Source: Microthyrium microscopicum
Taxonomy: Eukaryota
Assembly (NCBI GenBank): GCA_010405405.1
Contig: MU004232.1
Coordinates: 2,313,481 to 2,377,480, forward strand
Length of the DNA: 64,000 nucleotides
Reading direction: 5' to 3'
Positions within the stretch are counted from its first letter, which is position 1, and each line of letters starts with the position of its first letter. This document shows positions 1 to 64,000 of this stretch, one piece after another. The translations under genes and the position numbers were made by a program. The notes under the pieces are model-generated. The model was not told where the DNA came from and searched no databases. It saw nothing but the letters and a program-made list of their open reading frames with translations.

Positions 1-33
1 AACGCCCTATGACCAGTAACAAGCCCGAAAAGT

Positions 34-2975
34 ATATAAGTAAGCAGCAGGCCCCAGCCTCTCGTCAGTCGTCCAAATTCTCACTTTCATCCTCCTCTCA
101 ATCTTCTTCTTCCATCTCCTCGTCCATCCACCGCAACACAACATCCATTCTTACATCTTTGTTCCATCCTTAGGCGTATCTTTCAGAGTCATTCTATCGC
201 CTCTGGCACTTTTCGAGAAGAAAGTAAGTCGTTCTGACAGCTTCCCGCTCCGAAATCCATTTCTCACATCAGTTTTTCACTGTACATCCATCAAAACACA
301 TGAATATCCTCATTGCTTTGATCCCCATCACTGTTTATACTTTCCATCATCAATGCTGCTAAGCTCGCCATGCTACGGCTTATTGAAGCTGTCTGCATGT
401 GCAGCTCATTGTCATAGTCGTCATCAATCCCTTGGGCTTTGATTTCTGCTACTCAGCATCCATCAATCAGCACAATCAACACCATTACCCCATTTCCAAA
501 CTACCCCATTATCAATAATGATTTTCATTCTCATCTACGGCAGTACACCGTATGTTATGACTTCTCAGAGCTATTCGCAATGAGTTCCTTGCGTTCTCCG
601 CTGAAACCCTCATTTCACGCTCCACCTCCACCTCCTAAGCACCACCCCGAAGCCATTCCACATCACAAACAAGCTACTTATATACCTATCAGTCCTCAAC
701 AGCAGCTGTTGAGTGACTTTGAGCCAATTGTGGCTCAATCGGGTTGCTTATGGTGGATTTGTTGTTTTGCGAGGCTGCAGTGTTGCCAGTCTACCCCTAT
801 TCCACTCGAGCTTGCATTGCACATACCATTCCTTACTTTGCCAGTCTTATTATTTGTGTATAGACGATGCTAACTTCGCTCTTCTCAGTATTGTTCAACT
901 CAATCATCCTCTTCCTCAACAGGAAGCCCTTGTGGCCTCCTTGCGATCCACCGTGCGGCGTGGACAAGGAGGCCACAAAAACAAAGCTGGGTCTAGAGTG
1001 CGGACATATTCGACGGTTGGTATCTCTCTCGTGTGCTCAACGTGTTGACTGACAGATGCTGTAGATAATAGAGTCACCGTCGATTCGGCGGTGGTATAGA
1101 GCACCCTAATCGTGGAACCAGCCATGGTAAGTGTCACATCGCAGTTTAATTATTGGACAAGTCTAACTTGAACTGCTGGTAGATGCTTTCTGGTATAACA
1201 GTCCCTGGAGATCTGGCTTTCAGTACCTGTGGCATCTGATCCAGAAGTTCGTGTGTTCTGCCTGGTGGTGGAAAAGCCCTTCGATCATATCGACATTGTC
1301 GGTGTGTCGGCTCAATTTCTTAGGCTGGTCCATACCTCCACACCAGCATGGACCAGCTTATCTTTCCGGGACCATGATATCCATGATGGGTCTGGCTTTC
1401 AGTACCTGTGGCATCTGATCCAGAAGTTCGTGTGTTCTGCCTGGTGGTGGAAAAGCCCTTCGATCATATCGACATTGTCGGTGTGTCGGCTCAATTTCTT
1501 AGGCTGGTCCATACCTCCACACCAGCATGGACCAGCTTATCTTTCCGGGACCATGATATCCATGATGGGTCTGGCTTTTAGTACCTATGGCATCTGATCC
1601 AGAAGTTCGTGTGTTCTGCGTGGTGGTAGAAAAGCTCTTCGATCATATCGACATTGTCAGTGTGTCGGCTCAATTTCTTAGGCTAGTCTATACCTCCACA
1701 CCAGCATGGACTAGCTTATCTTTCTGGGACCATGATATCCATGATGGGTCTTTCTTTCTGTAAGTTTGACTCTTCTGGAGTTTGAATCCTTCTGCAACTC
1801 ACACTTGATAGACTATGTCTGCCACTTTAGCAAAACAACACGGTGGATCTGGCTGATTGAATACACTAGCCGCATGGCTTTGGATCCGCTCTCCATTCAA
1901 TCTGCAACAGGATGAAACTACTCTGCTAGATGGCAATCCACTCTGAGGTGACAAACCAAGCAGGATTATCTCCGTCGCTGGGCTCTAATTTATCACTCAT
2001 TCCGCCAGACATCGATACTGAAAGCAAGAGACCTTTGTCTTCAGTCGGGTTTCTTACGCCTCTCACCGCCACCTCTCGCCGCACTTCTAGTTCAATCCAT
2101 TGCTTTCGTTAGAGCCAGTGAGAGCTCAATTGGAAAGAGTGAGGAGGATTGACTACGGTTTGGGCTCACTGGATAGCGTCATGGCCAGCTCGTGCTTCTG
2201 ATTCTATTTCAGCTTGGTGGTGTGTCATATCGCCAACTTTTACAATCTCAATTCATCGTCAAGAAACAAACCTACTTCTAATCTTTTGAGTGAGTCTGCT
2301 TCAACAGCGGCCAAATAAACGTTCCTGGCCACTGCACCCTGCCCACACCGGTAGGCCTCGATATTCCCGCCCTTGGGCCCACAAGATTACAATACTAACT
2401 TCGCATTCAGTTAGCCACGTCCGCCGCGTGTACCGTCTCGTTCATTACAGTAATTAACACATCTGTTTTACACAAAACTCGGTCCGCTCGAAGCCCCCTC
2501 TCGCCATATGACTATTCCCGACGCTCACACTTTGTGGCTCTGGCTGCTGTCGAAGCAGATACTCTGGTGGCAACTGCAGCACTAGTTTGGTCTTTATACC
2601 CCCAAATCATCCGCACGGGTCATGTCATGTTCGCGACCTGTTCCAACCATGGCCAGGTAAGTAAATACCAATATGATGCATCATCACATGCACAAACGAT
2701 GGAAATGCTAACTTCATCAAAGCTGGATTCGGGCGCGAGAAGCAACAGAGAAGCGACTTTGGGCTACAGTTTCAGTTTGCCAGTGTTCAATCAGCATTGG
2801 ATCATTATTGCAGAGCTAGATGAGGATGGCATCAAACAAAAACGACAACGACTTTTAGGTGCTGGTGCCGCCGCCACTAATACGCCCTGCCATCAGAACC
2901 CACTAGCTCTCAAATACCACTGGCGGGGGAGTTATGTAGGCTTTGGTCATGGTGCCTGCTGCTTACTGCTTTAAA
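34..2975 (+). other. Putative multi-exon transcription unit with no coherent ORF (lncRNA or decayed orphan gene)
   Basis: TATATAAG at ~34 followed by a CT-rich leader; GTAAGT donors at ~224, ~1127, ~1760, ~2657; branch/acceptor signals ending ~888, ~1063, ~1182, ~2410, ~2723. No long spliced frame could be assembled by eye. Confidence 0.35.
1212..1750. repeat. Tandem triplication of a 179-bp unit
   Basis: Units start at 1212, 1391 and 1570 (TCTGGCTTTYAGTACC...). Copies 1 and 2 are identical; copy 3 differs mostly by C>T/G>A changes. Confidence 0.95.
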
Positions 2976-3807
2976 CAGCGTCAAGGATTTTGGTGGAGTG
3001 TGTTTTAGACTCATACCCTGCTTGGTGTTGTGTCGTTCGGATTTGGTCCTGGTGCTAATGGCTGCACATGCCGAGCCGAAAGCACAAGGAGGAGGAGGAG
3101 AGGAGAGCACGAAGAAGTCGCACTTCTACGTAGTTCACTGAGAATCATGAATGCCTCACCAGCATCAAGTCTCGAGCAGATCCCAAACACTACGATCAAA
3201 GAAGTGATTGGCTCCACTGGAGATTGGTTTATATTCAGTTTGGTATTGTGTCATTCAAGTCAAGCATGGCTGAGTAGTGTATAGCACATCAATACAAAGT
3301 TGTGTCTTGAAATAGCTCTGTGTCGTCTGATCGTGACAAACTCCGCCATATATTTCGTAACAGATAACTCAATTTTCATCACTAAATGACGAAAATGGTA
3401 CCATTCGAAAGCTGAAATTCACGAAAATACGCCCATTGTACTTTCCGAAAGAGTAAGGAGCGGGTGGTTGCTCAGGTGAGCTTTCAAGGCTGGAAGGCAC
3501 GAAGGTTGAGCCCACAACACAACACCTTATTTTGTCGCCCACGAACTTCGACTCTTCCTCTTCCCCTCTCTCCAAGCACAACACCAATTGTAAGACTATC
3601 CCCTTCCTTTCATACCCAAATCAATTGGCGTGGAGGAATGTGCCATGCAAGACAGTAGCAGTCACTGTCTAGCATCTACACTATCCCCTCGCCGCTTTGA
3701 TATCACAATTCTAAGCACTTGCGACCCTATCTTCCTCCCATAGACACCCAGAACACACCAAACATGTGTCTCTTTGAGCAATTACTAACATCCCAAAGCA
3801 GTAAAAA

Positions 3808-4092
3808 ATGGCAGACCTACCAATTGCGATGAGGTACTTGATTCCCGACTACATTGCGTGGGTGATAGTCACCGAGACCGAGCCGGCCGAGGAAGCCCCA
3901 CCACCACCGCCGAGTCCTCCTGCCAACACTGGTGGACGTCGGGGTGCTGTTGGCTTGCCCATCGCCCCTGACTTCACTAGGGTGGAGAGGGCGAGGCTCT
4001 GGTGGCGGCGGGTGAGGTGGGCGGCGGGGAGCAGAGTGGAGAGAGCGGTGGAGAGAGCGGTGGAGAGAGTGAGAGAGCGGGTGCGGCGATAG
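3808..4092 (+). CDS. Small hypothetical Pro/Arg-rich protein (94 aa)
   Basis: AAAAATGG start context immediately after a CTAAC...CAG acceptor (possible 5'UTR intron ~3590-3801); VERA x3 repeat. No recognisable homology. Confidence 0.35.
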   Translation: MADLPIAMRYLIPDYIAWVIVTETEPAEEAPPPPPSPPANTGGRRGAVGLPIAPDFTRVERARLWWRRVRWAAGSRVERAVERAVERVRERVRR

Positions 4093-4212
4093 TGTATGGT
4101 ATGTTCTACTGGTCGTTATGGAAAGAGAAGACTCTATATAACTCACAGCTGTGGGAAGAGGGTATTGAAATGAGATGTGAATATCGCTAACAAAACGCGC
4201 AGTATTACCCCC

Positions 4213-5160
4213 TTAACCAACCCATTGCGTTCTTTCATCACGCACTTCCTCATCAAAGTCATGCCATTTGATGCCTTCCTTTTCCTCCCGAATCATCTGC
4301 CGTTTGAGGCGAGCACTCCAGTACTGCTCTAGACTCAAGTCCTCTCTCTTCCCTTCTGTCATCAATTGTAGCACAATCTGCACATCATTTGATGACTCCC
4401 CAAAGCCCACGAATCCCTGTTGCACTGGCTCGTCTCTTGAAGTACCATCCGCTGACTTGACACCAGGAATACTGACACAAACCCAACCGGTACGTATCCC
4501 ATCATCCATATCAGGCGTTTCTGCCGAGCCCACATGCGCCATAATTCTCAATTTCTTTGCCCGTCTTCTCAACTTGAGCTTCAACTCTCCCCTACCCAAC
4601 AATCCATCCGCTCTGGGCCGCAGCTTATGCTGGCTACGCAACCATCTACACGCACGATCGGCTGACACATGTAGATGTTTTTCACCCCGCGCAGTGCCAA
4701 AAGCCATGATGACGTTGGAGCCGAGGGCAGCTGGCGGGTCCAGTTGTCTGAGGTCCACCAACGTTAGGTAATCCATCCCAAGATCTGTCGAGATGTATTC
4801 TAACAATGGCTCTAGTAATGGCGGCGGGTCTTGTGGAAGAGTCGGTATTTGTTGCCTGGCCACTACGTGGTCGGGCTGTTCAGGTTTCGTCGTGGTAAGT
4901 TGATCCTGCAAGTACCATGGAATGGATGGTGCTGTTTGTGCTGTTGTGGCTGGTTTTGATACCTGGATTTCCTCGACAATGTCTGTTCCCAGGTCTTCAA
5001 GTCGTTGCAATGGATCCTGGAATTGGTTTTTCACTGGTTCCTGGCTCTTTTGGCGATATGCTGGACGCGCTCTTGGATACCATGCTGGGCTGGTACTTGA
5101 GATAAAGCGCTGTTGCCGGAAGTTTCGACATATACTTCTTACTGGACCCGAAAAGGACAT
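4213..5160 (-). CDS. ATP25: Mitochondrial ATP25, N-terminal RsfS/Iojap-like domain only (315 aa)
   Basis: Arg/Ser-rich presequence; IPWYLQ, DLRQLDPPAALGSN, GTARGEKHLHVSADR, ADGLLGRGELKLKLRR and DDGIRTGWVCV match fungal Atp25. Confidence 0.88.
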   Translation of the reverse strand: MSFSGPVRSICRNFRQQRFISSTSPAWYPRARPAYRQKSQEPVKNQFQDPLQRLEDLGTDIVEEIQVSKPATTAQTAPSIPWYLQDQLTTTKPEQPDHVVARQQIPTLPQDPPPLLEPLLEYISTDLGMDYLTLVDLRQLDPPAALGSNVIMAFGTARGEKHLHVSADRACRWLRSQHKLRPRADGLLGRGELKLKLRRRAKKLRIMAHVGSAETPDMDDGIRTGWVCVSIPGVKSADGTSRDEPVQQGFVGFGESSNDVQIVLQLMTEGKREDLSLEQYWSARLKRQMIREEKEGIKWHDFDEEVRDERTQWVG

Positions 5161-5516
5161 TTCTCCGGATGACAGTGGTTGGTAATGGTTGATACTATCA
5201 ACTCTTCTGGCAATGATGACAGCTGCAACTAGCCTGCAAGAGACAGGAGGTTAAAAAAAGTTCCAAAACCCCGGTTGCACTAGCCACCGCTAAAAGTCAG
5301 CACCAGCCACAGCAGCAACAGCAGCCACAACGCCAGCAATGCACCTGCCCCTCATCACCTCTGGTTCTTTCCATATTTTTTATTTTGGATTTCAAAGCTA
5401 ACTTCGCTCTTTCCAGTATTCAGTATCGCCAATCCCCTCTTTCCCTCTCCCACTTCTCTCTACCCTCTGTAAAACACCATTCGCCCACCCATTTTTTGTA
5501 ACAACAACTTCTCATC

Positions 5517-7037
5517 ATGGAAATCGACTCGGGCGTCATCGCCATCCCGGCCGCGCAGGCCAACACCATCGCCACCATCCTTTGCTGCAATTGCGGCGTC
5601 CCAATCGACGGGCAAACCGCCGCGGGGGCACTCTGTACTGAGTGCCTCAAACTCACCGTAGACGCTTCTCAAGGCATCCAGAGGGAGGTGATCCTCCACA
5701 CATGTGGGGATTGCGACCGATGGCATGCGCCGCCTACGTCGTGGTTGGTTTGCCAGCCAGAGTCAAGAGAACTGCTTGCTCTGTGCCTAAAGAGGCTGAA
5801 AGGTCTTTCCAAAGTCAGAATCATCGATGCATCATTTATCTGGACCGAACCCCATTCCCGCCGTATCAAAGTCAAAATCACAGTCCAACAAGAGGCTTTT
5901 CAAGACACTATCGTCCAGCAATCCTTCGAAGTCGAATACATCGTCCACAACCAACAATGCACCGATTGCAAAAAATCATACACACATCACACATGGCGCG
6001 CATGCGTCCAAGTCCGACAAAAAGTGCCACATAAGCGTACCTTTCTCTATCTTGAACAACTCATCCTCAAGCATGGAGCTCATTCAGACACTATCAACAT
6101 CAAGGAAGTTCATGATGGCATTGACTTCTACTTCGCCCATCGAAATCAGGCTGAAAAATTCACCGATTTCCTATCATCTGTCACACCAGTCATCACCAAG
6201 AAGAGTCAAGAATTGATCTCTCACGATGTACACACCTCCACGAAACAGTACAAATTCACCTTTTCCGCAGAAATTGTACCAATCTGCAAAGACGACCTAG
6301 TCGCACTACCTATCAAGCTCGCTAAATCAGCCGGCAATATCTCTCCACTTGTGCTCTGCTACCGCATCGGCACTTCCGTTAACGTCATGGACCCGACTAC
6401 TCTACAAACCGCCGAAATCTCATCCAAGCAATTCTGGCACACACCTTTCATGCCACTAGCAGACGTCCAAGAGCTTCAGGAATTCATTGTTCTCGACATC
6501 GAGCCAATTGGCGTATCAAAAGGCCACTCTGTCCTAGCCGATGCCACCATTTCACCTGCCTCTGACTTCAACAAAACTTACACCGTCCGCACCCATCTCG
6601 GTGCCGTTCTTCATCCAGGCGATTCTGCACTCGGCTTCCATCTCAGCGGTAGCAACTTCAACAACCCACAATTCGAAGCCCTCGAGCTGAGTAGACAATA
6701 CGCCTCCACCATTCCCGATGTTGTTCTCGTCAAGAAACACTATCAACGCAGCCAGAAGAAACGCAAGAACCGAACCTGGCGTCTTAAGCGCCTCGCTCAG
6801 GAAGAAAGTGATATGGCGCCTCGCAAACAAGAACAAGAGAAACTTGAGCGTGATTATGAGATGTTCTTACGTGATGTCGAAGAAGATACTGAGTTACGTG
6901 CCGGTCTCAATCTCTACAAGCAGCAGAGACAGCAGGATGAGATGGATCTCGAGAGCTCGATGGGCGATGATGAAGGATTGAAGGTACCATTGGAGGAGTT
7001 GATGGACGAGTTTGACGAAATGACTATCAAAGAATAG
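5517..7037 (+). CDS. NMD3: 60S ribosomal export adaptor Nmd3 (506 aa, intronless)
   Basis: N-terminal CxxC zinc knuckles, WTEPHSRRIKVK, VQVRQKVPHKRTFLYLEQLILKH, acidic C-terminus with NES-like LEELMDEF. Confidence 0.97.
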   Translation: MEIDSGVIAIPAAQANTIATILCCNCGVPIDGQTAAGALCTECLKLTVDASQGIQREVILHTCGDCDRWHAPPTSWLVCQPESRELLALCLKRLKGLSKVRIIDASFIWTEPHSRRIKVKITVQQEAFQDTIVQQSFEVEYIVHNQQCTDCKKSYTHHTWRACVQVRQKVPHKRTFLYLEQLILKHGAHSDTINIKEVHDGIDFYFAHRNQAEKFTDFLSSVTPVITKKSQELISHDVHTSTKQYKFTFSAEIVPICKDDLVALPIKLAKSAGNISPLVLCYRIGTSVNVMDPTTLQTAEISSKQFWHTPFMPLADVQELQEFIVLDIEPIGVSKGHSVLADATISPASDFNKTYTVRTHLGAVLHPGDSALGFHLSGSNFNNPQFEALELSRQYASTIPDVVLVKKHYQRSQKKRKNRTWRLKRLAQEESDMAPRKQEQEKLERDYEMFLRDVEEDTELRAGLNLYKQQRQQDEMDLESSMGDDEGLKVPLEELMDEFDEMTIKE

Positions 7038-8328
7038 TCGGGATTTGTTATTTTTGTACGATTATGCATTCAAAAAGGGGATCACGGATTAAGCATCATT
7101 ATGCATTAGGATTGCGAAATATCATTTCTGGCAGCATGCCAGCCTATCATCTACATTCTTTACGTTCCATATTCACTGTGCATTATACTTTTATTTTTGG
7201 AACGAAACCTTTTTCATTAGATGTTTTCTGGCTTGAAGGCCTTTTCTATCTTCTATAGCTTGCAGGCTACTTGTCTTTCTCCTCATCTCCCACCTCTCTT
7301 CCCTCCTACAGCCCTTACTTACCACACCCTATGGCCCCCTACTCACCGTTTAACCGCCACTTTCCGCAACGAGCAGCCTTGACGGCACGTTCTTCGTTGC
7401 GGCGAGTGGTTGAGCCCTTGATGTAAGCTTTTGCTTCGCGGCGTTTGCGGTCGCGAGTGATGATGAGGCTTTTGATTTGGCGGCCGGTTAGCTCGCTGTT
7501 GGCCATGAGGCAGCTAAGGCATGAAGCGCTGTTGGCTGGCAGTGGATTGGTTGAAGGTTGGCTGGTAGGTTTGTGTGTTTGGCTGTTTAGGTGCTTGGGG
7601 TTGGTTGTGTTGGATTGTTGGGTTGTTTTGTGCGAGTGGTGGATGAGATGCATGGTTTGGGGATGTGAGGAGGGGTGTTATGTGTATTCTGGGCATGGTA
7701 ATAGTGTTTTTGTTTGGGGATGAGGAAAGAAATGGTGAGAGAGGGAGGCAATGGGAGTATAGGGGTTGTTGGGGGACGATGGTTTTGGTGGTGAGAAGTA
7801 TGGTATGGTCACTGAAGTTTATTTGGAGAACAAGGCAGTATTTCTGTAATATTCGAACATGAAAGAATCTGTCACTGAATTCTATCTTAATGATTTTGCG
7901 ATTTGGTATGGATCAGATGCCATTGTACAATTGATGAGTAGTATGTCAGAGACTAGCCTGAGTAGAGCCAGGCTGGTATACAGTCGCCAAATATGGAATA
8001 GACTACCAGGTAGAAATTTGATAGTTCTCTATTACTTAAATGAGTCTAAGCTGCTACAGAGTTTTTCTTAAGAATATAATGGGCTATTACTGCTCTTTTT
8101 CGTAAAGACATTTGGGTACTATGTACCAATACATCCTATGTTTGAATATTTACCTCCTGATTAGGCTCAGTCTATTTCATATTCTCTAAACAAGGAACCC
8201 TTTCAATCCGTAATAAATCTGGCCAGACATTTTTATAGGAACACAGGAACCTCCTATATGACCTTTTGCTACATCCTGTTGATTACCCCCTAAACTTTCA
8301 TTAGGCTTTGGCCCAAAACTAACAAAGC

Positions 8329-9510
8329 CTACCACGCACAGCCACCATACGAGACATACGATGGACGCTCACAATGAAGATTCTTAGTAGCAGCGGTACA
8401 GGGCTGTAGGAATCTCGCCTCATTCATCTGCAATCTCTCTTCCAGCACTTCCTCCTCCTGAAGTCGTTTATTCTTCTCTAGGATGGCTTTGAACTCTGCA
8501 AAATAAGCCTTCGTCTGATCAATCGCTTCCACAGCTTGCTCTCCCACTATCTCAACAACTTTCTCTGGTTCCGGGCTACTCGTCCTAGACCGATCAGGTG
8601 TTTCACTCCATTCACTATTATGAGCAGAGTCAGTCGCGTCCCATCGCGTCTTTCGTCTTCGTAGTGCCAAATCATCCACTATACATTTGCGTCGCTGTTC
8701 TTTGAGATGTGCAAAATGCTCACTGACCAACTCATCGCGCAAATCACGTTGCAAACGGGCTTTCCCGGCAGCTCGTTCGGCTAAGAAGGAATCTCGCCAG
8801 TTACACACGCGATCGAGATCATCAAGGCTGTGATCATCCGAGGTGATGCGTCTGCGCTTAGATGTGAACGAGCTGTGGATGCGTTTGATGGTAGAACGGA
8901 GGGTATCTGTTATGTGCCGAACGGGGATAATGTGAGAGAGAAGGACAACTATGGAGGATATGATCGGGATTGGAGTCGCGTCAAGGATGAATATTGCAGT
9001 GGATGTAATAGGAGCAAGGATCCACTGCCAGTTGGTCGGAATCCAGACAATGTCTTTTGGAGATGATGGGGAGTTGTTTGAGGCTTGGGGGCGTGATGAA
9101 GTGGTTACGGTCCAGTCAGTGTCGGTATCATCATCGCTTGTTGGTGGTGAAGATTCTTTGAAAGGGTTCCTGGAGAATAAAGACGACTTCACAAGGGGCT
9201 CTTGAGCTAAAGTCGGCAACTTCGACTCCGAGCTGTTGGAACGAGCATTTTTGGCAGATTTTGCTTGAAGACGTTCAGTATGCTTGAGCCATGCTAAACC
9301 AAGAACTCCAACAACTGCTACACCAGCGACGACTTTGCCTTTAGAAGCCAGTAACTTGTCTATAAGGCTAGGAGAAGGCAGAGCTTTGGGTGCGCAAGGA
9401 AATGCGCATTGAGATGGGCGAAGCCGCCAGTTAGCCAAGTTCACTGAAGTAGTACACGGCTTCCGCATAGATGTAAGCTGAGATAGCTGCACAAATGGTG
9501 TTGAAGGCAT
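8329..9510 (-). CDS. Hypothetical protein with 1-2 hydrophobic segments and coiled-coil C-terminus
   Basis: ~393-codon open frame from ATG 9510; TM-like VVAGVAVVGVLGLAWL. No family recognised. Confidence 0.6.
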   Translation of the reverse strand: MPSTPFVQLSQLTSMRKPCTTSVNLANWRLRPSQCAFPCAPKALPSPSLIDKLLASKGKVVAGVAVVGVLGLAWLKHTERLQAKSAKNARSNSSESKLPTLAQEPLVKSSLFSRNPFKESSPPTSDDDTDTDWTVTTSSRPQASNNSPSSPKDIVWIPTNWQWILAPITSTAIFILDATPIPIISSIVVLLSHIIPVRHITDTLRSTIKRIHSSFTSKRRRITSDDHSLDDLDRVCNWRDSFLAERAAGKARLQRDLRDELVSEHFAHLKEQRRKCIVDDLALRRRKTRWDATDSAHNSEWSETPDRSRTSSPEPEKVVEIVGEQAVEAIDQTKAYFAEFKAILEKNKRLQEEEVLEERLQMNEARFLQPCTAATKNLHCERPSYVSYGGCAW

Positions 9511-9854
9511 AGTGATGGCGGTTCGTATCACAGTCTAGTTTTTGCAGTGTCAACTTTTTGTACTCTAGTCAACTCGCTGAGCTATTCTGACAGATATCCA
9601 TGAGGTAGGTATAGAATGGGAACAATGTTATTGTGTTGCAGAAATTCAAACACATTGAAAGGTAATAACGCTGCTAAGAATACAAAGAATTCACATGGTT
9701 ATCAAGTTGAAAGTGGTTGTTTGGAAATAAAGAAACTTCTATTAAGATAAGAATAGAGTCGGTGCAACAGGCACCAGTTTTCAAGATCTCTACCTTCTAT
9801 TTGTTTTGTGTTTTGCCTCTTTATAGTTCGGGCAGAACTCATCCTTGAATTGAC

Positions 9855-10226
9855 TCAGTTGGCTCTGTGAGCTCTCTGAGGACGCTGAACATCCCGCACC
9901 CGATCATTGACGAAAATGTTCGAGAGCCGTTCGAGTCGCTCTGCGTCCTGTTTGGAGTAGGCTTTGGGGATTTCAGGGGCAAACATCTGCTTCTTCTTGG
10001 TCTGAAGCTCGATAGCTCGAGCTTCAACGTCGATGTGCTTTCTGGGCCGGATGCAGCTCCAGAAGACCACGCCGATGATTGCTACAATAGCGAAGGCCAC
10101 TATGATCCAGATCGGCGTCATAATGGCCTTGGGAATTGGTGGGTCGGTTGAACCGGTCTGAGCTGTGGCTGAAATGTTAGCCATGTGCTCGGTGGTGTCA
10201 AAGCCACTTACTGTGAAGTTATACAT
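9855..10226 (-). CDS. Small single-pass membrane protein (hypothetical)
   Basis: ATG 10226 (MYNFT), Ser/Thr-rich N-terminus, TM helix IWIIVAFAIVAIIGVVFWSCI followed by basic RPRKH. Confidence 0.6.
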   Translation of the reverse strand: MYNFTVSGFDTTEHMANISATAQTGSTDPPIPKAIMTPIWIIVAFAIVAIIGVVFWSCIRPRKHIDVEARAIELQTKKKQMFAPEIPKAYSKQDAERLERLSNIFVNDRVRDVQRPQRAHRAN

Positions 10227-11235
10227 TTCAGGAGTTGTGCTGTGTATTGACGTTGTGTTTTGAGTATGTGCTCGGCTTCGTATGTTAAGGGGCTGAGAAC
10301 AGGCTTCTGCTTTTGGAGATCCAAGGATAAAATCACTATACACCTGAGGTTCGAGTACTATAAATATTTTCGAGGTTTGTATCACAAAAAGAGACTGTGT
10401 GGTGTATAAAAGAGATTGAAGGCTTTACCAATGCCATTGTCCACTCAGGTTGTGTGTTGAAGCTGAAAGAAGAATAACATATCAATGCCCTTGTCTTGAG
10501 AACTATGACCTAGGAACAAAGACCAAAATTTCTTTGTCGTTAGTCAAAATGGTGATCCTGTCTCATGTCTCAAACCAGCCACTTAGATGGGTTAATTCAA
10601 TATTTGCATTACTGAGGTTTTTGATATACAGATGAAGATATCTATTCTGATCTACTGAGCTTGGGATATCATTAGAGAATGTTTATCCGCCAGTCTTCGC
10701 TCCAGAGAACCTCACAGAAATCAATTGTTGCCCTCAAATCTTTTGAAATGGGATTTTTTCTAAAACGGCTTTGACGGTACTTTTTCTCGCAACAAAACAA
10801 AAATGTTGCTTCACTTGCTGGAAGAGAGTGGTGATATTGCAGTTGGGTGGTTGAAGTCGGCTCGCTGCATTGTTTACAAATTCAAAATGCGTCAGGGGTA
10901 AAAAGGGGCTTCTCCGTCACAACTCCCTTACCAAAAATCGACTTTAGAGCGCATGCTCACAAGCTCTTCACGTCTGCGCAGGACCCCAGGTGATATGGGA
11001 GTGAATTACTCCTGTTAGAAGATATGAAATTGGGCACCAAAAATTTAGGCAATAAATTGAAAGGACTTTTTCTATTGTTTAACGTGACAACGACCAAGAC
11101 ACAGTGATTGACGGGCACGAGACGAGAGACTACGATGATACATATTTGTTATGTTGCGTTTGAAGGAATTCCGGCTTATACTATTAACTTACCATTTTGT
11201 GAGTTGAGGCTTTTGACGGCCATTCTAAATGAGGC

Positions 11236-12033
11236 TCATTTCTGACCGCAGTGAGTTGGGCAGCCAAGGCAGATCGGCTTTTCGACCAGGTCGTGCTTAG
11301 CCTCTGCCACTTGAGAGCGGACATTACCGCGTGCTGCGTTCGAGCTACGAGCTCCCTTGGTGCTTGAAGTTGGCACGGTGGCTGGTCCGGCGAAGCGGGA
11401 GAATTCAAGTCCGTTGACCCGCTTAGCGGTGACTGGAGGAGCAGCAACAGCTGGAGCTTGCTGAGGAGCAGCTGGCTTAGTAGCTTGGGTATGCCGAGAT
11501 GGAGCGAGACCTGTTGGCTTTGGTGGCTTTGGGGCATGCTGAGATGCTACAGGAGCTTTTGGCTTGGGAGCATAACGAGAAGCTTCAAGGCCTGGTTTCG
11601 AGTCATACAGAGGTGTTGCAAGATCTGCTGGCTTTGGGGCATGCTGGGATGCTACAGGAGTTTTTGGCTTTGGAGCATTCTGAGATGCTACAGGAGCTTT
11701 TGGCTTTGGGGCATATCGAGATGCTTCAAGACCTGGTTTTGAAGCATACAGAGATGGTTCAGGACCTTTTGGCTGTGGGCCTTTTGGAGTCTTTGAAGCT
11801 GGCTCAACGAAGGCTTGTACGGTTTCCGCGGGCGGAGTAGTTGTAGCATCTTTGGAGGCCGCAACATATGTGGGCTTTGATGCCAGTGGAATCTGGGGTG
11901 CTTCGTTCGCTACTGGTAGCTTTGGTGAAGTGGTATGTGCAGCAACAGAGCTTGGTTGGGCCTGAGTAGGCGGAGGAGTTAGAGTAGTCGGAGCATATCT
12001 GGAAGACTCAAGTCCTTTGAGGTTAGGAGCCAT
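11236..12033 (-). CDS. Pro/Ala/Lys-rich repetitive protein with GLxxSR[YHF] motifs
   Basis: Open frame from ATG 12033; GLESSRYAP, GLEASRYAP x2, GLAPSRHT, GLEFSRFA; C-terminal CxxCxxHC. Confidence 0.7.
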   Translation of the reverse strand: MAPNLKGLESSRYAPTTLTPPPTQAQPSSVAAHTTSPKLPVANEAPQIPLASKPTYVAASKDATTTPPAETVQAFVEPASKTPKGPQPKGPEPSLYASKPGLEASRYAPKPKAPVASQNAPKPKTPVASQHAPKPADLATPLYDSKPGLEASRYAPKPKAPVASQHAPKPPKPTGLAPSRHTQATKPAAPQQAPAVAAPPVTAKRVNGLEFSRFAGPATVPTSSTKGARSSNAARGNVRSQVAEAKHDLVEKPICLGCPTHCGQK

Positions 12034-12861
12034 TGGGTTGGCAGTTTTCGACTTTTGAATTATGTAGCTTTCCACTTTCGAATAGGAGATTGTGTCGCGG
12101 CGGTATTGAGTATTGGAAACAAAAATGACTTAAACCATCGTAATTGTGGTATATGTATGTTCCACAGCTCCCACGATTTTAGTGACAAAGGCATTGTCGA
12201 CAACAGGCGAAAGATTACAAAACAGAAAGAATGTATAAACAAAGAGTTTACTTTATCATTGCGAGGATTGTATTTCACAAAATCTCTAGAGAACAAGGTG
12301 ATGGCGCAGCATAAAACCCTCACTGAAATACAACATATTAGTGGATCGGACAAAGGCATATTCAGCCAATAATTTGGGAAAATGGTACTTCTTTCGAATG
12401 TGTTTAACGTCCAAGTTACGACGTTTAAAGTCCAAGCGACAAGGGGTCAAACTCTATAAACTTAAAACTGCTCTATTTATGCATTTACACACTGTTAACC
12501 TCACCACTCGAGGTCTTTGGCAATTTGACCGGACCACGCCGACTTTTTGCTACAGGCCTGACAGCTGGACTTTTGGTTTTTAGGTACGCGAGATGGCGAT
12601 GTTGGACGATCGGCTTCACTCAGGACGAACAGCTGGGAATCAACATAAATCGAACGCGAATTCAGTTTGATTATTCAAGCAAAATGGATTGAGGTACCAA
12701 AACTTTACTAATCCACTGTAAAGTATTGGATCGAGATAGGCAGTCCGAGATGGAAAGTTGTTAGACGCAATTATAATTGTATTGGTGCAAGAGACGTGGC
12801 TAAAGATAAGCTGATGATAACCTAAAAGTTCCTGGACGAGGAGACGATCTATAAATTGAGC

Positions 12862-13302
12862 TCAGATACGAGACCCCAATGTTCCTCGATAGATAGCAGG
12901 CGGTGCTGCTACTGAGCTAGGCCGCGAAGATCCTTCGGCATCATATTGGAAACAGCGAGCAAGATCGCGATCCATACTATCCCCGGATCTCGGTGAATCC
13001 ACAAGGACAGATAGACGCAGTGGCCTTAGACCCTTCTGCTCCTCAGCTATGCGGAGCTTGTCGCGTCGTGCTCGTTGGTATTCGACGTCGACATGAAGGT
13101 GGTGCCAAAATACAATGGCATCCTGCTTCATAATGTCTCGGCAGTCTACACTGCGACGTATGACTAGCAGGAAGTAGATCAGTGCGGAGGCGAATACGAA
13201 TAGGAAAGATGTGAGCATCGCAACTGCTGCAATAGCACCGTCTGGCCATTGTCCTGAGTAGGTTGGCTGAACCATGTCAGAAGCGGCCGAAGCGGGTGCC
13301 AT
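12862..13302 (-). CDS. Hypothetical single-pass membrane protein (146 aa)
   Basis: TM segment AIAAVAMLTSFLFVFASALIYFLLVI followed by RR; TATAT-like element upstream (~13440). Confidence 0.6.
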   Translation of the reverse strand: MAPASAASDMVQPTYSGQWPDGAIAAVAMLTSFLFVFASALIYFLLVIRRSVDCRDIMKQDAIVFWHHLHVDVEYQRARRDKLRIAEEQKGLRPLRLSVLVDSPRSGDSMDRDLARCFQYDAEGSSRPSSVAAPPAIYRGTLGSRI

Positions 13303-13691
13303 TCTGGATATTCTTGCTGTGCTAACGAGTTAGGGGTGTTGTTTCAGGAACGAACCTGGTACTGTGCAATACTGTAGATAATATTACAATGGCCAAGTCT
13401 GTTGGAGTAGCTTAGTTCTACAAGACGAAATACGGGCTATATATTAACATCGTTGGAGATCTAGATGGAAGTAAGAACTGCATAATGTTATTATGGTGGA
13501 TTGTGGACGACTGGTAAACCATGAAAGAAACGTCATCTCCATCAAGGATCGCTCTTTGTTGATAGTGCTAACAATGGGTTTATTTCGATAGTCTTTGTGT
13601 CAAATGAGAGAGTCTTCAGGATTTGGGCAACATGTATTTGATTTTTGAAGGCGTGTGTGATATACCAGGGGCTATAGGAAGGTTTGCTCGC

Positions 13692-16180
13692 TCAACCATC
13701 CAAAGCCTTCAGCAACTCATTCAGCACAGCATCCGTGGTTCTCTTCGACACCACCAATCCACTCATGAAGTACATGACATTTCCAAGCACTCTGGAATGA
13801 ATCATCCAGCCTTTTTCTCCGACCTGGGCTAGTTGGGCCTGTACTCCGGCTGCCGCTGTGCTGTTATATCCGCCCTTGCCAGCTTCCGCCTTCAAGGTCA
13901 CCGCTAACACCGTGCCAAGCGCTATGACACCCTCAACTCGTTTATGTGCTGCGACTTTCCCCACTAAATCGTCTTCCCAGACACACCATAGCTGATCATT
14001 TTCGCTAGCTGCGTATTGAGCCCAGGGCTTCTTTTGCATAGTCTCCAGAGACGTAATCGCAACCTGGCATCCAACTGCGTGTGCGGTATAGCTATGCCCA
14101 TGGAGCAGTGCGCTAGTTTTATCTTCTCCTTCGAAGGATTTGAATATGGACTGGCCAGCCATCGTGGTACAAAGCGGGAGTAACCCACCAGTAAGCAATT
14201 TCGCGTTGACGACTATGTCCGGCATGACATGGGTCAAGTCATTGGTGTTAAATGGTCCCAGGCGATGTAGACCGGCGAACACCTCATCGTGGATGACGGG
14301 GACTCCAGACCATTCTTTTGAACCAGTAGTTCTAGGTGCAGCGGAATTGACGAGCTCCGGTTCGTTGCGGACAAGGTTGACTAAGGCGGCGTGGAAGACA
14401 GGATCCACGAATATCATACCACCAGCACCGAGAAGGATAGGCTCGAGCAGCAGGGCACCGAATTTGGTGCCTTCTGCATTAAGTCTTTTGAGAGTGTCGC
14501 GGATGTATGAAGTGTATTGTTCGTACAGGGTGCTCGAAAATCGCTCTTTCTGGAATATTTCCGGTAGAGCTCTAGCAAAGCCTTTGGTGGCATACGCCTC
14601 TGTTTCAGAGGTCAAGTAAGACTTGAGCTCAGATGGAAATGTAATTGTGTACTTTTGAGGTCCTGTCATGTGAATCTGAGGCGTTGGGAACCAGACTAGA
14701 GGAAATTAGCGACAGTGTTAATGAGTTGACTGACATGATACTTACAACCCTTTGGCCTGTACCATTCCACTTTATCGTTGTATATCGATGGTTCGGAACT
14801 ATCCATGACTCCCATGGTATCACCATGATAGCTTCCTTGAAGGCCCAAAACCTTTACATCGTCTGTTTTATGGTTCCAGCCGTATCTATCACAAGACGCT
14901 CGAAGGGCCATCTTCAAAGCGACTTCCATACCAGTGCTACCATTATCCGAGAAAAATACTCGATCTAATCGTGAGTTGTTGTGTCCTTCAAGTAGTGCTT
15001 CTGTAATCTTAAGAGCCGGCTCATGAATGGCGCCTGCAAACATGACGTGCCCATATCTTCCAGCCGCATATGCTGCTGCGAGTGATAATTCCGGATTCCC
15101 GTGTCCTAGACCTTGAGTCCACCATGAAGCGGATCCATCAACAGCGGCACGCAGAAGAGATTCGGATTTAGACTTTTCGTTCTTCACAAGAGTATCAAAG
15201 TTGTTCTTATACGCAGAGTCAATGACCAAGATATCCTTAGGCTTCAGGTTGGAATGTTGAGTGAATGGATACCAGATCTGCTTGTGTGCGCGTTCAGCCA
15301 TGGAGTCTAGTTCAGTGATTCGATTAGTATGGCCCGACTTGAGCTTATCGAGCACTTTATAGACCATGTCCAGGGATGTAACTTCGGAATAATAGTTCCA
15401 CATATTTTCCATATCCTCTTCTGGGTTCTTCTTGGGTGCAGGCGGTTTGGGCAAAGCCAGTGTTGGAACACCTCGTTCGTCGAAATAGCTTTCCAAATAT
15501 TTGACATTCTGATACTCGTCCTCTTCGAAAATAAGATGAAGAAGTACATCGTATCCGCGAAGTTTCAGAGACTCATATCCCGAGATGGTCGATCCGATAC
15601 CCCCTAAGTGAAAGTCTCCCACGAATAAAACTGGTAGCCGCAATGGACGGTACAGGTCGGCCTGTAAATTGCCTGATGGCGCAGGAGAGAGTACACCGCC
15701 AGCTGTTTCCACGATGGAGACATCGTCTCCTCGCTTAGCACTTTGTAATAGGCGATCATATGTCTTTTCTAGAATTTCAAAGTCTTCCGGGACCTGCAAA
15801 GCATTAGAATGGTGTTTCGATAGGACATAGTCACATACATGGCCTTCAAATCTCGCCGCCAAGTGAGGACTTATGGGCTTTGAAAATTGGAAGATAGTTT
15901 CTGTATTAACACCATCTATAAATTTCGAAATATGACTACGTCACAAATCAGTACCAATGCACTTTGTATGAGACGATGGAAGAAAAGTAACATACCGCCC
16001 ATCAGCATGTTCAATGGCTCCCGTAGACACTGGCTTCAGGTAATTGACCTTTGCTTTTTGTCTCTCGCGAAACGCTTTGCAGAGAATAGTGCTGACAATG
16101 GTCTTGCCCACATTAGTATTGGCACCATAAACCTGAAAGGTCTGCAGGGTCGGCCAAAGCGTCGCTCCAATTCGCTGCAT
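13692..16180 (-). CDS. bioDA: Bifunctional dethiobiotin synthetase / DAPA aminotransferase (BioDA, BIO3-BIO1); exons 16180-15996, 15935-15839, 15793-14746, 14695-13692
   Basis: P-loop GANTNVGKT, YLKPVSTG, SPHLAA, VETAGGV; aminotransferase-III motifs ASWWTQGLGH, SDNGSTGMEVALK, YHGDT, DEVFAG, AKLLTGG, HGHSYTAH. Canonical introns restore the frame. Confidence 0.95.
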
Positions 16181-17087
16181 CCTGAACGTCGTCTCAATTC
16201 CACATTAGCACAATGAACTGGCAACAGATGCTCCTCATCAAATTCGGCCTCAATGTTCGTAACGCGAAGCGGGGAAGGGCCAAGAGAGAAGCTGGTGGTT
16301 GGTTTGAAGCAAGGTGCGGTTGTGCATGTAATTTCCAGGGTTGTTGACGTTGGGAAGGCTCACACTAATGCGGCTGTTGAACGCCTCTCGGCCCAATTGG
16401 GTGGACCCTGAGGATTGGCTCGGTACTTTTACGCTTATTGGATGAGATCTGCAGCATAAGGCTGAAATTGTTTTGTAGTAAGCTTAAGGTTAGAGAGAAT
16501 TATATTCTCGGTCCGACTGCGAAGCATGCAATCTGCTAGTGTCATGGCTCATTATGATACAAATATCAACTATTATGTGCTAAGAACAGATATTGGAATT
16601 ATTTCATACAAGCAAAGAGTGAATATGGTTAACTGTTTGATATTCGATACTACAGGAGGCTGACTAGAACTATGTTTCATGCACTATTACAGGACTTTTG
16701 ATCAACCATTGCACTAAAGTTTTTGTCAGAGCCCAAGATAAAATAGGAATTCTGTCTTTCAACCAGACTCTGTAAGCAGAAAAGAGACAGGAAGAGTAGG
16801 TAGGTAGCTTGCAATGATGCAGTAACCTAAAAGGCCAAAATCTCCAACTGGTCTCAAACAGTAGGCATTAGTACCTAGTGAGAATAACTTTCATATCCAG
16901 ATTGTCAGTTGATGAGATGTTACTATTTGGCCATTTCAATGCTGCTTTATTCACATCACCAATACATATGACTCCAAGGACATTGTCACCCGTGATTTTT
17001 TGCTTTATAACACATGAACTGCTTTCAGACCTCCTTCTCAGTATCCCAAACCTCCATCATACGAGTCTCTCACACACCAACTTCAAA

Positions 17088-17381
17088 ATGGAGGAAGATC
17101 TCCTCACCCTATGGAATTACAAGCACGAATACGCTGTAGACTCTACACAAAGCCACTGGACATGTCCCTGCCACTTTAGCAGCGACGCATTCTGGTTCCT
17201 CAATGGGACCAGATGTAAAAATCGCTGCGAAACATGTTCAGTGCAGCAGTGCGCGATTGCCTGCTTGAACAACGCTGAGCCAGCGAAAGCCATGAAGAGG
17301 ATTGATGGAAAGTGGCAAGTAGTGGAAATTGCAGAGAGATGGGATGATGAAGGAGACGTAATATGGAGTGGCTCTGAATAA
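17088..17381 (+). CDS. Small Cys-rich protein (97 aa), possible zinc binder
   Basis: CAAAATGG start context; CPCH-x13-CxxxCxxC-x4-C-x3-C; no signal peptide. Confidence 0.55.
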   Translation: MEEDLLTLWNYKHEYAVDSTQSHWTCPCHFSSDAFWFLNGTRCKNRCETCSVQQCAIACLNNAEPAKAMKRIDGKWQVVEIAERWDDEGDVIWSGSE

Positions 17382-17680
17382 AGACACGTCGTTTTCTGTA
17401 ATTGGTTATAGAAGCTATGATGTGTGTGTATAAGCTCCGTGACATATCTGAAGAGCCATCAAAAAACCGGCAAAATTGAACAAACGAATGACGAAGAAAA
17501 CAGTCAATTCTAGAGCACGCTGCTTATTTGGTCATCTCCTCGACAATTCTACCACAAACTGACCAGCAAGAGGAGGTACATAAGCCACTAACGATCGTAT
17601 GTAAGTCAAAATGACTTGCTCTCTAAACTCAACGCTCCGTAGACAGAAATTTGATCCAAACAAACCAGCAGTTCCCCATT

Positions 17681-17908
17681 ATGCAACCGAATCGCTCGTA
17701 TGGCCCTACGCGCTTCAGTGACCGGCCTGATGCCATGCAACAATGGGAAGATAGGACCATTACCAACGACTATTTGAAATGCTCATGCCATCTGTACTAT
17801 TCCGGCAACTCATATCTTATTTCCCCAAAGTCCAACAGCATTGTCGTCAACAGTGCAATCTATGCTCCGTTGTACCACCTATGCTATATCAAATTTGTCA
17901 TATACTAA
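17681..17908 (+). pseudogene. Probable frameshifted paralog of the 17088 Cys-rich gene
   Basis: CSCH in one frame, then HCRQQCNLCSV in another frame. Confidence 0.4.
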
Positions 17909-18856
17909 TTGGAACTATAGAGAAGACAGTGTTTCTTCCATCTCCAGCTACGCTTCCCTTGGGCAAGATTCATGTACGGTCCGAAGCAGGTCAATGTAAT
18001 GTAAAGGATAGAGAATATGGGAACGATGGGGATGATGACGCGCTACTGTAACAGACTTTTGGCAGAATGCAGCTATAGAGACTGGTAGAATTCACATTGA
18101 CTGATAAGCTCCTTTGATACAAAGAACTGGTGATCAGGACCGCCTGTGGAGCAGACACAGCTTTGCAATAGTGAATAACACTCAAAAGCGACTATATAAT
18201 CTAGTCAATTATGTTCTGCATGCTCCAACGTTCAGTCCGTATTGCGTATACTAGGTATCAATATCAGCGCCACATTCCACAAGGCTACAAATCATCCACG
18301 ACAAGCCATTATCATGCAATTTGATGCACTACAACCATGTGAAGGCAGGTCATGCCAGGTGGCTACAAGACCTGTGCATGCCATATTGACGCCATCGCCG
18401 TACCCAACAACCAATTCCGCTTACGTGTACTAAGATTCTGCTCACCAAGCTGCAAGATATGGCATGTACGTTCGAGCACTCAAGTAGCCCCAAAAAACGA
18501 CCAGCCACGAACTAAATTACCGGGCAAACGTTGCTGCAAACTGACTGTAGCAAACCTTAAATGGGTGGGTGGGACAACCGAATACGATTCCAAGATCGAT
18601 AGATTTCACGTCTATTCACGGGGCCGACGCATTGAGCCATCACAGCAAGTCCGAAGGAGAGTAAACTGGTTGTTAATAAGTTTGTTTTGATGAAGTGACT
18701 ATAAGAATATATGTCCATGTCCATGGGAGAAAAGAAAGGCCCAACGAGGACAACCCAAACACCGACTTTTTTTGAATATTCCCAATAATGCTGCTGAATA
18801 TACACAAACAGCCGAGACCAACCGCTAGTAATACCGCAGTTTCAAACCGGAAGATG

Positions 18857-20619
18857 CTACATTCGATGTTTTTCGCTTTCTGTTAAGTGAGGTGGTTAGA
18901 GTAGTTCAATGGAAAGAGTTGAAGCAATAAGAAATAATTGAATGTCGCGAGAGTCGTTGAAGCAGACAAAAAGTTGAAGGGAAGAAAAAAAGGAGAAATA
19001 AAGTAGAGACAAGGATAGAAGAGGAGGTCAAGACGATTGACCACCAACAGAAGATTTGACTCCATTACGTTGTCAAACCCTCCATAAGATCTAAAGTCTT
19101 CACAGGAGCGTTATTGTGTTGCTTGAACTCACCAAGCCGAGAATAGAGCATATACAATGCCATCTGGTTGCATTCCTGGGTGCCGGTGATCGTTACGAGG
19201 CGCTCGTTGCTGTTGTCTTGTGGTTCGTTGATCTTGATGACACTTCCAGAAAGTTGACGAATCTCATTGATCTTGGCACCACCTTTACCAATGATTGCAC
19301 CAACCATATCATTTGGAATGTAGATCTGTTGGGTAATAGCCTGACCGGGAACAGCGTTGGGCATGGCTTGCGTTGGCGTCGCGGCATGTTGGCCAACCTG
19401 TGAAGCAGCATGTCCATATTGCTGCTGTGCTTGCTGTGGAGCGGCCGAGTAGTTGCCCATGTTAACTGCTCGAGGTGAGCCAGGACCATATGGAGCTACG
19501 GCTTGAACTTGTTGCTGTGCCTGAGGAGGCTGGCCGTGTAAGTATGGCATGCCATATGGGTTAGCAGGAGTACGCTGACCACCTTGATTATTGTGACGAC
19601 GGAAGTTGTCTGGATGACCCCATTGACCTCCGGCGGCTTGTGGAACATATGGCACAACCTGGAGCCCACCTGGAACAACGCTTGCAGGAGCTCCACTGCG
19701 AGTAGCATATGCAGATGCAGCTGGTCCTCCAAATCGTTCCCCAAGTTGCTCAACCAAAGTGCTGCCCACATAGTAGGTTGCAATGTGAACAGCATCAGCA
19801 ACGCCAAGCACGACAAGGGATCGCTCTGTTGACAGAGGTAGTGGAGATTCCGAAGCATTAAGACGAGCACCCGAGGCGTCTTGGATCTCGCGAATGCGAA
19901 CTCCACCTTTACCAATGATGGAGCCGATGAGAATGTGCGGGATCAGAAGACGAAGTGGATAGGTCTTTGATTGCGGGGTGGAAGACTCCTCAAGCGTCTC
20001 ATTATTCAGAGTTCGAATAATGAGACCAAAAGCCTAGAAGATTAGTCGAATACTCGGAAGATAGAGAAAAGATGAATACCTTTGCAACAGCATCAACTGG
20101 GCCGCTAACAGTGAGAATGCGCTCAACGGCGCCACGGGTGTAATCAGAGACTGTGCACTTTGCGCCTGACATGCGTCGAATCAATGTGACATTTTCACCA
20201 CCTTTGCCAATGACAGTCGCGGCCTCCGCACTGGAGATAATGGAACGAATATGAAGCCACTGACTCTCATCCTGGGGTGCTCCCGAGGTAGTAGACATTG
20301 TGGTTATTCCATTGGAGCCAGCGACTGGAATGGGTGCCTTGAGATCCTGAGTGGCTCCAGCTTGAGTTGCGGCAGTTGAAGAGCCATTGTGAGTTGGAAT
20401 TGGCTGGGGTTCGTCCTCGCGTTTAATAGGGACTTCATTGCCAGTCATCGGGTTCACAGGAAGAGAAACATCTGGTTCTGGGGTCGGGTCTCTTATGACC
20501 TTATCTAGTGCCGGACGCTTAGCCTCTGGTTGTTCTCCTGCACCAGACGGAGATGATGGTTCCTCCAGAGGTCGCTTCTGCGAAGGTTGAGCTGTGGCTG
20601 TTGATGGAGAGTCCGCCAT
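18857..20619 (-). CDS. Three-KH-domain RNA-binding protein (Rnc1/Pbp2/hnRNP K-like); exons 20619-20080, 20033-19133, 18879-18857
   Basis: Three GxxG loops (VIGKGGENV, IIGKGGVRI, IIGKGGAKI); the spliced C-terminus reads LYSRLESEKHRM*. Confidence 0.92.
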
Positions 20620-21512
20620 TGTGAGAAATTGGTTGTAAGTTGAATCCGTGTAAGTATCACTGGTTAAATTTTGTCGAAAACTCTGGTTGTAAAATCACCA
20701 GAACTTTAGGTTGAGCAAAAGCGAATAGATTTGATCTCTTGTTATTCTGGAAGCTTTCTACGTACAGCTGGGTGTAGTCGAGGAGGAATTGGGTCGGCGA
20801 GAAAGCAGTCGGGAGCAGGATGGTGCAAGGAGACTTGTGGTGGAAAGGAGACGAAGCTGTGAAGGGACGAATCCAAGTGCTGGTGATGGTTGGGAGAACA
20901 GGCTGTGCTGGAAGTTCGGAAACGGAGCCAGTGAAGGATTGCTGAAAGCTTGCTGGGGAATGGAAGCAAACTTTCGATGAAGGCAACGGTTATCTTGTCT
21001 GGTTCGATGCCAGAGAAAAGAGCCGCACCACCAAAGGAACAAATGGTGGGATGACAAACAGTGAAGGAAAGAAAGCGGTCGATTGAAGGTCGTGAAGGAT
21101 GAAAGAGAAGGCGAATTGATGGATGGAGTTGATGTAGAGGATGCAGAGGATGTAGGAGGGATAGCTACTAGTAGTGAAGAGGAATTGAGCTTTATATCAA
21201 TCAGCAAACCTTGAGTTCTCTGAGTTCTCCTTTAGCCTTCCTCAGTAGGAGAATGTATTAGCACTAGGTCAGGGCGACTGGAAAGTCTAGGGAAGCGCAA
21301 GCCGGATTTAGAGCAGTCGCAGCAGTAACTGGGCAGATAAATGAAACCTCAATAGTGATGAAGTAGGAGCTTTTGACGGGTTGACGATTGAAATCGCAAG
21401 GTGGAGTTGTGAAGAGGAGAAGGTGTTGAAAGTGGTGCAAGTCTTTTCGGCATTTCGGTTTCCATTTTGATTGGCCAAAGTCGGCCCGACTACTCAATCG
21501 AGTTAGCATCTC

Positions 21513-21742
21513 TCGCGTCTGAAGGTGTAATAAGTACTAACAGCAAACGCCCAAGACATGGCAAATACAACAATCGTTCAAGCAAAATTGAGAACCAAAA
21601 AGACCAAGTTGCCAGTAGTGTTGTTTTACTTACGTCACGCGATCTTGATGCGGTTCTTTTTTAGGACAAGTTAGCTACGAAAAGTCTTGGACAAACGACT
21701 TTGTTCAGAGTATCAAAACCGACAGACGCGTCAAGCACGCGA
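21513..21742. promoter_or_regulatory. Cluster of MCB-like (WCGCGW) cell-cycle elements upstream of the CENP-K gene
   Basis: TCGCGT ~21513, ACGCGA ~21637, ACGCGT ~21726, ACGCGA ~21737. Confidence 0.5.
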
Positions 21743-21755
21743 CAAATTCTTGAAA

Positions 21756-22876
21756 ATGGCTACAAATGGTGTCTATGCTGGTGTTCTCGAGAGAATTGCC
21801 GCATATCAAAATGGGTTTCATAACGCCGACGAAGAAGAGATGGACGTTGATGTGGCCGAGCCAGTTGATCTTGAAAAGCAGCTTGACTCAGTGATACTGA
21901 ACCTGGAACACCGGCTTAGGGAACATAAAGAAGAGCTTGAAAGCGTATGCTTCTGGAACAAACCTGCTGCAGATACAAACGACTAATTGCCAGCTAGTTA
22001 CAACGCACATCAAAACCACTGGCATCATACACCAGACCTTCTGAAAATGGGCAGGAAAAGTTGAAGCAGTTGGGAGCGGTGACTGAAGCCTACAAGTCTC
22101 TTGCAAATGAGAGTCCGCAGCTACCTGAGCCAGATTCTGTTCTACCATATTTATTGGCAGCCCAAAGCATCAATCAGTCACTATCAGACTCTACAGCGGC
22201 AGTAGAAACGACAATAATTCAGCTAGAGTCCGCAACAGAACATGCCAAGGATGAAGAGAATAGTCTCTCAGACTCAACTCTACTTACAGAAGCACTTGAA
22301 TCTCGTCTTGCCAGACTGCAAATCGAAGAACAAGCACACTCAACTCGAGATCCCCAGGAGATGGCAATAAAGCTACTAGACACAAAAATCCAACGACAAA
22401 GACAATTTGAGACTGAATCCCAACGACTACACAAATCTCTCGAAACCTTCATCAGCGAGCACCTGGGAGCCATGATAGCCGCCGAAGAACTAGGCGGGCC
22501 CGTCGTCGGCGAGCTTTCAGACCTCAACGAAGACATGCTAACCGCCGGCTTCTCTTCACAAGGACGACCCAAACCCGCCAAGCCAGACTCAAACGCCACG
22601 GCAGGAGCAGCCAAACGGCAGCGCCGAATTGACGAAATTTGGGGCAGTGCGACAGCGTCAGGCCAACAAACGTCAGAGCATCAGGCCGCGTGTGAGGAGC
22701 TCAATTCGCTGTTGGATGACCTCGTTTCTGCATCATTGGCAAACACGTCGTATGTCGATCTTAGCAGAGATTCTGCCGCCTCTAGGTTTCTTGTCAGAGC
22801 AAAAGTGGCTCAGTTCCATCCAAAGGATGCTCGGAAATTGCGATTGGTGGACTTTGCTAGAGAACTGGATGGTTAG
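21756..22876 (+). CDS. Inner kinetochore subunit CENP-K (Sim4/Mcm22-like); intron 21945-21997
   Basis: Coiled-coil body; C-terminal RFLVRAKVAQFHPKDARKLRLVDF typical of CENP-K; GTATGC..CTAAT..TAG intron joins the frames. Confidence 0.75.
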
Positions 22877-25800
22877 AGATCGGGAAAAAAAGAATGGGCA
22901 TGTGTCCCGTGGAACGTAGCCTCGACCATCGCCAGGATCCTGAGGTTTCTTCGCGAATCGATAGCCACGTTGACAGTTTGCGATAATTCGGCCTTCGCCT
23001 GATAGGAAGCATAAAGATTGAAATGTGGAAGCCTAAAATGATTGCCTGTAACGCATAAAACCACATGTTGCGTATGCATTTCTGTAAATTGGCCTGTAAT
23101 AGGACAATGGGTGTGGCGAACAATTACGATTAAGAGTATTTGGCCACAGCTGTGGCCGTGTTTCAAGGATATAGCTTACGAGTGAGGGAAACACAGAGTT
23201 CTAGACCTTTCACAGGCTCTTGAGAAACGCTGTTGTAAGTGGTCAGTTGGGGACGTTGTACGTTCTAAGTTTAAAGCAACCTCCGCAATTGATGTGCATT
23301 GAGTGCAGAATGATAGGGGAGCTATGGCAGCTAAGCCACAATGATAGACATTGATGGCGTCGAAAGTGGATAAGGCGCGCCACATATGTCGATCAACACC
23401 TGCAACGATCTTGTAAATGCTTGAGATACCGTTGTGCTGCTTGAAAGTGCCAGAGATTGGTCACGAGCCTGTCGCAGCCGTTGCAGGGTTTTGAATGAGC
23501 AACCAAAGCAGCGCCAGAAATACTGAAAGGGTCCGCGGAAGAGGTGCTAATTGCTGCAATGGTTGCATTAGAGGAGGGGTCAAGATGTAGCTGCGCTCCT
23601 TGTCGAACTCGATAGCCCCAATGAATATCATTCCTAGAAAGGATCAAGTTGTGGAATAGACTCAGTGGTCGGCACAGTATCCGAATGTCTGCATATTGTG
23701 TACAAGAAAAATCACAGCAGTCGTACATTATTAGTAATGTTTGTGAAAACCGGAGTGGCTGGAAATGGATAGCACGCATATAAGTGTGATATCACTGATT
23801 GAGCTGCCCGAAAATTTGCGGTGTAGGTCACTTGCGCAGGTTGAAAGCGAGGATAATAATTATAGCAAAGTAGAACAAGGTGTAGACTGGGAGCTGCTTG
23901 ATCTATCGTCATAGATCGCCCTGGGAGTGTTCGGAATAAGGAAAGACTCGCACGCAAGCTGCAGCGCCTGAGGTGTATTGCATGCTGCAGTTGCTTGTTG
24001 TCGCTCTTCAGCTATACCAATTCGGAGTAAGCTCCGGCCATATCATGCGAGGGCTCTTGGAAGCTGGAAGCCATTTTCTCAATGCCTGCCATCAGGTAAT
24101 GTGCTGAACGTACCGTGGTTTGTAGCTTATCGGCGTCTGTTTTTCCACTTCAAACCTGGCAGATGGAAACACTTGAGCAATCACAAACCCCATGACGTAA
24201 AATGCCACTTGAACTGGATATGGCACACGCTTCCATTGACCGACTCATGTGAAGTATTCTCGGAGTCCTTTTTCAATGCCGTCTGGCTCATTGAAGTGCT
24301 GACTTTGCGGCAAGTTGCGGCAAGTTGCATATCAGTAGCACTCTCTCGGAGGGCGAGAAACTCCTCTCTGATCAAAAAGCCCAACTACCAAGCCAAAAAA
24401 ATGAACAAGAATCAAAAGGTCCAAGCGGGCGACGTTCCAATGTTCCATATCACAGCACAAAGACTGCAATGTACCCAGTGCTTTCACGCTTTCAGCAAGC
24501 CTTTGCAAAATTGCATTGCGCGCCGGGCCAAACATGACATTTGCTGCCAGCCGTTGGGCAAATTGGGGCATTTTGGCGGTGTCCACTGTTGCATCATGGA
24601 GAATTAGGTAAAGTCGCTCCTCTGTCCACTGACTTGAGGAGCATGGCAAATTGGCAATACACATTAGCGCCGCCACATCCGCCCTGACCACTGCCTGCCA
24701 TTTGTCCGTTTTCCACGCTGCTTCAACTGGCGTCCGTCCAGTTACCCGTTATGGAGTGCCTCCAACCAGTCGTAGGCTCTTCCAGCGCGCCAGTGTCAGA
24801 AACGTGGGCCATTTCCCTCGGCTGCACGCCACACCAACGGCTTTTGAGACTGTCATTTGAGCGTGGAGGTCTGCCCAGCCTCGTGGGCAAGTGCCAAGTG
24901 TAGTGTCAAAGTTCTATTTCTGTGAGAGATTGACATGCGCTAACAATCAACGGACACGTTTGGAAGTTTGGAACTGATATGAACGTTACTTCGTTCCTTC
25001 TGTATCTGGGAAGCGCTGAGTATATCGTCGGCAGCCGAAACCATCGATTCTCACAGACCTGGTTGCGTTAATTTTACTTTGTCCAAAAGACTCATGCGCT
25101 AGATCGCGTACAGCACCCTGAACCCTGATACCGAGCGACCCATCAGGACTCCATATTCTGTTAATTTGCAGCCACTGATCAGTTCCATGGGTCCCTAGCC
25201 ATAGGTCGCAGAAAAGAAATGAAGATTGAAAGAACTTACGGGAGCAATAATGAGAGTGCCCCGGCATTTCATAGCTCGGTCGTCGCTCTAAAGCGCGACC
25301 TTCTTGGCGACGTACCGAAAAAATTCATATAATATGTCTACTACTCTTATGATCGGACGGAACTCTATATTGATCTGCTTCCCCGATCATCGATGCAGCT
25401 TTCTACGATGCTACGAAAGGACATTGCAACCCCCAGGAACCTGGGATGTGCTGTGGACCCTCTGTTTGGCTAGGGCGATAGAAAGTTAGGATGCCTCGGT
25501 CTCGGAGAGATCAGCGAGGCATTTGATGACTTGGCTTCAGTGATCAAGCTCTTCCCACATTCCCAAGTGGACGGCGGCTTCACTAGCCACACGCGATGCA
25601 GGGTTGGAGGTCCTTCGAATGTTCCAACAGAAAGTTCGATCGCTAGGCAAGTTGCCAAAGCAGTCTAAGAATCAGAAAGCTTTCAGATCATTTCCCAAAC
25701 GGTCAGAGCGTATTCCTGCCCCATCCCGGCAACTATGGCTTAGCTGATATCTTTGGACAAAACCACAGCGGACTAATGCACGGCTACGAATCCCAGCCGC

Positions 25801-27374
25801 GCAAAAGTACTCGGAAGCACGGCGACAAAAAGGCCACGAGAATTGGGGACTCTTTAGATGTGGCGGTGCACTGGGTGCAGCCGCCGATCATGGGGGATGT
25901 TCGTGGATTCCGCGTGTCAGGTTCAATATGCTTTGTCCAAGGGACTGGCTGTGGCGTGATAGGGATATCGCCCAGCATGCCTTGTTGGACTCGATTCCTT
26001 GCACTCTACTGAGCAGTGAGCAGAGCAATGACAATGGTTTGGTAAAGTCCATAGGGCCAGCACACAAGCGGTGGAAGGAAAAGTATTGTCGTCACTTTAT
26101 GCGCTTATGGAATTGCCCTCTCAGAAATTCAGATGCTTCATAGCGTTATTGTACGCCTTGATACTGGCCAGATCCAAGCTGTGGCATTAGAGTTTCATAC
26201 TATTAGGTGTGGCATAAAAGTGACGATACTAGACGATACTAAGTTACCTCTCCTTCGAGTCGCATCTCTGATCTCGCGTGTCTTGATATGCTATTCTTCC
26301 GATACCCTGCTAGCAGCAATCTAGAGGACGACTCTATTGGCACTTTAAGCCACGCAGATCCAAGCTCCTGGACTTTTCGCGTGTTGTGGCATCTGAATAA
26401 TCTCCAATAATCCTCCTTGTCACAGGTAGTCCTCCAATCCTCGTGAGTCGTACCTAACAAACTCTAGAGTAGTAGGGAGCACCACTACTACTCTGAAGAC
26501 TGAGTCTAAGCAAGACTTTAGGTCCTAGACAAGCATTTGGCCTGTGTACCTGTTTGGAGCTCTGACATCCAGCTGCCTGTGGCTTGATTGCAAGAGTTGC
26601 CTTCGAGACCCTCGTAGACCCTTCGCGCACTGCTCAGTGTCACCTCTGCTGCTGCTGCTGCTTCTGCAAACTTTCCATCTGTTCAAAAAGAAGAAAAAGA
26701 CTCTTTTTTCCCTGCCCCCCTTCAAGGGCCTCACTCCTCATCCTTGTGACTCCTTCTCCTCTTGCATTATTGATCTTAACCACAAAGCTCTCTAACTACC
26801 ACCCTGGAGCATCTAAACTTCTCCAGCAATCCAGATCCATTCCACCTACGTAGCTATTCTAACTTCACCACGGATTCTATACTTTCATCCTAAGGCCAAA
26901 CTCGGTCAGACTGGTCTCGATTGTCAACCTCTAAGCTTCTCCACAAACCTTGAAGCCTTGCGACCCACCTCAGCCCCATCCTGTCCACGACTCCACGCCA
27001 GTGCCTGTCTGCGACACACTAGCCAGCACGTTGATCTTTCCGCCCTTTTGTTCATTTCCAGCAATCCCAACGGCTGTCCCCGTAATTCACTGAAGTCACT
27101 GGCCAGAGGCTCCTTGTAGTGGCTGTCATTTATGTCTGCCACCACCCACCCTGGAAGCGTCCCGAGTTCCCTTAAGGTTCCTTTCCCACCCGCTGTGGCT
27201 TGACCCCTTCTGCGCCGCAAGTCTCTTCTGCTTTCTCTCTCGCGTCCAAATCCGTCTCTCAAAGTGACCTTACTTTCTCACCACATTTCCCCCGACCAAC
27301 CCGCCCTTGACCTTCTTTTCTTCTCATCTCTCATGCGCCAACCATTATAATCAGTACATGTCGTTGTTTGAGCG

Positions 27375-30321
27375 ATGTTTCGCAATAGGCAAGTCTCTCT
27401 CCAGTCTTTTATTCTTCGCGCATTCAAACTTTGGTCCTGGTCGGCCCCTACTGGGCGCCAGTCCCGCCTGTCGCATCTTTCAATTCTCTCTAGGTTCCAG
27501 TACTAATGAACATCTTTAGGAACTCGCAGAAGCCAGCCGATGAGCTTCTAGCCAACTTCAAGGCCTCATTCCCAGGCCTTTCCTCCAGTGGAACCCGCAG
27601 TGCCAGTCTTACTACTGCTGCTGAGGCAGATGCTAGCCATTCCACCACCTCGCTAACAGATGCCCTGGATGTCGCCGTGACTTCGAGGTATGTCGCTCCA
27701 CCACCATGTCGCTCTTCACCCTATCTGAATAGCACCACCATCCCAACATGTGTTTTGGAAATAGTCCACTAGAATTATTTAGTCGTGACTTTTTCAAAAT
27801 GATGAGATTTCGATTTCCGGCTATTCTTGGAAAAATGCGCAGTTTAAAGTAGAAAGTGCTGACTTGCAATCAGGCCTCATGGCGCCGAACATGATATCAA
27901 AGATATGGATCCTACGCCAAGGGCGAATGCGGATCAATGGAGATTCACACCTTCGCTCCTAGATCCCAACAGTTTCGCATTCAGCAATTTTGCGAACCAG
28001 CCGCCTGGTTATTATACTCCGACTCCGGGAGGCACCAATACCATTTATCATTCGCAGGCCGGAGACTTGCATACTCCTGGATTCGCTATGGGTCTAAATA
28101 CACCACTCTCTATGCCAACATCTGAAGGAGGTGTACGAATTGGCTCTCCAGGACAGGCTTTTCCCGACCAGTCAATTGCGTCGCACCAGATGTTCCAGAA
28201 TCCAAACCCTTTTGGCTATCAACAACACAATGACCATCACGACCATCATGATCATCATGATCATCATGATCATCACCAACAACAACCAATTCAGCATCAA
28301 CAGACGTATGCGCCTCATCATTTCTCGCATCAACCAAGCCATTTCGATACATACCACCACCATGTCGAACAACCCAAGATGGAAGATTACTCAGCGGACG
28401 TGGAGATGGGAGAATCACAGCAGGTGGACGCTTATCCCCAGCAACATCTGGATATATCAATGCATGCTGGTCCTGCTCCGATTCCAATGGAAAAGTATGC
28501 CGGTTTCTTCATTCCTAGCGCTGAAACGTTGCCAGGAACTGTTTGGGACATGCAAGCTAACAATTCCAGTTTCCGGTACCATGTCACACTAAATGCTCCG
28601 ACGGCGATGATAAAACACGCGGACGAAATTCCAGTGACTTATCTCAATAAAGGCCAAGCATACACCATTAAAATCATGGACACAAAACCAGCGCCTCCCA
28701 CTGGAGTGTTACCAACATATAGGACATTCATCCGCATTTCTTTCGAGGATGATACACAGCGACAGCGACCATCTCAATGCTGGCAACTTTGGAAAGAAGG
28801 ACGAGGTAGTTCCGAAGCCCATCATCGAGGTGGCCGTCTACAAGCAGTAGAATATGTTGACCCAAGCTCATCTGGAGGCGTGGACCAATCCATTAGACCG
28901 CGAGTGGAAGTTGAATCGTCATCATTCGATGGATTTTCTGTAAAATGGACTCCTTCTCCTCATGGACCTCCAGAATGTCAACTTTCTCTACGGTTCAACT
29001 TCCTTTCAACCGATTTCAGTCATTCCAAGGGTGTCAAAGGAATACCTGTTCGGCTATGTGCAAAAACACACATGTTGGCAACGGACCTGCCAACGGCTTC
29101 TGAAAACCTAGGTCATGAAGTCTGCTTTTGCAAGGTCAAACTTTTCAGAGATCATGGAGCAGAGCGCAAACTCACCAACGATGTTGCTCATGTCAAGAAA
29201 TCAATTGACAAGCTCAAACAACAAATCGCTCAGTTGGAAACCGGAATTAAAGATTTTGGGAAGCGAAAACGCACCGATTCTGGATCGAAACCGAGCACTT
29301 CCAATAGGCCTGGCAAAGTTCCTAAACACAAGCGAACTTGGTCCATGTCTTCTGTCAGCGAATCCAGCAATAAGGACTCTTCGCAAGAGGATGATTTACA
29401 AGCCAAATTGACTGCACTTCAGGACATGTTCACATCGACACGTCCCGCCTCTGTTCTGTTCTTGAAAGGTGACGACAGCGACGATCCTGATATCAATCCA
29501 GTATTCCTCAATACAGAGCCCATCGCTACCCTCGCTCGAGTTGATACTAGTGAATCTCAGCTATGGGAAGAAAAGGGAAGCGGAAACGATTCATCAATCA
29601 TTTCTCCAACCCCAAGTCATCAATCCTTACAATCACAAGAACGAGAGGATTCGATTGGATTTCAAAGACCCGCCCCATTCCAACCACCAGCGCCAACTGA
29701 CTGGCCAGCTCAAACGGCGACTCAGGACCTGCATGGCGGAGCACAAGGCTTTAGCCCTACCGCATCGGCATCGGCTTCTACAGTACCAGTCAAAGTATCG
29801 AAACACACGGAAGATAGTACTCAGCTGGCTAGCTGGATTGAAGCGCTTGGAGTAGATTACTCTTATCAACCCCCTCCTCCGCGAACAGTCAAGCCAAGTA
29901 AGTGCAATGATCCTTTCATTTGAAAGCCACGCTAATAGTCGCTGCAGTCGCTTGCTACTACGTACAACCTCGAATTCAAAACGAACCTCCCAAAGATAAC
30001 TACTTCCGTGCGGTATACCTGATGCAGAAAACAGTCAAAGATCTGGCCAACGGTATCGCGGTAAAGAGTGGTATAGACTCGATGAAAGTTCTTCGAACTC
30101 TCCGAGTAACTCCCAAAGGCGTGATCATTCTCCTCGACGACGAAGGCGTCACGGAAATACCAGAAGGCCAAGACATGGTAGCCGAGTTCCAGGAAATACA
30201 CCCATCCTCACCTATGAAACGAGAATGGGATTCTGGTCCAACCGATGTCCAAGTAGACGGCGAAGTCGACGTCATTAATACCGTTCAGTCAGAAGGCTAC
30301 GAGCTGCGTTTGCTGTTTTAG
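27375..30321 (+). CDS. Grainyhead/CP2-family transcription factor; exons 27375-27388, 27520-27687, 27874-28494, 28570-29897, 29948-30321
   Basis: CP2 domain motifs LNAPTAM, PVTYLNKGQAY, FNFLSTDFSHSKGVKGIPVRLC, FRDHGAERK; the first intron is GC-AG. Confidence 0.92.
28232..28276 (+). repeat. 9-bp coding repeat encoding (DHH)x5
   Basis: GAYCATCAY x5 inside the CP2 gene. Confidence 0.9.
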
Positions 30322-31781
30322 TGGAGAGTGCGAAGCGAGACCTATTTTTTTTACTTTGTAACAGTTCCGAGGATCCGAGTCACCATCCTGTAATCTTCTT
30401 ACGACTGATGACCCAAGATACCAACAAACCAACATCCAGCTAGTCCTATCTCTGGCGGTGACCCGCAGAATATGCGAGCCAGCAAGATTCGATAGCAGGA
30501 CGAGTTTAATTAGGCGGAGCTCGATTATATCCGTCAAACTCGCCAGTTTTCCTTCCTTTTTTCTTTTGACCTTTCTCAGGATACCCAATACACGACTTTT
30601 TATCGGACTGATATGAGCCGGCTTTGATTCTTTCCATTGTTTTTCCCTTTGGCTTTGTAAACATGGAAAGATACACGCGCGGATACAGCATCAAACAATT
30701 TTACCATCATACCTTTAGGAGTATCATCTACATATTCTTCATCGGCAACAAATTGTCTTATCAAGATATACCCCCTATTGTTATTGATTTTATTATATTT
30801 TGCTTTCTTGGTTTTTGAACTTGTTTCACTTCTTTCACTCGAACAACGATTACAAGTCTCTATATGACTCTATACCTGCTTTTTTATATAATGTTTTCCG
30901 CACAAAGGGAATGGGAATTTGTCGGCTGGGCCATTTTTAAACCAGATATACCTTCCTTTTCAATACTCTCCTCTGTTTGGCTTCCTGCAGGCGTTGATAC
31001 ATGTCATTGGCAACCGCTTTCATGGCCTTTCACTATTATCAATAGTGTGTCTGGTGGGCTTGCTTTTCAACTATACTTGAGCTGCGTTGGTTACAATTGT
31101 CTTACTAGGCAAGACCCAGCATGTATTCCCTCCCTCAATGTTACATTCGCAAGCTCTGCAGCATCCAACCATTCATTCCTTGACTGCGTCTGCTTTGGAA
31201 ATGATTGTGGAGTTTATCATTGTTGGCATGCGCCGTGCGAGGATTACTCTACTTGGACGGGCGCGTTTGGTGTATTGGGACGATATGGAGGCATGTATCA
31301 TGTGTTATTGGTGTGTATGGGCAAAAAGCCACTACAATAATAATCAAACTCTTTTCAGCGGGCCTGGTGAGCCAGCTTTCATCAACTTTTGTCTTGTGTA
31401 TGTGCTCTTGTGCCAATGCTCCCAAAGTCAGCATGACCTTCATACTCCAGAAATCTTCAAAGACCGCATTTCAACTTGATCAACACCGATCACTCGCCAT
31501 ACAATGGAGTCGTCTTCTTACGAGTTGTGCTAGAAATCCCGATCATATTCCAAGTATAGATGGAAGAAGAGAGGATGTTGACGGGTTGAGGAAAGGAGAA
31601 TAAAGTGGAACCCTCACCGACAGCCGAACTTCGGCGAATCAAGTCCGCAGCAATCAACAACTCTCCCACTCCCGTCCCTCTCCCACCTCCAATGTTTATT
31701 ACCTCCTCCTTCAATACATACACTACCTCTTTTTTACCCATTGTGTGCCAGCCATAGCACCGAGAGGCTTCAATTGCAATC

Positions 31782-33056
31782 ATGGCTGCTATACGGTCTC
31801 AATTGGCTCCTCGCCTCCAAGGAACCTTCACCATCGTCCCCTCCCGCTTCACCATATCCCGCTCATTCAGCTCCGTACGCGATGTTCCGATAACCTCCTC
31901 CACACTCCCCTACCAAGTCTCCCAGCCAAAAACATCCGCCCTTCAAGAAGCGCTCGCTGCCTCTGCTCCTCGTACAAACTGGACCAAAGAAGAAATATCC
32001 GAAATATACAACACACCGCTCTTCGAACTACACTATGCCGCCGTACATACCTCCCCTGCCCAAGTATTTCCAGAAACAAACTAACATACAACCCAGGCCA
32101 CAATCCACCGCAAATTCCACCCCCCCGGCGCCATCCAACTATGCACCCTAATGAACATCAAAACCGGCGGCTGCTCCGAAGATTGCTCCTACTGCGCGCA
32201 ATCCACGCGCTACGACACCGGCCTCAAAGCCGAAAAAATGTCCACCGTCGACGCCGTCCTCGCCGCCGCCCGCACCGCCAAAGCCAACGGCGCAGCGCGT
32301 TTCTGCATGGGCGCTGCCTGGCGCGACATGCGTGGACGCAAGACATCTCTCAAGAATGTGAAGGCGATGGTGACGGGGGTGAGGGAGTTGGGCATGGAGG
32401 CGTGTGTGACACTGGGCATGATTGATAAGGAGCAGGCGAAGGAGTTGAAGGGCGCGGGGTTGACGGCGTATAATCATAATGTTGATACGAGTCGTGAGCA
32501 TTATCCGAATGTTATTACGACGAGGTCGTATGATGAGCGGTTGGCTACTATTCAGAATGTGAGGGAGGCGGGGATTAATGTTTGTAGTGGTGGCATTCTT
32601 GGGCTGGGGGAGAGTGCGAAGGATCATGTCGGGTTGTTGTATACGGTTGCGACGATGGAGAGCCATCCAGAAAGTTTCCCGGTGAATGCGCTGGTCCCAA
32701 TTAAGGGGACGCCGTTGGGGGATAGTGAGGCCATTCCATTTGATGCTATTGTGCGTACTATTGCGACGGCAAGACTGGTGCTGCCAGCGACGATTATTCG
32801 ATTAGCGGCGGGCAGGATTATGATGGGCGAGGAGAAGCAGATGATGTGCTTTACAGCTGGTGCCAATGCAGTGTTTACAGGCGAGAAGATGTTGACGACG
32901 GACTGCAATGGTTATGAGGAGGACAAGGCCATGTTCGACAAATGGGGTCTCAAGCCAATGGCGTCGAAACATGCTGATACTGTCGCTTCGGTGGATCAGG
33001 TACCCGTGTCATCATGGCAACAATTTAAAGAGGACAAGCCAGAAGTGACGGCATAA
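31782..33056 (+). CDS. bioB: Mitochondrial biotin synthase (radical SAM); intron 32043-32096
   Basis: Presequence, CSEDCSYCAQS (CxxxCxxC), YNHNVDTS, CSGGILGLGE, PESFPVN, IIRLAAGR. Confidence 0.97.
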
Positions 33057-33156
33057 TCTTGTGTATAGATTTTCAAAGTACGGATTATATAGAAGGAGGC
33101 TGATCTCATTGCCATGGCCATATAGCGGCCGGCATCAAAATATGAGTAAATTATGT

Positions 33157-34488
33157 CTAAAGTCTAGCTTTTATTTCTGCATCCGCTGATTCATGAACCT
33201 GTGGTTTTAGTCTGGTTGCGAGCCATTCGTCTATTCTTCGTACAAGACCATTGATTTCTTCGAACGTATTGCCTGCATGTAAACAGACTCGAACGCGTCT
33301 CGTAGGTACCGTTGGCGGCACTACCGCCCGCACCACAAATCCACCATCTTGACAGTATTTCGCCAAACTTCGACAATCGTTCGTCTCCAGCGCAAATATG
33401 GGTGATCTGGGACATGCTGCCGTAACATGGAGCAGCAGATTATCCCTAGACTGTCTCGCGATACTTGCCATAAGCAGAGCATGAAAGTGCGAGACCAACG
33501 ACCTAAGATGTGTGGACAACTCATCCGCATATCCATTTCGAAGTAGTGAATATGACGCCTTGATCATGGCGAGCGACGGAAATGGCATGAATGTCGTATA
33601 AATCAGCGGCCTTGCGTAGTTGATCAGATAGGACCTCACGACCGGACTACACAACACAATCGCTATACAAAATATTAGCCCACCATACCCATATGCAAGT
33701 GATAAGAACTTACCACCACTACAAGCCAAACTCTTCCCAAAAGTATGCAACCTCGCAAAAACCCTCCCCTCCAACCCCAAGTCACAAACCAACCCCCGTC
33801 CCAACGGACCCAGCACCCCCGTCCCATGCGCCTCGTCAATAATCACATGCCCATTTCCATGAGGCAGCACTTCCTCCTTGAGCTCCACAATCTCTCTTAG
33901 CGGCGCCAAATCGCCATCCATACTATACACGCTCTCAACAGCAATAAAAACATTCCTCTCGCCACTCTTAACACCCTCATCGCTATTAACTTCATCCTCC
34001 AAAACACGCCTCAAATCACCAACATCATTATGTCTAAACCCCACCCGTCTCGCCGCCCGAGAAAGCCGCATTCCATCGTGAACACTTGCATGGATCAACT
34101 CATCATGCACAATAACATCCCCCCTCTGCGGAACCGTCGCAAACACACCCGCATTCGCATCAAAGCCCGAGTTAAACAGGAGACCTGCCTCTGCGCCGTG
34201 GAACGTACTGATACTGCTCTCTAGGTCGTCCGCGTACCGAGAATTGCCGTCGAGGAGTCGTGAGCCGCCGGATCCTAGGGGGAAGGTGGCGTAGTGGGAC
34301 TGTAGTTCGGAGAGGTAGGCGGCGCGCAGGACGGGTGAGGTGGCGAGGGAGAGAAAGTCGTTGGAGGAAAAGTCTGTGGAGTCGGGGGGCGAGGTGCTGA
34401 GTTGGCGGAGGAGGGAGTTTTGGTGCCGGGTTGAGAGGGCTTGGGATAGTTGCCTTTCGAGGGAGGATTTTGGTTTTGTGGACGCCAT
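33157..34488 (-). CDS. bioF: 8-amino-7-oxononanoate (KAPA) synthase, peroxisomal; intron 33713-33663
   Basis: DFSSNDFL, GSGGSRLLDGN, FNSGFDAN, IHASVHDG, ESVYSMDGD, DEAHGTG, HTFGKS; C-terminal PTS1-type ARL. Confidence 0.95.
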   Translation of the reverse strand: MASTKPKSSLERQLSQALSTRHQNSLLRQLSTSPPDSTDFSSNDFLSLATSPVLRAAYLSELQSHYATFPLGSGGSRLLDGNSRYADDLESSISTFHGAEAGLLFNSGFDANAGVFATVPQRGDVIVHDELIHASVHDGMRLSRAARRVGFRHNDVGDLRRVLEDEVNSDEGVKSGERNVFIAVESVYSMDGDLAPLREIVELKEEVLPHGNGHVIIDEAHGTGVLGPLGRGLVCDLGLEGRVFARLHTFGKSLACSGGKFLSLAYGYGGLIFCIAIVLCSPVVRSYLINYARPLIYTTFMPFPSLAMIKASYSLLRNGYADELSTHLRSLVSHFHALLMASIARQSRDNLLLHVTAACPRSPIFALETNDCRSLAKYCQDGGFVVRAVVPPTVPTRRVRVCLHAGNTFEEINGLVRRIDEWLATRLKPQVHESADAEIKARL

Positions 34489-35013
34489 GATCGACCAGGG
34501 CGGTTGAATAAAGGGCGGTGTTTTGGGTATCAATATTCAATATGAGCTTTGAGGTGTATGTTGATGTTTGTTTGGTGTTCAGGGGTTGGATCCGGGTGGT
34601 GAGATTATGATATGTGGGCGGTTCTGGCTCAATTGGCCGCAGCCTACAGTGAACTGAGTTATGGCCTCATTAAGTCGTCAATTGAGAAGTCCGATATCCA
34701 AGTTCCTTGCTCTTTCAATATATTTCCAGATGTGGTATGGTTGAGATGTTGATGTCGGAGAATGGTTCGGCTGAGAGAAACGAAATCCGTGTGGCGGTCG
34801 GGTACGAATTTTGTGCCGATTGACCGCCTTCCGACGACTACTCTGTATTCAATCACCACAAAATAACTTTTTTAGGACAATTTTACTTGATTTTGGACAC
34901 TCTTATATTTTTCTACCCATCATCTCTACCATACTTCTCCAACTTTCGTCTTGAGAAATTCTGTTTTGAGTTTCAAAGTTGAAGCAGTGAGAGCAGGCCC
35001 AAGAGGAAGCTAC

Positions 35014-35047
35014 GCCACGTGGGCAGGCCACGTGGGCAGGCCACGAG
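35014..35047. promoter_or_regulatory. 13-bp tandem repeat creating two CACGTGGG E-boxes ~530 bp upstream of bioF
   Basis: GCCACGTGGGCAG x2 plus a partial third copy GCCACGAG. Confidence 0.45.
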
Positions 35048-35516
35048 GCTGCCCTTCAGCCTTGTTTACTTCCCCTTAACTACCATCCTATCCAAACACC
35101 CATGGAATGAAATTACAAAAGCTTAATATTCTAAGCAGCCTTATCTTTTCAATTTGAGGCCTCAATCTATTCTTGACTTCGGTATGAGTCCGAGTAATCG
35201 CAATCCCCCATGCACCTCCAGTGGTTCATACATGGATTGATATTAAAGCACGAAACCACTGCACCACTTGAACTTAGAGATTGCCTAACCAAATATATCT
35301 TGGTAAATTGTGCATAAAGATGATTGTCAAATTTGAAAAAGGGTTTGATTTTGAAAAGTGCGATATTTTACAAGGGACAGAAGATAAAAGTTTTTGTCGC
35401 TCCCTCTGATCAGGCAAACACGCACCACAACACTCAAAATTGATCTGCTGCAATAGTCCCCATCAGAAATTAACAGTTAGATTATTGGGGACCAGCGAAA
35501 TCGATTGGGAAGCGTT

Positions 35517-36243
35517 CTAGTAGTGACGTCCTAAGCGCCCAGTTAGCTCAATTGCGTTCTAAGGTTTCCTCGAATAGAAACTTGCCATTGTTGTAGTATG
35601 GGCGGTTCTCATAACGGTCATTTCGGCCGTTGTGGTTATAATCGCGATAGCCGTTGTAGCCATTGCCACGATAGCCTGGTTTTGTCAGCTGCGTTGATAA
35701 AGTGATGTGGAAGTATCATGAAGATATAATCCACTTGGAGGACCTACCATCACGGTGTTCAAAGCGGTCATTTCGGCCGTTGTGGTTATAATCACGATAT
35801 CCTAGAAGAAATATTAACATTGTTCAAAAGAACCGTGACAAAGTCCCAAGGACTAGAGAATGATATGTCTTACCGTTGTTGTATCGGTCTCCTCTGTACT
35901 CTCCACGGTATGGGCGGTCAGCCTTGAAATTTGTTAGTAAGTTTAGGATTAGACCATCTAGTTTCTTCGTGGTGAGACCTAAAACACCCTTGCATTCAGT
36001 GGGATCCATAGCACACGGTTGGGAACCCGTGCTATGGTAGCCATCGAGTGTTATGGGAGTTGTGATTGTTTTGGTCCCATTTGACAACGTCACGTAAGGT
36101 ACTCTAGCACGGGAATATCGTACCTCAGCAGCTGCGGTGGCTTCGGCAGCTGGAGCCGCAACACTTGCAGCGCTTGCTGGTGCTTGCTCAGCGGCAAAGG
36201 CAACTGATGCCAAGAAGGCGAGGATGACAGACTGGAATTGCAT
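35517..36243 (-). CDS. Small secreted Tyr/Arg/Gly/Asn-rich protein (~108 aa); exons 36243-36124, 35922-35874, 35801-35748, 35675-35586, 35530-35517
   Basis: Signal peptide MQFQSVILAFLASVAFA; TATATAAG ~100 bp upstream; four introns (the last GC-AG) give a continuous frame ending GRHY*. Confidence 0.82.
35923..36123 (-). mobile_element. Candidate introner-like element, copy A (201-nt intron)
   Basis: End-to-end similarity to the intron at 46693-46882; internal hairpin at 36006-36037. Confidence 0.7.
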
Positions 36244-38352
36244 TTTGAAGGTTGGAAAAGAGTGTTGATTGGAAGAAGGACTGTTTGAGTTTGGAAAGCT
36301 GGTGAGTTGATGGAAAGAAATCTAGAGAGCAGGAATCAGGGGCTTATATACCTAGGGAGCTCAGCTACTTCGTCAAGAAGGCAGCATGATACAATCCAGT
36401 ATCGTAAAGTCGAACTTTCTATTTTCGTAGCTTGTCAATACCGAGCTCAGATTGTATTCGGGAAGCCATTGACCAGTTCATGATCATTGCTTTCTGTCTG
36501 ACGTGCCATGAATTCCGTTCTTGTTCAAGTGTGGTCAGATCATGGTTCTCAGAGCAACCCTCTTTGGTCTAGACACTACGAACTAAATGGTAAGCATATA
36601 TTAAATTTCTAGGGATAGCATACATGCGTTCATGCATTTATAGCACTGGTTCGTCAGTGATGTTCGTTGTCTCTGCCAATGGGAAAAATAGCCTAAATTA
36701 AAGATCCATATGTAGCTTTTCCTATGGAGGTATTTGTTCACTATCTCAAAGGATGGGTACGGACGGAAAGCAACGCTATCGGCATGGTTCATTCTTATGA
36801 GCGGTGTAGATGTGTTAATGCTAACATCGGCGGTAACAATTTTAATTGAGACCCCAATGTGTAAGGAACGTGCTCATCTTGTTAGGATGGTATCACGTAT
36901 TCTGTCGATTCTAGGCGCCGTATGGCTTTTGTTGTCGTACGTCGTCGCCACTTGTGGCATCCGTTTCTCCGTGAGGTTATTGCCTTCAAGTCAAGGTCTG
37001 ATATATGAAATGATGAAATAAATTTGCTCTTCGGCGTCATGGCTCATTTGAGTGCCGGGGCAGGCTCATTTCTTCTTCGTATCATGTGGAAAATGACGTG
37101 AAAAGAAAACTCCCATTATGCTCCTCTGCCGCATGCGCATCATCACTGACTTATATACACTCAAAATTCTTCGATTCTACTATTGGATTGAACCATTGCT
37201 GAGATAACTGATAAGAGCAGCCAGGATAACTATCTCTTCTTCTTGGCGCCGAGTACAATTTTGCGCGGTTGGGAGGTAGAGTAACCAGTGTTGACAGAAG
37301 TTTGGGCATTGATCACTTGGGAATCGGTTGAAAGCAATATAACGTTGCCCCGTTGACCGAGAACCGGGGATTCTGGACCCAAATCGACCAGTTTTAGTAT
37401 CAGTGAACCATGGATCATAGCCCGAATATGGGTAGAAGGGCAATCTAAATTGAGCTAATAATGGCAGGTGGCCAGCGTGGGAGTCGCACAACCCTGATTT
37501 TTCCGTCTATCTTCTCGCTTGAAGAGATAAGGAGAACGGAGTCGGAATCCAAATATTCCTGAAATCAAGATAGCAAGATGAGAAGTCCGCCCGATTGCTA
37601 CATCAGAGCCGATATATTGCTCTGAAAAATGCCTGGATCGCTTCATCAATTGAGATATCAAAGCTTCACCATTGATATGCGCTTATCTGTTGCCGCCCCC
37701 ATGAAGCCAAGAATAATTGATTGTGGCCAAACTTGGGTATAGACTGTAGCGTTTACGCCAAAGAATAGTTGTATTGTGTCAATATGTGGCCGGAGAAATT
37801 GACTACCGCAGAGAGAATATGTAACATACTGTTAAGTTCTTCAGACAAGTTGCCATAACAAAGGCACAGTAGGAAGGTTAATGAATAAATGGTTGGTTAC
37901 TTTATTTCGACAGTCATTAACGGAGTCAGACTTTGCCCATAGGAAAGGAAGCCACTGGCAACGTCTAGTTTAAAAAGAGCAAAGAACTGAGACGGAAGTG
38001 AGGAAACGCATGGAACCATATATATCCAGACGTACCTGACCCAAGAACCCGTCTAGCACACTTCCAAGCTATTCAAAGACCTTGGTTCCAGCCAGCACCC
38101 AGAGCTTGTACGATTTGACCCTTGCATAAACGGAGGGCGGTCTGGACGGACCAACAACTTTATAGCCAACCTGAAGCTTTTACGTATAGCACTCGGTGCA
38201 ATATATGAAGACAGCAAAGTTCATTGAAACAAGAACTTCTTTTGGAAATGTACCGAGGTAGCTTACAGATATCCGCCTAATCACTGCATTACCATAGTAA
38301 ACTGCCGCACTGTAGGACTCAGACTAATAGCAAAAACCTACTCTGCTATGAT

Positions 38353-39442
38353 TTAAGTATTGTCTAGCACTACTTTGAGGTCGTCACCGAAACCTGTCTT
38401 CCATGCGGCCTTTCCTCTTGATGGCTTCCAATCTAAGCCTCTAGCAACATTCGAGACAGTGCGTGCGTTACTAGATAGACCCAATTCCACGATACCTTCA
38501 TCGGCAACCCCAAGCTTAAAGAAAGCAGCTTTGTGGCCTCAGATAGGCTCAAGCTTTCTATCTTCTTGGATGCGACTTTGTTCTCTTCCCGTGTAGCATA
38601 CATCAGCCACACCCTGCGCCACCTCCATCCAAGAGTGAGAACCATTTTCACTGAAAATGATCCCATTTTTGCTTTAGGCAATGCTCTACCTCGGTTCTGT
38701 ATAATCTCCCGCACGACGACTATTTTATACAAATCTGCCAGGTCCTCGACGTGGACCTAATTCCTGACACCACTGCCGTCTCCGACCACAACGTCGCGAC
38801 CATGCTTTAGCACAGGCTGTATGTAAGCCGGGATTTGCTGACTGACGCGGTTGAAAAGTCTAGTCCCAATGCCAAACACGTTTGGACTCATGATTACGAG
38901 TATGTTGACGCTAAGTTCTAGTCCAGTATCCACGACTCCCATTTGCACGCTTCGTAGTGGATATGGATGCACTGCATCACGTTCCTGCTCATAGCCATAA
39001 ATGTCGCCCTTGTCATTGTCAAATATGCGTTTTGGTTTTACCCACTTGCCAGAGATATGCTGGTCGGCTAGGATCGAAATGCCGGATGAATGAATATACC
39101 CCACTTCTTGGCTAGTGGTAGCTTTGCCTTGCGCCAGATCTCGAAGAAGAGCTTGCGCTGGAGCCGCGTGCAATCTGTGGGTTGTGCTTATTACTATAGC
39201 GTGCTGAGACGCGGCTGCTGTAGTTACTTTCAGATCGTCAAGATCTTTGTAGAACATTGATTGCACGCGGTCTTCATATGTTGAGGTGATTCTGCCAGCT
39301 CGATCGTGGCCACGAACGAGGCAGGTGATGATAGCATGGCTAAGTGCTGAAGGTGGGATTTGAGAAGTCAAGTAAGCATCGTACCGCCAATGAAGCCTGT
39401 TGACCCAGTCAACAGCATGCGAGGAGCCTCAACGGAAGATAT
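38353..39442 (-). pseudogene. NAD(P)-binding Rossmann/epimerase-like pseudogene
   Basis: LLTGSTGFIGG followed by in-frame TGA (39370-39368); frameshifts; TAG at 38759-38757 just before VHVEDLADLY; probable start decayed to ATA. Confidence 0.82.
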
Positions 39443-39811
39443 GAGCTTGATTGAGAGACAATAACATGTAATTTAGAGTCAAGGATACTTGGAAGTATTG
39501 CCAGTAAAAGTAAAAGATCGAGGTCACATATGTGCTTATGGTTTTGCGTTGGCCAGTCTTGCCAGGGGACACTTTTTAGAGTGGATGAATAAGCCCGAGA
39601 AGAAGCAGAAAGAACATAAAATTAAAACTCTACACATTCACTGCCAGTAACCGTTGAAGTTTTTGAGCCCTTTGGCATGCAGACATAAGGCTGAATATCT
39701 CAGCCTTGCGCTTAGATTGGTCGGTGCTTTTAACCAATCAGGCTCCTGGAACTGCAGGTCGCCCCGCGCACCAAAAATCTGTTTGCTTGCCAGAGATGAA
39801 TTGAGTCACCA

Positions 39812-41242
39812 ATGTCTGCCCGCTCTCGTTTACTTCAGCTTTCGCGTTTTAGCCGTTACAATTCCAACTCTACTAGATCCACTTACCATATCGCCCGTCC
39901 TTCTCGTTTGCTTCTTCAGTCTTCGCCTATAGTGCTGCTACGTCGCAACATGGCTACCGCGTCGCTAAGCCAGCAAGCTCAAGATCTCATCAAATCCTCC
40001 TTCCCTAGTGCATCAGTAGCCCCAGCCGATGGCGCCTCTGCTGTGTCCGCCTCCATCTATCCCCAAGTAACCTACACAGACGCCGAGAAGAAGGAGATTG
40101 AGCAATGGACAAATCTCAGTCCCCAGCTTCAACCAGGAGCTGACGTACTCAATGTGCTCAACAACCATCTCTCAACCCGCACAACTATTCTAGGCACAAA
40201 ACCTTCGGTCGCAGATATTGCTGTATACACCCAGCTAGCTCCTTATGTGAAGAACTGGTCTGCTGAGGAGCGGTCTGGCGAAAAGGGCTACCATCACGTT
40301 GTGCGCCACGTTGATTTCGTTCAGAATGCGGCTGTATTTTTGCTCAACATCAAGGATGCGGACAAGATCGATATTGATCCTTCTGAGGTGACATTCGTTA
40401 TACCACCAATCGACGCCAAGGCTGAGAAGGAGCGGAAGAAGAAAGAGAAGGAAGCTGCAGCTGCAGCTGCTGGAGCTCCTGCTACCGAAGTTGAAGACAA
40501 AAAGAGCACAAAAGAGAAAGTCAAGGAGAAGGTCGAAGGCGCTGCTGGAGCCGTTGCTGGAGCTATACCTGGCACTACAGAGCACAAGAAGAAAGAAAAG
40601 AAGGCAAAAGCACCAAAGCAACCTGCACCACCTCCCAAGGAGAAACCACTCACTCCAGCTCAAATTGACTTGCGCGTGGGCCACATTCTCAAAGCTATTC
40701 AACATCCCAACGCTGATAGTCTCTACGTCAGCACAATTGCAATGGGCGATGCACCAGGCACAGATAACACGTCTGAATACGAAGGCAAGATCGTGCGGAC
40801 AGTCTGTTCAGGTCTTAATGGCTTAGTGCCACTAGAGGAGATGCAAGGTCGTAAGATTGTTACAGTCTGCAACCTAAAACCTGTGACAATGCGAGGCATC
40901 AAGTCGGCCGCCATGGTGCTTGCAGCATCGCCACGAGCCAAAGAAGGCGAGGATGATCATAAGGGTCCAGTGGAGCTCGTCAACCCCCCAGCAGACGCCG
41001 AGGCTGGCGAACGTGTATACTTTGAAGGTTGGGAGGGCGAGCCAGAACCAGTGCTTAACCCCAAGAAGAAGATATGGGAGTCGGTTCAACCAGGCTTCAC
41101 AACAACAGACGATCTTGAAGTGGGCTTCAATGTGGATGATGTTCCACAGCTAAAGGAGTCTGGCAAGACGGGAATTGGAAAGCTGAGAACAAAGCAGGGC
41201 TTATGTACTGTGAAGACGCTGAAGGGTGCCACTGTGCGATAA
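39812..41242 (+). CDS. ARC1: Aminoacyl-tRNA synthetase cofactor Arc1 (GST-like N-domain, Lys-rich linker, OB-fold tRNA-binding domain); second in-frame ATG at 39950
   Basis: IDLRVGHI, HPNADSLYVS, RTVCSGL, CNLKPVTMRGIKSAAMVLAAS, LNPKKKIWE. Confidence 0.92.
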   Translation: MSARSRLLQLSRFSRYNSNSTRSTYHIARPSRLLLQSSPIVLLRRNMATASLSQQAQDLIKSSFPSASVAPADGASAVSASIYPQVTYTDAEKKEIEQWTNLSPQLQPGADVLNVLNNHLSTRTTILGTKPSVADIAVYTQLAPYVKNWSAEERSGEKGYHHVVRHVDFVQNAAVFLLNIKDADKIDIDPSEVTFVIPPIDAKAEKERKKKEKEAAAAAAGAPATEVEDKKSTKEKVKEKVEGAAGAVAGAIPGTTEHKKKEKKAKAPKQPAPPPKEKPLTPAQIDLRVGHILKAIQHPNADSLYVSTIAMGDAPGTDNTSEYEGKIVRTVCSGLNGLVPLEEMQGRKIVTVCNLKPVTMRGIKSAAMVLAASPRAKEGEDDHKGPVELVNPPADAEAGERVYFEGWEGEPEPVLNPKKKIWESVQPGFTTTDDLEVGFNVDDVPQLKESGKTGIGKLRTKQGLCTVKTLKGATVR

Positions 41243-41814
41243 GGCTGGCGTATCGCGGGCAGTCCAAATAATGCTCAGGTTGTCATTGACTGGTTGTCTT
41301 CAGACGTGAGACACGATATACAGTTCATAGTGAGTGGAAATTCGCATAAAGCATACATTGACCACTACATGCAGAGCCGTTTTACTTCATCTGGAATTGT
41401 TAAATTGTGCCACTAGATCAGTGTGATTGCTCAATTCTAGGTAATATAAAGAGTCAGAGGTACCTTAAAGGCCGAGCGGGGTTACCCTGGTATGGAGCTT
41501 GAGGGCATCAACTTCACTTGTTTGCTTGGGACTGACCTCCAGCCTAACCACTAGCTACACAACCTTTGTGTCATTTTGGTACGCTTTAAAGCGCACCTTC
41601 AACCAACATTTGATCTCGTTGTGATGACTCTAAATTCACTGCTGCTGAGCATTTCATCCACGACCTTTCAACTGGAGGGCAATGCTCTACGCCAAAGCAA
41701 CCCCAATAGCATTCGCCACTGACTGACTTCGAGGAACACGTTCCTCCTCAAAAGCTGAGGATATCAGCTTGATCAGAGCTGTCGTGCCGAAATTCGTTAG
41801 TCCGTACCTTCGCC

Positions 41815-44109
41815 ATGGCTAATCACTACGACTATTTTCGTAATTCTTCCTGGCGGGACATTCTGCGTCCAATACGCGATGGCCTTGACAATATAAGAGA
41901 ACGAATCCCTGACCTTCGTCCATATGACCCAACTGAGGACAACTTGAGAAAACGCAAGCGCCAGGATGACGCTCTCCAAGGCTTTGCCTACATAGAGTCA
42001 TTTGACGATCTTCTCTCTTGGAGACCAGAACATGCGGATCCCATTCAGAAAAGCAGCACTCCACTACTACAGCGCACTGCATCTCTGAACCCTACGAAGG
42101 ACCAGCCTCCAGGAGCGAAGGTACTTGTTTGTCACGACTGTAGCGGCGGCTATCATCCATACGAGGCAGTAGTACTCAATCAAATTGAACATGAAGATTT
42201 CTCCCTGGAATATCTGCAGTTTGTAGAGACCTTCGTTTACTTTTCCCACCGGCTGGTCACAATCCCCCCTCCCAGCTGGACTAACACATTACATCTAAAT
42301 GGAGTTCTGTCGCTTGGCACCTTCATCGTGGAGCCAGGTACAAAGCGCGCCGAAGAGATATTCCATTATACGACCAACTCGGACAGCACCAAATATTTTC
42401 CCGTTGCAGAACAGTTAGCAGCTATTGCTGAAGCTTATGGCTTTGATGGATGGCTCATCAACATTGAAAAGACATTTACGCAGAACTCATGGGACCTTGA
42501 TGCTATGATAGGCTTCCTCAAGGCCTTGCGAGGCAAGATGGGCCCAACTCGAAAGCTAGTATGGTATGACTCTTTAACCGTGGGCGGAAGAGTACGATAT
42601 CAAAATGCTTTGACGTACTCGAATTTACCTTTCTTCGAGACATGTGGCAACATCCTCACCAACTATGCGTGGGAACCCTCCATGATCGAGATGTCCAAAG
42701 CTGTGGCTAAGAACAGTGGCGTGTCTGTGGCCAACATCTACTTTGGTGTGGATGTATGGGCCCAAAACAAGCCAGTGGATAAATACCATCCTCGTGTCAG
42801 CTTTCCTCAGAATAGAGGAGGAGGAGGTACTAACACTGGCGTTGCAGTCAGTGAGTGTCGCAATCAAGGCGTCAGTTCTGGTATCTTTGCTCCAGCTTGG
42901 GCATATGAACACTTCAAGTTGCCCGAAGATGGTCCTACGGTCTCTCGTTGTATGTGGGAAGGAGAACCTCTACCAAAAGAAGTCGAATGCGAATGCTATG
43001 GTGGTAGACCAAATGCAGCAATGTGCCACTTTACGCATCGAACAGATGCTTCCATCACAAGATCGGCTCTGGAATATCCTGCTGGTTCCGAAGACTTCTT
43101 CTGGACCGACTTTTGCAAAGCTTTCAGCCAACGGACAATACGCCCAGACTCAAGCTCGGCAAGAACTGAAATTAACGCCCACCTAGGATCTCAGAGCGTA
43201 CTCCCACGGCAATGGCGCGCCAAAAACGAATGGCGACATCGCCAGCTTACGATGAAACTGATAGGACACAATCCATCTCGAGCAGTGATCGGTCTTCCCA
43301 GGTCTGATAACGTCACCGAGACCATTAACCGAATGGAGCTCTTCGCCTTGCGCCTGCGAATACCGCACAAGAAGGAGCATAAACAACTTCAAATCACCAT
43401 CCACTACAATATTTGCCAACTTGGTCATCGAGTCAATCTTATAATTCACAAATCAAATGGCGAATCACCCATCACCCAAACCCTTCCCAGCGATCAGGAA
43501 TCCACCACCATCGTACTCATAGGTGGCCCGCCACACTCCAATAACGACGAACAAGAATACGTCACTAGTATTGGCATTGCAACTCAAGGTGGCCACCAGT
43601 CGATCACCTTCCCCCCCTCACAAGGCCCACGTCTTAATCCAGAGCCGATCGTAGAAATCACCAATATCCGCGCCTGCCACACCACCACTGAGCCCGACGA
43701 CGGTGAAACCGTCGATATCTGTCTTGACGACGATGACTCCCCACCAAAAGCCCTCTCCATCCAAATTCAAAATGTTCCAGAAACACCATACATGTCCCAG
43801 CACATCCGTGTATCATGGGAGCTGAATAATACTGCACTCAACGGCCCAGATGATGGACTACTTGTTCCTCGATCGAAACTCACTGGCCAGATGGCGTATT
43901 TCAATGTCTGGATTGACGATGAGTTTCTGACTCGGGTTTATGGCTTGGAGATGGTGCTGCCTAGAGGCTATATTGAGCGGTGGCAGTCGTATAAAGGGAT
44001 CAGAGTGCGAGTAGATTGTGTAAGATTTGGTGGGGAGGTTTGGGAGGGAAGCTGGTTTGCGTTGACGGCGGCGGATGCGGAGTGGGTTGTTGTCGACGGT
44101 GATGTTTAG
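41815..44109 (+). CDS. GH85 cytosolic endo-beta-N-acetylglucosaminidase (764 aa)
   Basis: LVCHD, FVYFSH, PPPSWTN, GFDGWLINIE (catalytic N-x-E), WYDS, NYAW, GVDVW, FAPAWAYE. Confidence 0.92.
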   Translation: MANHYDYFRNSSWRDILRPIRDGLDNIRERIPDLRPYDPTEDNLRKRKRQDDALQGFAYIESFDDLLSWRPEHADPIQKSSTPLLQRTASLNPTKDQPPGAKVLVCHDCSGGYHPYEAVVLNQIEHEDFSLEYLQFVETFVYFSHRLVTIPPPSWTNTLHLNGVLSLGTFIVEPGTKRAEEIFHYTTNSDSTKYFPVAEQLAAIAEAYGFDGWLINIEKTFTQNSWDLDAMIGFLKALRGKMGPTRKLVWYDSLTVGGRVRYQNALTYSNLPFFETCGNILTNYAWEPSMIEMSKAVAKNSGVSVANIYFGVDVWAQNKPVDKYHPRVSFPQNRGGGGTNTGVAVSECRNQGVSSGIFAPAWAYEHFKLPEDGPTVSRCMWEGEPLPKEVECECYGGRPNAAMCHFTHRTDASITRSALEYPAGSEDFFWTDFCKAFSQRTIRPDSSSARTEINAHLGSQSVLPRQWRAKNEWRHRQLTMKLIGHNPSRAVIGLPRSDNVTETINRMELFALRLRIPHKKEHKQLQITIHYNICQLGHRVNLIIHKSNGESPITQTLPSDQESTTIVLIGGPPHSNNDEQEYVTSIGIATQGGHQSITFPPSQGPRLNPEPIVEITNIRACHTTTEPDDGETVDICLDDDDSPPKALSIQIQNVPETPYMSQHIRVSWELNNTALNGPDDGLLVPRSKLTGQMAYFNVWIDDEFLTRVYGLEMVLPRGYIERWQSYKGIRVRVDCVRFGGEVWEGSWFALTAADAEWVVVDGDV

Positions 44110-44322
44110 ATGGAATCATTGCGGTCTGTCAGCATGGTTCTATTTCGGGCTATGAGCCGGGATACCGGTGCCCATATCCATGAGTGATATGGTTTCTACT
44201 GAATCTTGAGCCTATTGAAGTAGTTGTCAAAGTCAACTTTCAAATCTGTTCATGTTCATTGCTGATATCGGTCGTTGAGTCTTTGAGAGCTACTAACGAG
44301 CAACCTAGAGTAGAAACTACTT

Positions 44323-44725
44323 CCTTTTCAAGGATAAGATAAGTGAGCCGTTTTCGACTACTACTCCCATCGGCTACGATAGCTGCCATAACACTTCTTA
44401 CAGAGCGATTGCTTTAAATCCCATCGGCATCGAAGAACTTACATCAGATTATCGAATACGATGGCTGCCATAACACTTCTCAAAGTGTGATTGCTTTATT
44501 TGCCATCAGCGTTGAAGAATTTGCATCAGATTATCGAATTTGATCGCTGCCATAACACTTCTTGAAGAGCGACTGCTTTAATTCCCATTGGCGTCAAAGA
44601 ACTTATATCAGATTATTGAGTAAGACGGTAAATCAATGCAGTCACTCTTTAAGAAGTGCTATGTCAGCCATCGTAATCGATGGGAACTTCATCCAAACGG
44701 GTCACTTATTTTGTCCCTGGCGAGA
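44323..44725. mobile_element. MITE copy 1 (~400 bp) with an internal 82-bp triplication
   Basis: Left GGATAAGATAAGTGAGCCGTTT, right AAACGGGTCACTTATTTTGTCC; internal units at 44378, 44460 and 44542; homologous to 46351-46582. Exact ends approximate. Confidence 0.82.
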
Positions 44726-44948
44726 CTGCTTTAGGAAGGAAGGACTCTGGGGAGGGAAGGGACGCCTCGAGAAATCACAGGTCTTCCCACAAACTTCAAG
44801 GCTGGAATTGAACCTTCATCTCTCCAACCTTCACTCTCCATACTTCAACTTCCATCATTTAGCCTCCAGCCTCCAGCCTTCAACCATCCGGTATCTTCAG
44901 TTCTACATTCATTGCCCGCAGCAAATCGCTGCCTAATCAAGCGCAACA

Positions 44949-46067
44949 ATGTCACAGGAAGCGCCTCCACCAAAGCGTCGAATTACAGGCTACCACTCTG
45001 AGGCTCCATACTCTTTTAACGACTCTCAGGTCGACGATATCGTTCGCGTCTGCAGCTACCACCGGCGAGACCACGACTACTCCGTCATCTGGTTTCATCC
45101 TAGCACACACACGCCAGTAGGAAATCTATGCGACTGCAAGCCCCGCGAATCCAACTTTACACTTGGAACCATCGAGAAGCTACCAGTAGAGTTGATTCAG
45201 CAAATTGTCCTAGGCCTAGACATTGAGAGTCTATTTCGTTTCCGCCAAACTTGCTCCAGAGCCCGAGAACTTATCGACAATCTACACGAATATCGCGCAA
45301 TAACGAGTCACGCCCTCAACACATTTCTTGCGCTCCTACGAACCGAATCAGCATCGCAGGTCTCGTTGTTGCGGTTCTATCAGCTTCTTTGCTTTAATGA
45401 GTGTGCATTCTGCCCATCTTTTGGCAATTTCGTTCATCTACTACGCTGGTGTCGCTGTTGCTATGATTGCCTCATCCTGTCAGGCTATGTGACAGCTCTC
45501 CCTTCCAACCTTCAGAACATTCCAATACGCAGTCTTCCGTATCTCGAAACTCTTCCTGGGCTGTACTCCACAAACTTGCTCGAAGAGAATCCCTACACAG
45601 AACGAACCTTGCTTGCGACACCTGAAAATATTGCGACAGCTTATCAGCAACAAAATGCTGAAGAAGATGTAATTGGCGGAAGACTGGAGTGGCCAAAGGA
45701 GAAACGTGTATGGCGCTTCATGGCTTGCTGTGCGATACTGTCCTTTGACCCAAAAACGAACAAAGTCGAGAGCGGCATATCTTGCTCCGGATGTGAACTT
45801 GCCTTTGACGAAGGCCATTTCTCTGACGATAAAGACCAAGACGAAGAAGAACTTGCACAGGAAGTTGTTGGGTATTGCAATAAAGTATATTCAACCACGT
45901 CGTACTTGGAGCATTTTGCTTGGTGCCATCACGCCCAAGCTCTATGGATCGCAAGCAGCAGCGAATCCGTTCGGCCTGCCAATCTTCCTCAAATGTGTCA
46001 AGATGGCGGCTTTTTGAGGGCAAGAGATCAGGATTTCTGGGTTTCGGCTGTTCCTTATAAATTTTGA
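44949..46067 (+). CDS. F-box domain protein with Cys-rich motifs (372 aa, intronless)
   Basis: LGTIEKLPVELIQQIVLGLDIESLFRFRQTC F-box; CxxC...RCCYDC; ISCSGC...LEHFAWC. Confidence 0.85.
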   Translation: MSQEAPPPKRRITGYHSEAPYSFNDSQVDDIVRVCSYHRRDHDYSVIWFHPSTHTPVGNLCDCKPRESNFTLGTIEKLPVELIQQIVLGLDIESLFRFRQTCSRARELIDNLHEYRAITSHALNTFLALLRTESASQVSLLRFYQLLCFNECAFCPSFGNFVHLLRWCRCCYDCLILSGYVTALPSNLQNIPIRSLPYLETLPGLYSTNLLEENPYTERTLLATPENIATAYQQQNAEEDVIGGRLEWPKEKRVWRFMACCAILSFDPKTNKVESGISCSGCELAFDEGHFSDDKDQDEEELAQEVVGYCNKVYSTTSYLEHFAWCHHAQALWIASSSESVRPANLPQMCQDGGFLRARDQDFWVSAVPYKF

Positions 46068-46161
46068 TACCTCTTAAGGCCCTCGATGTCTCATTGCCGC
46101 GCTCATCCTGTATCCATCGGCAAGATCTACCAAAAGCCTAAAGAGTTCTCCGTAGATAGAC

Positions 46162-48197
46162 TTATCCTACACGACTGAATTTCACGATCAATTTTCCGCC
46201 AACTGGTCCCGCTATTACCGCATTTTCTGATTGCTGGATGTCATCATCATCAACTATCGTGATTTTGAAGTTCGTATAGATAGCTGCCAATAACAGCTTC
46301 AAGACTGCCAATGTGTTAGCAAGGTGAAGGAAAATGAGCCCGGTAATCTAACTCTTTGGGGACAAAATAAGTGAGCCGTTTCGACGACTATTCCTATGTA
46401 TTACGATGGCCGCCCTAATATTCATTCAAGAGTGACTACTTTGTTTACCAACGAAGTCTATAATATAAGTTTTACGACGCTGATAGGGATTGTAGCAGTC
46501 ACTCTTCAAGAAGTATTATGGCAGCCATAGTAATAGATGGGAACTCGTACCAGACGGCTCACTTATTTTGTCCTTGAGGAGTCTACTTACTCAACACCAT
46601 AAGGTGATTTCCAATACACATTCTACTCCCACTGCCAAATGTCCAGAACCACCGACGAGGATTAGATTCCGCATCCTGCTTCTCCATGTTACCTGAAATT
46701 TGTTAGTACAGGATTACGCTCAAAGCTCACACCGTGAAACACCCATCGCATTCTGTGCAATCCACAGCATTCGATTAAGAACGCATTCTATGGTAGGCAT
46801 TGGGTACGATGTGAGATATGGTCATTTTCGTTCCAATGGATGTCGTCGTCAAGAGATGTGCTTTGACATGGGAAAATCTCACCCCCAGCTTTACCATCCT
46901 GAGTATCCTCAGCGCACCTCCACCTCTCTGGCTTCCACTCTTCTGGTTCTGAAAACGCAGCGCTGTTGCGATTCAGACAATGTGACGATGAATGGATCGT
47001 TACACCAGGCGGTATGAAGTAGTTGTCAATAGTCGCTCCTCCTTCAGGCACTACGCGGCGTAGAGGAACTTGGGTGGTAGGATATAGACGTAATGTTTCG
47101 GTCAGTATTGCGTCTAGGAGAGGTAGTTTGTCAAGCCCTCGCAATATCGACTCTGACACTTCCTTTGAACCAGCAGGATAAATCAAAGGCGGTTCTAACG
47201 TCATCAGCTCTTTACGCAAAGCTGCTTCAAGCAGTGGTTGCTTTGACAGCTCGTGTATGGCGTAAGTCAGGGTAATCGCGCTGCCTTCTCTACCAGCGTC
47301 CAAATTATCAAGAAATTCTGAAGCGATGTGATGAAGTAGTTCTTCTTGGTCTGTGATTCCTTCTTTGCTTGGGATCAGCTCCCTCATTTGAGCGAAAACA
47401 ACTGGATGTGAGCTGGTTTCAACTTCGTTCGACCCAGAGGCAGCTTTCTCCATGGATCTCTTTGCCCTCTTACACATCTGGAGAACTTCCTCTTCTGATT
47501 CCTCGACAGCCAATTTGATATCATCTGTTATCTTAGCACCCATAAGCGGACTCAGCTTCTTCTTCGCATTCTCCAGATACTTCCTTTGCACCAATTCCTT
47601 TCCCTTCCCAAGCAAATTAAAACCATTCTGAACACCAACCATATAAGCACTCAGAAACTCAACTCCCGCCGCCGCACCAAGATTCAAAACATTAACCTCC
47701 TCTCTACTTCTCGTCACACTATCCAGATATGGGAAGAACCTCTCAAACAACAACACGCCAGCCAAAATCCGAAAATCCTCAGACCCTAGGATATACGACT
47801 TCGTGTAAACAGGAGCCAGAATTCTCTTTCTCACAGAATGTTCCTTCTTGACAAGCATCGAGCTCAAGTTCGGCACCTCACCAAACGCACGAACCTGCAA
47901 AAACCACTCATGGCGATCCCAGCTCCCAGCATAGATCTTGCGTAGGCCGTCGAGTGAGTTCACTGATACTTCATTGGGTCCTAGGCGTACCACTGGGCCA
48001 AGCTGTTGGTGGGCTTTGTGGATGGTGCGAACTTCGTGGCCTTGGCGTCGTTTCCATGTTATCCAGAGAGAGGAAATGGAGGAGGTGGGGTGTGCGAAGG
48101 GGACTTTGGAGAAGGGGGTGAAGAATGCTGGGTGGAGGATGTAGGTGTAGAGAAGGGAGAGGAAGATTGTGACTGTGAGGATGATAATAACACTCAT
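46162..48197 (-). CDS. Cytochrome P450; exons 48197-46883, 46692-46591, 46304-46162
   Basis: N-terminal TM anchor, GPVVRLGPNEVS, ETLR (ExxR), PERW, heme motif WTFGSGSRMCIG in exon 2. Confidence 0.9.
46351..46582. mobile_element. MITE copy 2 (232 bp) inside P450 intron 2, flanked by a CTA direct repeat
   Basis: ~80-bp imperfect TIRs (GGACAAAATAAGTGAGCCGT / ACGGCTCACTTATTTTGTCC); ends ACTC...GAGT; CTA at 46348-46350 and 46583-46585. Confidence 0.88.
46693..46882 (-). mobile_element. Candidate introner-like element, copy B (190-nt P450 intron 1)
   Basis: End-to-end similarity to the intron at 35923-36123. Confidence 0.7.
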
Positions 48198-48940
48198 GGT
48201 GATGGACGGGTAACACAGGGATTGGGAAAAGCAGACATAACAACCTTGGAAGAGTATGAGGATCAATAGTTTTGTTCATGTGTGATTTCTGAAAACAGGC
48301 GGACCCGATTTCAATGCCTCGAAAATAGGACAAAGTTCGTCAGATAAGAATCCAAGGTTCTCTGTGCAAATACATGTTCTTATTTGCTGGCAAGGAAACT
48401 TCATGAGGTTTAATTACCATCTGGTCAAATGTATTTCGAAACAACTTGTATGAAAAATAACTTACTTCCATAAACACGATCTGATATTGACCTACGGAGG
48501 AGTACTCTAGAGAGAACTAAACTCCAACTTCCCGCCATGAACATCGAGTTTTATCTACCACCCCAAATTGATTATCTGGAATTACCTTTTTCGCAATAAC
48601 TTCTAATACATCAATTTCGAAAGATCAAGAAAATATTGGCTACTCAAGCAATTATCACGTGCGAGGATATTTTAGCTATTTTAGGAAGCGCTAGCAAGAC
48701 CATCATTCAGCCAATCAGGGGCAAGACGCTAACGGCACCTAGTACGTCCTGCTCTGTAATATAAACTCCACGCGACCAACAGCTCCTGTCTTCAGAATCG
48801 CCATCAGGCATGCATCCTACTTCAATTCGCCTTCGTCCTTGCCTTCTGAGACCATGAAACTCCGCTTAACAGTTGCACCTCCCATACCTGCCCTCTACAC
48901 AACTGGCGCGCCGCCTCTCTCGGGAAGGTGAACCATCATC

Positions 48941-49962
48941 ATGCCAGGCCTTCCAAGTAAATCCGTCTCCCAATGCCCTCCAAAGATAAATCCGACTAAC
49001 CAGACATGCTCCGCTCCACAGCCTCCATCGATCTCGACGAATGCATATCCCGTCTCTACAACAAAGAGCTCCTCGCCGACTCCGTCGTCGAAGCCATCTG
49101 CGCCAAAACCAAAGAACTCCTCATGAAAGAGTCCAACGTCGTGCACATCGCCGCCCCCGTAACAGTCGTCGGCGACATACACGGCCAATTCTTCGACATG
49201 ATTGAAATTTTCCGCATCGGCGGCTTTTGTCCCAACACAAACTACCTCTTTCTCGGCGACTATGTAGACCGCGGGCTCTTTAGCGTCGAAACCATCTCCC
49301 TCCTCGTTTGCCTCAAACTACGATATCCGAGCCGTGTACATTTGATACGAGGCAACCATGAGAGTAGGGGCGTGACGCAGAGCTATGGGTTTTATACGGA
49401 ATGTTCGAGAAAGTACGGCAATGCTAATGTCTGGCATTACTTTACGGACATGTTTGATTATTTGACGCTGAGTGTGGTGATTGATGATAAGATTTTCTGT
49501 GTGCATGGGGGTCTGAGTCCGAGTATACACAGCATTGATCAGATCAAGATCATTGATCGGTTTCGCGAAATTCCACACGAAGGCCCGATGGCTGATTTGG
49601 TCTGGAGTGATCCGGATGCGGAGAGGGATGAGTTCAGTCTGAGTCCACGGGGCGCGGGATATACGTTTGGGGCACAGGTGGTCAAGAAGTTTTTGGAGGT
49701 TAATAATATGAATCACATATTACGGGCTCATCAGCTGTGTCAGGAGGGATATCAGGTGCTTTACGACGATCGGCTGAGCACGGTGTGGAGTGCGCCGAAT
49801 TACTGTTACAGGTGTGGAAATATGGCGAGTGTGCTTGAAGTCAGTGATACGGGAGAGCGGTTCTTCAATGTGTTCGATGCGGCGCCGGAAAATGATGCGC
49901 ATCGACAGGAGCAACAAGCTCAGCAGGGCAAGGATGGGGTGGTGACGGAATACTTCTTATGA
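48941..49962 (+). CDS. PPG1: PP2A-like Ser/Thr phosphatase catalytic subunit, PPG1-type; intron 48957-49021
   Basis: GDIHGQ, GDYVDRG, RGNHE, SAPNYCYRCGN, C-terminal EYFL. The subfamily call rests on the N-terminus and is less certain than the family. Confidence 0.88.
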
Positions 49963-50200
49963 TGGAAGGACAAGACGCGAATGAACTGTTTGTAAATACC
50001 CTTTTTTGTTATATACCACTTTGATTGTACAATCTCACGGCATGCGAGTATTTCACGCTTTCAAGAGAGTTGGTCCCTCATCCAACTTTTGGTACAGGAC
50101 GCTCGATAAGCATGCTTCTGGTTCCGATGCAAGGGTGTACTTGTAGCATATCATAAAGTCGTGATTGTAAGTAATGGCTCAGTCCCAATGCTGCCTCCAT

Positions 50201-50913
50201 CTATTTCTCCCAATCCTTCTTGATGTCAAAGCTCCATTCGAATTGTAAATGGGTTACGTTGTCATCGTCGACGAATTTGGAGGTAGCCTTGTAGTGGCCT
50301 CGAACCAGCATACCACTTGGGGCGTCTTCTGGAGCGACTGGACACAGTCAGTACATGCTTTCCAGCTGGATGGAATACTTACATTTCTTCTCGTAGTGTG
50401 GCTTGTCACTCGTGTTTGGGCTGAAGCTTCCAATCATTTCCTGATTCTTTGCTCCAACGCCCATACGCTTCACCATCTGCAGGTACTTCAAGCCCGACAA
50501 TATTTGATGTTGGACTCGGAACTTGACCTTCATGCTGTATGTGGCCCCCTCCTTGATGGTGAACGGTTTGTCTTTGAGAGCCTCCAGTTGGCCAGGGTGG
50601 GATAGATCGAGTGTAATGTCAGGACGTCCTTCAACTTCGAGACCGAGAGAAAGTATGATGCAGGTTCGTTTGTCGTTTGGGTCAGCTAGGGAATTGCCAG
50701 AGCCCACGCCTAGGGACTCTTTCCAGCGGCGCATGGCATCATCGTCGGCATCTAAATGTGTTAATTGGATGTTCAAGGAAGCCATCATGTTTGGCGGCTC
50801 CAAAGTCGAGACATACCAAGCTTTTGATATTCATCCAATGTCTTCTTCTCCCCAACCTTGAATCCCTCGGTGTGCTCAGCTTGGAGCTCTTCGTCGGTGA
50901 TTTTGTCGGCCAT
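50201..50913 (-). CDS. RDI1: Rho GDP-dissociation inhibitor; introns 50816-50752 and 50382-50338
   Basis: GFKVGEKKTLDEY, RRWKESLG, PFTIKEG, ILSGLKY, APSGMLVRGHY, SKFVDDD, FEWSFDIKKDW. Confidence 0.95.
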
Positions 50914-51930
50914 GATGGGAATGCAATTGCTGAGAGAAGGCTCAGAGGATCAAAAAGAAGAGTCAATTACAAGTAAGAGGAATTGAAGATGAGGGATGTA
51001 AATTGTCAGTGTTGGGTTTTGGTGATGAACTTACCCTTATGCGGGGTGTCCCCCACTACCAACGAATGACAAGGTCAAAGCTGGAAACAGGTCAGGGATG
51101 TGTTACCAAGAATAGATATAGCGCTGGTTGAATTGAGCAATTGAATTTGCTATATGTTAACGAGAATTGTATCAAACTGATAGACTAGGAGTATTCTTGT
51201 AGGTAGAAACGTCGACCCGACCTTTCCGTGTCAATTCACGCCTTCTAAGAAAAAGGAACATGTATATGTGCATGAATGAGCCAGCCTTGTAGGAATTACA
51301 ACTCAACTATCACTGGTCCAGTTGACTCCAATGTAAGATGATTACTTAAGATAATACGAAACCTCATATAGTTAGCGTGAATGCTGAGTCAGGGGACAGA
51401 TCAAGTCAGTCAGGGGCGAGTTTGGGCGTTGAAACGGCAGAGGAAGGAAAAGTCGAGGAACACCAACCCAGCCCAGCCCCATTTTTATCCTTCAGGGGAC
51501 TCGTTGTTAACTGTTTGCTTCTCTCTCTTAATTCTTTAACGCTTCAATTTTGTATCCCACTTGTCCCTAGAAGATCCGTACCACTACTCGTTCAACCCTA
51601 TCTTATCCGCCCTAAGTACTGTAGTTACTGCAAAACCGCCCAGGTATGTTCGCGCCGGCACGGTCCCAAGTCCCATCTTCCCCCAGTGCCCCAGCGATCC
51701 CAGTCAGACACTTGCAGCAATCTGCATTTGGCGTGTGGTCACTGTCAATTGGTCGCTTCGGCTGCTAGCACCCTTCCATCTGTCTCTTCATCGCCCCGGC
51801 CGCCTCTTCCCCAGATCGACTCCATGAACCCTTCTCATTCGATTGTTCCATCAACCCACATCTTCCATTGAGCCAGCATATACTTGTCTTGTCATTGACT
51901 TACCCTTTAGATCTTATACAATTCATCAGT

Positions 51931-53386
51931 ATGGTCAAGCGCAGAATTCCCTCGGCGCGCAATCCTCTACTCGAGCCCGAGCATACACCTCTCTGTACGT
52001 ACTACGCGACATTATGCGCCAATTACTCATCGCGCGTTTTCATCATCGCGCCTTTGCTGATTCTCTTTAGATGAGCTACTCGTTGAAAGGCGCCGACTCG
52101 GTCAAACAGATCTCGCAGTTACGCCAGCCGTCGCTGGAACCACATCCTCCACCAAGCCTGAAGTATTGGGCATTTTCGATTACGCCCACTTGCGCGTGCC
52201 ACTCCCTCAAGACCTCAAAAAGTCGGGAATCTTTACACCTCTGAAGAATGGACAGTACCCAGAATCTTACTTTTTGATGGTACGCTTACATGCGCCGATG
52301 GATGACGGAGCTCGACTAATTATATAAATAGCGTCGCAGCAGTGATGGCTACATTAGCGCGACTGGAATGTTCAAGGCCGCCTTTCCTTGGGCATCAGTT
52401 GAAGAGGAAAAGGCAGAGCGAAAGCATCATAAGCTCCTTCCTACTGGAAACGGGGAGGAAGTAGCAGGCAACGTCTGGATCGCACCTGACACAGGTACAT
52501 CTCACATGCTCAAAATACCGAAATCGGATGCTAAACAATTTCATAGCCCTTACACTAGCTGACGAGTACGCGATTCGTCCTTGGATTATTGCTCTTTTGG
52601 ACAACGAAGATATCGAAGTTGGTTCTAAGGAAAAGATAGTAGGCACAGTTTCCGCACCACCAAACTACGAGCTGGGTATTAGCGACAAGAAACTCCTGGG
52701 AATTCCTACTCCCGACCTCGCACCAACACCAACTCGTGCTAGAGCCAAGCGTTCATCCTCTCCAACAAAAATGTCGGCGACCCCACGTAAAATCGCATCT
52801 CCAAGAAAACGTCGCGCCGCAAGCAAACAACCCGAAGACAAGGCCGAAGGTTCTCCTGCTGCTACGCGCAAAACATCCAAAGCTCTCCAAAAGGAACAGT
52901 CAAACGGCGTTTCAGACCCCAAAGACACAATTGAGGAAGAAACCTCAGGTGGCGCTGAGTCCGACAAAGTGCGCGTTGAGGTCAAGGAAACCGTCGAAAA
53001 GAAAGACGATAAGGAAATCACGCACACCACAGTAACCGTCGCCATGCCCGCCGACCACCCAGATCTCCCGCTTCCAGAAGATACCACTGCCATGATTGAA
53101 AAAGCCAAGGAAATGGTCGAAGAAGCCAACAAGCTCGAGAAGCGCACTGGAAAAGGCACAAAGCGAAAGGCCTCGTCTAACCTCACGAAGGCAGACACAG
53201 AAGATGCTCAGCCAGAGAAGAAGGCAAAGACGGAACTTCAAGAGAAACTCATCACAGAGCGTGTCAAGACACGCGCACTCATTGGCCTCACAGCAACACT
53301 TGCAGTCGGGTATGTTGACTGCATTGCCCTTGATTTGAATCGTTCGCTAACATTTTCACAGTGCTATCATCCCCTACTTCTTGTAA
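51931..53386 (+). CDS. bqt4: KilA-N/APSES-domain tail-anchored nuclear envelope protein (Bqt4-like); introns 51995-52070, 52280-52331, 52495-52546, 53310-53361
   Basis: [31 protein letters not shown], basic S/T-P-rich middle, C-terminal [21 protein letters not shown]. Confidence 0.85.
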
Positions 53387-54365
53387 TACCCTTTTTCCAA
53401 AGCGCCATTCTAGGTCTCTGACATCTTTGTTTTTGTCGTAAACACACGCATACCCCATTTTCCTATGTCTATTACCCCCTTCTGGCTCTCGGCGTTTGAC
53501 AGGTCATTTCACACTTTCGGCGCGTATACTGGCTCAGGCGGCAAGGCGGTTTTCAACTGTCTGGAGTAGTGATTGAACAAGAGGCGTGGATCATCGGGCT
53601 TGGATCACTGGAGCCCAGGTCAATGGGCTTGGAAAGGAAGCTTCTGTGTCAAAAGATGCCCTAGCAGTCCAATTCGGGTAGCTGCAACTGTGGTTGCGGC
53701 TTTGTAGGTATTTGTTGTGCTATGCATGTATGGACGGTATTCTTGGCATCCTTGAACTGGATGGACTTTTGTAGATCTCTGTAATCAATGGTGGAGTGGG
53801 TGGCTTCACTTGAATAGACGCTGTTTTCCTTATGGGTGATTTCGTTTGTGTTTCTGGATTGATGCTGCTTGAGCGATGTGCGATTCGTTGTCTGGAGCTT
53901 CGGACTGGCAAGAGAAGGAGTGGACCTTTCGCTCCGCGCATTGTCTTGGATTTCTCATGCTTCTACCCGTTCTGCAAACGACCAAAGAAGCAAGTTCCCC
54001 ATCTTCAGGCAACCGGATTACCACTGGAGCTGTCAGAACCACTCTCGGCAAACCAAAGATATGACGATGCGGGCGTCCTCGCGTTCTCCAGCTACAGAAT
54101 TTACCTTTCTAGTAACACATATCGATCAGCCATCAGAATCAATCCTCGTCTCCCAACCGCTTCGCTTCTCGTTGAGAGAACACGCAGCTCCGCATGTATG
54201 AACCAAGACAATCCCTGTGGTTCTGCGTCCTCCCGAACTGTCTCCGCTCGTTGGCGCTGATTCTTTGTAGGAACTTTGCGACTTGCATGAGACAAACATG
54301 GCGACTCTGCTAGCAACCGCTTAGGCATCACTTGGAATAGTTTGGACAGAGTGGCCTTTGCTGCT

Positions 54366-55349
54366 ATGGAGTGCTATTTAGAAGACATGTTCGCCGGAAC
54401 TTGGGCTTTCGAAACAATCGCTCGACCCTTTGACTACCACCCGCACCCAGCTACACCTACAATGCCCACTCCATTCGAACAGTTCGCCATGGCCCTATTC
54501 GAAATTGGCACCGGCTTCCGCCTCCTCCTCAGCTCAAGTTTCAGCATCACCAACCTATTCTGGCACACCTTCATGGATCAGCTACAAGATGGCATCCCAA
54601 TCGCCCTAATGCTCTTCGGCCTCGTCGCCGTAGGCATCATCCCGCAATTGATCTCCAAAGACGGCAAATGGCATCCTCGTCCTCGCGTCTGGTCCCTCAT
54701 CTCCTCTGGCGTCCTCTCGTGGCTATATCAAGTATTCTTTCTCTGCCTCGGGGCTGGATGTCTGTTGCTGTTCGCCGCCTGTGCCATGAAGATGGGATCT
54801 GTACCTCAAAAGGTCGCTCGCGTCAATCCCACGGCGGAAGAACTCGGTGTGCGCGGTCTCGTCTTCTTCTGGTTCGCGATATTGTTTCAGGAGGCGGCGA
54901 GGGCGCTGAGCGCGCGCGAGGATGTTGTTGCTGACGTGCAGATATTGCGGCGTCTTGTTTTCTATGAGTGCGGACCAAGGTACTTTACTGCCGCTCGGGA
55001 GTCTTGCTACAAGTTGGCGACAAAGACTCGCAAGCAAGTCGAGCTTTGGGCGGCAGATAAGATGGCACGTCTTCGCAAGGTCATCTCTCCGCTACGACCT
55101 CAGCCTGTTACCGATGACGGCGACGCTCCAAGCACTCGCAACACGACAACTTCCCCGGAACCGGAGCGCTACACCGAAGAGGACGCTGGAATCAATGGAA
55201 AACCAACCAGCGTCTCTGACCAGGAAATTTCCGACGCGATGTCACTCAATGACTATGATGAAGAGGTTCTGTACACGCCGAGCTCTTCGAGCGATTCTAT
55301 GGATAGTGGTTCGTCCACCTATTCACTTTGCAAGGTATGGACCATATAA
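54366..55349 (+). CDS. Hypothetical multi-pass membrane protein
   Basis: ~327-codon ORF with 3-4 hydrophobic segments and an acidic Ser-rich tail; start uncertain. Confidence 0.6.
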   Translation: MECYLEDMFAGTWAFETIARPFDYHPHPATPTMPTPFEQFAMALFEIGTGFRLLLSSSFSITNLFWHTFMDQLQDGIPIALMLFGLVAVGIIPQLISKDGKWHPRPRVWSLISSGVLSWLYQVFFLCLGAGCLLLFAACAMKMGSVPQKVARVNPTAEELGVRGLVFFWFAILFQEAARALSAREDVVADVQILRRLVFYECGPRYFTAARESCYKLATKTRKQVELWAADKMARLRKVISPLRPQPVTDDGDAPSTRNTTTSPEPERYTEEDAGINGKPTSVSDQEISDAMSLNDYDEEVLYTPSSSSDSMDSGSSTYSLCKVWTI

Positions 55350-56063
55350 CTGACGCGATGGCAGTTCCTGCATCTGATACCTGGGACTTTGAGCGATCTT
55401 GAAGTGATAGTGTGAGGTTGGGTACGAAATTACCAAGGTCGAAATTTGGAGATGCTATGATGATGTATACTGGGAGTTTCCTTTAAAATGTTGTAGTTGC
55501 GAAGACTGCCTTGTCTTGGGGGACTCCTCCGCTTGTTGGCTTCTTGGCTTAGTGAGCGATGCATTCATGCGTGTTTGGAAATGAAATATATACTACAATG
55601 GATATCTGGTATTGGAATAGAACGTGTCTTCTCTTCTACTACATTTTGTGAGCAGCTCGGGCCAGGATATCATTGATAAGGCTGGAAAGTTGGCAATCAA
55701 CGTCTTTTATGGCGTAGCACGCAGTAGATATCAACTCCAGCATTTCTTTTTGCATCGAAATCCACCTTTCTACTCAAAGCATTTGCACGCCCAATTACAC
55801 CACTTAAAATGCTTCCAATTCAAGCCACAGCTTCTATCAGTGACGGATGTGATCAGCTTGCGTGCAACCCACCTTTGTCTGACGCAAGGCGTTGTTGGCG
55901 CATGGTTGAAACGATCAGCTTATTTTATTTATCTCTCTACACCGCCCTTCGATAACCAAGGTCTCTCTCTCTTTCTTTCATACATTCCATTCTGCCTTGA
56001 ATATACACACGAGCTTTGAAGTATCTTGAACTGTCAGGCTGTCATTGAGTGTCTAGCAGCACC

Positions 56064-57123
56064 ATGAGATCTACGCAGGGATTACATGGCCAATCGGCGA
56101 CCCTACCGATAAGGAGCTATGAGGAGCTTGTTCTGCAAGTGTTCGTGAAAACGAACCCCGTTGACGATAGCTGCTGACAGAAGAAAGAACACCACAGGAA
56201 ACATCTAGTGGTTTTCCTTTTCTGAGATTGCCTGGTGGTATGTGATACTTCTTGTTCACTCATCGATTCGTTCAGTATTCTGACGTGGACTTCTAGAGCT
56301 CCGCAACCAGATATACGAGCTAGTATTTGGAAAAAATGTCTACTACATCGACACCGGCTGTAAGAGCAGACCTCGTCAACCACAGATCAGCTCAGGTGAG
56401 CCCGTAGACGAGTCTTATGAAAAAAAACCATGCCGCTGGATCAAACAATGCTCGTTCGGAGGCGCCAACTCAACAACTTGGGACCACAAGCCAGATCAAA
56501 TCACCATAGTCAAATCAGACGAATGGTTCACACAACACATGAAGAACTGGCACCGCTGTGCCGCCAGTGAACAGGTATACCAACCAGCAGCATTCCACAG
56601 CCATCCTGTACTGCATACCTGCCGACAGATATACCACGAAGCCCGCCTTGTCCCCTTCCGAACCAGTACGTTTACCTTCATGGGCAGACGGACGCTGGAG
56701 AACTTCGTGCTCAAGGATCTCGATTGCGATCAAGCAGCAGCTATACGACATGTGGCTATATGCGACAAGGTCAGCGGGTGCATAGCGCAGCAGGATGAAG
56801 AAGTGCAGGCCAATTTCTGGTGGCGGAGCGAGGACTTTAGTTCGGAGTTTGTTGAGAGGCTTTCTGGACCATTTAAGTTATCTCTTCATGTATCTTTTGA
56901 TGCTGCGCTTTTGCATATGGCTTCCGGGTTTGTGGAGGACTTGAAGATGGAGGGCTTGAAGGATTTCAAAGCGCTAAATGTGAGGGAGGTGGTGAGCAAA
57001 GTACACGATGGCCGCTGTGAAGAGCCATGTTGTGATGAACTGCAAAAAGGTTTGGACGTTGGCGAGTTCATGGGACAAATGCAGAGAGAGATCCTACAAA
57101 AAAGAATTGGAGAGACGAAATAG
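56064..57123 (+). CDS. Hypothetical protein of the fungal FxxLPxELRNxIY / LxTCRQIYxEA type; intron ~56238-56296; 5' end uncertain
   Basis: FPFLRLPG|ELRNQIYELVF across a GTATGT..CTGAC..TAG intron, in frame with VLHTCRQIYHEARLVPF. Confidence 0.7.
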
Positions 57124-57372
57124 ACTAGACCCGATGCAGACTTAGCGTCGAAATGCAGAGTACAGGGCTCAAGTCTTGGCGGTCTACTTTTTTTCGATCT
57201 CGACCTTCCAATCGTCACGAAGATACATTTAGCATACACTCCTCATCGCCATACCCCTTATTCTCCCTCTTCTAATTCTCTCCTTGTTGCATTACTTCTC
57301 AGTCGGTGCTCTTAGTTGTTAATCTTTGTTCTATTGCATGGCTGTCGTTATACCCCCCTTATAGTACTCGAA

Positions 57373-60300
57373 ATGCTCACACGAGCAACGAGATCGACTC
57401 TTCGCAAGACTCCAGTACTCCTCTCCAAAGCCGCATGGCCGTATCGAGTCTCAAAATCATTGGGCGCATCGTCAATATGGTTCCACTCCTCTCCACACAC
57501 ATTCGAACCGCACCTTCCCGATAACCCAAAGTCGTCCCATCGAACAGGGGCAAAAGCGAGCCCAACGCGCTCCATCTCAACCGCCGTCGATGGCTTCAAT
57601 TTCTCTGGCTCTCATCACATGCTTCTCGATACCTTGCCTCCTCCTAGTTCCAATATGTCCACTTTCATGCCGCTATGGGATTATACTAGAGGAACTGAGT
57701 TGCATAAAAGGGATGCCCTTCTTGGCCAAAACATCGAAGAGTCACTGAAGAATCTTCGCGCATGTCTAGCTGTTGGCAGGTTCGATCGTGCGGAGGCTAT
57801 ATTCCGTCGACTTGCCAAGCAATCAATATTCAATGTAGCAGAAGTATTGGAGGCCAACAACACATACGTGCGAAGCATGGTACATGGACTTTTCCGGGGC
57901 CAAGATGGAGTCGCCCTCAGGAAATTGCAGATGTGGTTCGAGGTGGACATGAGACAGCTTGGAATTTCCCCAGATGCTACCACACTGGCTCTGATGTGTC
58001 GATCTGCGTTTTTGCTCGCCAGCGAAAAGTCTCGCGACCGGACGTTACGGCGTTATCTATGCATTGCTGAGGAGGCTGGAATACTACACGAGACAATCGA
58101 ATCCGGAGAATACCTCCCGCACGAGTTCAATCAAATCGCTCGAGCCCGGGAAGACCTATTTGAACAATTGCCCGAAGAGGTTGATCAGACGGCCGACGAA
58201 GTACAATTCAGCTCTGCCCCGGTCCCGGCGCCGCCAGCTGTAGTACTGAATCCCGCCTCTCAGCGAGGATACGGACTAGAAACTCTACTTAAGGGCCTCC
58301 GATCTCTTCACACGGACGACAGTGTCGCGCAGTTGGACGACCACCAGCGCAGTAATTGGCAAATCAGCCTAGAAGAGGACATTGTCACAGCAGAACTGGA
58401 GCGCTGGAGACTTGAGCACGCGGCTATACTTAAAATGGGTATCAATCCTGCTTTATCCTCAAAATCCATGGAAGCACTTATGTGGGAGTGGCAGGACAAG
58501 TTGACCAAGGAGATAAAGGCTTACTTATCAAGTATATCCAAAAATTCACCAAAATATGTACATGGCGACGGACCTTATTTGGAGCAAATTGGGCCTCAGA
58601 AGTTAGCTGCTATCACCATCATCGAAACTATCAGGACTTTGACTTGCGAAGGCATTTCCGACGGCGCTCCTGTCTTTCGCGTAACGGACAACTTGGGAAA
58701 ATCTCTTGAGATGCAGAGTTCAGTCGATAATATTCAAAATCGACAAGAAACTAAATTACGGCATGCCAAAAGTGGACAACGAAACAAGATGATGAAAACA
58801 CTTCGAGTCAACAAGGGTATCGAAACGAATTTGGGTAAAGGGGGTCTCATTCCCCTAGAGACAAAGTTAGCTCGAGAACGTCGATCTGACGAATGGCCCA
58901 AGGTTGCTAGGTTTCGAAGTGCGGCATTACTCTTGTCAAAGTTGATCGAAGTGGCCCGGTTCCCCAAAAAACAGACTAATGTGGAGAGTGGAACAAAAGC
59001 ACGTGTGGAGAGCACTCTTGCCTTCTCTCATGCCATTATACGAGTGAACGGGAAGAAAAAGGGAATGCTATACGTTGACCAAGAGCTAGCAAAACGACTT
59101 ACTAAAGAACCTCCGCCATGCAATATGGCTCATCAACTGCCAATGGTTGCTCCACCAGAATCGTGGTCTGATTTCACTGGAGCTTATTTACGATATCCTG
59201 CCAACCTGATGCGATTAAAGGATCCTAGCGGAATTCAAGACATGTATCTTCATGCTGCAATTGAAAATGGCAATCTGGGAAAGGTTTTTGCAGGACTGAA
59301 CGTATTGGGCAAAACGGAATGGCGGATTAACAGAGCAGTATTCGAAGTGATGGCTAATACCTGGAACTCAGGCGAGGCCGTCACAAACTTTCCCGCCTCC
59401 AACCCATCCTTAGAGCTTCCCCAAGAACCTGAGGAATCCGCCATACCATTGACAAAGTTCAAATGGAAGCGAGAATGTCAACGGCTTCAGAATGAGTATA
59501 ACGGCTTCCACTCGAATCGCTGCTATATGAACTTGCAAATGGAAATTGCTCGCGCTTTCCTTGGTCACACGTTCTTTCTCCCACATAACATGGATTTTCG
59601 AGGCCGGGCATATCCAGTTGCTGGTATATTTCATCACATGGGAGCAGACAATGCTCGTGGGCTGTTTCAATTCGCCAAAGGGAAAGCTCTTGGTGAGGAG
59701 GGCCTTTTCTGGCTCAAGGTACATCTCTCTAACACCTTCGGATTCGACAAAGCCAGCTTAGAGGAACGTGCCCAATTTACCATGGATCATCTCGACGATA
59801 TCAAGGATTCTACCCAAAATCCACAGAACGGTCGAAGATGGTGGTTGAAAGCCGATGATCCGTGGCAATGTCTAGCAACATGTTTTGAACTTCTTGCTGC
59901 TATGGAATCACCAGATCCAAAAGAGTACATCTCTCACCTCCCTGTTCATCAGGATGGGACCTGCAATGGGTTACAGCATTACGCTGCTCTTGGTGGTGAC
60001 GAGTTGGGTGCTGCTCAGGTCAACCTCATTCCTAAAGACAGACCAGGTGATATCTATAGCGAGGTTGCGCGGCTAGTCAAGGCAGATGTCGAAAAAGATT
60101 CTGAGGCGGGGAATCCGATCGCGAAGATTCTGCATGGGAAAATTTCCCGGAAGTTGGTCAAACAACCAGTGATGACCTACGTCTATGGTGTTACCTACTT
60201 TGGCGCTCGAGCTCAACTTCAAAAGCGCCTTGATGAGATCATTGTTGATTCTCCAAGCAACGAGATCAGAAATTTTACCATCGCAGTTTATCTCACCAAG

Positions 60301-61536
60301 AAGGTGTTCACTCACTTTGGAACTATGTTTTCTGGCGCAACCAGAATACAACATTGGCTGGCTGAATGCGCTGGCCGCATATCTACCGCCGTCACTCCAG
60401 AACAGGTTGAAAAAATTCGAAAACTCAACATGGAAAAGGAAAGGCAAGCCGGCAAGATACTGAAAAAGAAGGACCACTTTCTCAAGTTCCAGTCTGGAGT
60501 TGTGTGGACGACGCCTTTAAATCTTCCGGTTGTCCAGCCTTATCGCGAAGTCGACAAGACTAAATCAGTAGCTACCGCCTTGCAATCGTTCAACATCTTT
60601 TTTCCCAGTGTCAATGATAGTGTGCACAAGCGCAAGCAGATGGCTGGATTTCCTCCAAACTTTGTCCATTCCCTCGATGCTACACACATGCTACTTTCCG
60701 CACTCAAATGCGATCAGCTCGGTCTCAGCTTTGCGTCTGTCCACGACTCTTTCTGGACACATGCTGCCGATGTGCCAACTATGAGCAGAGCTCTTCGCGA
60801 CGCTTTTGTAGAGATCCATGGCGAAGATGTGATTGGTCGATTGGCTGAGGAGTTCAAGACCCGATACAAGCGGTCCATGTATCGACTATCCTGTCCCTCA
60901 TTGAGTCCACTTGGCCTTCAGATAAGAAAGCTGCGAGCTGAGCGAAGAAAGGGATATGGAAGGGGGAAGAACAACCTTGGAGCTCCCGTCAAGGAAAAGC
61001 TTGGGAGGGATGAGATGATTGATGAATACGATCGTCTTTCACTCCTACAATCCGAAGACCCGGCAGAGAGAGCGAAAGGCGAAGCTATGGTCACCCCAGG
61101 CAGTCTTTTCGCCGCTCTTGGACCTGAACATCATGACCTCTTACATCCCGTTGATCTCCAGAAGTTGCTCAATCCGGAAGACACCTCCGTTGACCACAGC
61201 ATTGATGCCGTCCCTGCTGAAGAACTCGAGGCGGCTTCTCACAACAATATCGACGCCGCTCCCGAAGAAGAGATTGAGGCAGCTTCAGACCACAATATTG
61301 ATGCTGCTCTCGAAGAAGAGATGGAGGCTGCGCCAGACCACAATACCGACGATGCTCCTGAAGAAGAGATTGAGGCAGCCACCGAAGAGCAGAGCGAAGC
61401 AGTCCCCGGGGTGAAAAAGGCCAAAAGACCTCACACCAAGACATACTTCTGGGTACCACTTACCTTCCCCACCGTTCCACAAAAAGGCAGCTTTGATGTT
61501 CAAATCGTCAAGGACAGCACGTATTTCTTTTCATAA
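57373..61536 (+). CDS. RPO41: Mitochondrial T7-like DNA-directed RNA polymerase (intronless)
   Basis: Presequence; DFRGRAYP, HQDGTCNGLQHY, RKLVKQPVMTYVYG, FPPNFVHSLDA, VHDSFWT, C-terminal YFFS. Confidence 0.97.
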   Translation: MLTRATRSTLRKTPVLLSKAAWPYRVSKSLGASSIWFHSSPHTFEPHLPDNPKSSHRTGAKASPTRSISTAVDGFNFSGSHHMLLDTLPPPSSNMSTFMPLWDYTRGTELHKRDALLGQNIEESLKNLRACLAVGRFDRAEAIFRRLAKQSIFNVAEVLEANNTYVRSMVHGLFRGQDGVALRKLQMWFEVDMRQLGISPDATTLALMCRSAFLLASEKSRDRTLRRYLCIAEEAGILHETIESGEYLPHEFNQIARAREDLFEQLPEEVDQTADEVQFSSAPVPAPPAVVLNPASQRGYGLETLLKGLRSLHTDDSVAQLDDHQRSNWQISLEEDIVTAELERWRLEHAAILKMGINPALSSKSMEALMWEWQDKLTKEIKAYLSSISKNSPKYVHGDGPYLEQIGPQKLAAITIIETIRTLTCEGISDGAPVFRVTDNLGKSLEMQSSVDNIQNRQETKLRHAKSGQRNKMMKTLRVNKGIETNLGKGGLIPLETKLARERRSDEWPKVARFRSAALLLSKLIEVARFPKKQTNVESGTKARVESTLAFSHAIIRVNGKKKGMLYVDQELAKRLTKEPPPCNMAHQLPMVAPPESWSDFTGAYLRYPANLMRLKDPSGIQDMYLHAAIENGNLGKVFAGLNVLGKTEWRINRAVFEVMANTWNSGEAVTNFPASNPSLELPQEPEESAIPLTKFKWKRECQRLQNEYNGFHSNRCYMNLQMEIARAFLGHTFFLPHNMDFRGRAYPVAGIFHHMGADNARGLFQFAKGKALGEEGLFWLKVHLSNTFGFDKASLEERAQFTMDHLDDIKDSTQNPQNGRRWWLKADDPWQCLATCFELLAAMESPDPKEYISHLPVHQDGTCNGLQHYAALGGDELGAAQVNLIPKDRPGDIYSEVARLVKADVEKDSEAGNPIAKILHGKISRKLVKQPVMTYVYGVTYFGARAQLQKRLDEIIVDSPSNEIRNFTIAVYLTKKVFTHFGTMFSGATRIQHWLAECAGRISTAVTPEQVEKIRKLNMEKERQAGKILKKKDHFLKFQSGVVWTTPLNLPVVQPYREVDKTKSVATALQSFNIFFPSVNDSVHKRKQMAGFPPNFVHSLDATHMLLSALKCDQLGLSFASVHDSFWTHAADVPTMSRALRDAFVEIHGEDVIGRLAEEFKTRYKRSMYRLSCPSLSPLGLQIRKLRAERRKGYGRGKNNLGAPVKEKLGRDEMIDEYDRLSLLQSEDPAERAKGEAMVTPGSLFAALGPEHHDLLHPVDLQKLLNPEDTSVDHSIDAVPAEELEAASHNNIDAAPEEEIEAASDHNIDAALEEEMEAAPDHNTDDAPEEEIEAATEEQSEAVPGVKKAKRPHTKTYFWVPLTFPTVPQKGSFDVQIVKDSTYFFS
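61192..61383 (+). repeat. 48-bp x4 coding minisatellite (acidic 16-aa unit) in RPO41
   Basis: Units at 61192, 61240, 61288 and 61336; consensus DHNIDAAPEEEIEAAS. Confidence 0.92.
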
Positions 61537-61957
61537 TCCCTCGCTAGGCGTCCCCACTCAACCCAACCTTTCGATTTAAGAAATGTTTTGAATATCTGGG
61601 CTCTGGCGTTCCTGTGTTTCCAGCTCTGTAATACCCCCCATGAATTGTACAAAATAGATGGCTGTGGAAGGCGATTCGATGCGTTTGCTGCATTACATCT
61701 CCTGGTACGGAGACTTGTCTAGACTTTTGCATGTGTTGGCGTTCTCAAGGCTTTCACTTCGCATTTTTGGTGGGCCTTTTCGTGCGACTTTGTATATATG
61801 TACCCTTTAGATAAACCACTTCTAACACGTGTATCAAAAGATGTTTTCAACTATTTCAAATACTGTTCATTCAATCTGCCTATATCTGTATCCTTCCCGC
61901 TGTCCTAATCACAAGCTATAAATTTTTGGACCGTTGTAAATATGGGTATCGATGAGT

Positions 61958-62233
61958 TCAAGAAGTCTTGCAGGCGCATTGCTGTTTTCTGGTGGTGAGT
62001 GCTTTGGATCGGTTTTTGCATTCGATAGACTGTTGCGTTATGGTTAGACTTTGTACAGCGCTACTGGGCGCTGGGTTACGTACCTTGGGGTCCATGCCTT
62101 GGGTGCACATGAAGCCTTCTGCTTGACAGGCAGCGGCGCATGTCATGACAATTGGGTCCATGTTCATTTGTGGTGCTGGGGAAGCTGCGACGAGCGCGGC
62201 GAAGGCGATGGTGAGGACGGCGAAGTATTGCAT
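61958..62233 (-). CDS. Small secreted six-Cys protein (73 aa after splicing intron 62083-62030), effector-like
   Basis: Signal peptide MQYFAVLTIAFAALVAA, SPAP, six Cys; TATATAAG upstream (~62365); GTACGT..CTAAC..CAG intron. Confidence 0.82.
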   Translation of the reverse strand: MQYFAVLTIAFAALVAASPAPQMNMDPIVMTCAAACQAEGFMCTQGMDPKVRNPAPSSAVQSLTITQQSIECKNRSKALTTRKQQCACKTS

Positions 62234-64000
62234 TTTGATGATGATTGGAAAATGGATTGTGGTGGTAGGAATTATGTTGAGTTTGGTATTGTTTGTGTTT
62301 TGGGTATGATGTGAGTGGGTGTATGAGATATATGGTAATATGCAGTACGACAGCGACAGCTTATATACACTTCTGAAGATAGCGAGCTCAGTACCACGAT
62401 CTGTTTGTCAGGGGATTACATCGATTCCTTGATACATCCCTTGACATCCCTTAGGTCCTGCTCGCCACCCTGAGGTAGTGGTTGAGTGTAGATTGATTGC
62501 ATCTGTGATGAAAATAGCAGGGACAAGGATGGCTCGGTGACTTCAAGGGCTTGTGGCCACACAGCGAGGTAGTACTGGATTGTCTGCTTTTTTCTCTTCA
62601 CTGAGATGGAAGGTTGTGAAAATTTGCAAGTGTGATGGAAGTCTCTGTTGACGGTGAGTAGAGAAGCGTAGGGAAGAAAGGGTATTGACATCTAAAGTTA
62701 CTAGACTCAGTTCTTGAAGATGAGTTCAGCCTAATGAAAGTTGCAATAGGTCAACTCTAGGTCAATGTATTCTTATCGAATGTTGGTAAATTAGTCCTAT
62801 TTTGAGGTCAAATTTGCCCTGGAGATATAGATTGGAGCTTGATATTGGATGTAATTATAGGCGACATGCTTCAGCCCCGGTTTAGCAACCTCAGAATTAG
62901 GAACAAGGGAGTTCAAGAAAGCTCTGTTATGGATTCAAGCACAATTGGAGAGCGTTATCGTAATGGGACTCAACCTGGATTCCTGGGGATCTTCCGTCAA
63001 GCTAAATTTTCTCCTTTCACTATTTATATCCATATCTCTCGCCGCCCTTGAGAAGGACGGTTCCATACGGAAGCTCTCAGAGAATGTCCCCGTCGGGCTC
63101 AAAATAACCAAAAAGTCAATTCGTGTCATTACAGACTTTGCTCAGCCGTTGCAGCTCCATTAGGAAAGCAACAGGACTGCTGCTGTTCGATAGCTGTCAT
63201 ATTCAGGTAATTTTGCTTGGTACTGGGCTTATCTTCCTTCAGATGTACCTGTAAATAGCGGGCATCTTTACAGGAAATTGGTATCAGATATTCGAACACA
63301 GTCACAATGGCAAGTTCGCCAAATTCGACAAGCCCATTTTTGTCCAATTCTACTCTACCGCCTTTCACTGACGAGTCTTTGTATGTTAGCTTTCGAAATA
63401 CGCTCTTTTTTGGGTTCAGTGTCTTTCTGAAGGCTTTTGATACAGGCCAATCGGGCTACATGTCGGCTTAAAGTAACATGTACTGGTGTACGATGTGGGG
63501 TGGTGAAAGAGCAGAAATGCAAACAGAATGCTGCTGCCAACGCGCCGCTAAGGCGAGATAACTAAAAGGGCGACAACGGTATTGAGACGGCCAATAACAA
63601 ATGGCAGATCCTTCCGTCTTAGGACTGCATATGTACTCGAAATGCGGGTGTATCAATCGGACGTTGAGATGTCCTTTTTGCTCAGCCTGATGTTTGAGCT
63701 GCGTGAAAGCTCGCCCACTCCTGACTTTTCCACGACGGTTGTGATTCTGGTGCTGCTGGAGAGTGCTCCTTGGCTGCCAGATGTTTGTCAGGATTCCTTT
63801 TCTGACACAACTTACTCTCAAGCCCTATTATTTATCTTTTAAAACTGTTACAACTCTCTACAGCCTACAATCAGAACAATATTGCTTCACTCATTACAGG
63901 ATGCCAGGAGCCTCAAGAGGGCGATTACTACGCATCTTCTGCCAATTGCTCATCTTACCTCTTCTACTCGGAACATGTACTGCCGATGGCATCGCCGTCG

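Follow-up and report, generated by a model that had tools for sequence, protein, structure and literature searches.

Background

When two introns in unrelated genes of the same genome resemble each other from donor to acceptor, the question arises whether they belong to a family of introns that multiplies, and by what route such a family would spread. A stretch of 64 kb from Microthyrium microscopicum (Dothideomycetes; order Microthyriales), hereafter the window, poses this question with a predicted intron of a secreted repeat-protein gene (copy A) and an intron of a cytochrome P450 gene (copy B; Table 1). The origin of new spliceosomal introns is an old open problem, and in fungi introner-like elements (ILEs), whose mode of spread is not known, are regarded as the leading candidates. 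The ILEs of Dothideomycetes were reportedly described by van der Burgt et al. 2012, and Huff et al. 2016 are said to have presented introners as DNA transposons that create introns on insertion.

In the accessible parts of two genome-wide surveys, Gozashti et al. 2022 (PMC9860276) and Gozashti et al. 2025 (PMC12130899), this genome is scored with 0 introners, and a portion of the published introner survey material names Microthyrium under 'absent genera'. We compared source-genome DNA contigs and RNA-derived contigs with the window at 80% minimum likeness, a threshold at which the diverged flanks of old copies would drop out of the comparison.

Table 1. Coordinates of the two introns, their host genes and the associated repeats in the window
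Feature	Positions	Strand	Description
Copy A	35923..36123	-	201 nt, GTACGA to TTTCAAG; predicted phase-0 intron of the secreted repeat-protein gene
Copy A, hairpin	35973..36079	-	long and imperfect; intron positions 45-151, 38 pairs
Copy A, 15-mer TACTAACAAATTTCA	35925..35939	-	branch point and run to acceptor
Host gene of copy A	35551..36243	-	secreted Y/R/G/N-repeat protein; public model 183 aa
Host gene of copy A, 72-nt introns (public model)	35873..35802 and 35747..35676	-	
Copy B	46693..46882	-	190 nt; P450-gene intron of phase 1, directly upstream of the haem-loop exon; RNA-derived contig support
Copy B, decayed hairpin core	46737..46835	-	21/38 pairs of the copy A hairpin still pair; outer stem deleted
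Copy B, 15-mer TACTAACAAATTTCA	46694..46708	-	branch point and run to acceptor
Host gene of copy B, cytochrome P450	46162..48197	-	exons 48197..46883, 46692..46591, 46304..46162
P450 intron 2	46305..46590	-	286 nt; exact removal in RNA-derived contig; position common to homologues
MITE-like inverted-repeat element in P450 intron 2	46351..46582	.	about 232 nt
Second copy of this inverted-repeat element, intergenic	44330..44718	.	three 82-nt units in internal tandem

Results and discussion

Copies A and B are homologous from donor to acceptor

Aligned from GT to AG with MAFFT, the two copies share 126 identical positions, with 61 mismatches and 17 gap columns, which amounts to 67% identity over the aligned positions (126/187) and a K2P distance of 0.44. 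Their global score is 47, as against a mean of 1.8 (sd 1.15, maximum 8) for 1000 dinucleotide-preserving shuffles, bearing out the claim of the first-pass annotation that the introns align over their full length. Its finer observations also held, namely a 24/36 match over the first 36 nt (24/36 in the MAFFT alignment), a core of about 95 nt with roughly 70% identity (68/99), and two strings common to the 3' ends, TAATCCT, which is present in both copies, and a second that proved to be the exact 15-mer TACTAACAAATTTCA. The phases and minus-strand coordinates it had assigned to the two introns were correct, as was its view that the flanking exons are unrelated, one host being a P450 and the other a repeat protein for which a homologue search returned only the protein itself. 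It had put both introns at about four times the local intron length; they are indeed long, with a ratio nearer 2.6-3.7x (201 and 190 nt versus 72, 72 and 54 nt).

We also scored the segments of the alignment separately. The observed score was reached in 0/5000 shuffles for the 5' flank minus the donor hexamer and again in 0/5000 for the core, while for the 3' flank, taken as far as the branch point, the likeness has no significance by itself (717/5000). The 15-mer, when searched in the window with up to 3 mismatches, gave 8 matches, only those in A and B being exact and none of the others having fewer than 3 mismatches. Since the likeness extends to the splice sites, what has been repeated is the intron itself, not just an insert lodged within one. 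A profile search recovered 2 copies of the family in the 64-kb window.

Splicing and history of the two introns

Copy B is a real, spliced intron, because its borders are exactly where RNA-derived contigs break off. With the donor (GTGAGA) at 46882 and the acceptor (CAG, preceded by the branch motif TACTAAC) at 46693, the last letters common to the spliced and unspliced forms are 46693 and 46881, and these are the positions at which RNA-derived contigs stop and start, respectively; source-genome DNA contigs pass 46881 unbroken. The depth of RNA-derived contigs is 38-51 inside the intron versus 134-157 in the exons, and the contigs listed do not include one with the spliced junction of B. A 2900-nt RNA-derived contig jumps from 46304 to 46591 and thereby removes P450 intron 2 exactly, which indicates that this RNA-like run contains spliced RNA. 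RNA junctions and intron presence or absence in orthologues had been proposed beforehand as checks; for B, the contig breaks together with the drop in depth support splicing, and the site lacks an intron in most of the aligned homologues.

Judged from these homologues, intron B is lineage-specific and gained: 18 of the 28 are unspliced reading frames that run uninterrupted from the start codon through the site of B and then read into junk at the site of intron 2, that is, they share the position of intron 2. The nearest relative outside the species has 48% identity, so that 'recent' is only a loose bound on the gain. Intron 2 itself measures 54 nt once the inserted repeat is subtracted. The public annotation places the donor of B 12 nt away from the RNA-supported one. 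The sequence GTAA flanks a 199-nt block made up of 9 exon bases and intron B, and deletion of this block reproduces the public P450 protein model exactly.

The first-pass annotation took copy A for an established intron, a view that needs correction: the splice signals are present (donor GTACGA, branch TACTAAC and a weak acceptor, AAG), but the public protein model translates the copy as coding and no RNA-derived contig covers it. It consists of 67 in-frame codons without a stop, an openness matched by only 461/20000 shuffles, and GCTGA is repeated on both sides of a block formed by one G and the intron. Copy A is presumably spliced as well.

A hairpin core that has decayed in copy B, and further genomic copies

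The core of copy A is predicted to fold into a hairpin with the outer stem GGGACCAAAACA / TGTTTTAGGTCTC; the intron has a minimum free energy of -52.1 kcal/mol (z -2.81), and 2/200 shuffles are as stable. Copy B folds no better than its shuffles (z -0.71). Comparison of the 38 pairs of the A hairpin with B shows 2 compensatory changes and 17 pairs that are broken or deleted in B.

Among the matches listed, 7-10 DNA contigs beyond the window's own match the core of B, in line with the earlier expectation of more copies genome-wide, and they differ from B at 46765, 46770 and 46797, where their letters are those of A. In one contig, 36049 is connected to 46826, and the 58 letters on the B side extend to 46883, a single position beyond the donor; at least one third copy carries the 5' flank of B to the donor border. 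At least three contigs of this kind also occur among the listed matches to RNA-derived contigs. The extra contigs concentrate on the core, with 7-10 at 46765-46797 versus one other in the 5' flank (46844), again among the matches listed. The other genomic copies are presumably mostly introns. Only two full copies are readable and the other matches may be intergenic, an observation that speaks against an ILE family.

A probable aged family of introner-like elements

We consider that A and B are probably diverged members of an aged introner-like family in M. microscopicum. Such a family had been proposed at the outset, and the end-to-end homology, the splicing and gain of B, and the existence of more copies uphold the proposal in part, the splicing of A being only predicted. 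The features of A and B fit the ILE definition of Collemare et al. 2013 (PMC3609843) and, as far as its introduction goes, that of Collemare et al. 2015 (PMC4457414). Like the ILEs of Dothideomycetes, they occur in this fungal class as whole introns that recur in genes of no kinship and have a canonical donor, branch point and acceptor, are about 2-4x as long as ordinary introns (roughly twofold is usual for ILEs), have a stable predicted structure (here copy A), are linked to intron gain and to decay toward ordinary introns (here copy B in both cases), and lack a consistent target duplication. They differ in that the two readable copies have 67% identity, that Microthyriales is not among the reported host orders, that copy A is annotated as coding with its splicing only predicted, and that their core is possibly akin to a terminal-inverted-repeat element. 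ILE families are also defined by a high copy number, with tens to hundreds of introns and a profile search that more than doubles the seed set; the counts here are 2 copies in the window and, among the matches listed, 7-10 further DNA contigs on the core. The near-identity of active ILE families (98-99%) is not seen here; for Dothistroma septosporum, the accessible part of PMC4457414 describes old ILE families whose identity is low, so that 67% would mark age and not exclusion. Counting against the family reading are this low identity, the unremarkable fold of B, the small number of compensatory pairs, the 3' flank without significance, the open frame, weak acceptor and public translation of A, the spliced junction of B missing among the contigs listed, and the 0 introners scored in both surveys.

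Under this reading, a spliceosomal intron, from its donor flank through the hairpin core to the branch point and acceptor, would have been copied as a whole unit into unrelated genes, with the copies decaying thereafter. Spread may have followed the route proposed for ascomycete ILEs, in which the spliced intron RNA reverse-splices into another transcript or gene, and is then reverse-transcribed and fixed by recombination, a route that would leave no target-site duplication. The hairpin may help the reverse-splicing step, and could itself stem from the co-resident inverted-repeat element discussed below.

Alternatively, a rare low-copy duplication may have carried between two genes an intron that happened to hold a hairpin repeat, in which case the extra genomic matches would represent the hairpin repeat alone and not introns. 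This we regard as rather unlikely. The concentration of the extra contigs on the core fits it, as does the resemblance of that core to the co-resident element, and Collemare et al. report a class of low-copy introns, duplicated between unrelated genes, from nearly all of the 24 fungi examined (PMC3609843, Table 1 of that study). However, those introns are ordinary in length and folding energy, whereas both introns here are long and that of copy A has a strong structure; the third copy, with its 58-letter joint of 36049 to 46826, includes the 5' flank of B up to the donor border; and a thin representation of 5' flanks is expected either way at 80% minimum likeness.

Possible relationship to a co-resident inverted-repeat element

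The element inserted in P450 intron 2 has 29-nt terminal inverted repeats containing GGACAAAATAAGTGAGCCGT, with TAG on both sides. Sequence comparison suggests that the A/B core weakly resembles this abundant co-resident MITE, which keeps a DNA-transposon origin open. One may accordingly envisage a non-autonomous DNA transposon, kin of the family at 44330-44718 and 46351-46582, that made an intron on insertion and moved at the DNA level by cut-and-paste or copying. Several results are consistent with this. The core of A matches an arm of the 44330..44718 element at 42/64 positions, with a local score of 20 versus a shuffle maximum of 15 (0/500); blastn gives E 0.004 for the likeness to the element; nhmmer with the A/B profile finds the element in the window at E 0.011; the 17-mer GATGGCTRCCATARCAC, a pattern written after seeing the sites, matches A and 5 element sites at up to 2 mismatches; the outer stem of A reads like the terminal repeat of the element; and short direct repeats, GCTGA and GTAA, accompany A and B. 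Other results speak against it. A profile made only from the inverted-repeat element detects A with an E of 0.078 and fails to match B, and B by itself shows no significant likeness to the element. The inverted repeat of A is internal, with 44 and 50 nt separating it from the two ends of the intron, and the flanks beyond it, which are homologous between A and B, do not read as inverted repeats of each other. Neither terminal inverted repeats at the element ends nor a consistent target-site duplication is found in A and B, a comparison with little power for two aged copies; the two candidate direct repeats imply different element borders, and each could be due to chance. Further, ascomycete introner families form an outlier group that generally lacks such target-site-duplication and terminal-inverted-repeat signatures, according to the part of PMC9860276 consulted. 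A and B share with DNA-transposon introners, in the sense of Gozashti et al. 2022 and 2025, the formation of introns in unrelated genes by a repeated element, here with an internal inverted repeat, and the resemblance to a co-resident non-autonomous element; they differ in the non-terminal position of the repeat and the lack of a consistent duplication. On balance we hold this origin to be distinctly improbable. The core likeness, taken as an observation in its own right, points to a DNA transposon over an RNA route.

It is very unlikely that two old, unrelated introns were each struck by the same repeat, such that the insert alone is homologous: ordinary insertion of this kind did happen next door, with the TAG-flanked 232-nt element in intron 2 of the same P450 gene, and repeat insertions into separate introns are noted in three fungi (PMC3609843), but the likeness of A and B continues past the hairpin to the splice sites, including the similar 5' flank and the 3' 15-mer unique to them in the window, and the site of B holds no intron in 18 of the 28 homologues. 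Least probable of all is that the introns host a conserved non-coding RNA, for instance a snoRNA or a hairpin of microRNA type. The stable hairpin of A and the family members among RNA-derived contigs could be cited for it. Against it, the hairpin has decayed in B, conservation takes in the flanks at the splice sites, the genome has many diverged copies, and the Rfam scan proposed in the first-pass annotation gave 0 matches in the window at the gathering score and 0 for each intron with E allowed up to 1.

Significance of a probable introner-like family in Microthyriales

If A and B are ILEs, the case adds Microthyriales, a lineage in which the two genome-wide surveys, in their accessible parts, reported no introners. 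A suggested reason for those scores is that the copies are old, that A is annotated as coding, and that the annotated donor of B lies 12 nt from the RNA-supported one; annotation-based surveys may undercount aged families. Should the possible kinship with the co-resident hairpin transposon be borne out across the genome, it would be of direct relevance to the debate over RNA versus DNA routes of fungal intron multiplication. A related case is provided by the sister (stw)introns of Hypoxylaceae (Fekete et al. 2021, PMC8469720), which, in the sections of that paper available, are likewise proliferated, internally symmetrical and free of flanking duplications, and for which a symmetrical RNA or DNA structure is suggested to aid spread. 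They differ, by the same sections, in having terminal inverted repeats of 45-55 nt and a nested intron in the donor, whereas the symmetry of A and B is internal and a nested intron is absent.

A bolder possibility, which we put forward tentatively and think doubtful, is that the ILE family was built around, or descended from, the still-abundant terminal-inverted-repeat hairpin element, with copy A perhaps kept in the mRNA in frame. This would give a DNA-transposon root to fungal ILEs, so far an outlier group without transposon hallmarks, and the window would then bring three stages together: the element on its own (44330-44718), the element within an old intron (46351-46582), and the hairpin-cored whole introns A and B. 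Were copy A indeed retained in the mRNA, the same element would add 67 residues to a secreted protein.

Homology of the two introns

The first-pass annotation had proposed that an intron of a gene for a secreted repeat protein (gene A) and an intron of a cytochrome P450 gene are homologous from donor to acceptor, and the sequence agrees with its coordinates and minus-strand orientation for both stretches, here termed copy A and copy B (see table). Aligned with MAFFT from first to last base, the two have 126 identical, 61 mismatched and 17 gap columns, giving an identity of 67% and a K2P distance of 0.44. Their global alignment score of 47 far exceeds those of 1000 dinucleotide-preserving shuffles (mean 1.8, sd 1.15, maximum 8), and the local score of 48 compares with a shuffle maximum of 17. 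The details on which the proposal had been built are also borne out: 24 of the 36 opening positions are identical, the core, which had been estimated by eye at about 70% identity, matches at 68 of 99 positions, and both copies carry TAATCCT as well as, starting at the branch point, an identical 15-mer, TACTAACAAATTTCA, from which every other site in the window differs by at least three mismatches. An nhmmer search of the 64-kb window with a profile of A and B gave strong scores for these two alone.

The similarity is not confined to the hairpin-forming core. The 5' flank, with the donor hexamer excluded, aligns with a score of 5, which was equalled by none of 5000 shuffles, as was also the case for the core itself. 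The 3' flank before the branch point shows no significant similarity, with 717 of 5000 shuffles equalling its score; directly after it comes the identical 15-mer found nowhere else in the window. Thus, the similarity extends beyond the hairpin and reaches the splice sites, at least at the 5' border and the extreme 3' end. The homology of A and B is real, and the repeated unit is the intron.

Features of the window discussed in the text, with further repeats
Feature	Position	Strand	Description
Copy A	36123..35923	minus	201 nt, GTACGA...TTTCAAG
Copy B	46882..46693	minus	190 nt, GTGAGA...TTTCAG
Inverted-repeat element, intergenic copy	about 44330-44718		three internal 82-nt tandem units
Inverted-repeat element, second copy	46351-46582		inside P450 intron 2, TAG on both sides; spliced out with that intron
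Direct repeat in gene A	35603-35652 and 35753-35802		50 nt, 88% identical, 150 nt apart; matches repeated GYRDYNHNGRNDR coding units
Tandem repeat	1212-1762		three 193-nt copies, 179-nt spacing, 93-99% identical
48-nt periodic repeat	61192-61379		three overlapping 92-nt copies, 74-76% identical; within a 1406-codon open frame (57316..61536)

Splicing and lineage specificity of copy B

Exon 1 of the P450 gene is 100% identical to the public protein model P0001, named cytochrome P450 of Microthyrium microscopicum, and a search with the reading frame of gene A recovered as its sole match its own public model, P0121, which is likewise from this species and is labelled hypothetical. The two host genes are unrelated, as had been claimed, one being a P450 and the other a hypothetical repeat protein. 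Splicing was assessed with the contigs of a sequencing run (X5) whose RNA nature was a guess beforehand. A 2900-nt contig from this run covers 43508-46304 and then 46591-46693 without a mismatch, and this exact loss of the 286-nt P450 intron 2 indicates that X5 contains spliced RNA. At intron B, one X5 contig stops at 46693 and another starts at 46881. As the spliced and unspliced forms of B share the GT after 46883 and the G before 46692, these breaks lie exactly where a GT donor starting at 46882 and an acceptor ending at 46693 would place them. The DNA contigs of the source genome (X4) are uninterrupted at 46881, making the break specific to RNA, and the X5 depth inside the intron is 38-51 versus 134-157 for the exon contigs. 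The RNA junctions anticipated for both introns are thus supported for B by contig breaks at both borders and by depth, a contig across the spliced B junction not being among those listed for X5.

These borders differ from those of the public model at the 5' end. P0001 uses a donor GTAAAG at 46894, 12 nt upstream of the GTGAGA donor (46882-46894, minus strand), and reads DTQDG followed directly by NMEK, whereas the first-pass borders give DTQDGKAGG before NMEK. The donor at 46894 predicts a branch between the spliced and unspliced forms at 46891, and the X5 exon-1 contig continues through this point. If the GTGAGA donor is used, the P450 protein would be four residues (KAGG) longer than P0001.

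The presence or absence of the intron in orthologs, singled out earlier as a check, was examined in an alignment of 28 P450 homologs, of which 18 are plainly unspliced reading frames and the other 10 are spliced models or uninformative. The site of B is crossed without a break or extra residues, from the start codon on, in 18 of the 28. In the same 18 frames, 'GK...' junk or a stop follows directly after the haem-loop motif, at the site of P450 intron 2 in the window; this read-through at a single residue in homologs from other fungi indicates that the position of intron 2 (46305-46590) is widely shared. Copy B is thus a spliced, lineage-specific intron. Its gain is only loosely dated, since the closest relative among these homologs is 48% identical. 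With the neutral rate of 1.3e-8 per site per year given for ascomycete introners (PMC12130899), the distance between A and B translates to a rough figure of about 17 million years.

Copy A and its host gene

In P0121 the 201 nt of A are translated as coding sequence, forming 67 in-frame codons without a stop, a stop-free frame that was reached by 461 of 20000 shuffles of A. The acceptor of A is a weak AAG, one A longer than the CAG of copy B. Gene A and its intron have no X5 cover of their own among the contigs listed, which says nothing about expression. The predicted intron may be retained in the mRNA or only partly spliced.

A phmmer search with the 67-residue reading of A against 1.84 billion representatives recovered itself and three weak matches, which were discarded. 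The best of them, P0122, is a tandem-repeat reading frame with single matches at pairwise E-values of about 1e-4, and its likeness to the in-frame hairpin of A is weak and probably inflated by repetition. P0122, from an ENA contig, is a 715-residue frame of approximately 55-residue tandem units (...GYHxHLSQPCVLPKNYC...). Separately, at 36204-36208, in the signal peptide and alanine-rich part of gene A exon 1, one other X4 contig aligns, interrupted by three gaps of one base each, a hint of a paralog or a similar low-complexity exon elsewhere.

Secondary structure and the non-coding RNA alternative

The fold of copy A is a long hairpin with imperfect pairing (38 pairs) at intron positions 45-151, preceded by 44 nt and followed by 50 nt of intron. 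Its minimum free energy is -52.1 kcal/mol (z = -2.81), with 2 of 200 shuffles being equally stable. In copy B the outer stem is deleted and 21 of the 38 pairs are kept; its fold is no better than those of shuffles (z = -0.71). Two pairs are compensatory between A and B, two sequences being too few for a test. The alternative that a conserved intron-hosted non-coding RNA accounts for the similarity found no backing in Rfam, which gave no match at gathering scores in the window and none at E-values up to 1 for either intron. A metagenome scan for the hairpin pattern, with 13 + 7 specified bases, returned three loci, rejected by eye as chance matches in unrelated coding-looking DNA.

Comparison with introner-like elements

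Introner-like elements (ILEs), multiplying introns of fungi, are described as being present in many copies in unrelated genes with canonical splice signals, as being about twice the normal intron length with low folding energy and compensatory changes, and as being tied to intron gains and decaying rapidly into ordinary introns (PMC3609843; PMC4457414). A and B resemble them in their unrelated host genes and their length, and B also in representing an intron gain, while splicing is seen in B and structure in A, one copy each. At 67% identity A and B fall short of the near-identity of ILE copies, though old low-identity families have been described. As for high copy number, further copies of the core are seen, and their status as introns is predicted. 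The local intron lengths used here come from three supported introns only; a heuristic census, in which the median length of the 92 candidates was 193 nt, was discarded as consisting mostly of false positives.

Taken together, we consider it probable, with moderate confidence, that A and B are members of an aged introner-like family. Such a family would have spread by a reverse-splicing route, as proposed for such elements. M. microscopicum is without introners in the supplementary table of the 2022 survey of Gozashti et al. (PMC9860276) and again in supplementary file 6 of their 2025 survey, where file 11 places it under 'absent genera' (PMC12130899). As described for the former, at least four annotated introns are needed whose BLAST similarity starts no farther than 5 exonic or 10 intronic bases from each border (PMC9860276). 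Neither copy would qualify, since A lacks an intron annotation and the annotated donor of B is 12 nt off. Dothistroma septosporum, with known old elements, also scored 0 in the 2022 table (PMC9860276). Seven papers name M. microscopicum together with 'intron' in their full text, and introners are not the topic of any of their titles or abstract openings.

Further copies in the genome

The wider genome was viewed through the X4 contigs at a minimum likeness of 80%. In the core of B, 9, 10 and 7 contigs from outside the window, among those listed, differ from it at 46765, 46770 and 46797, respectively, and since they carry the letters of A at these positions, A is nearer than B to the consensus of the family. 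One listed contig differs from A at 36023, where the depths of the contigs add up to about five times that of a single contig nearby. Among the joints listed, one X4 contig links 36049 and 46826 through 20 other letters, and represents a third member. Its 58 letters on the B side stop at 46883, just one base beyond the donor, and it shares with A a 3-nt gap at 46844. A second chimeric joint connects 36058 to 46762. In X5, at least three contigs over the core of B differ from it, which shows that members of the family are transcribed. Further copies of the element exist in the genome, in line with the expectation of more copies genome-wide; that these too are introns is a prediction. It is here that the main rival enters, namely that an intron containing a hairpin repeat underwent a rare duplication, the remaining copies being of the repeat and lying outside any intron of this kind. 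The core matches could be read either way, the third member reaches the donor border, and we regard this rival as unlikely.

A neighboring inverted-repeat element

A separate, MITE-like family of inverted-repeat elements, with GGACAAAATAAGTGAGCCGT in its 29-nt terminal inverted repeats, has two copies in the window, and P450 intron 2 minus the element measures 54 nt. The element is abundant, with 14-18 of the listed X4 contigs differing from the window inside it (e.g. at 44381, 44481, 44659, 44664 and 46391). The core of A matches an arm of the element at 42 of 64 ungapped positions, with a local score of 20 versus a maximum of 15 in 500 shuffles, and the likeness has E-values of 0.004 in blastn and 0.011 in nhmmer with the A/B profile. 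A 17-mer drawn from A and the element, a post hoc pattern, matches A and five element sites at up to two mismatches. With a profile of the element alone, A is the best outside match (E = 0.078) and B is not found; likewise, copy B alone gave nothing significant against the element. On these comparisons, a kinship of the core of A with the element is possible, at somewhat less than an even chance. The boldest reading, that A and B are DNA-transposon introners related to this element, draws on the same likeness of A and meets the same silence of B; we consider it improbable. The flank similarity and the intron-free B site in homologs contradict the reading that a repeat entered two old introns separately.

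Direct repeats at the borders were sought by eye. GCTGA lies on both sides of a block formed by a G and intron A, and GTAA on both sides of a block formed by nine exon bases and intron B; these candidate target-site duplications disagree between A and B, a comparison of low power with two old copies. AGCTG is found 9-10 nt upstream of both donors, and may be shared by chance, the exon of A being rich in alanine codons.
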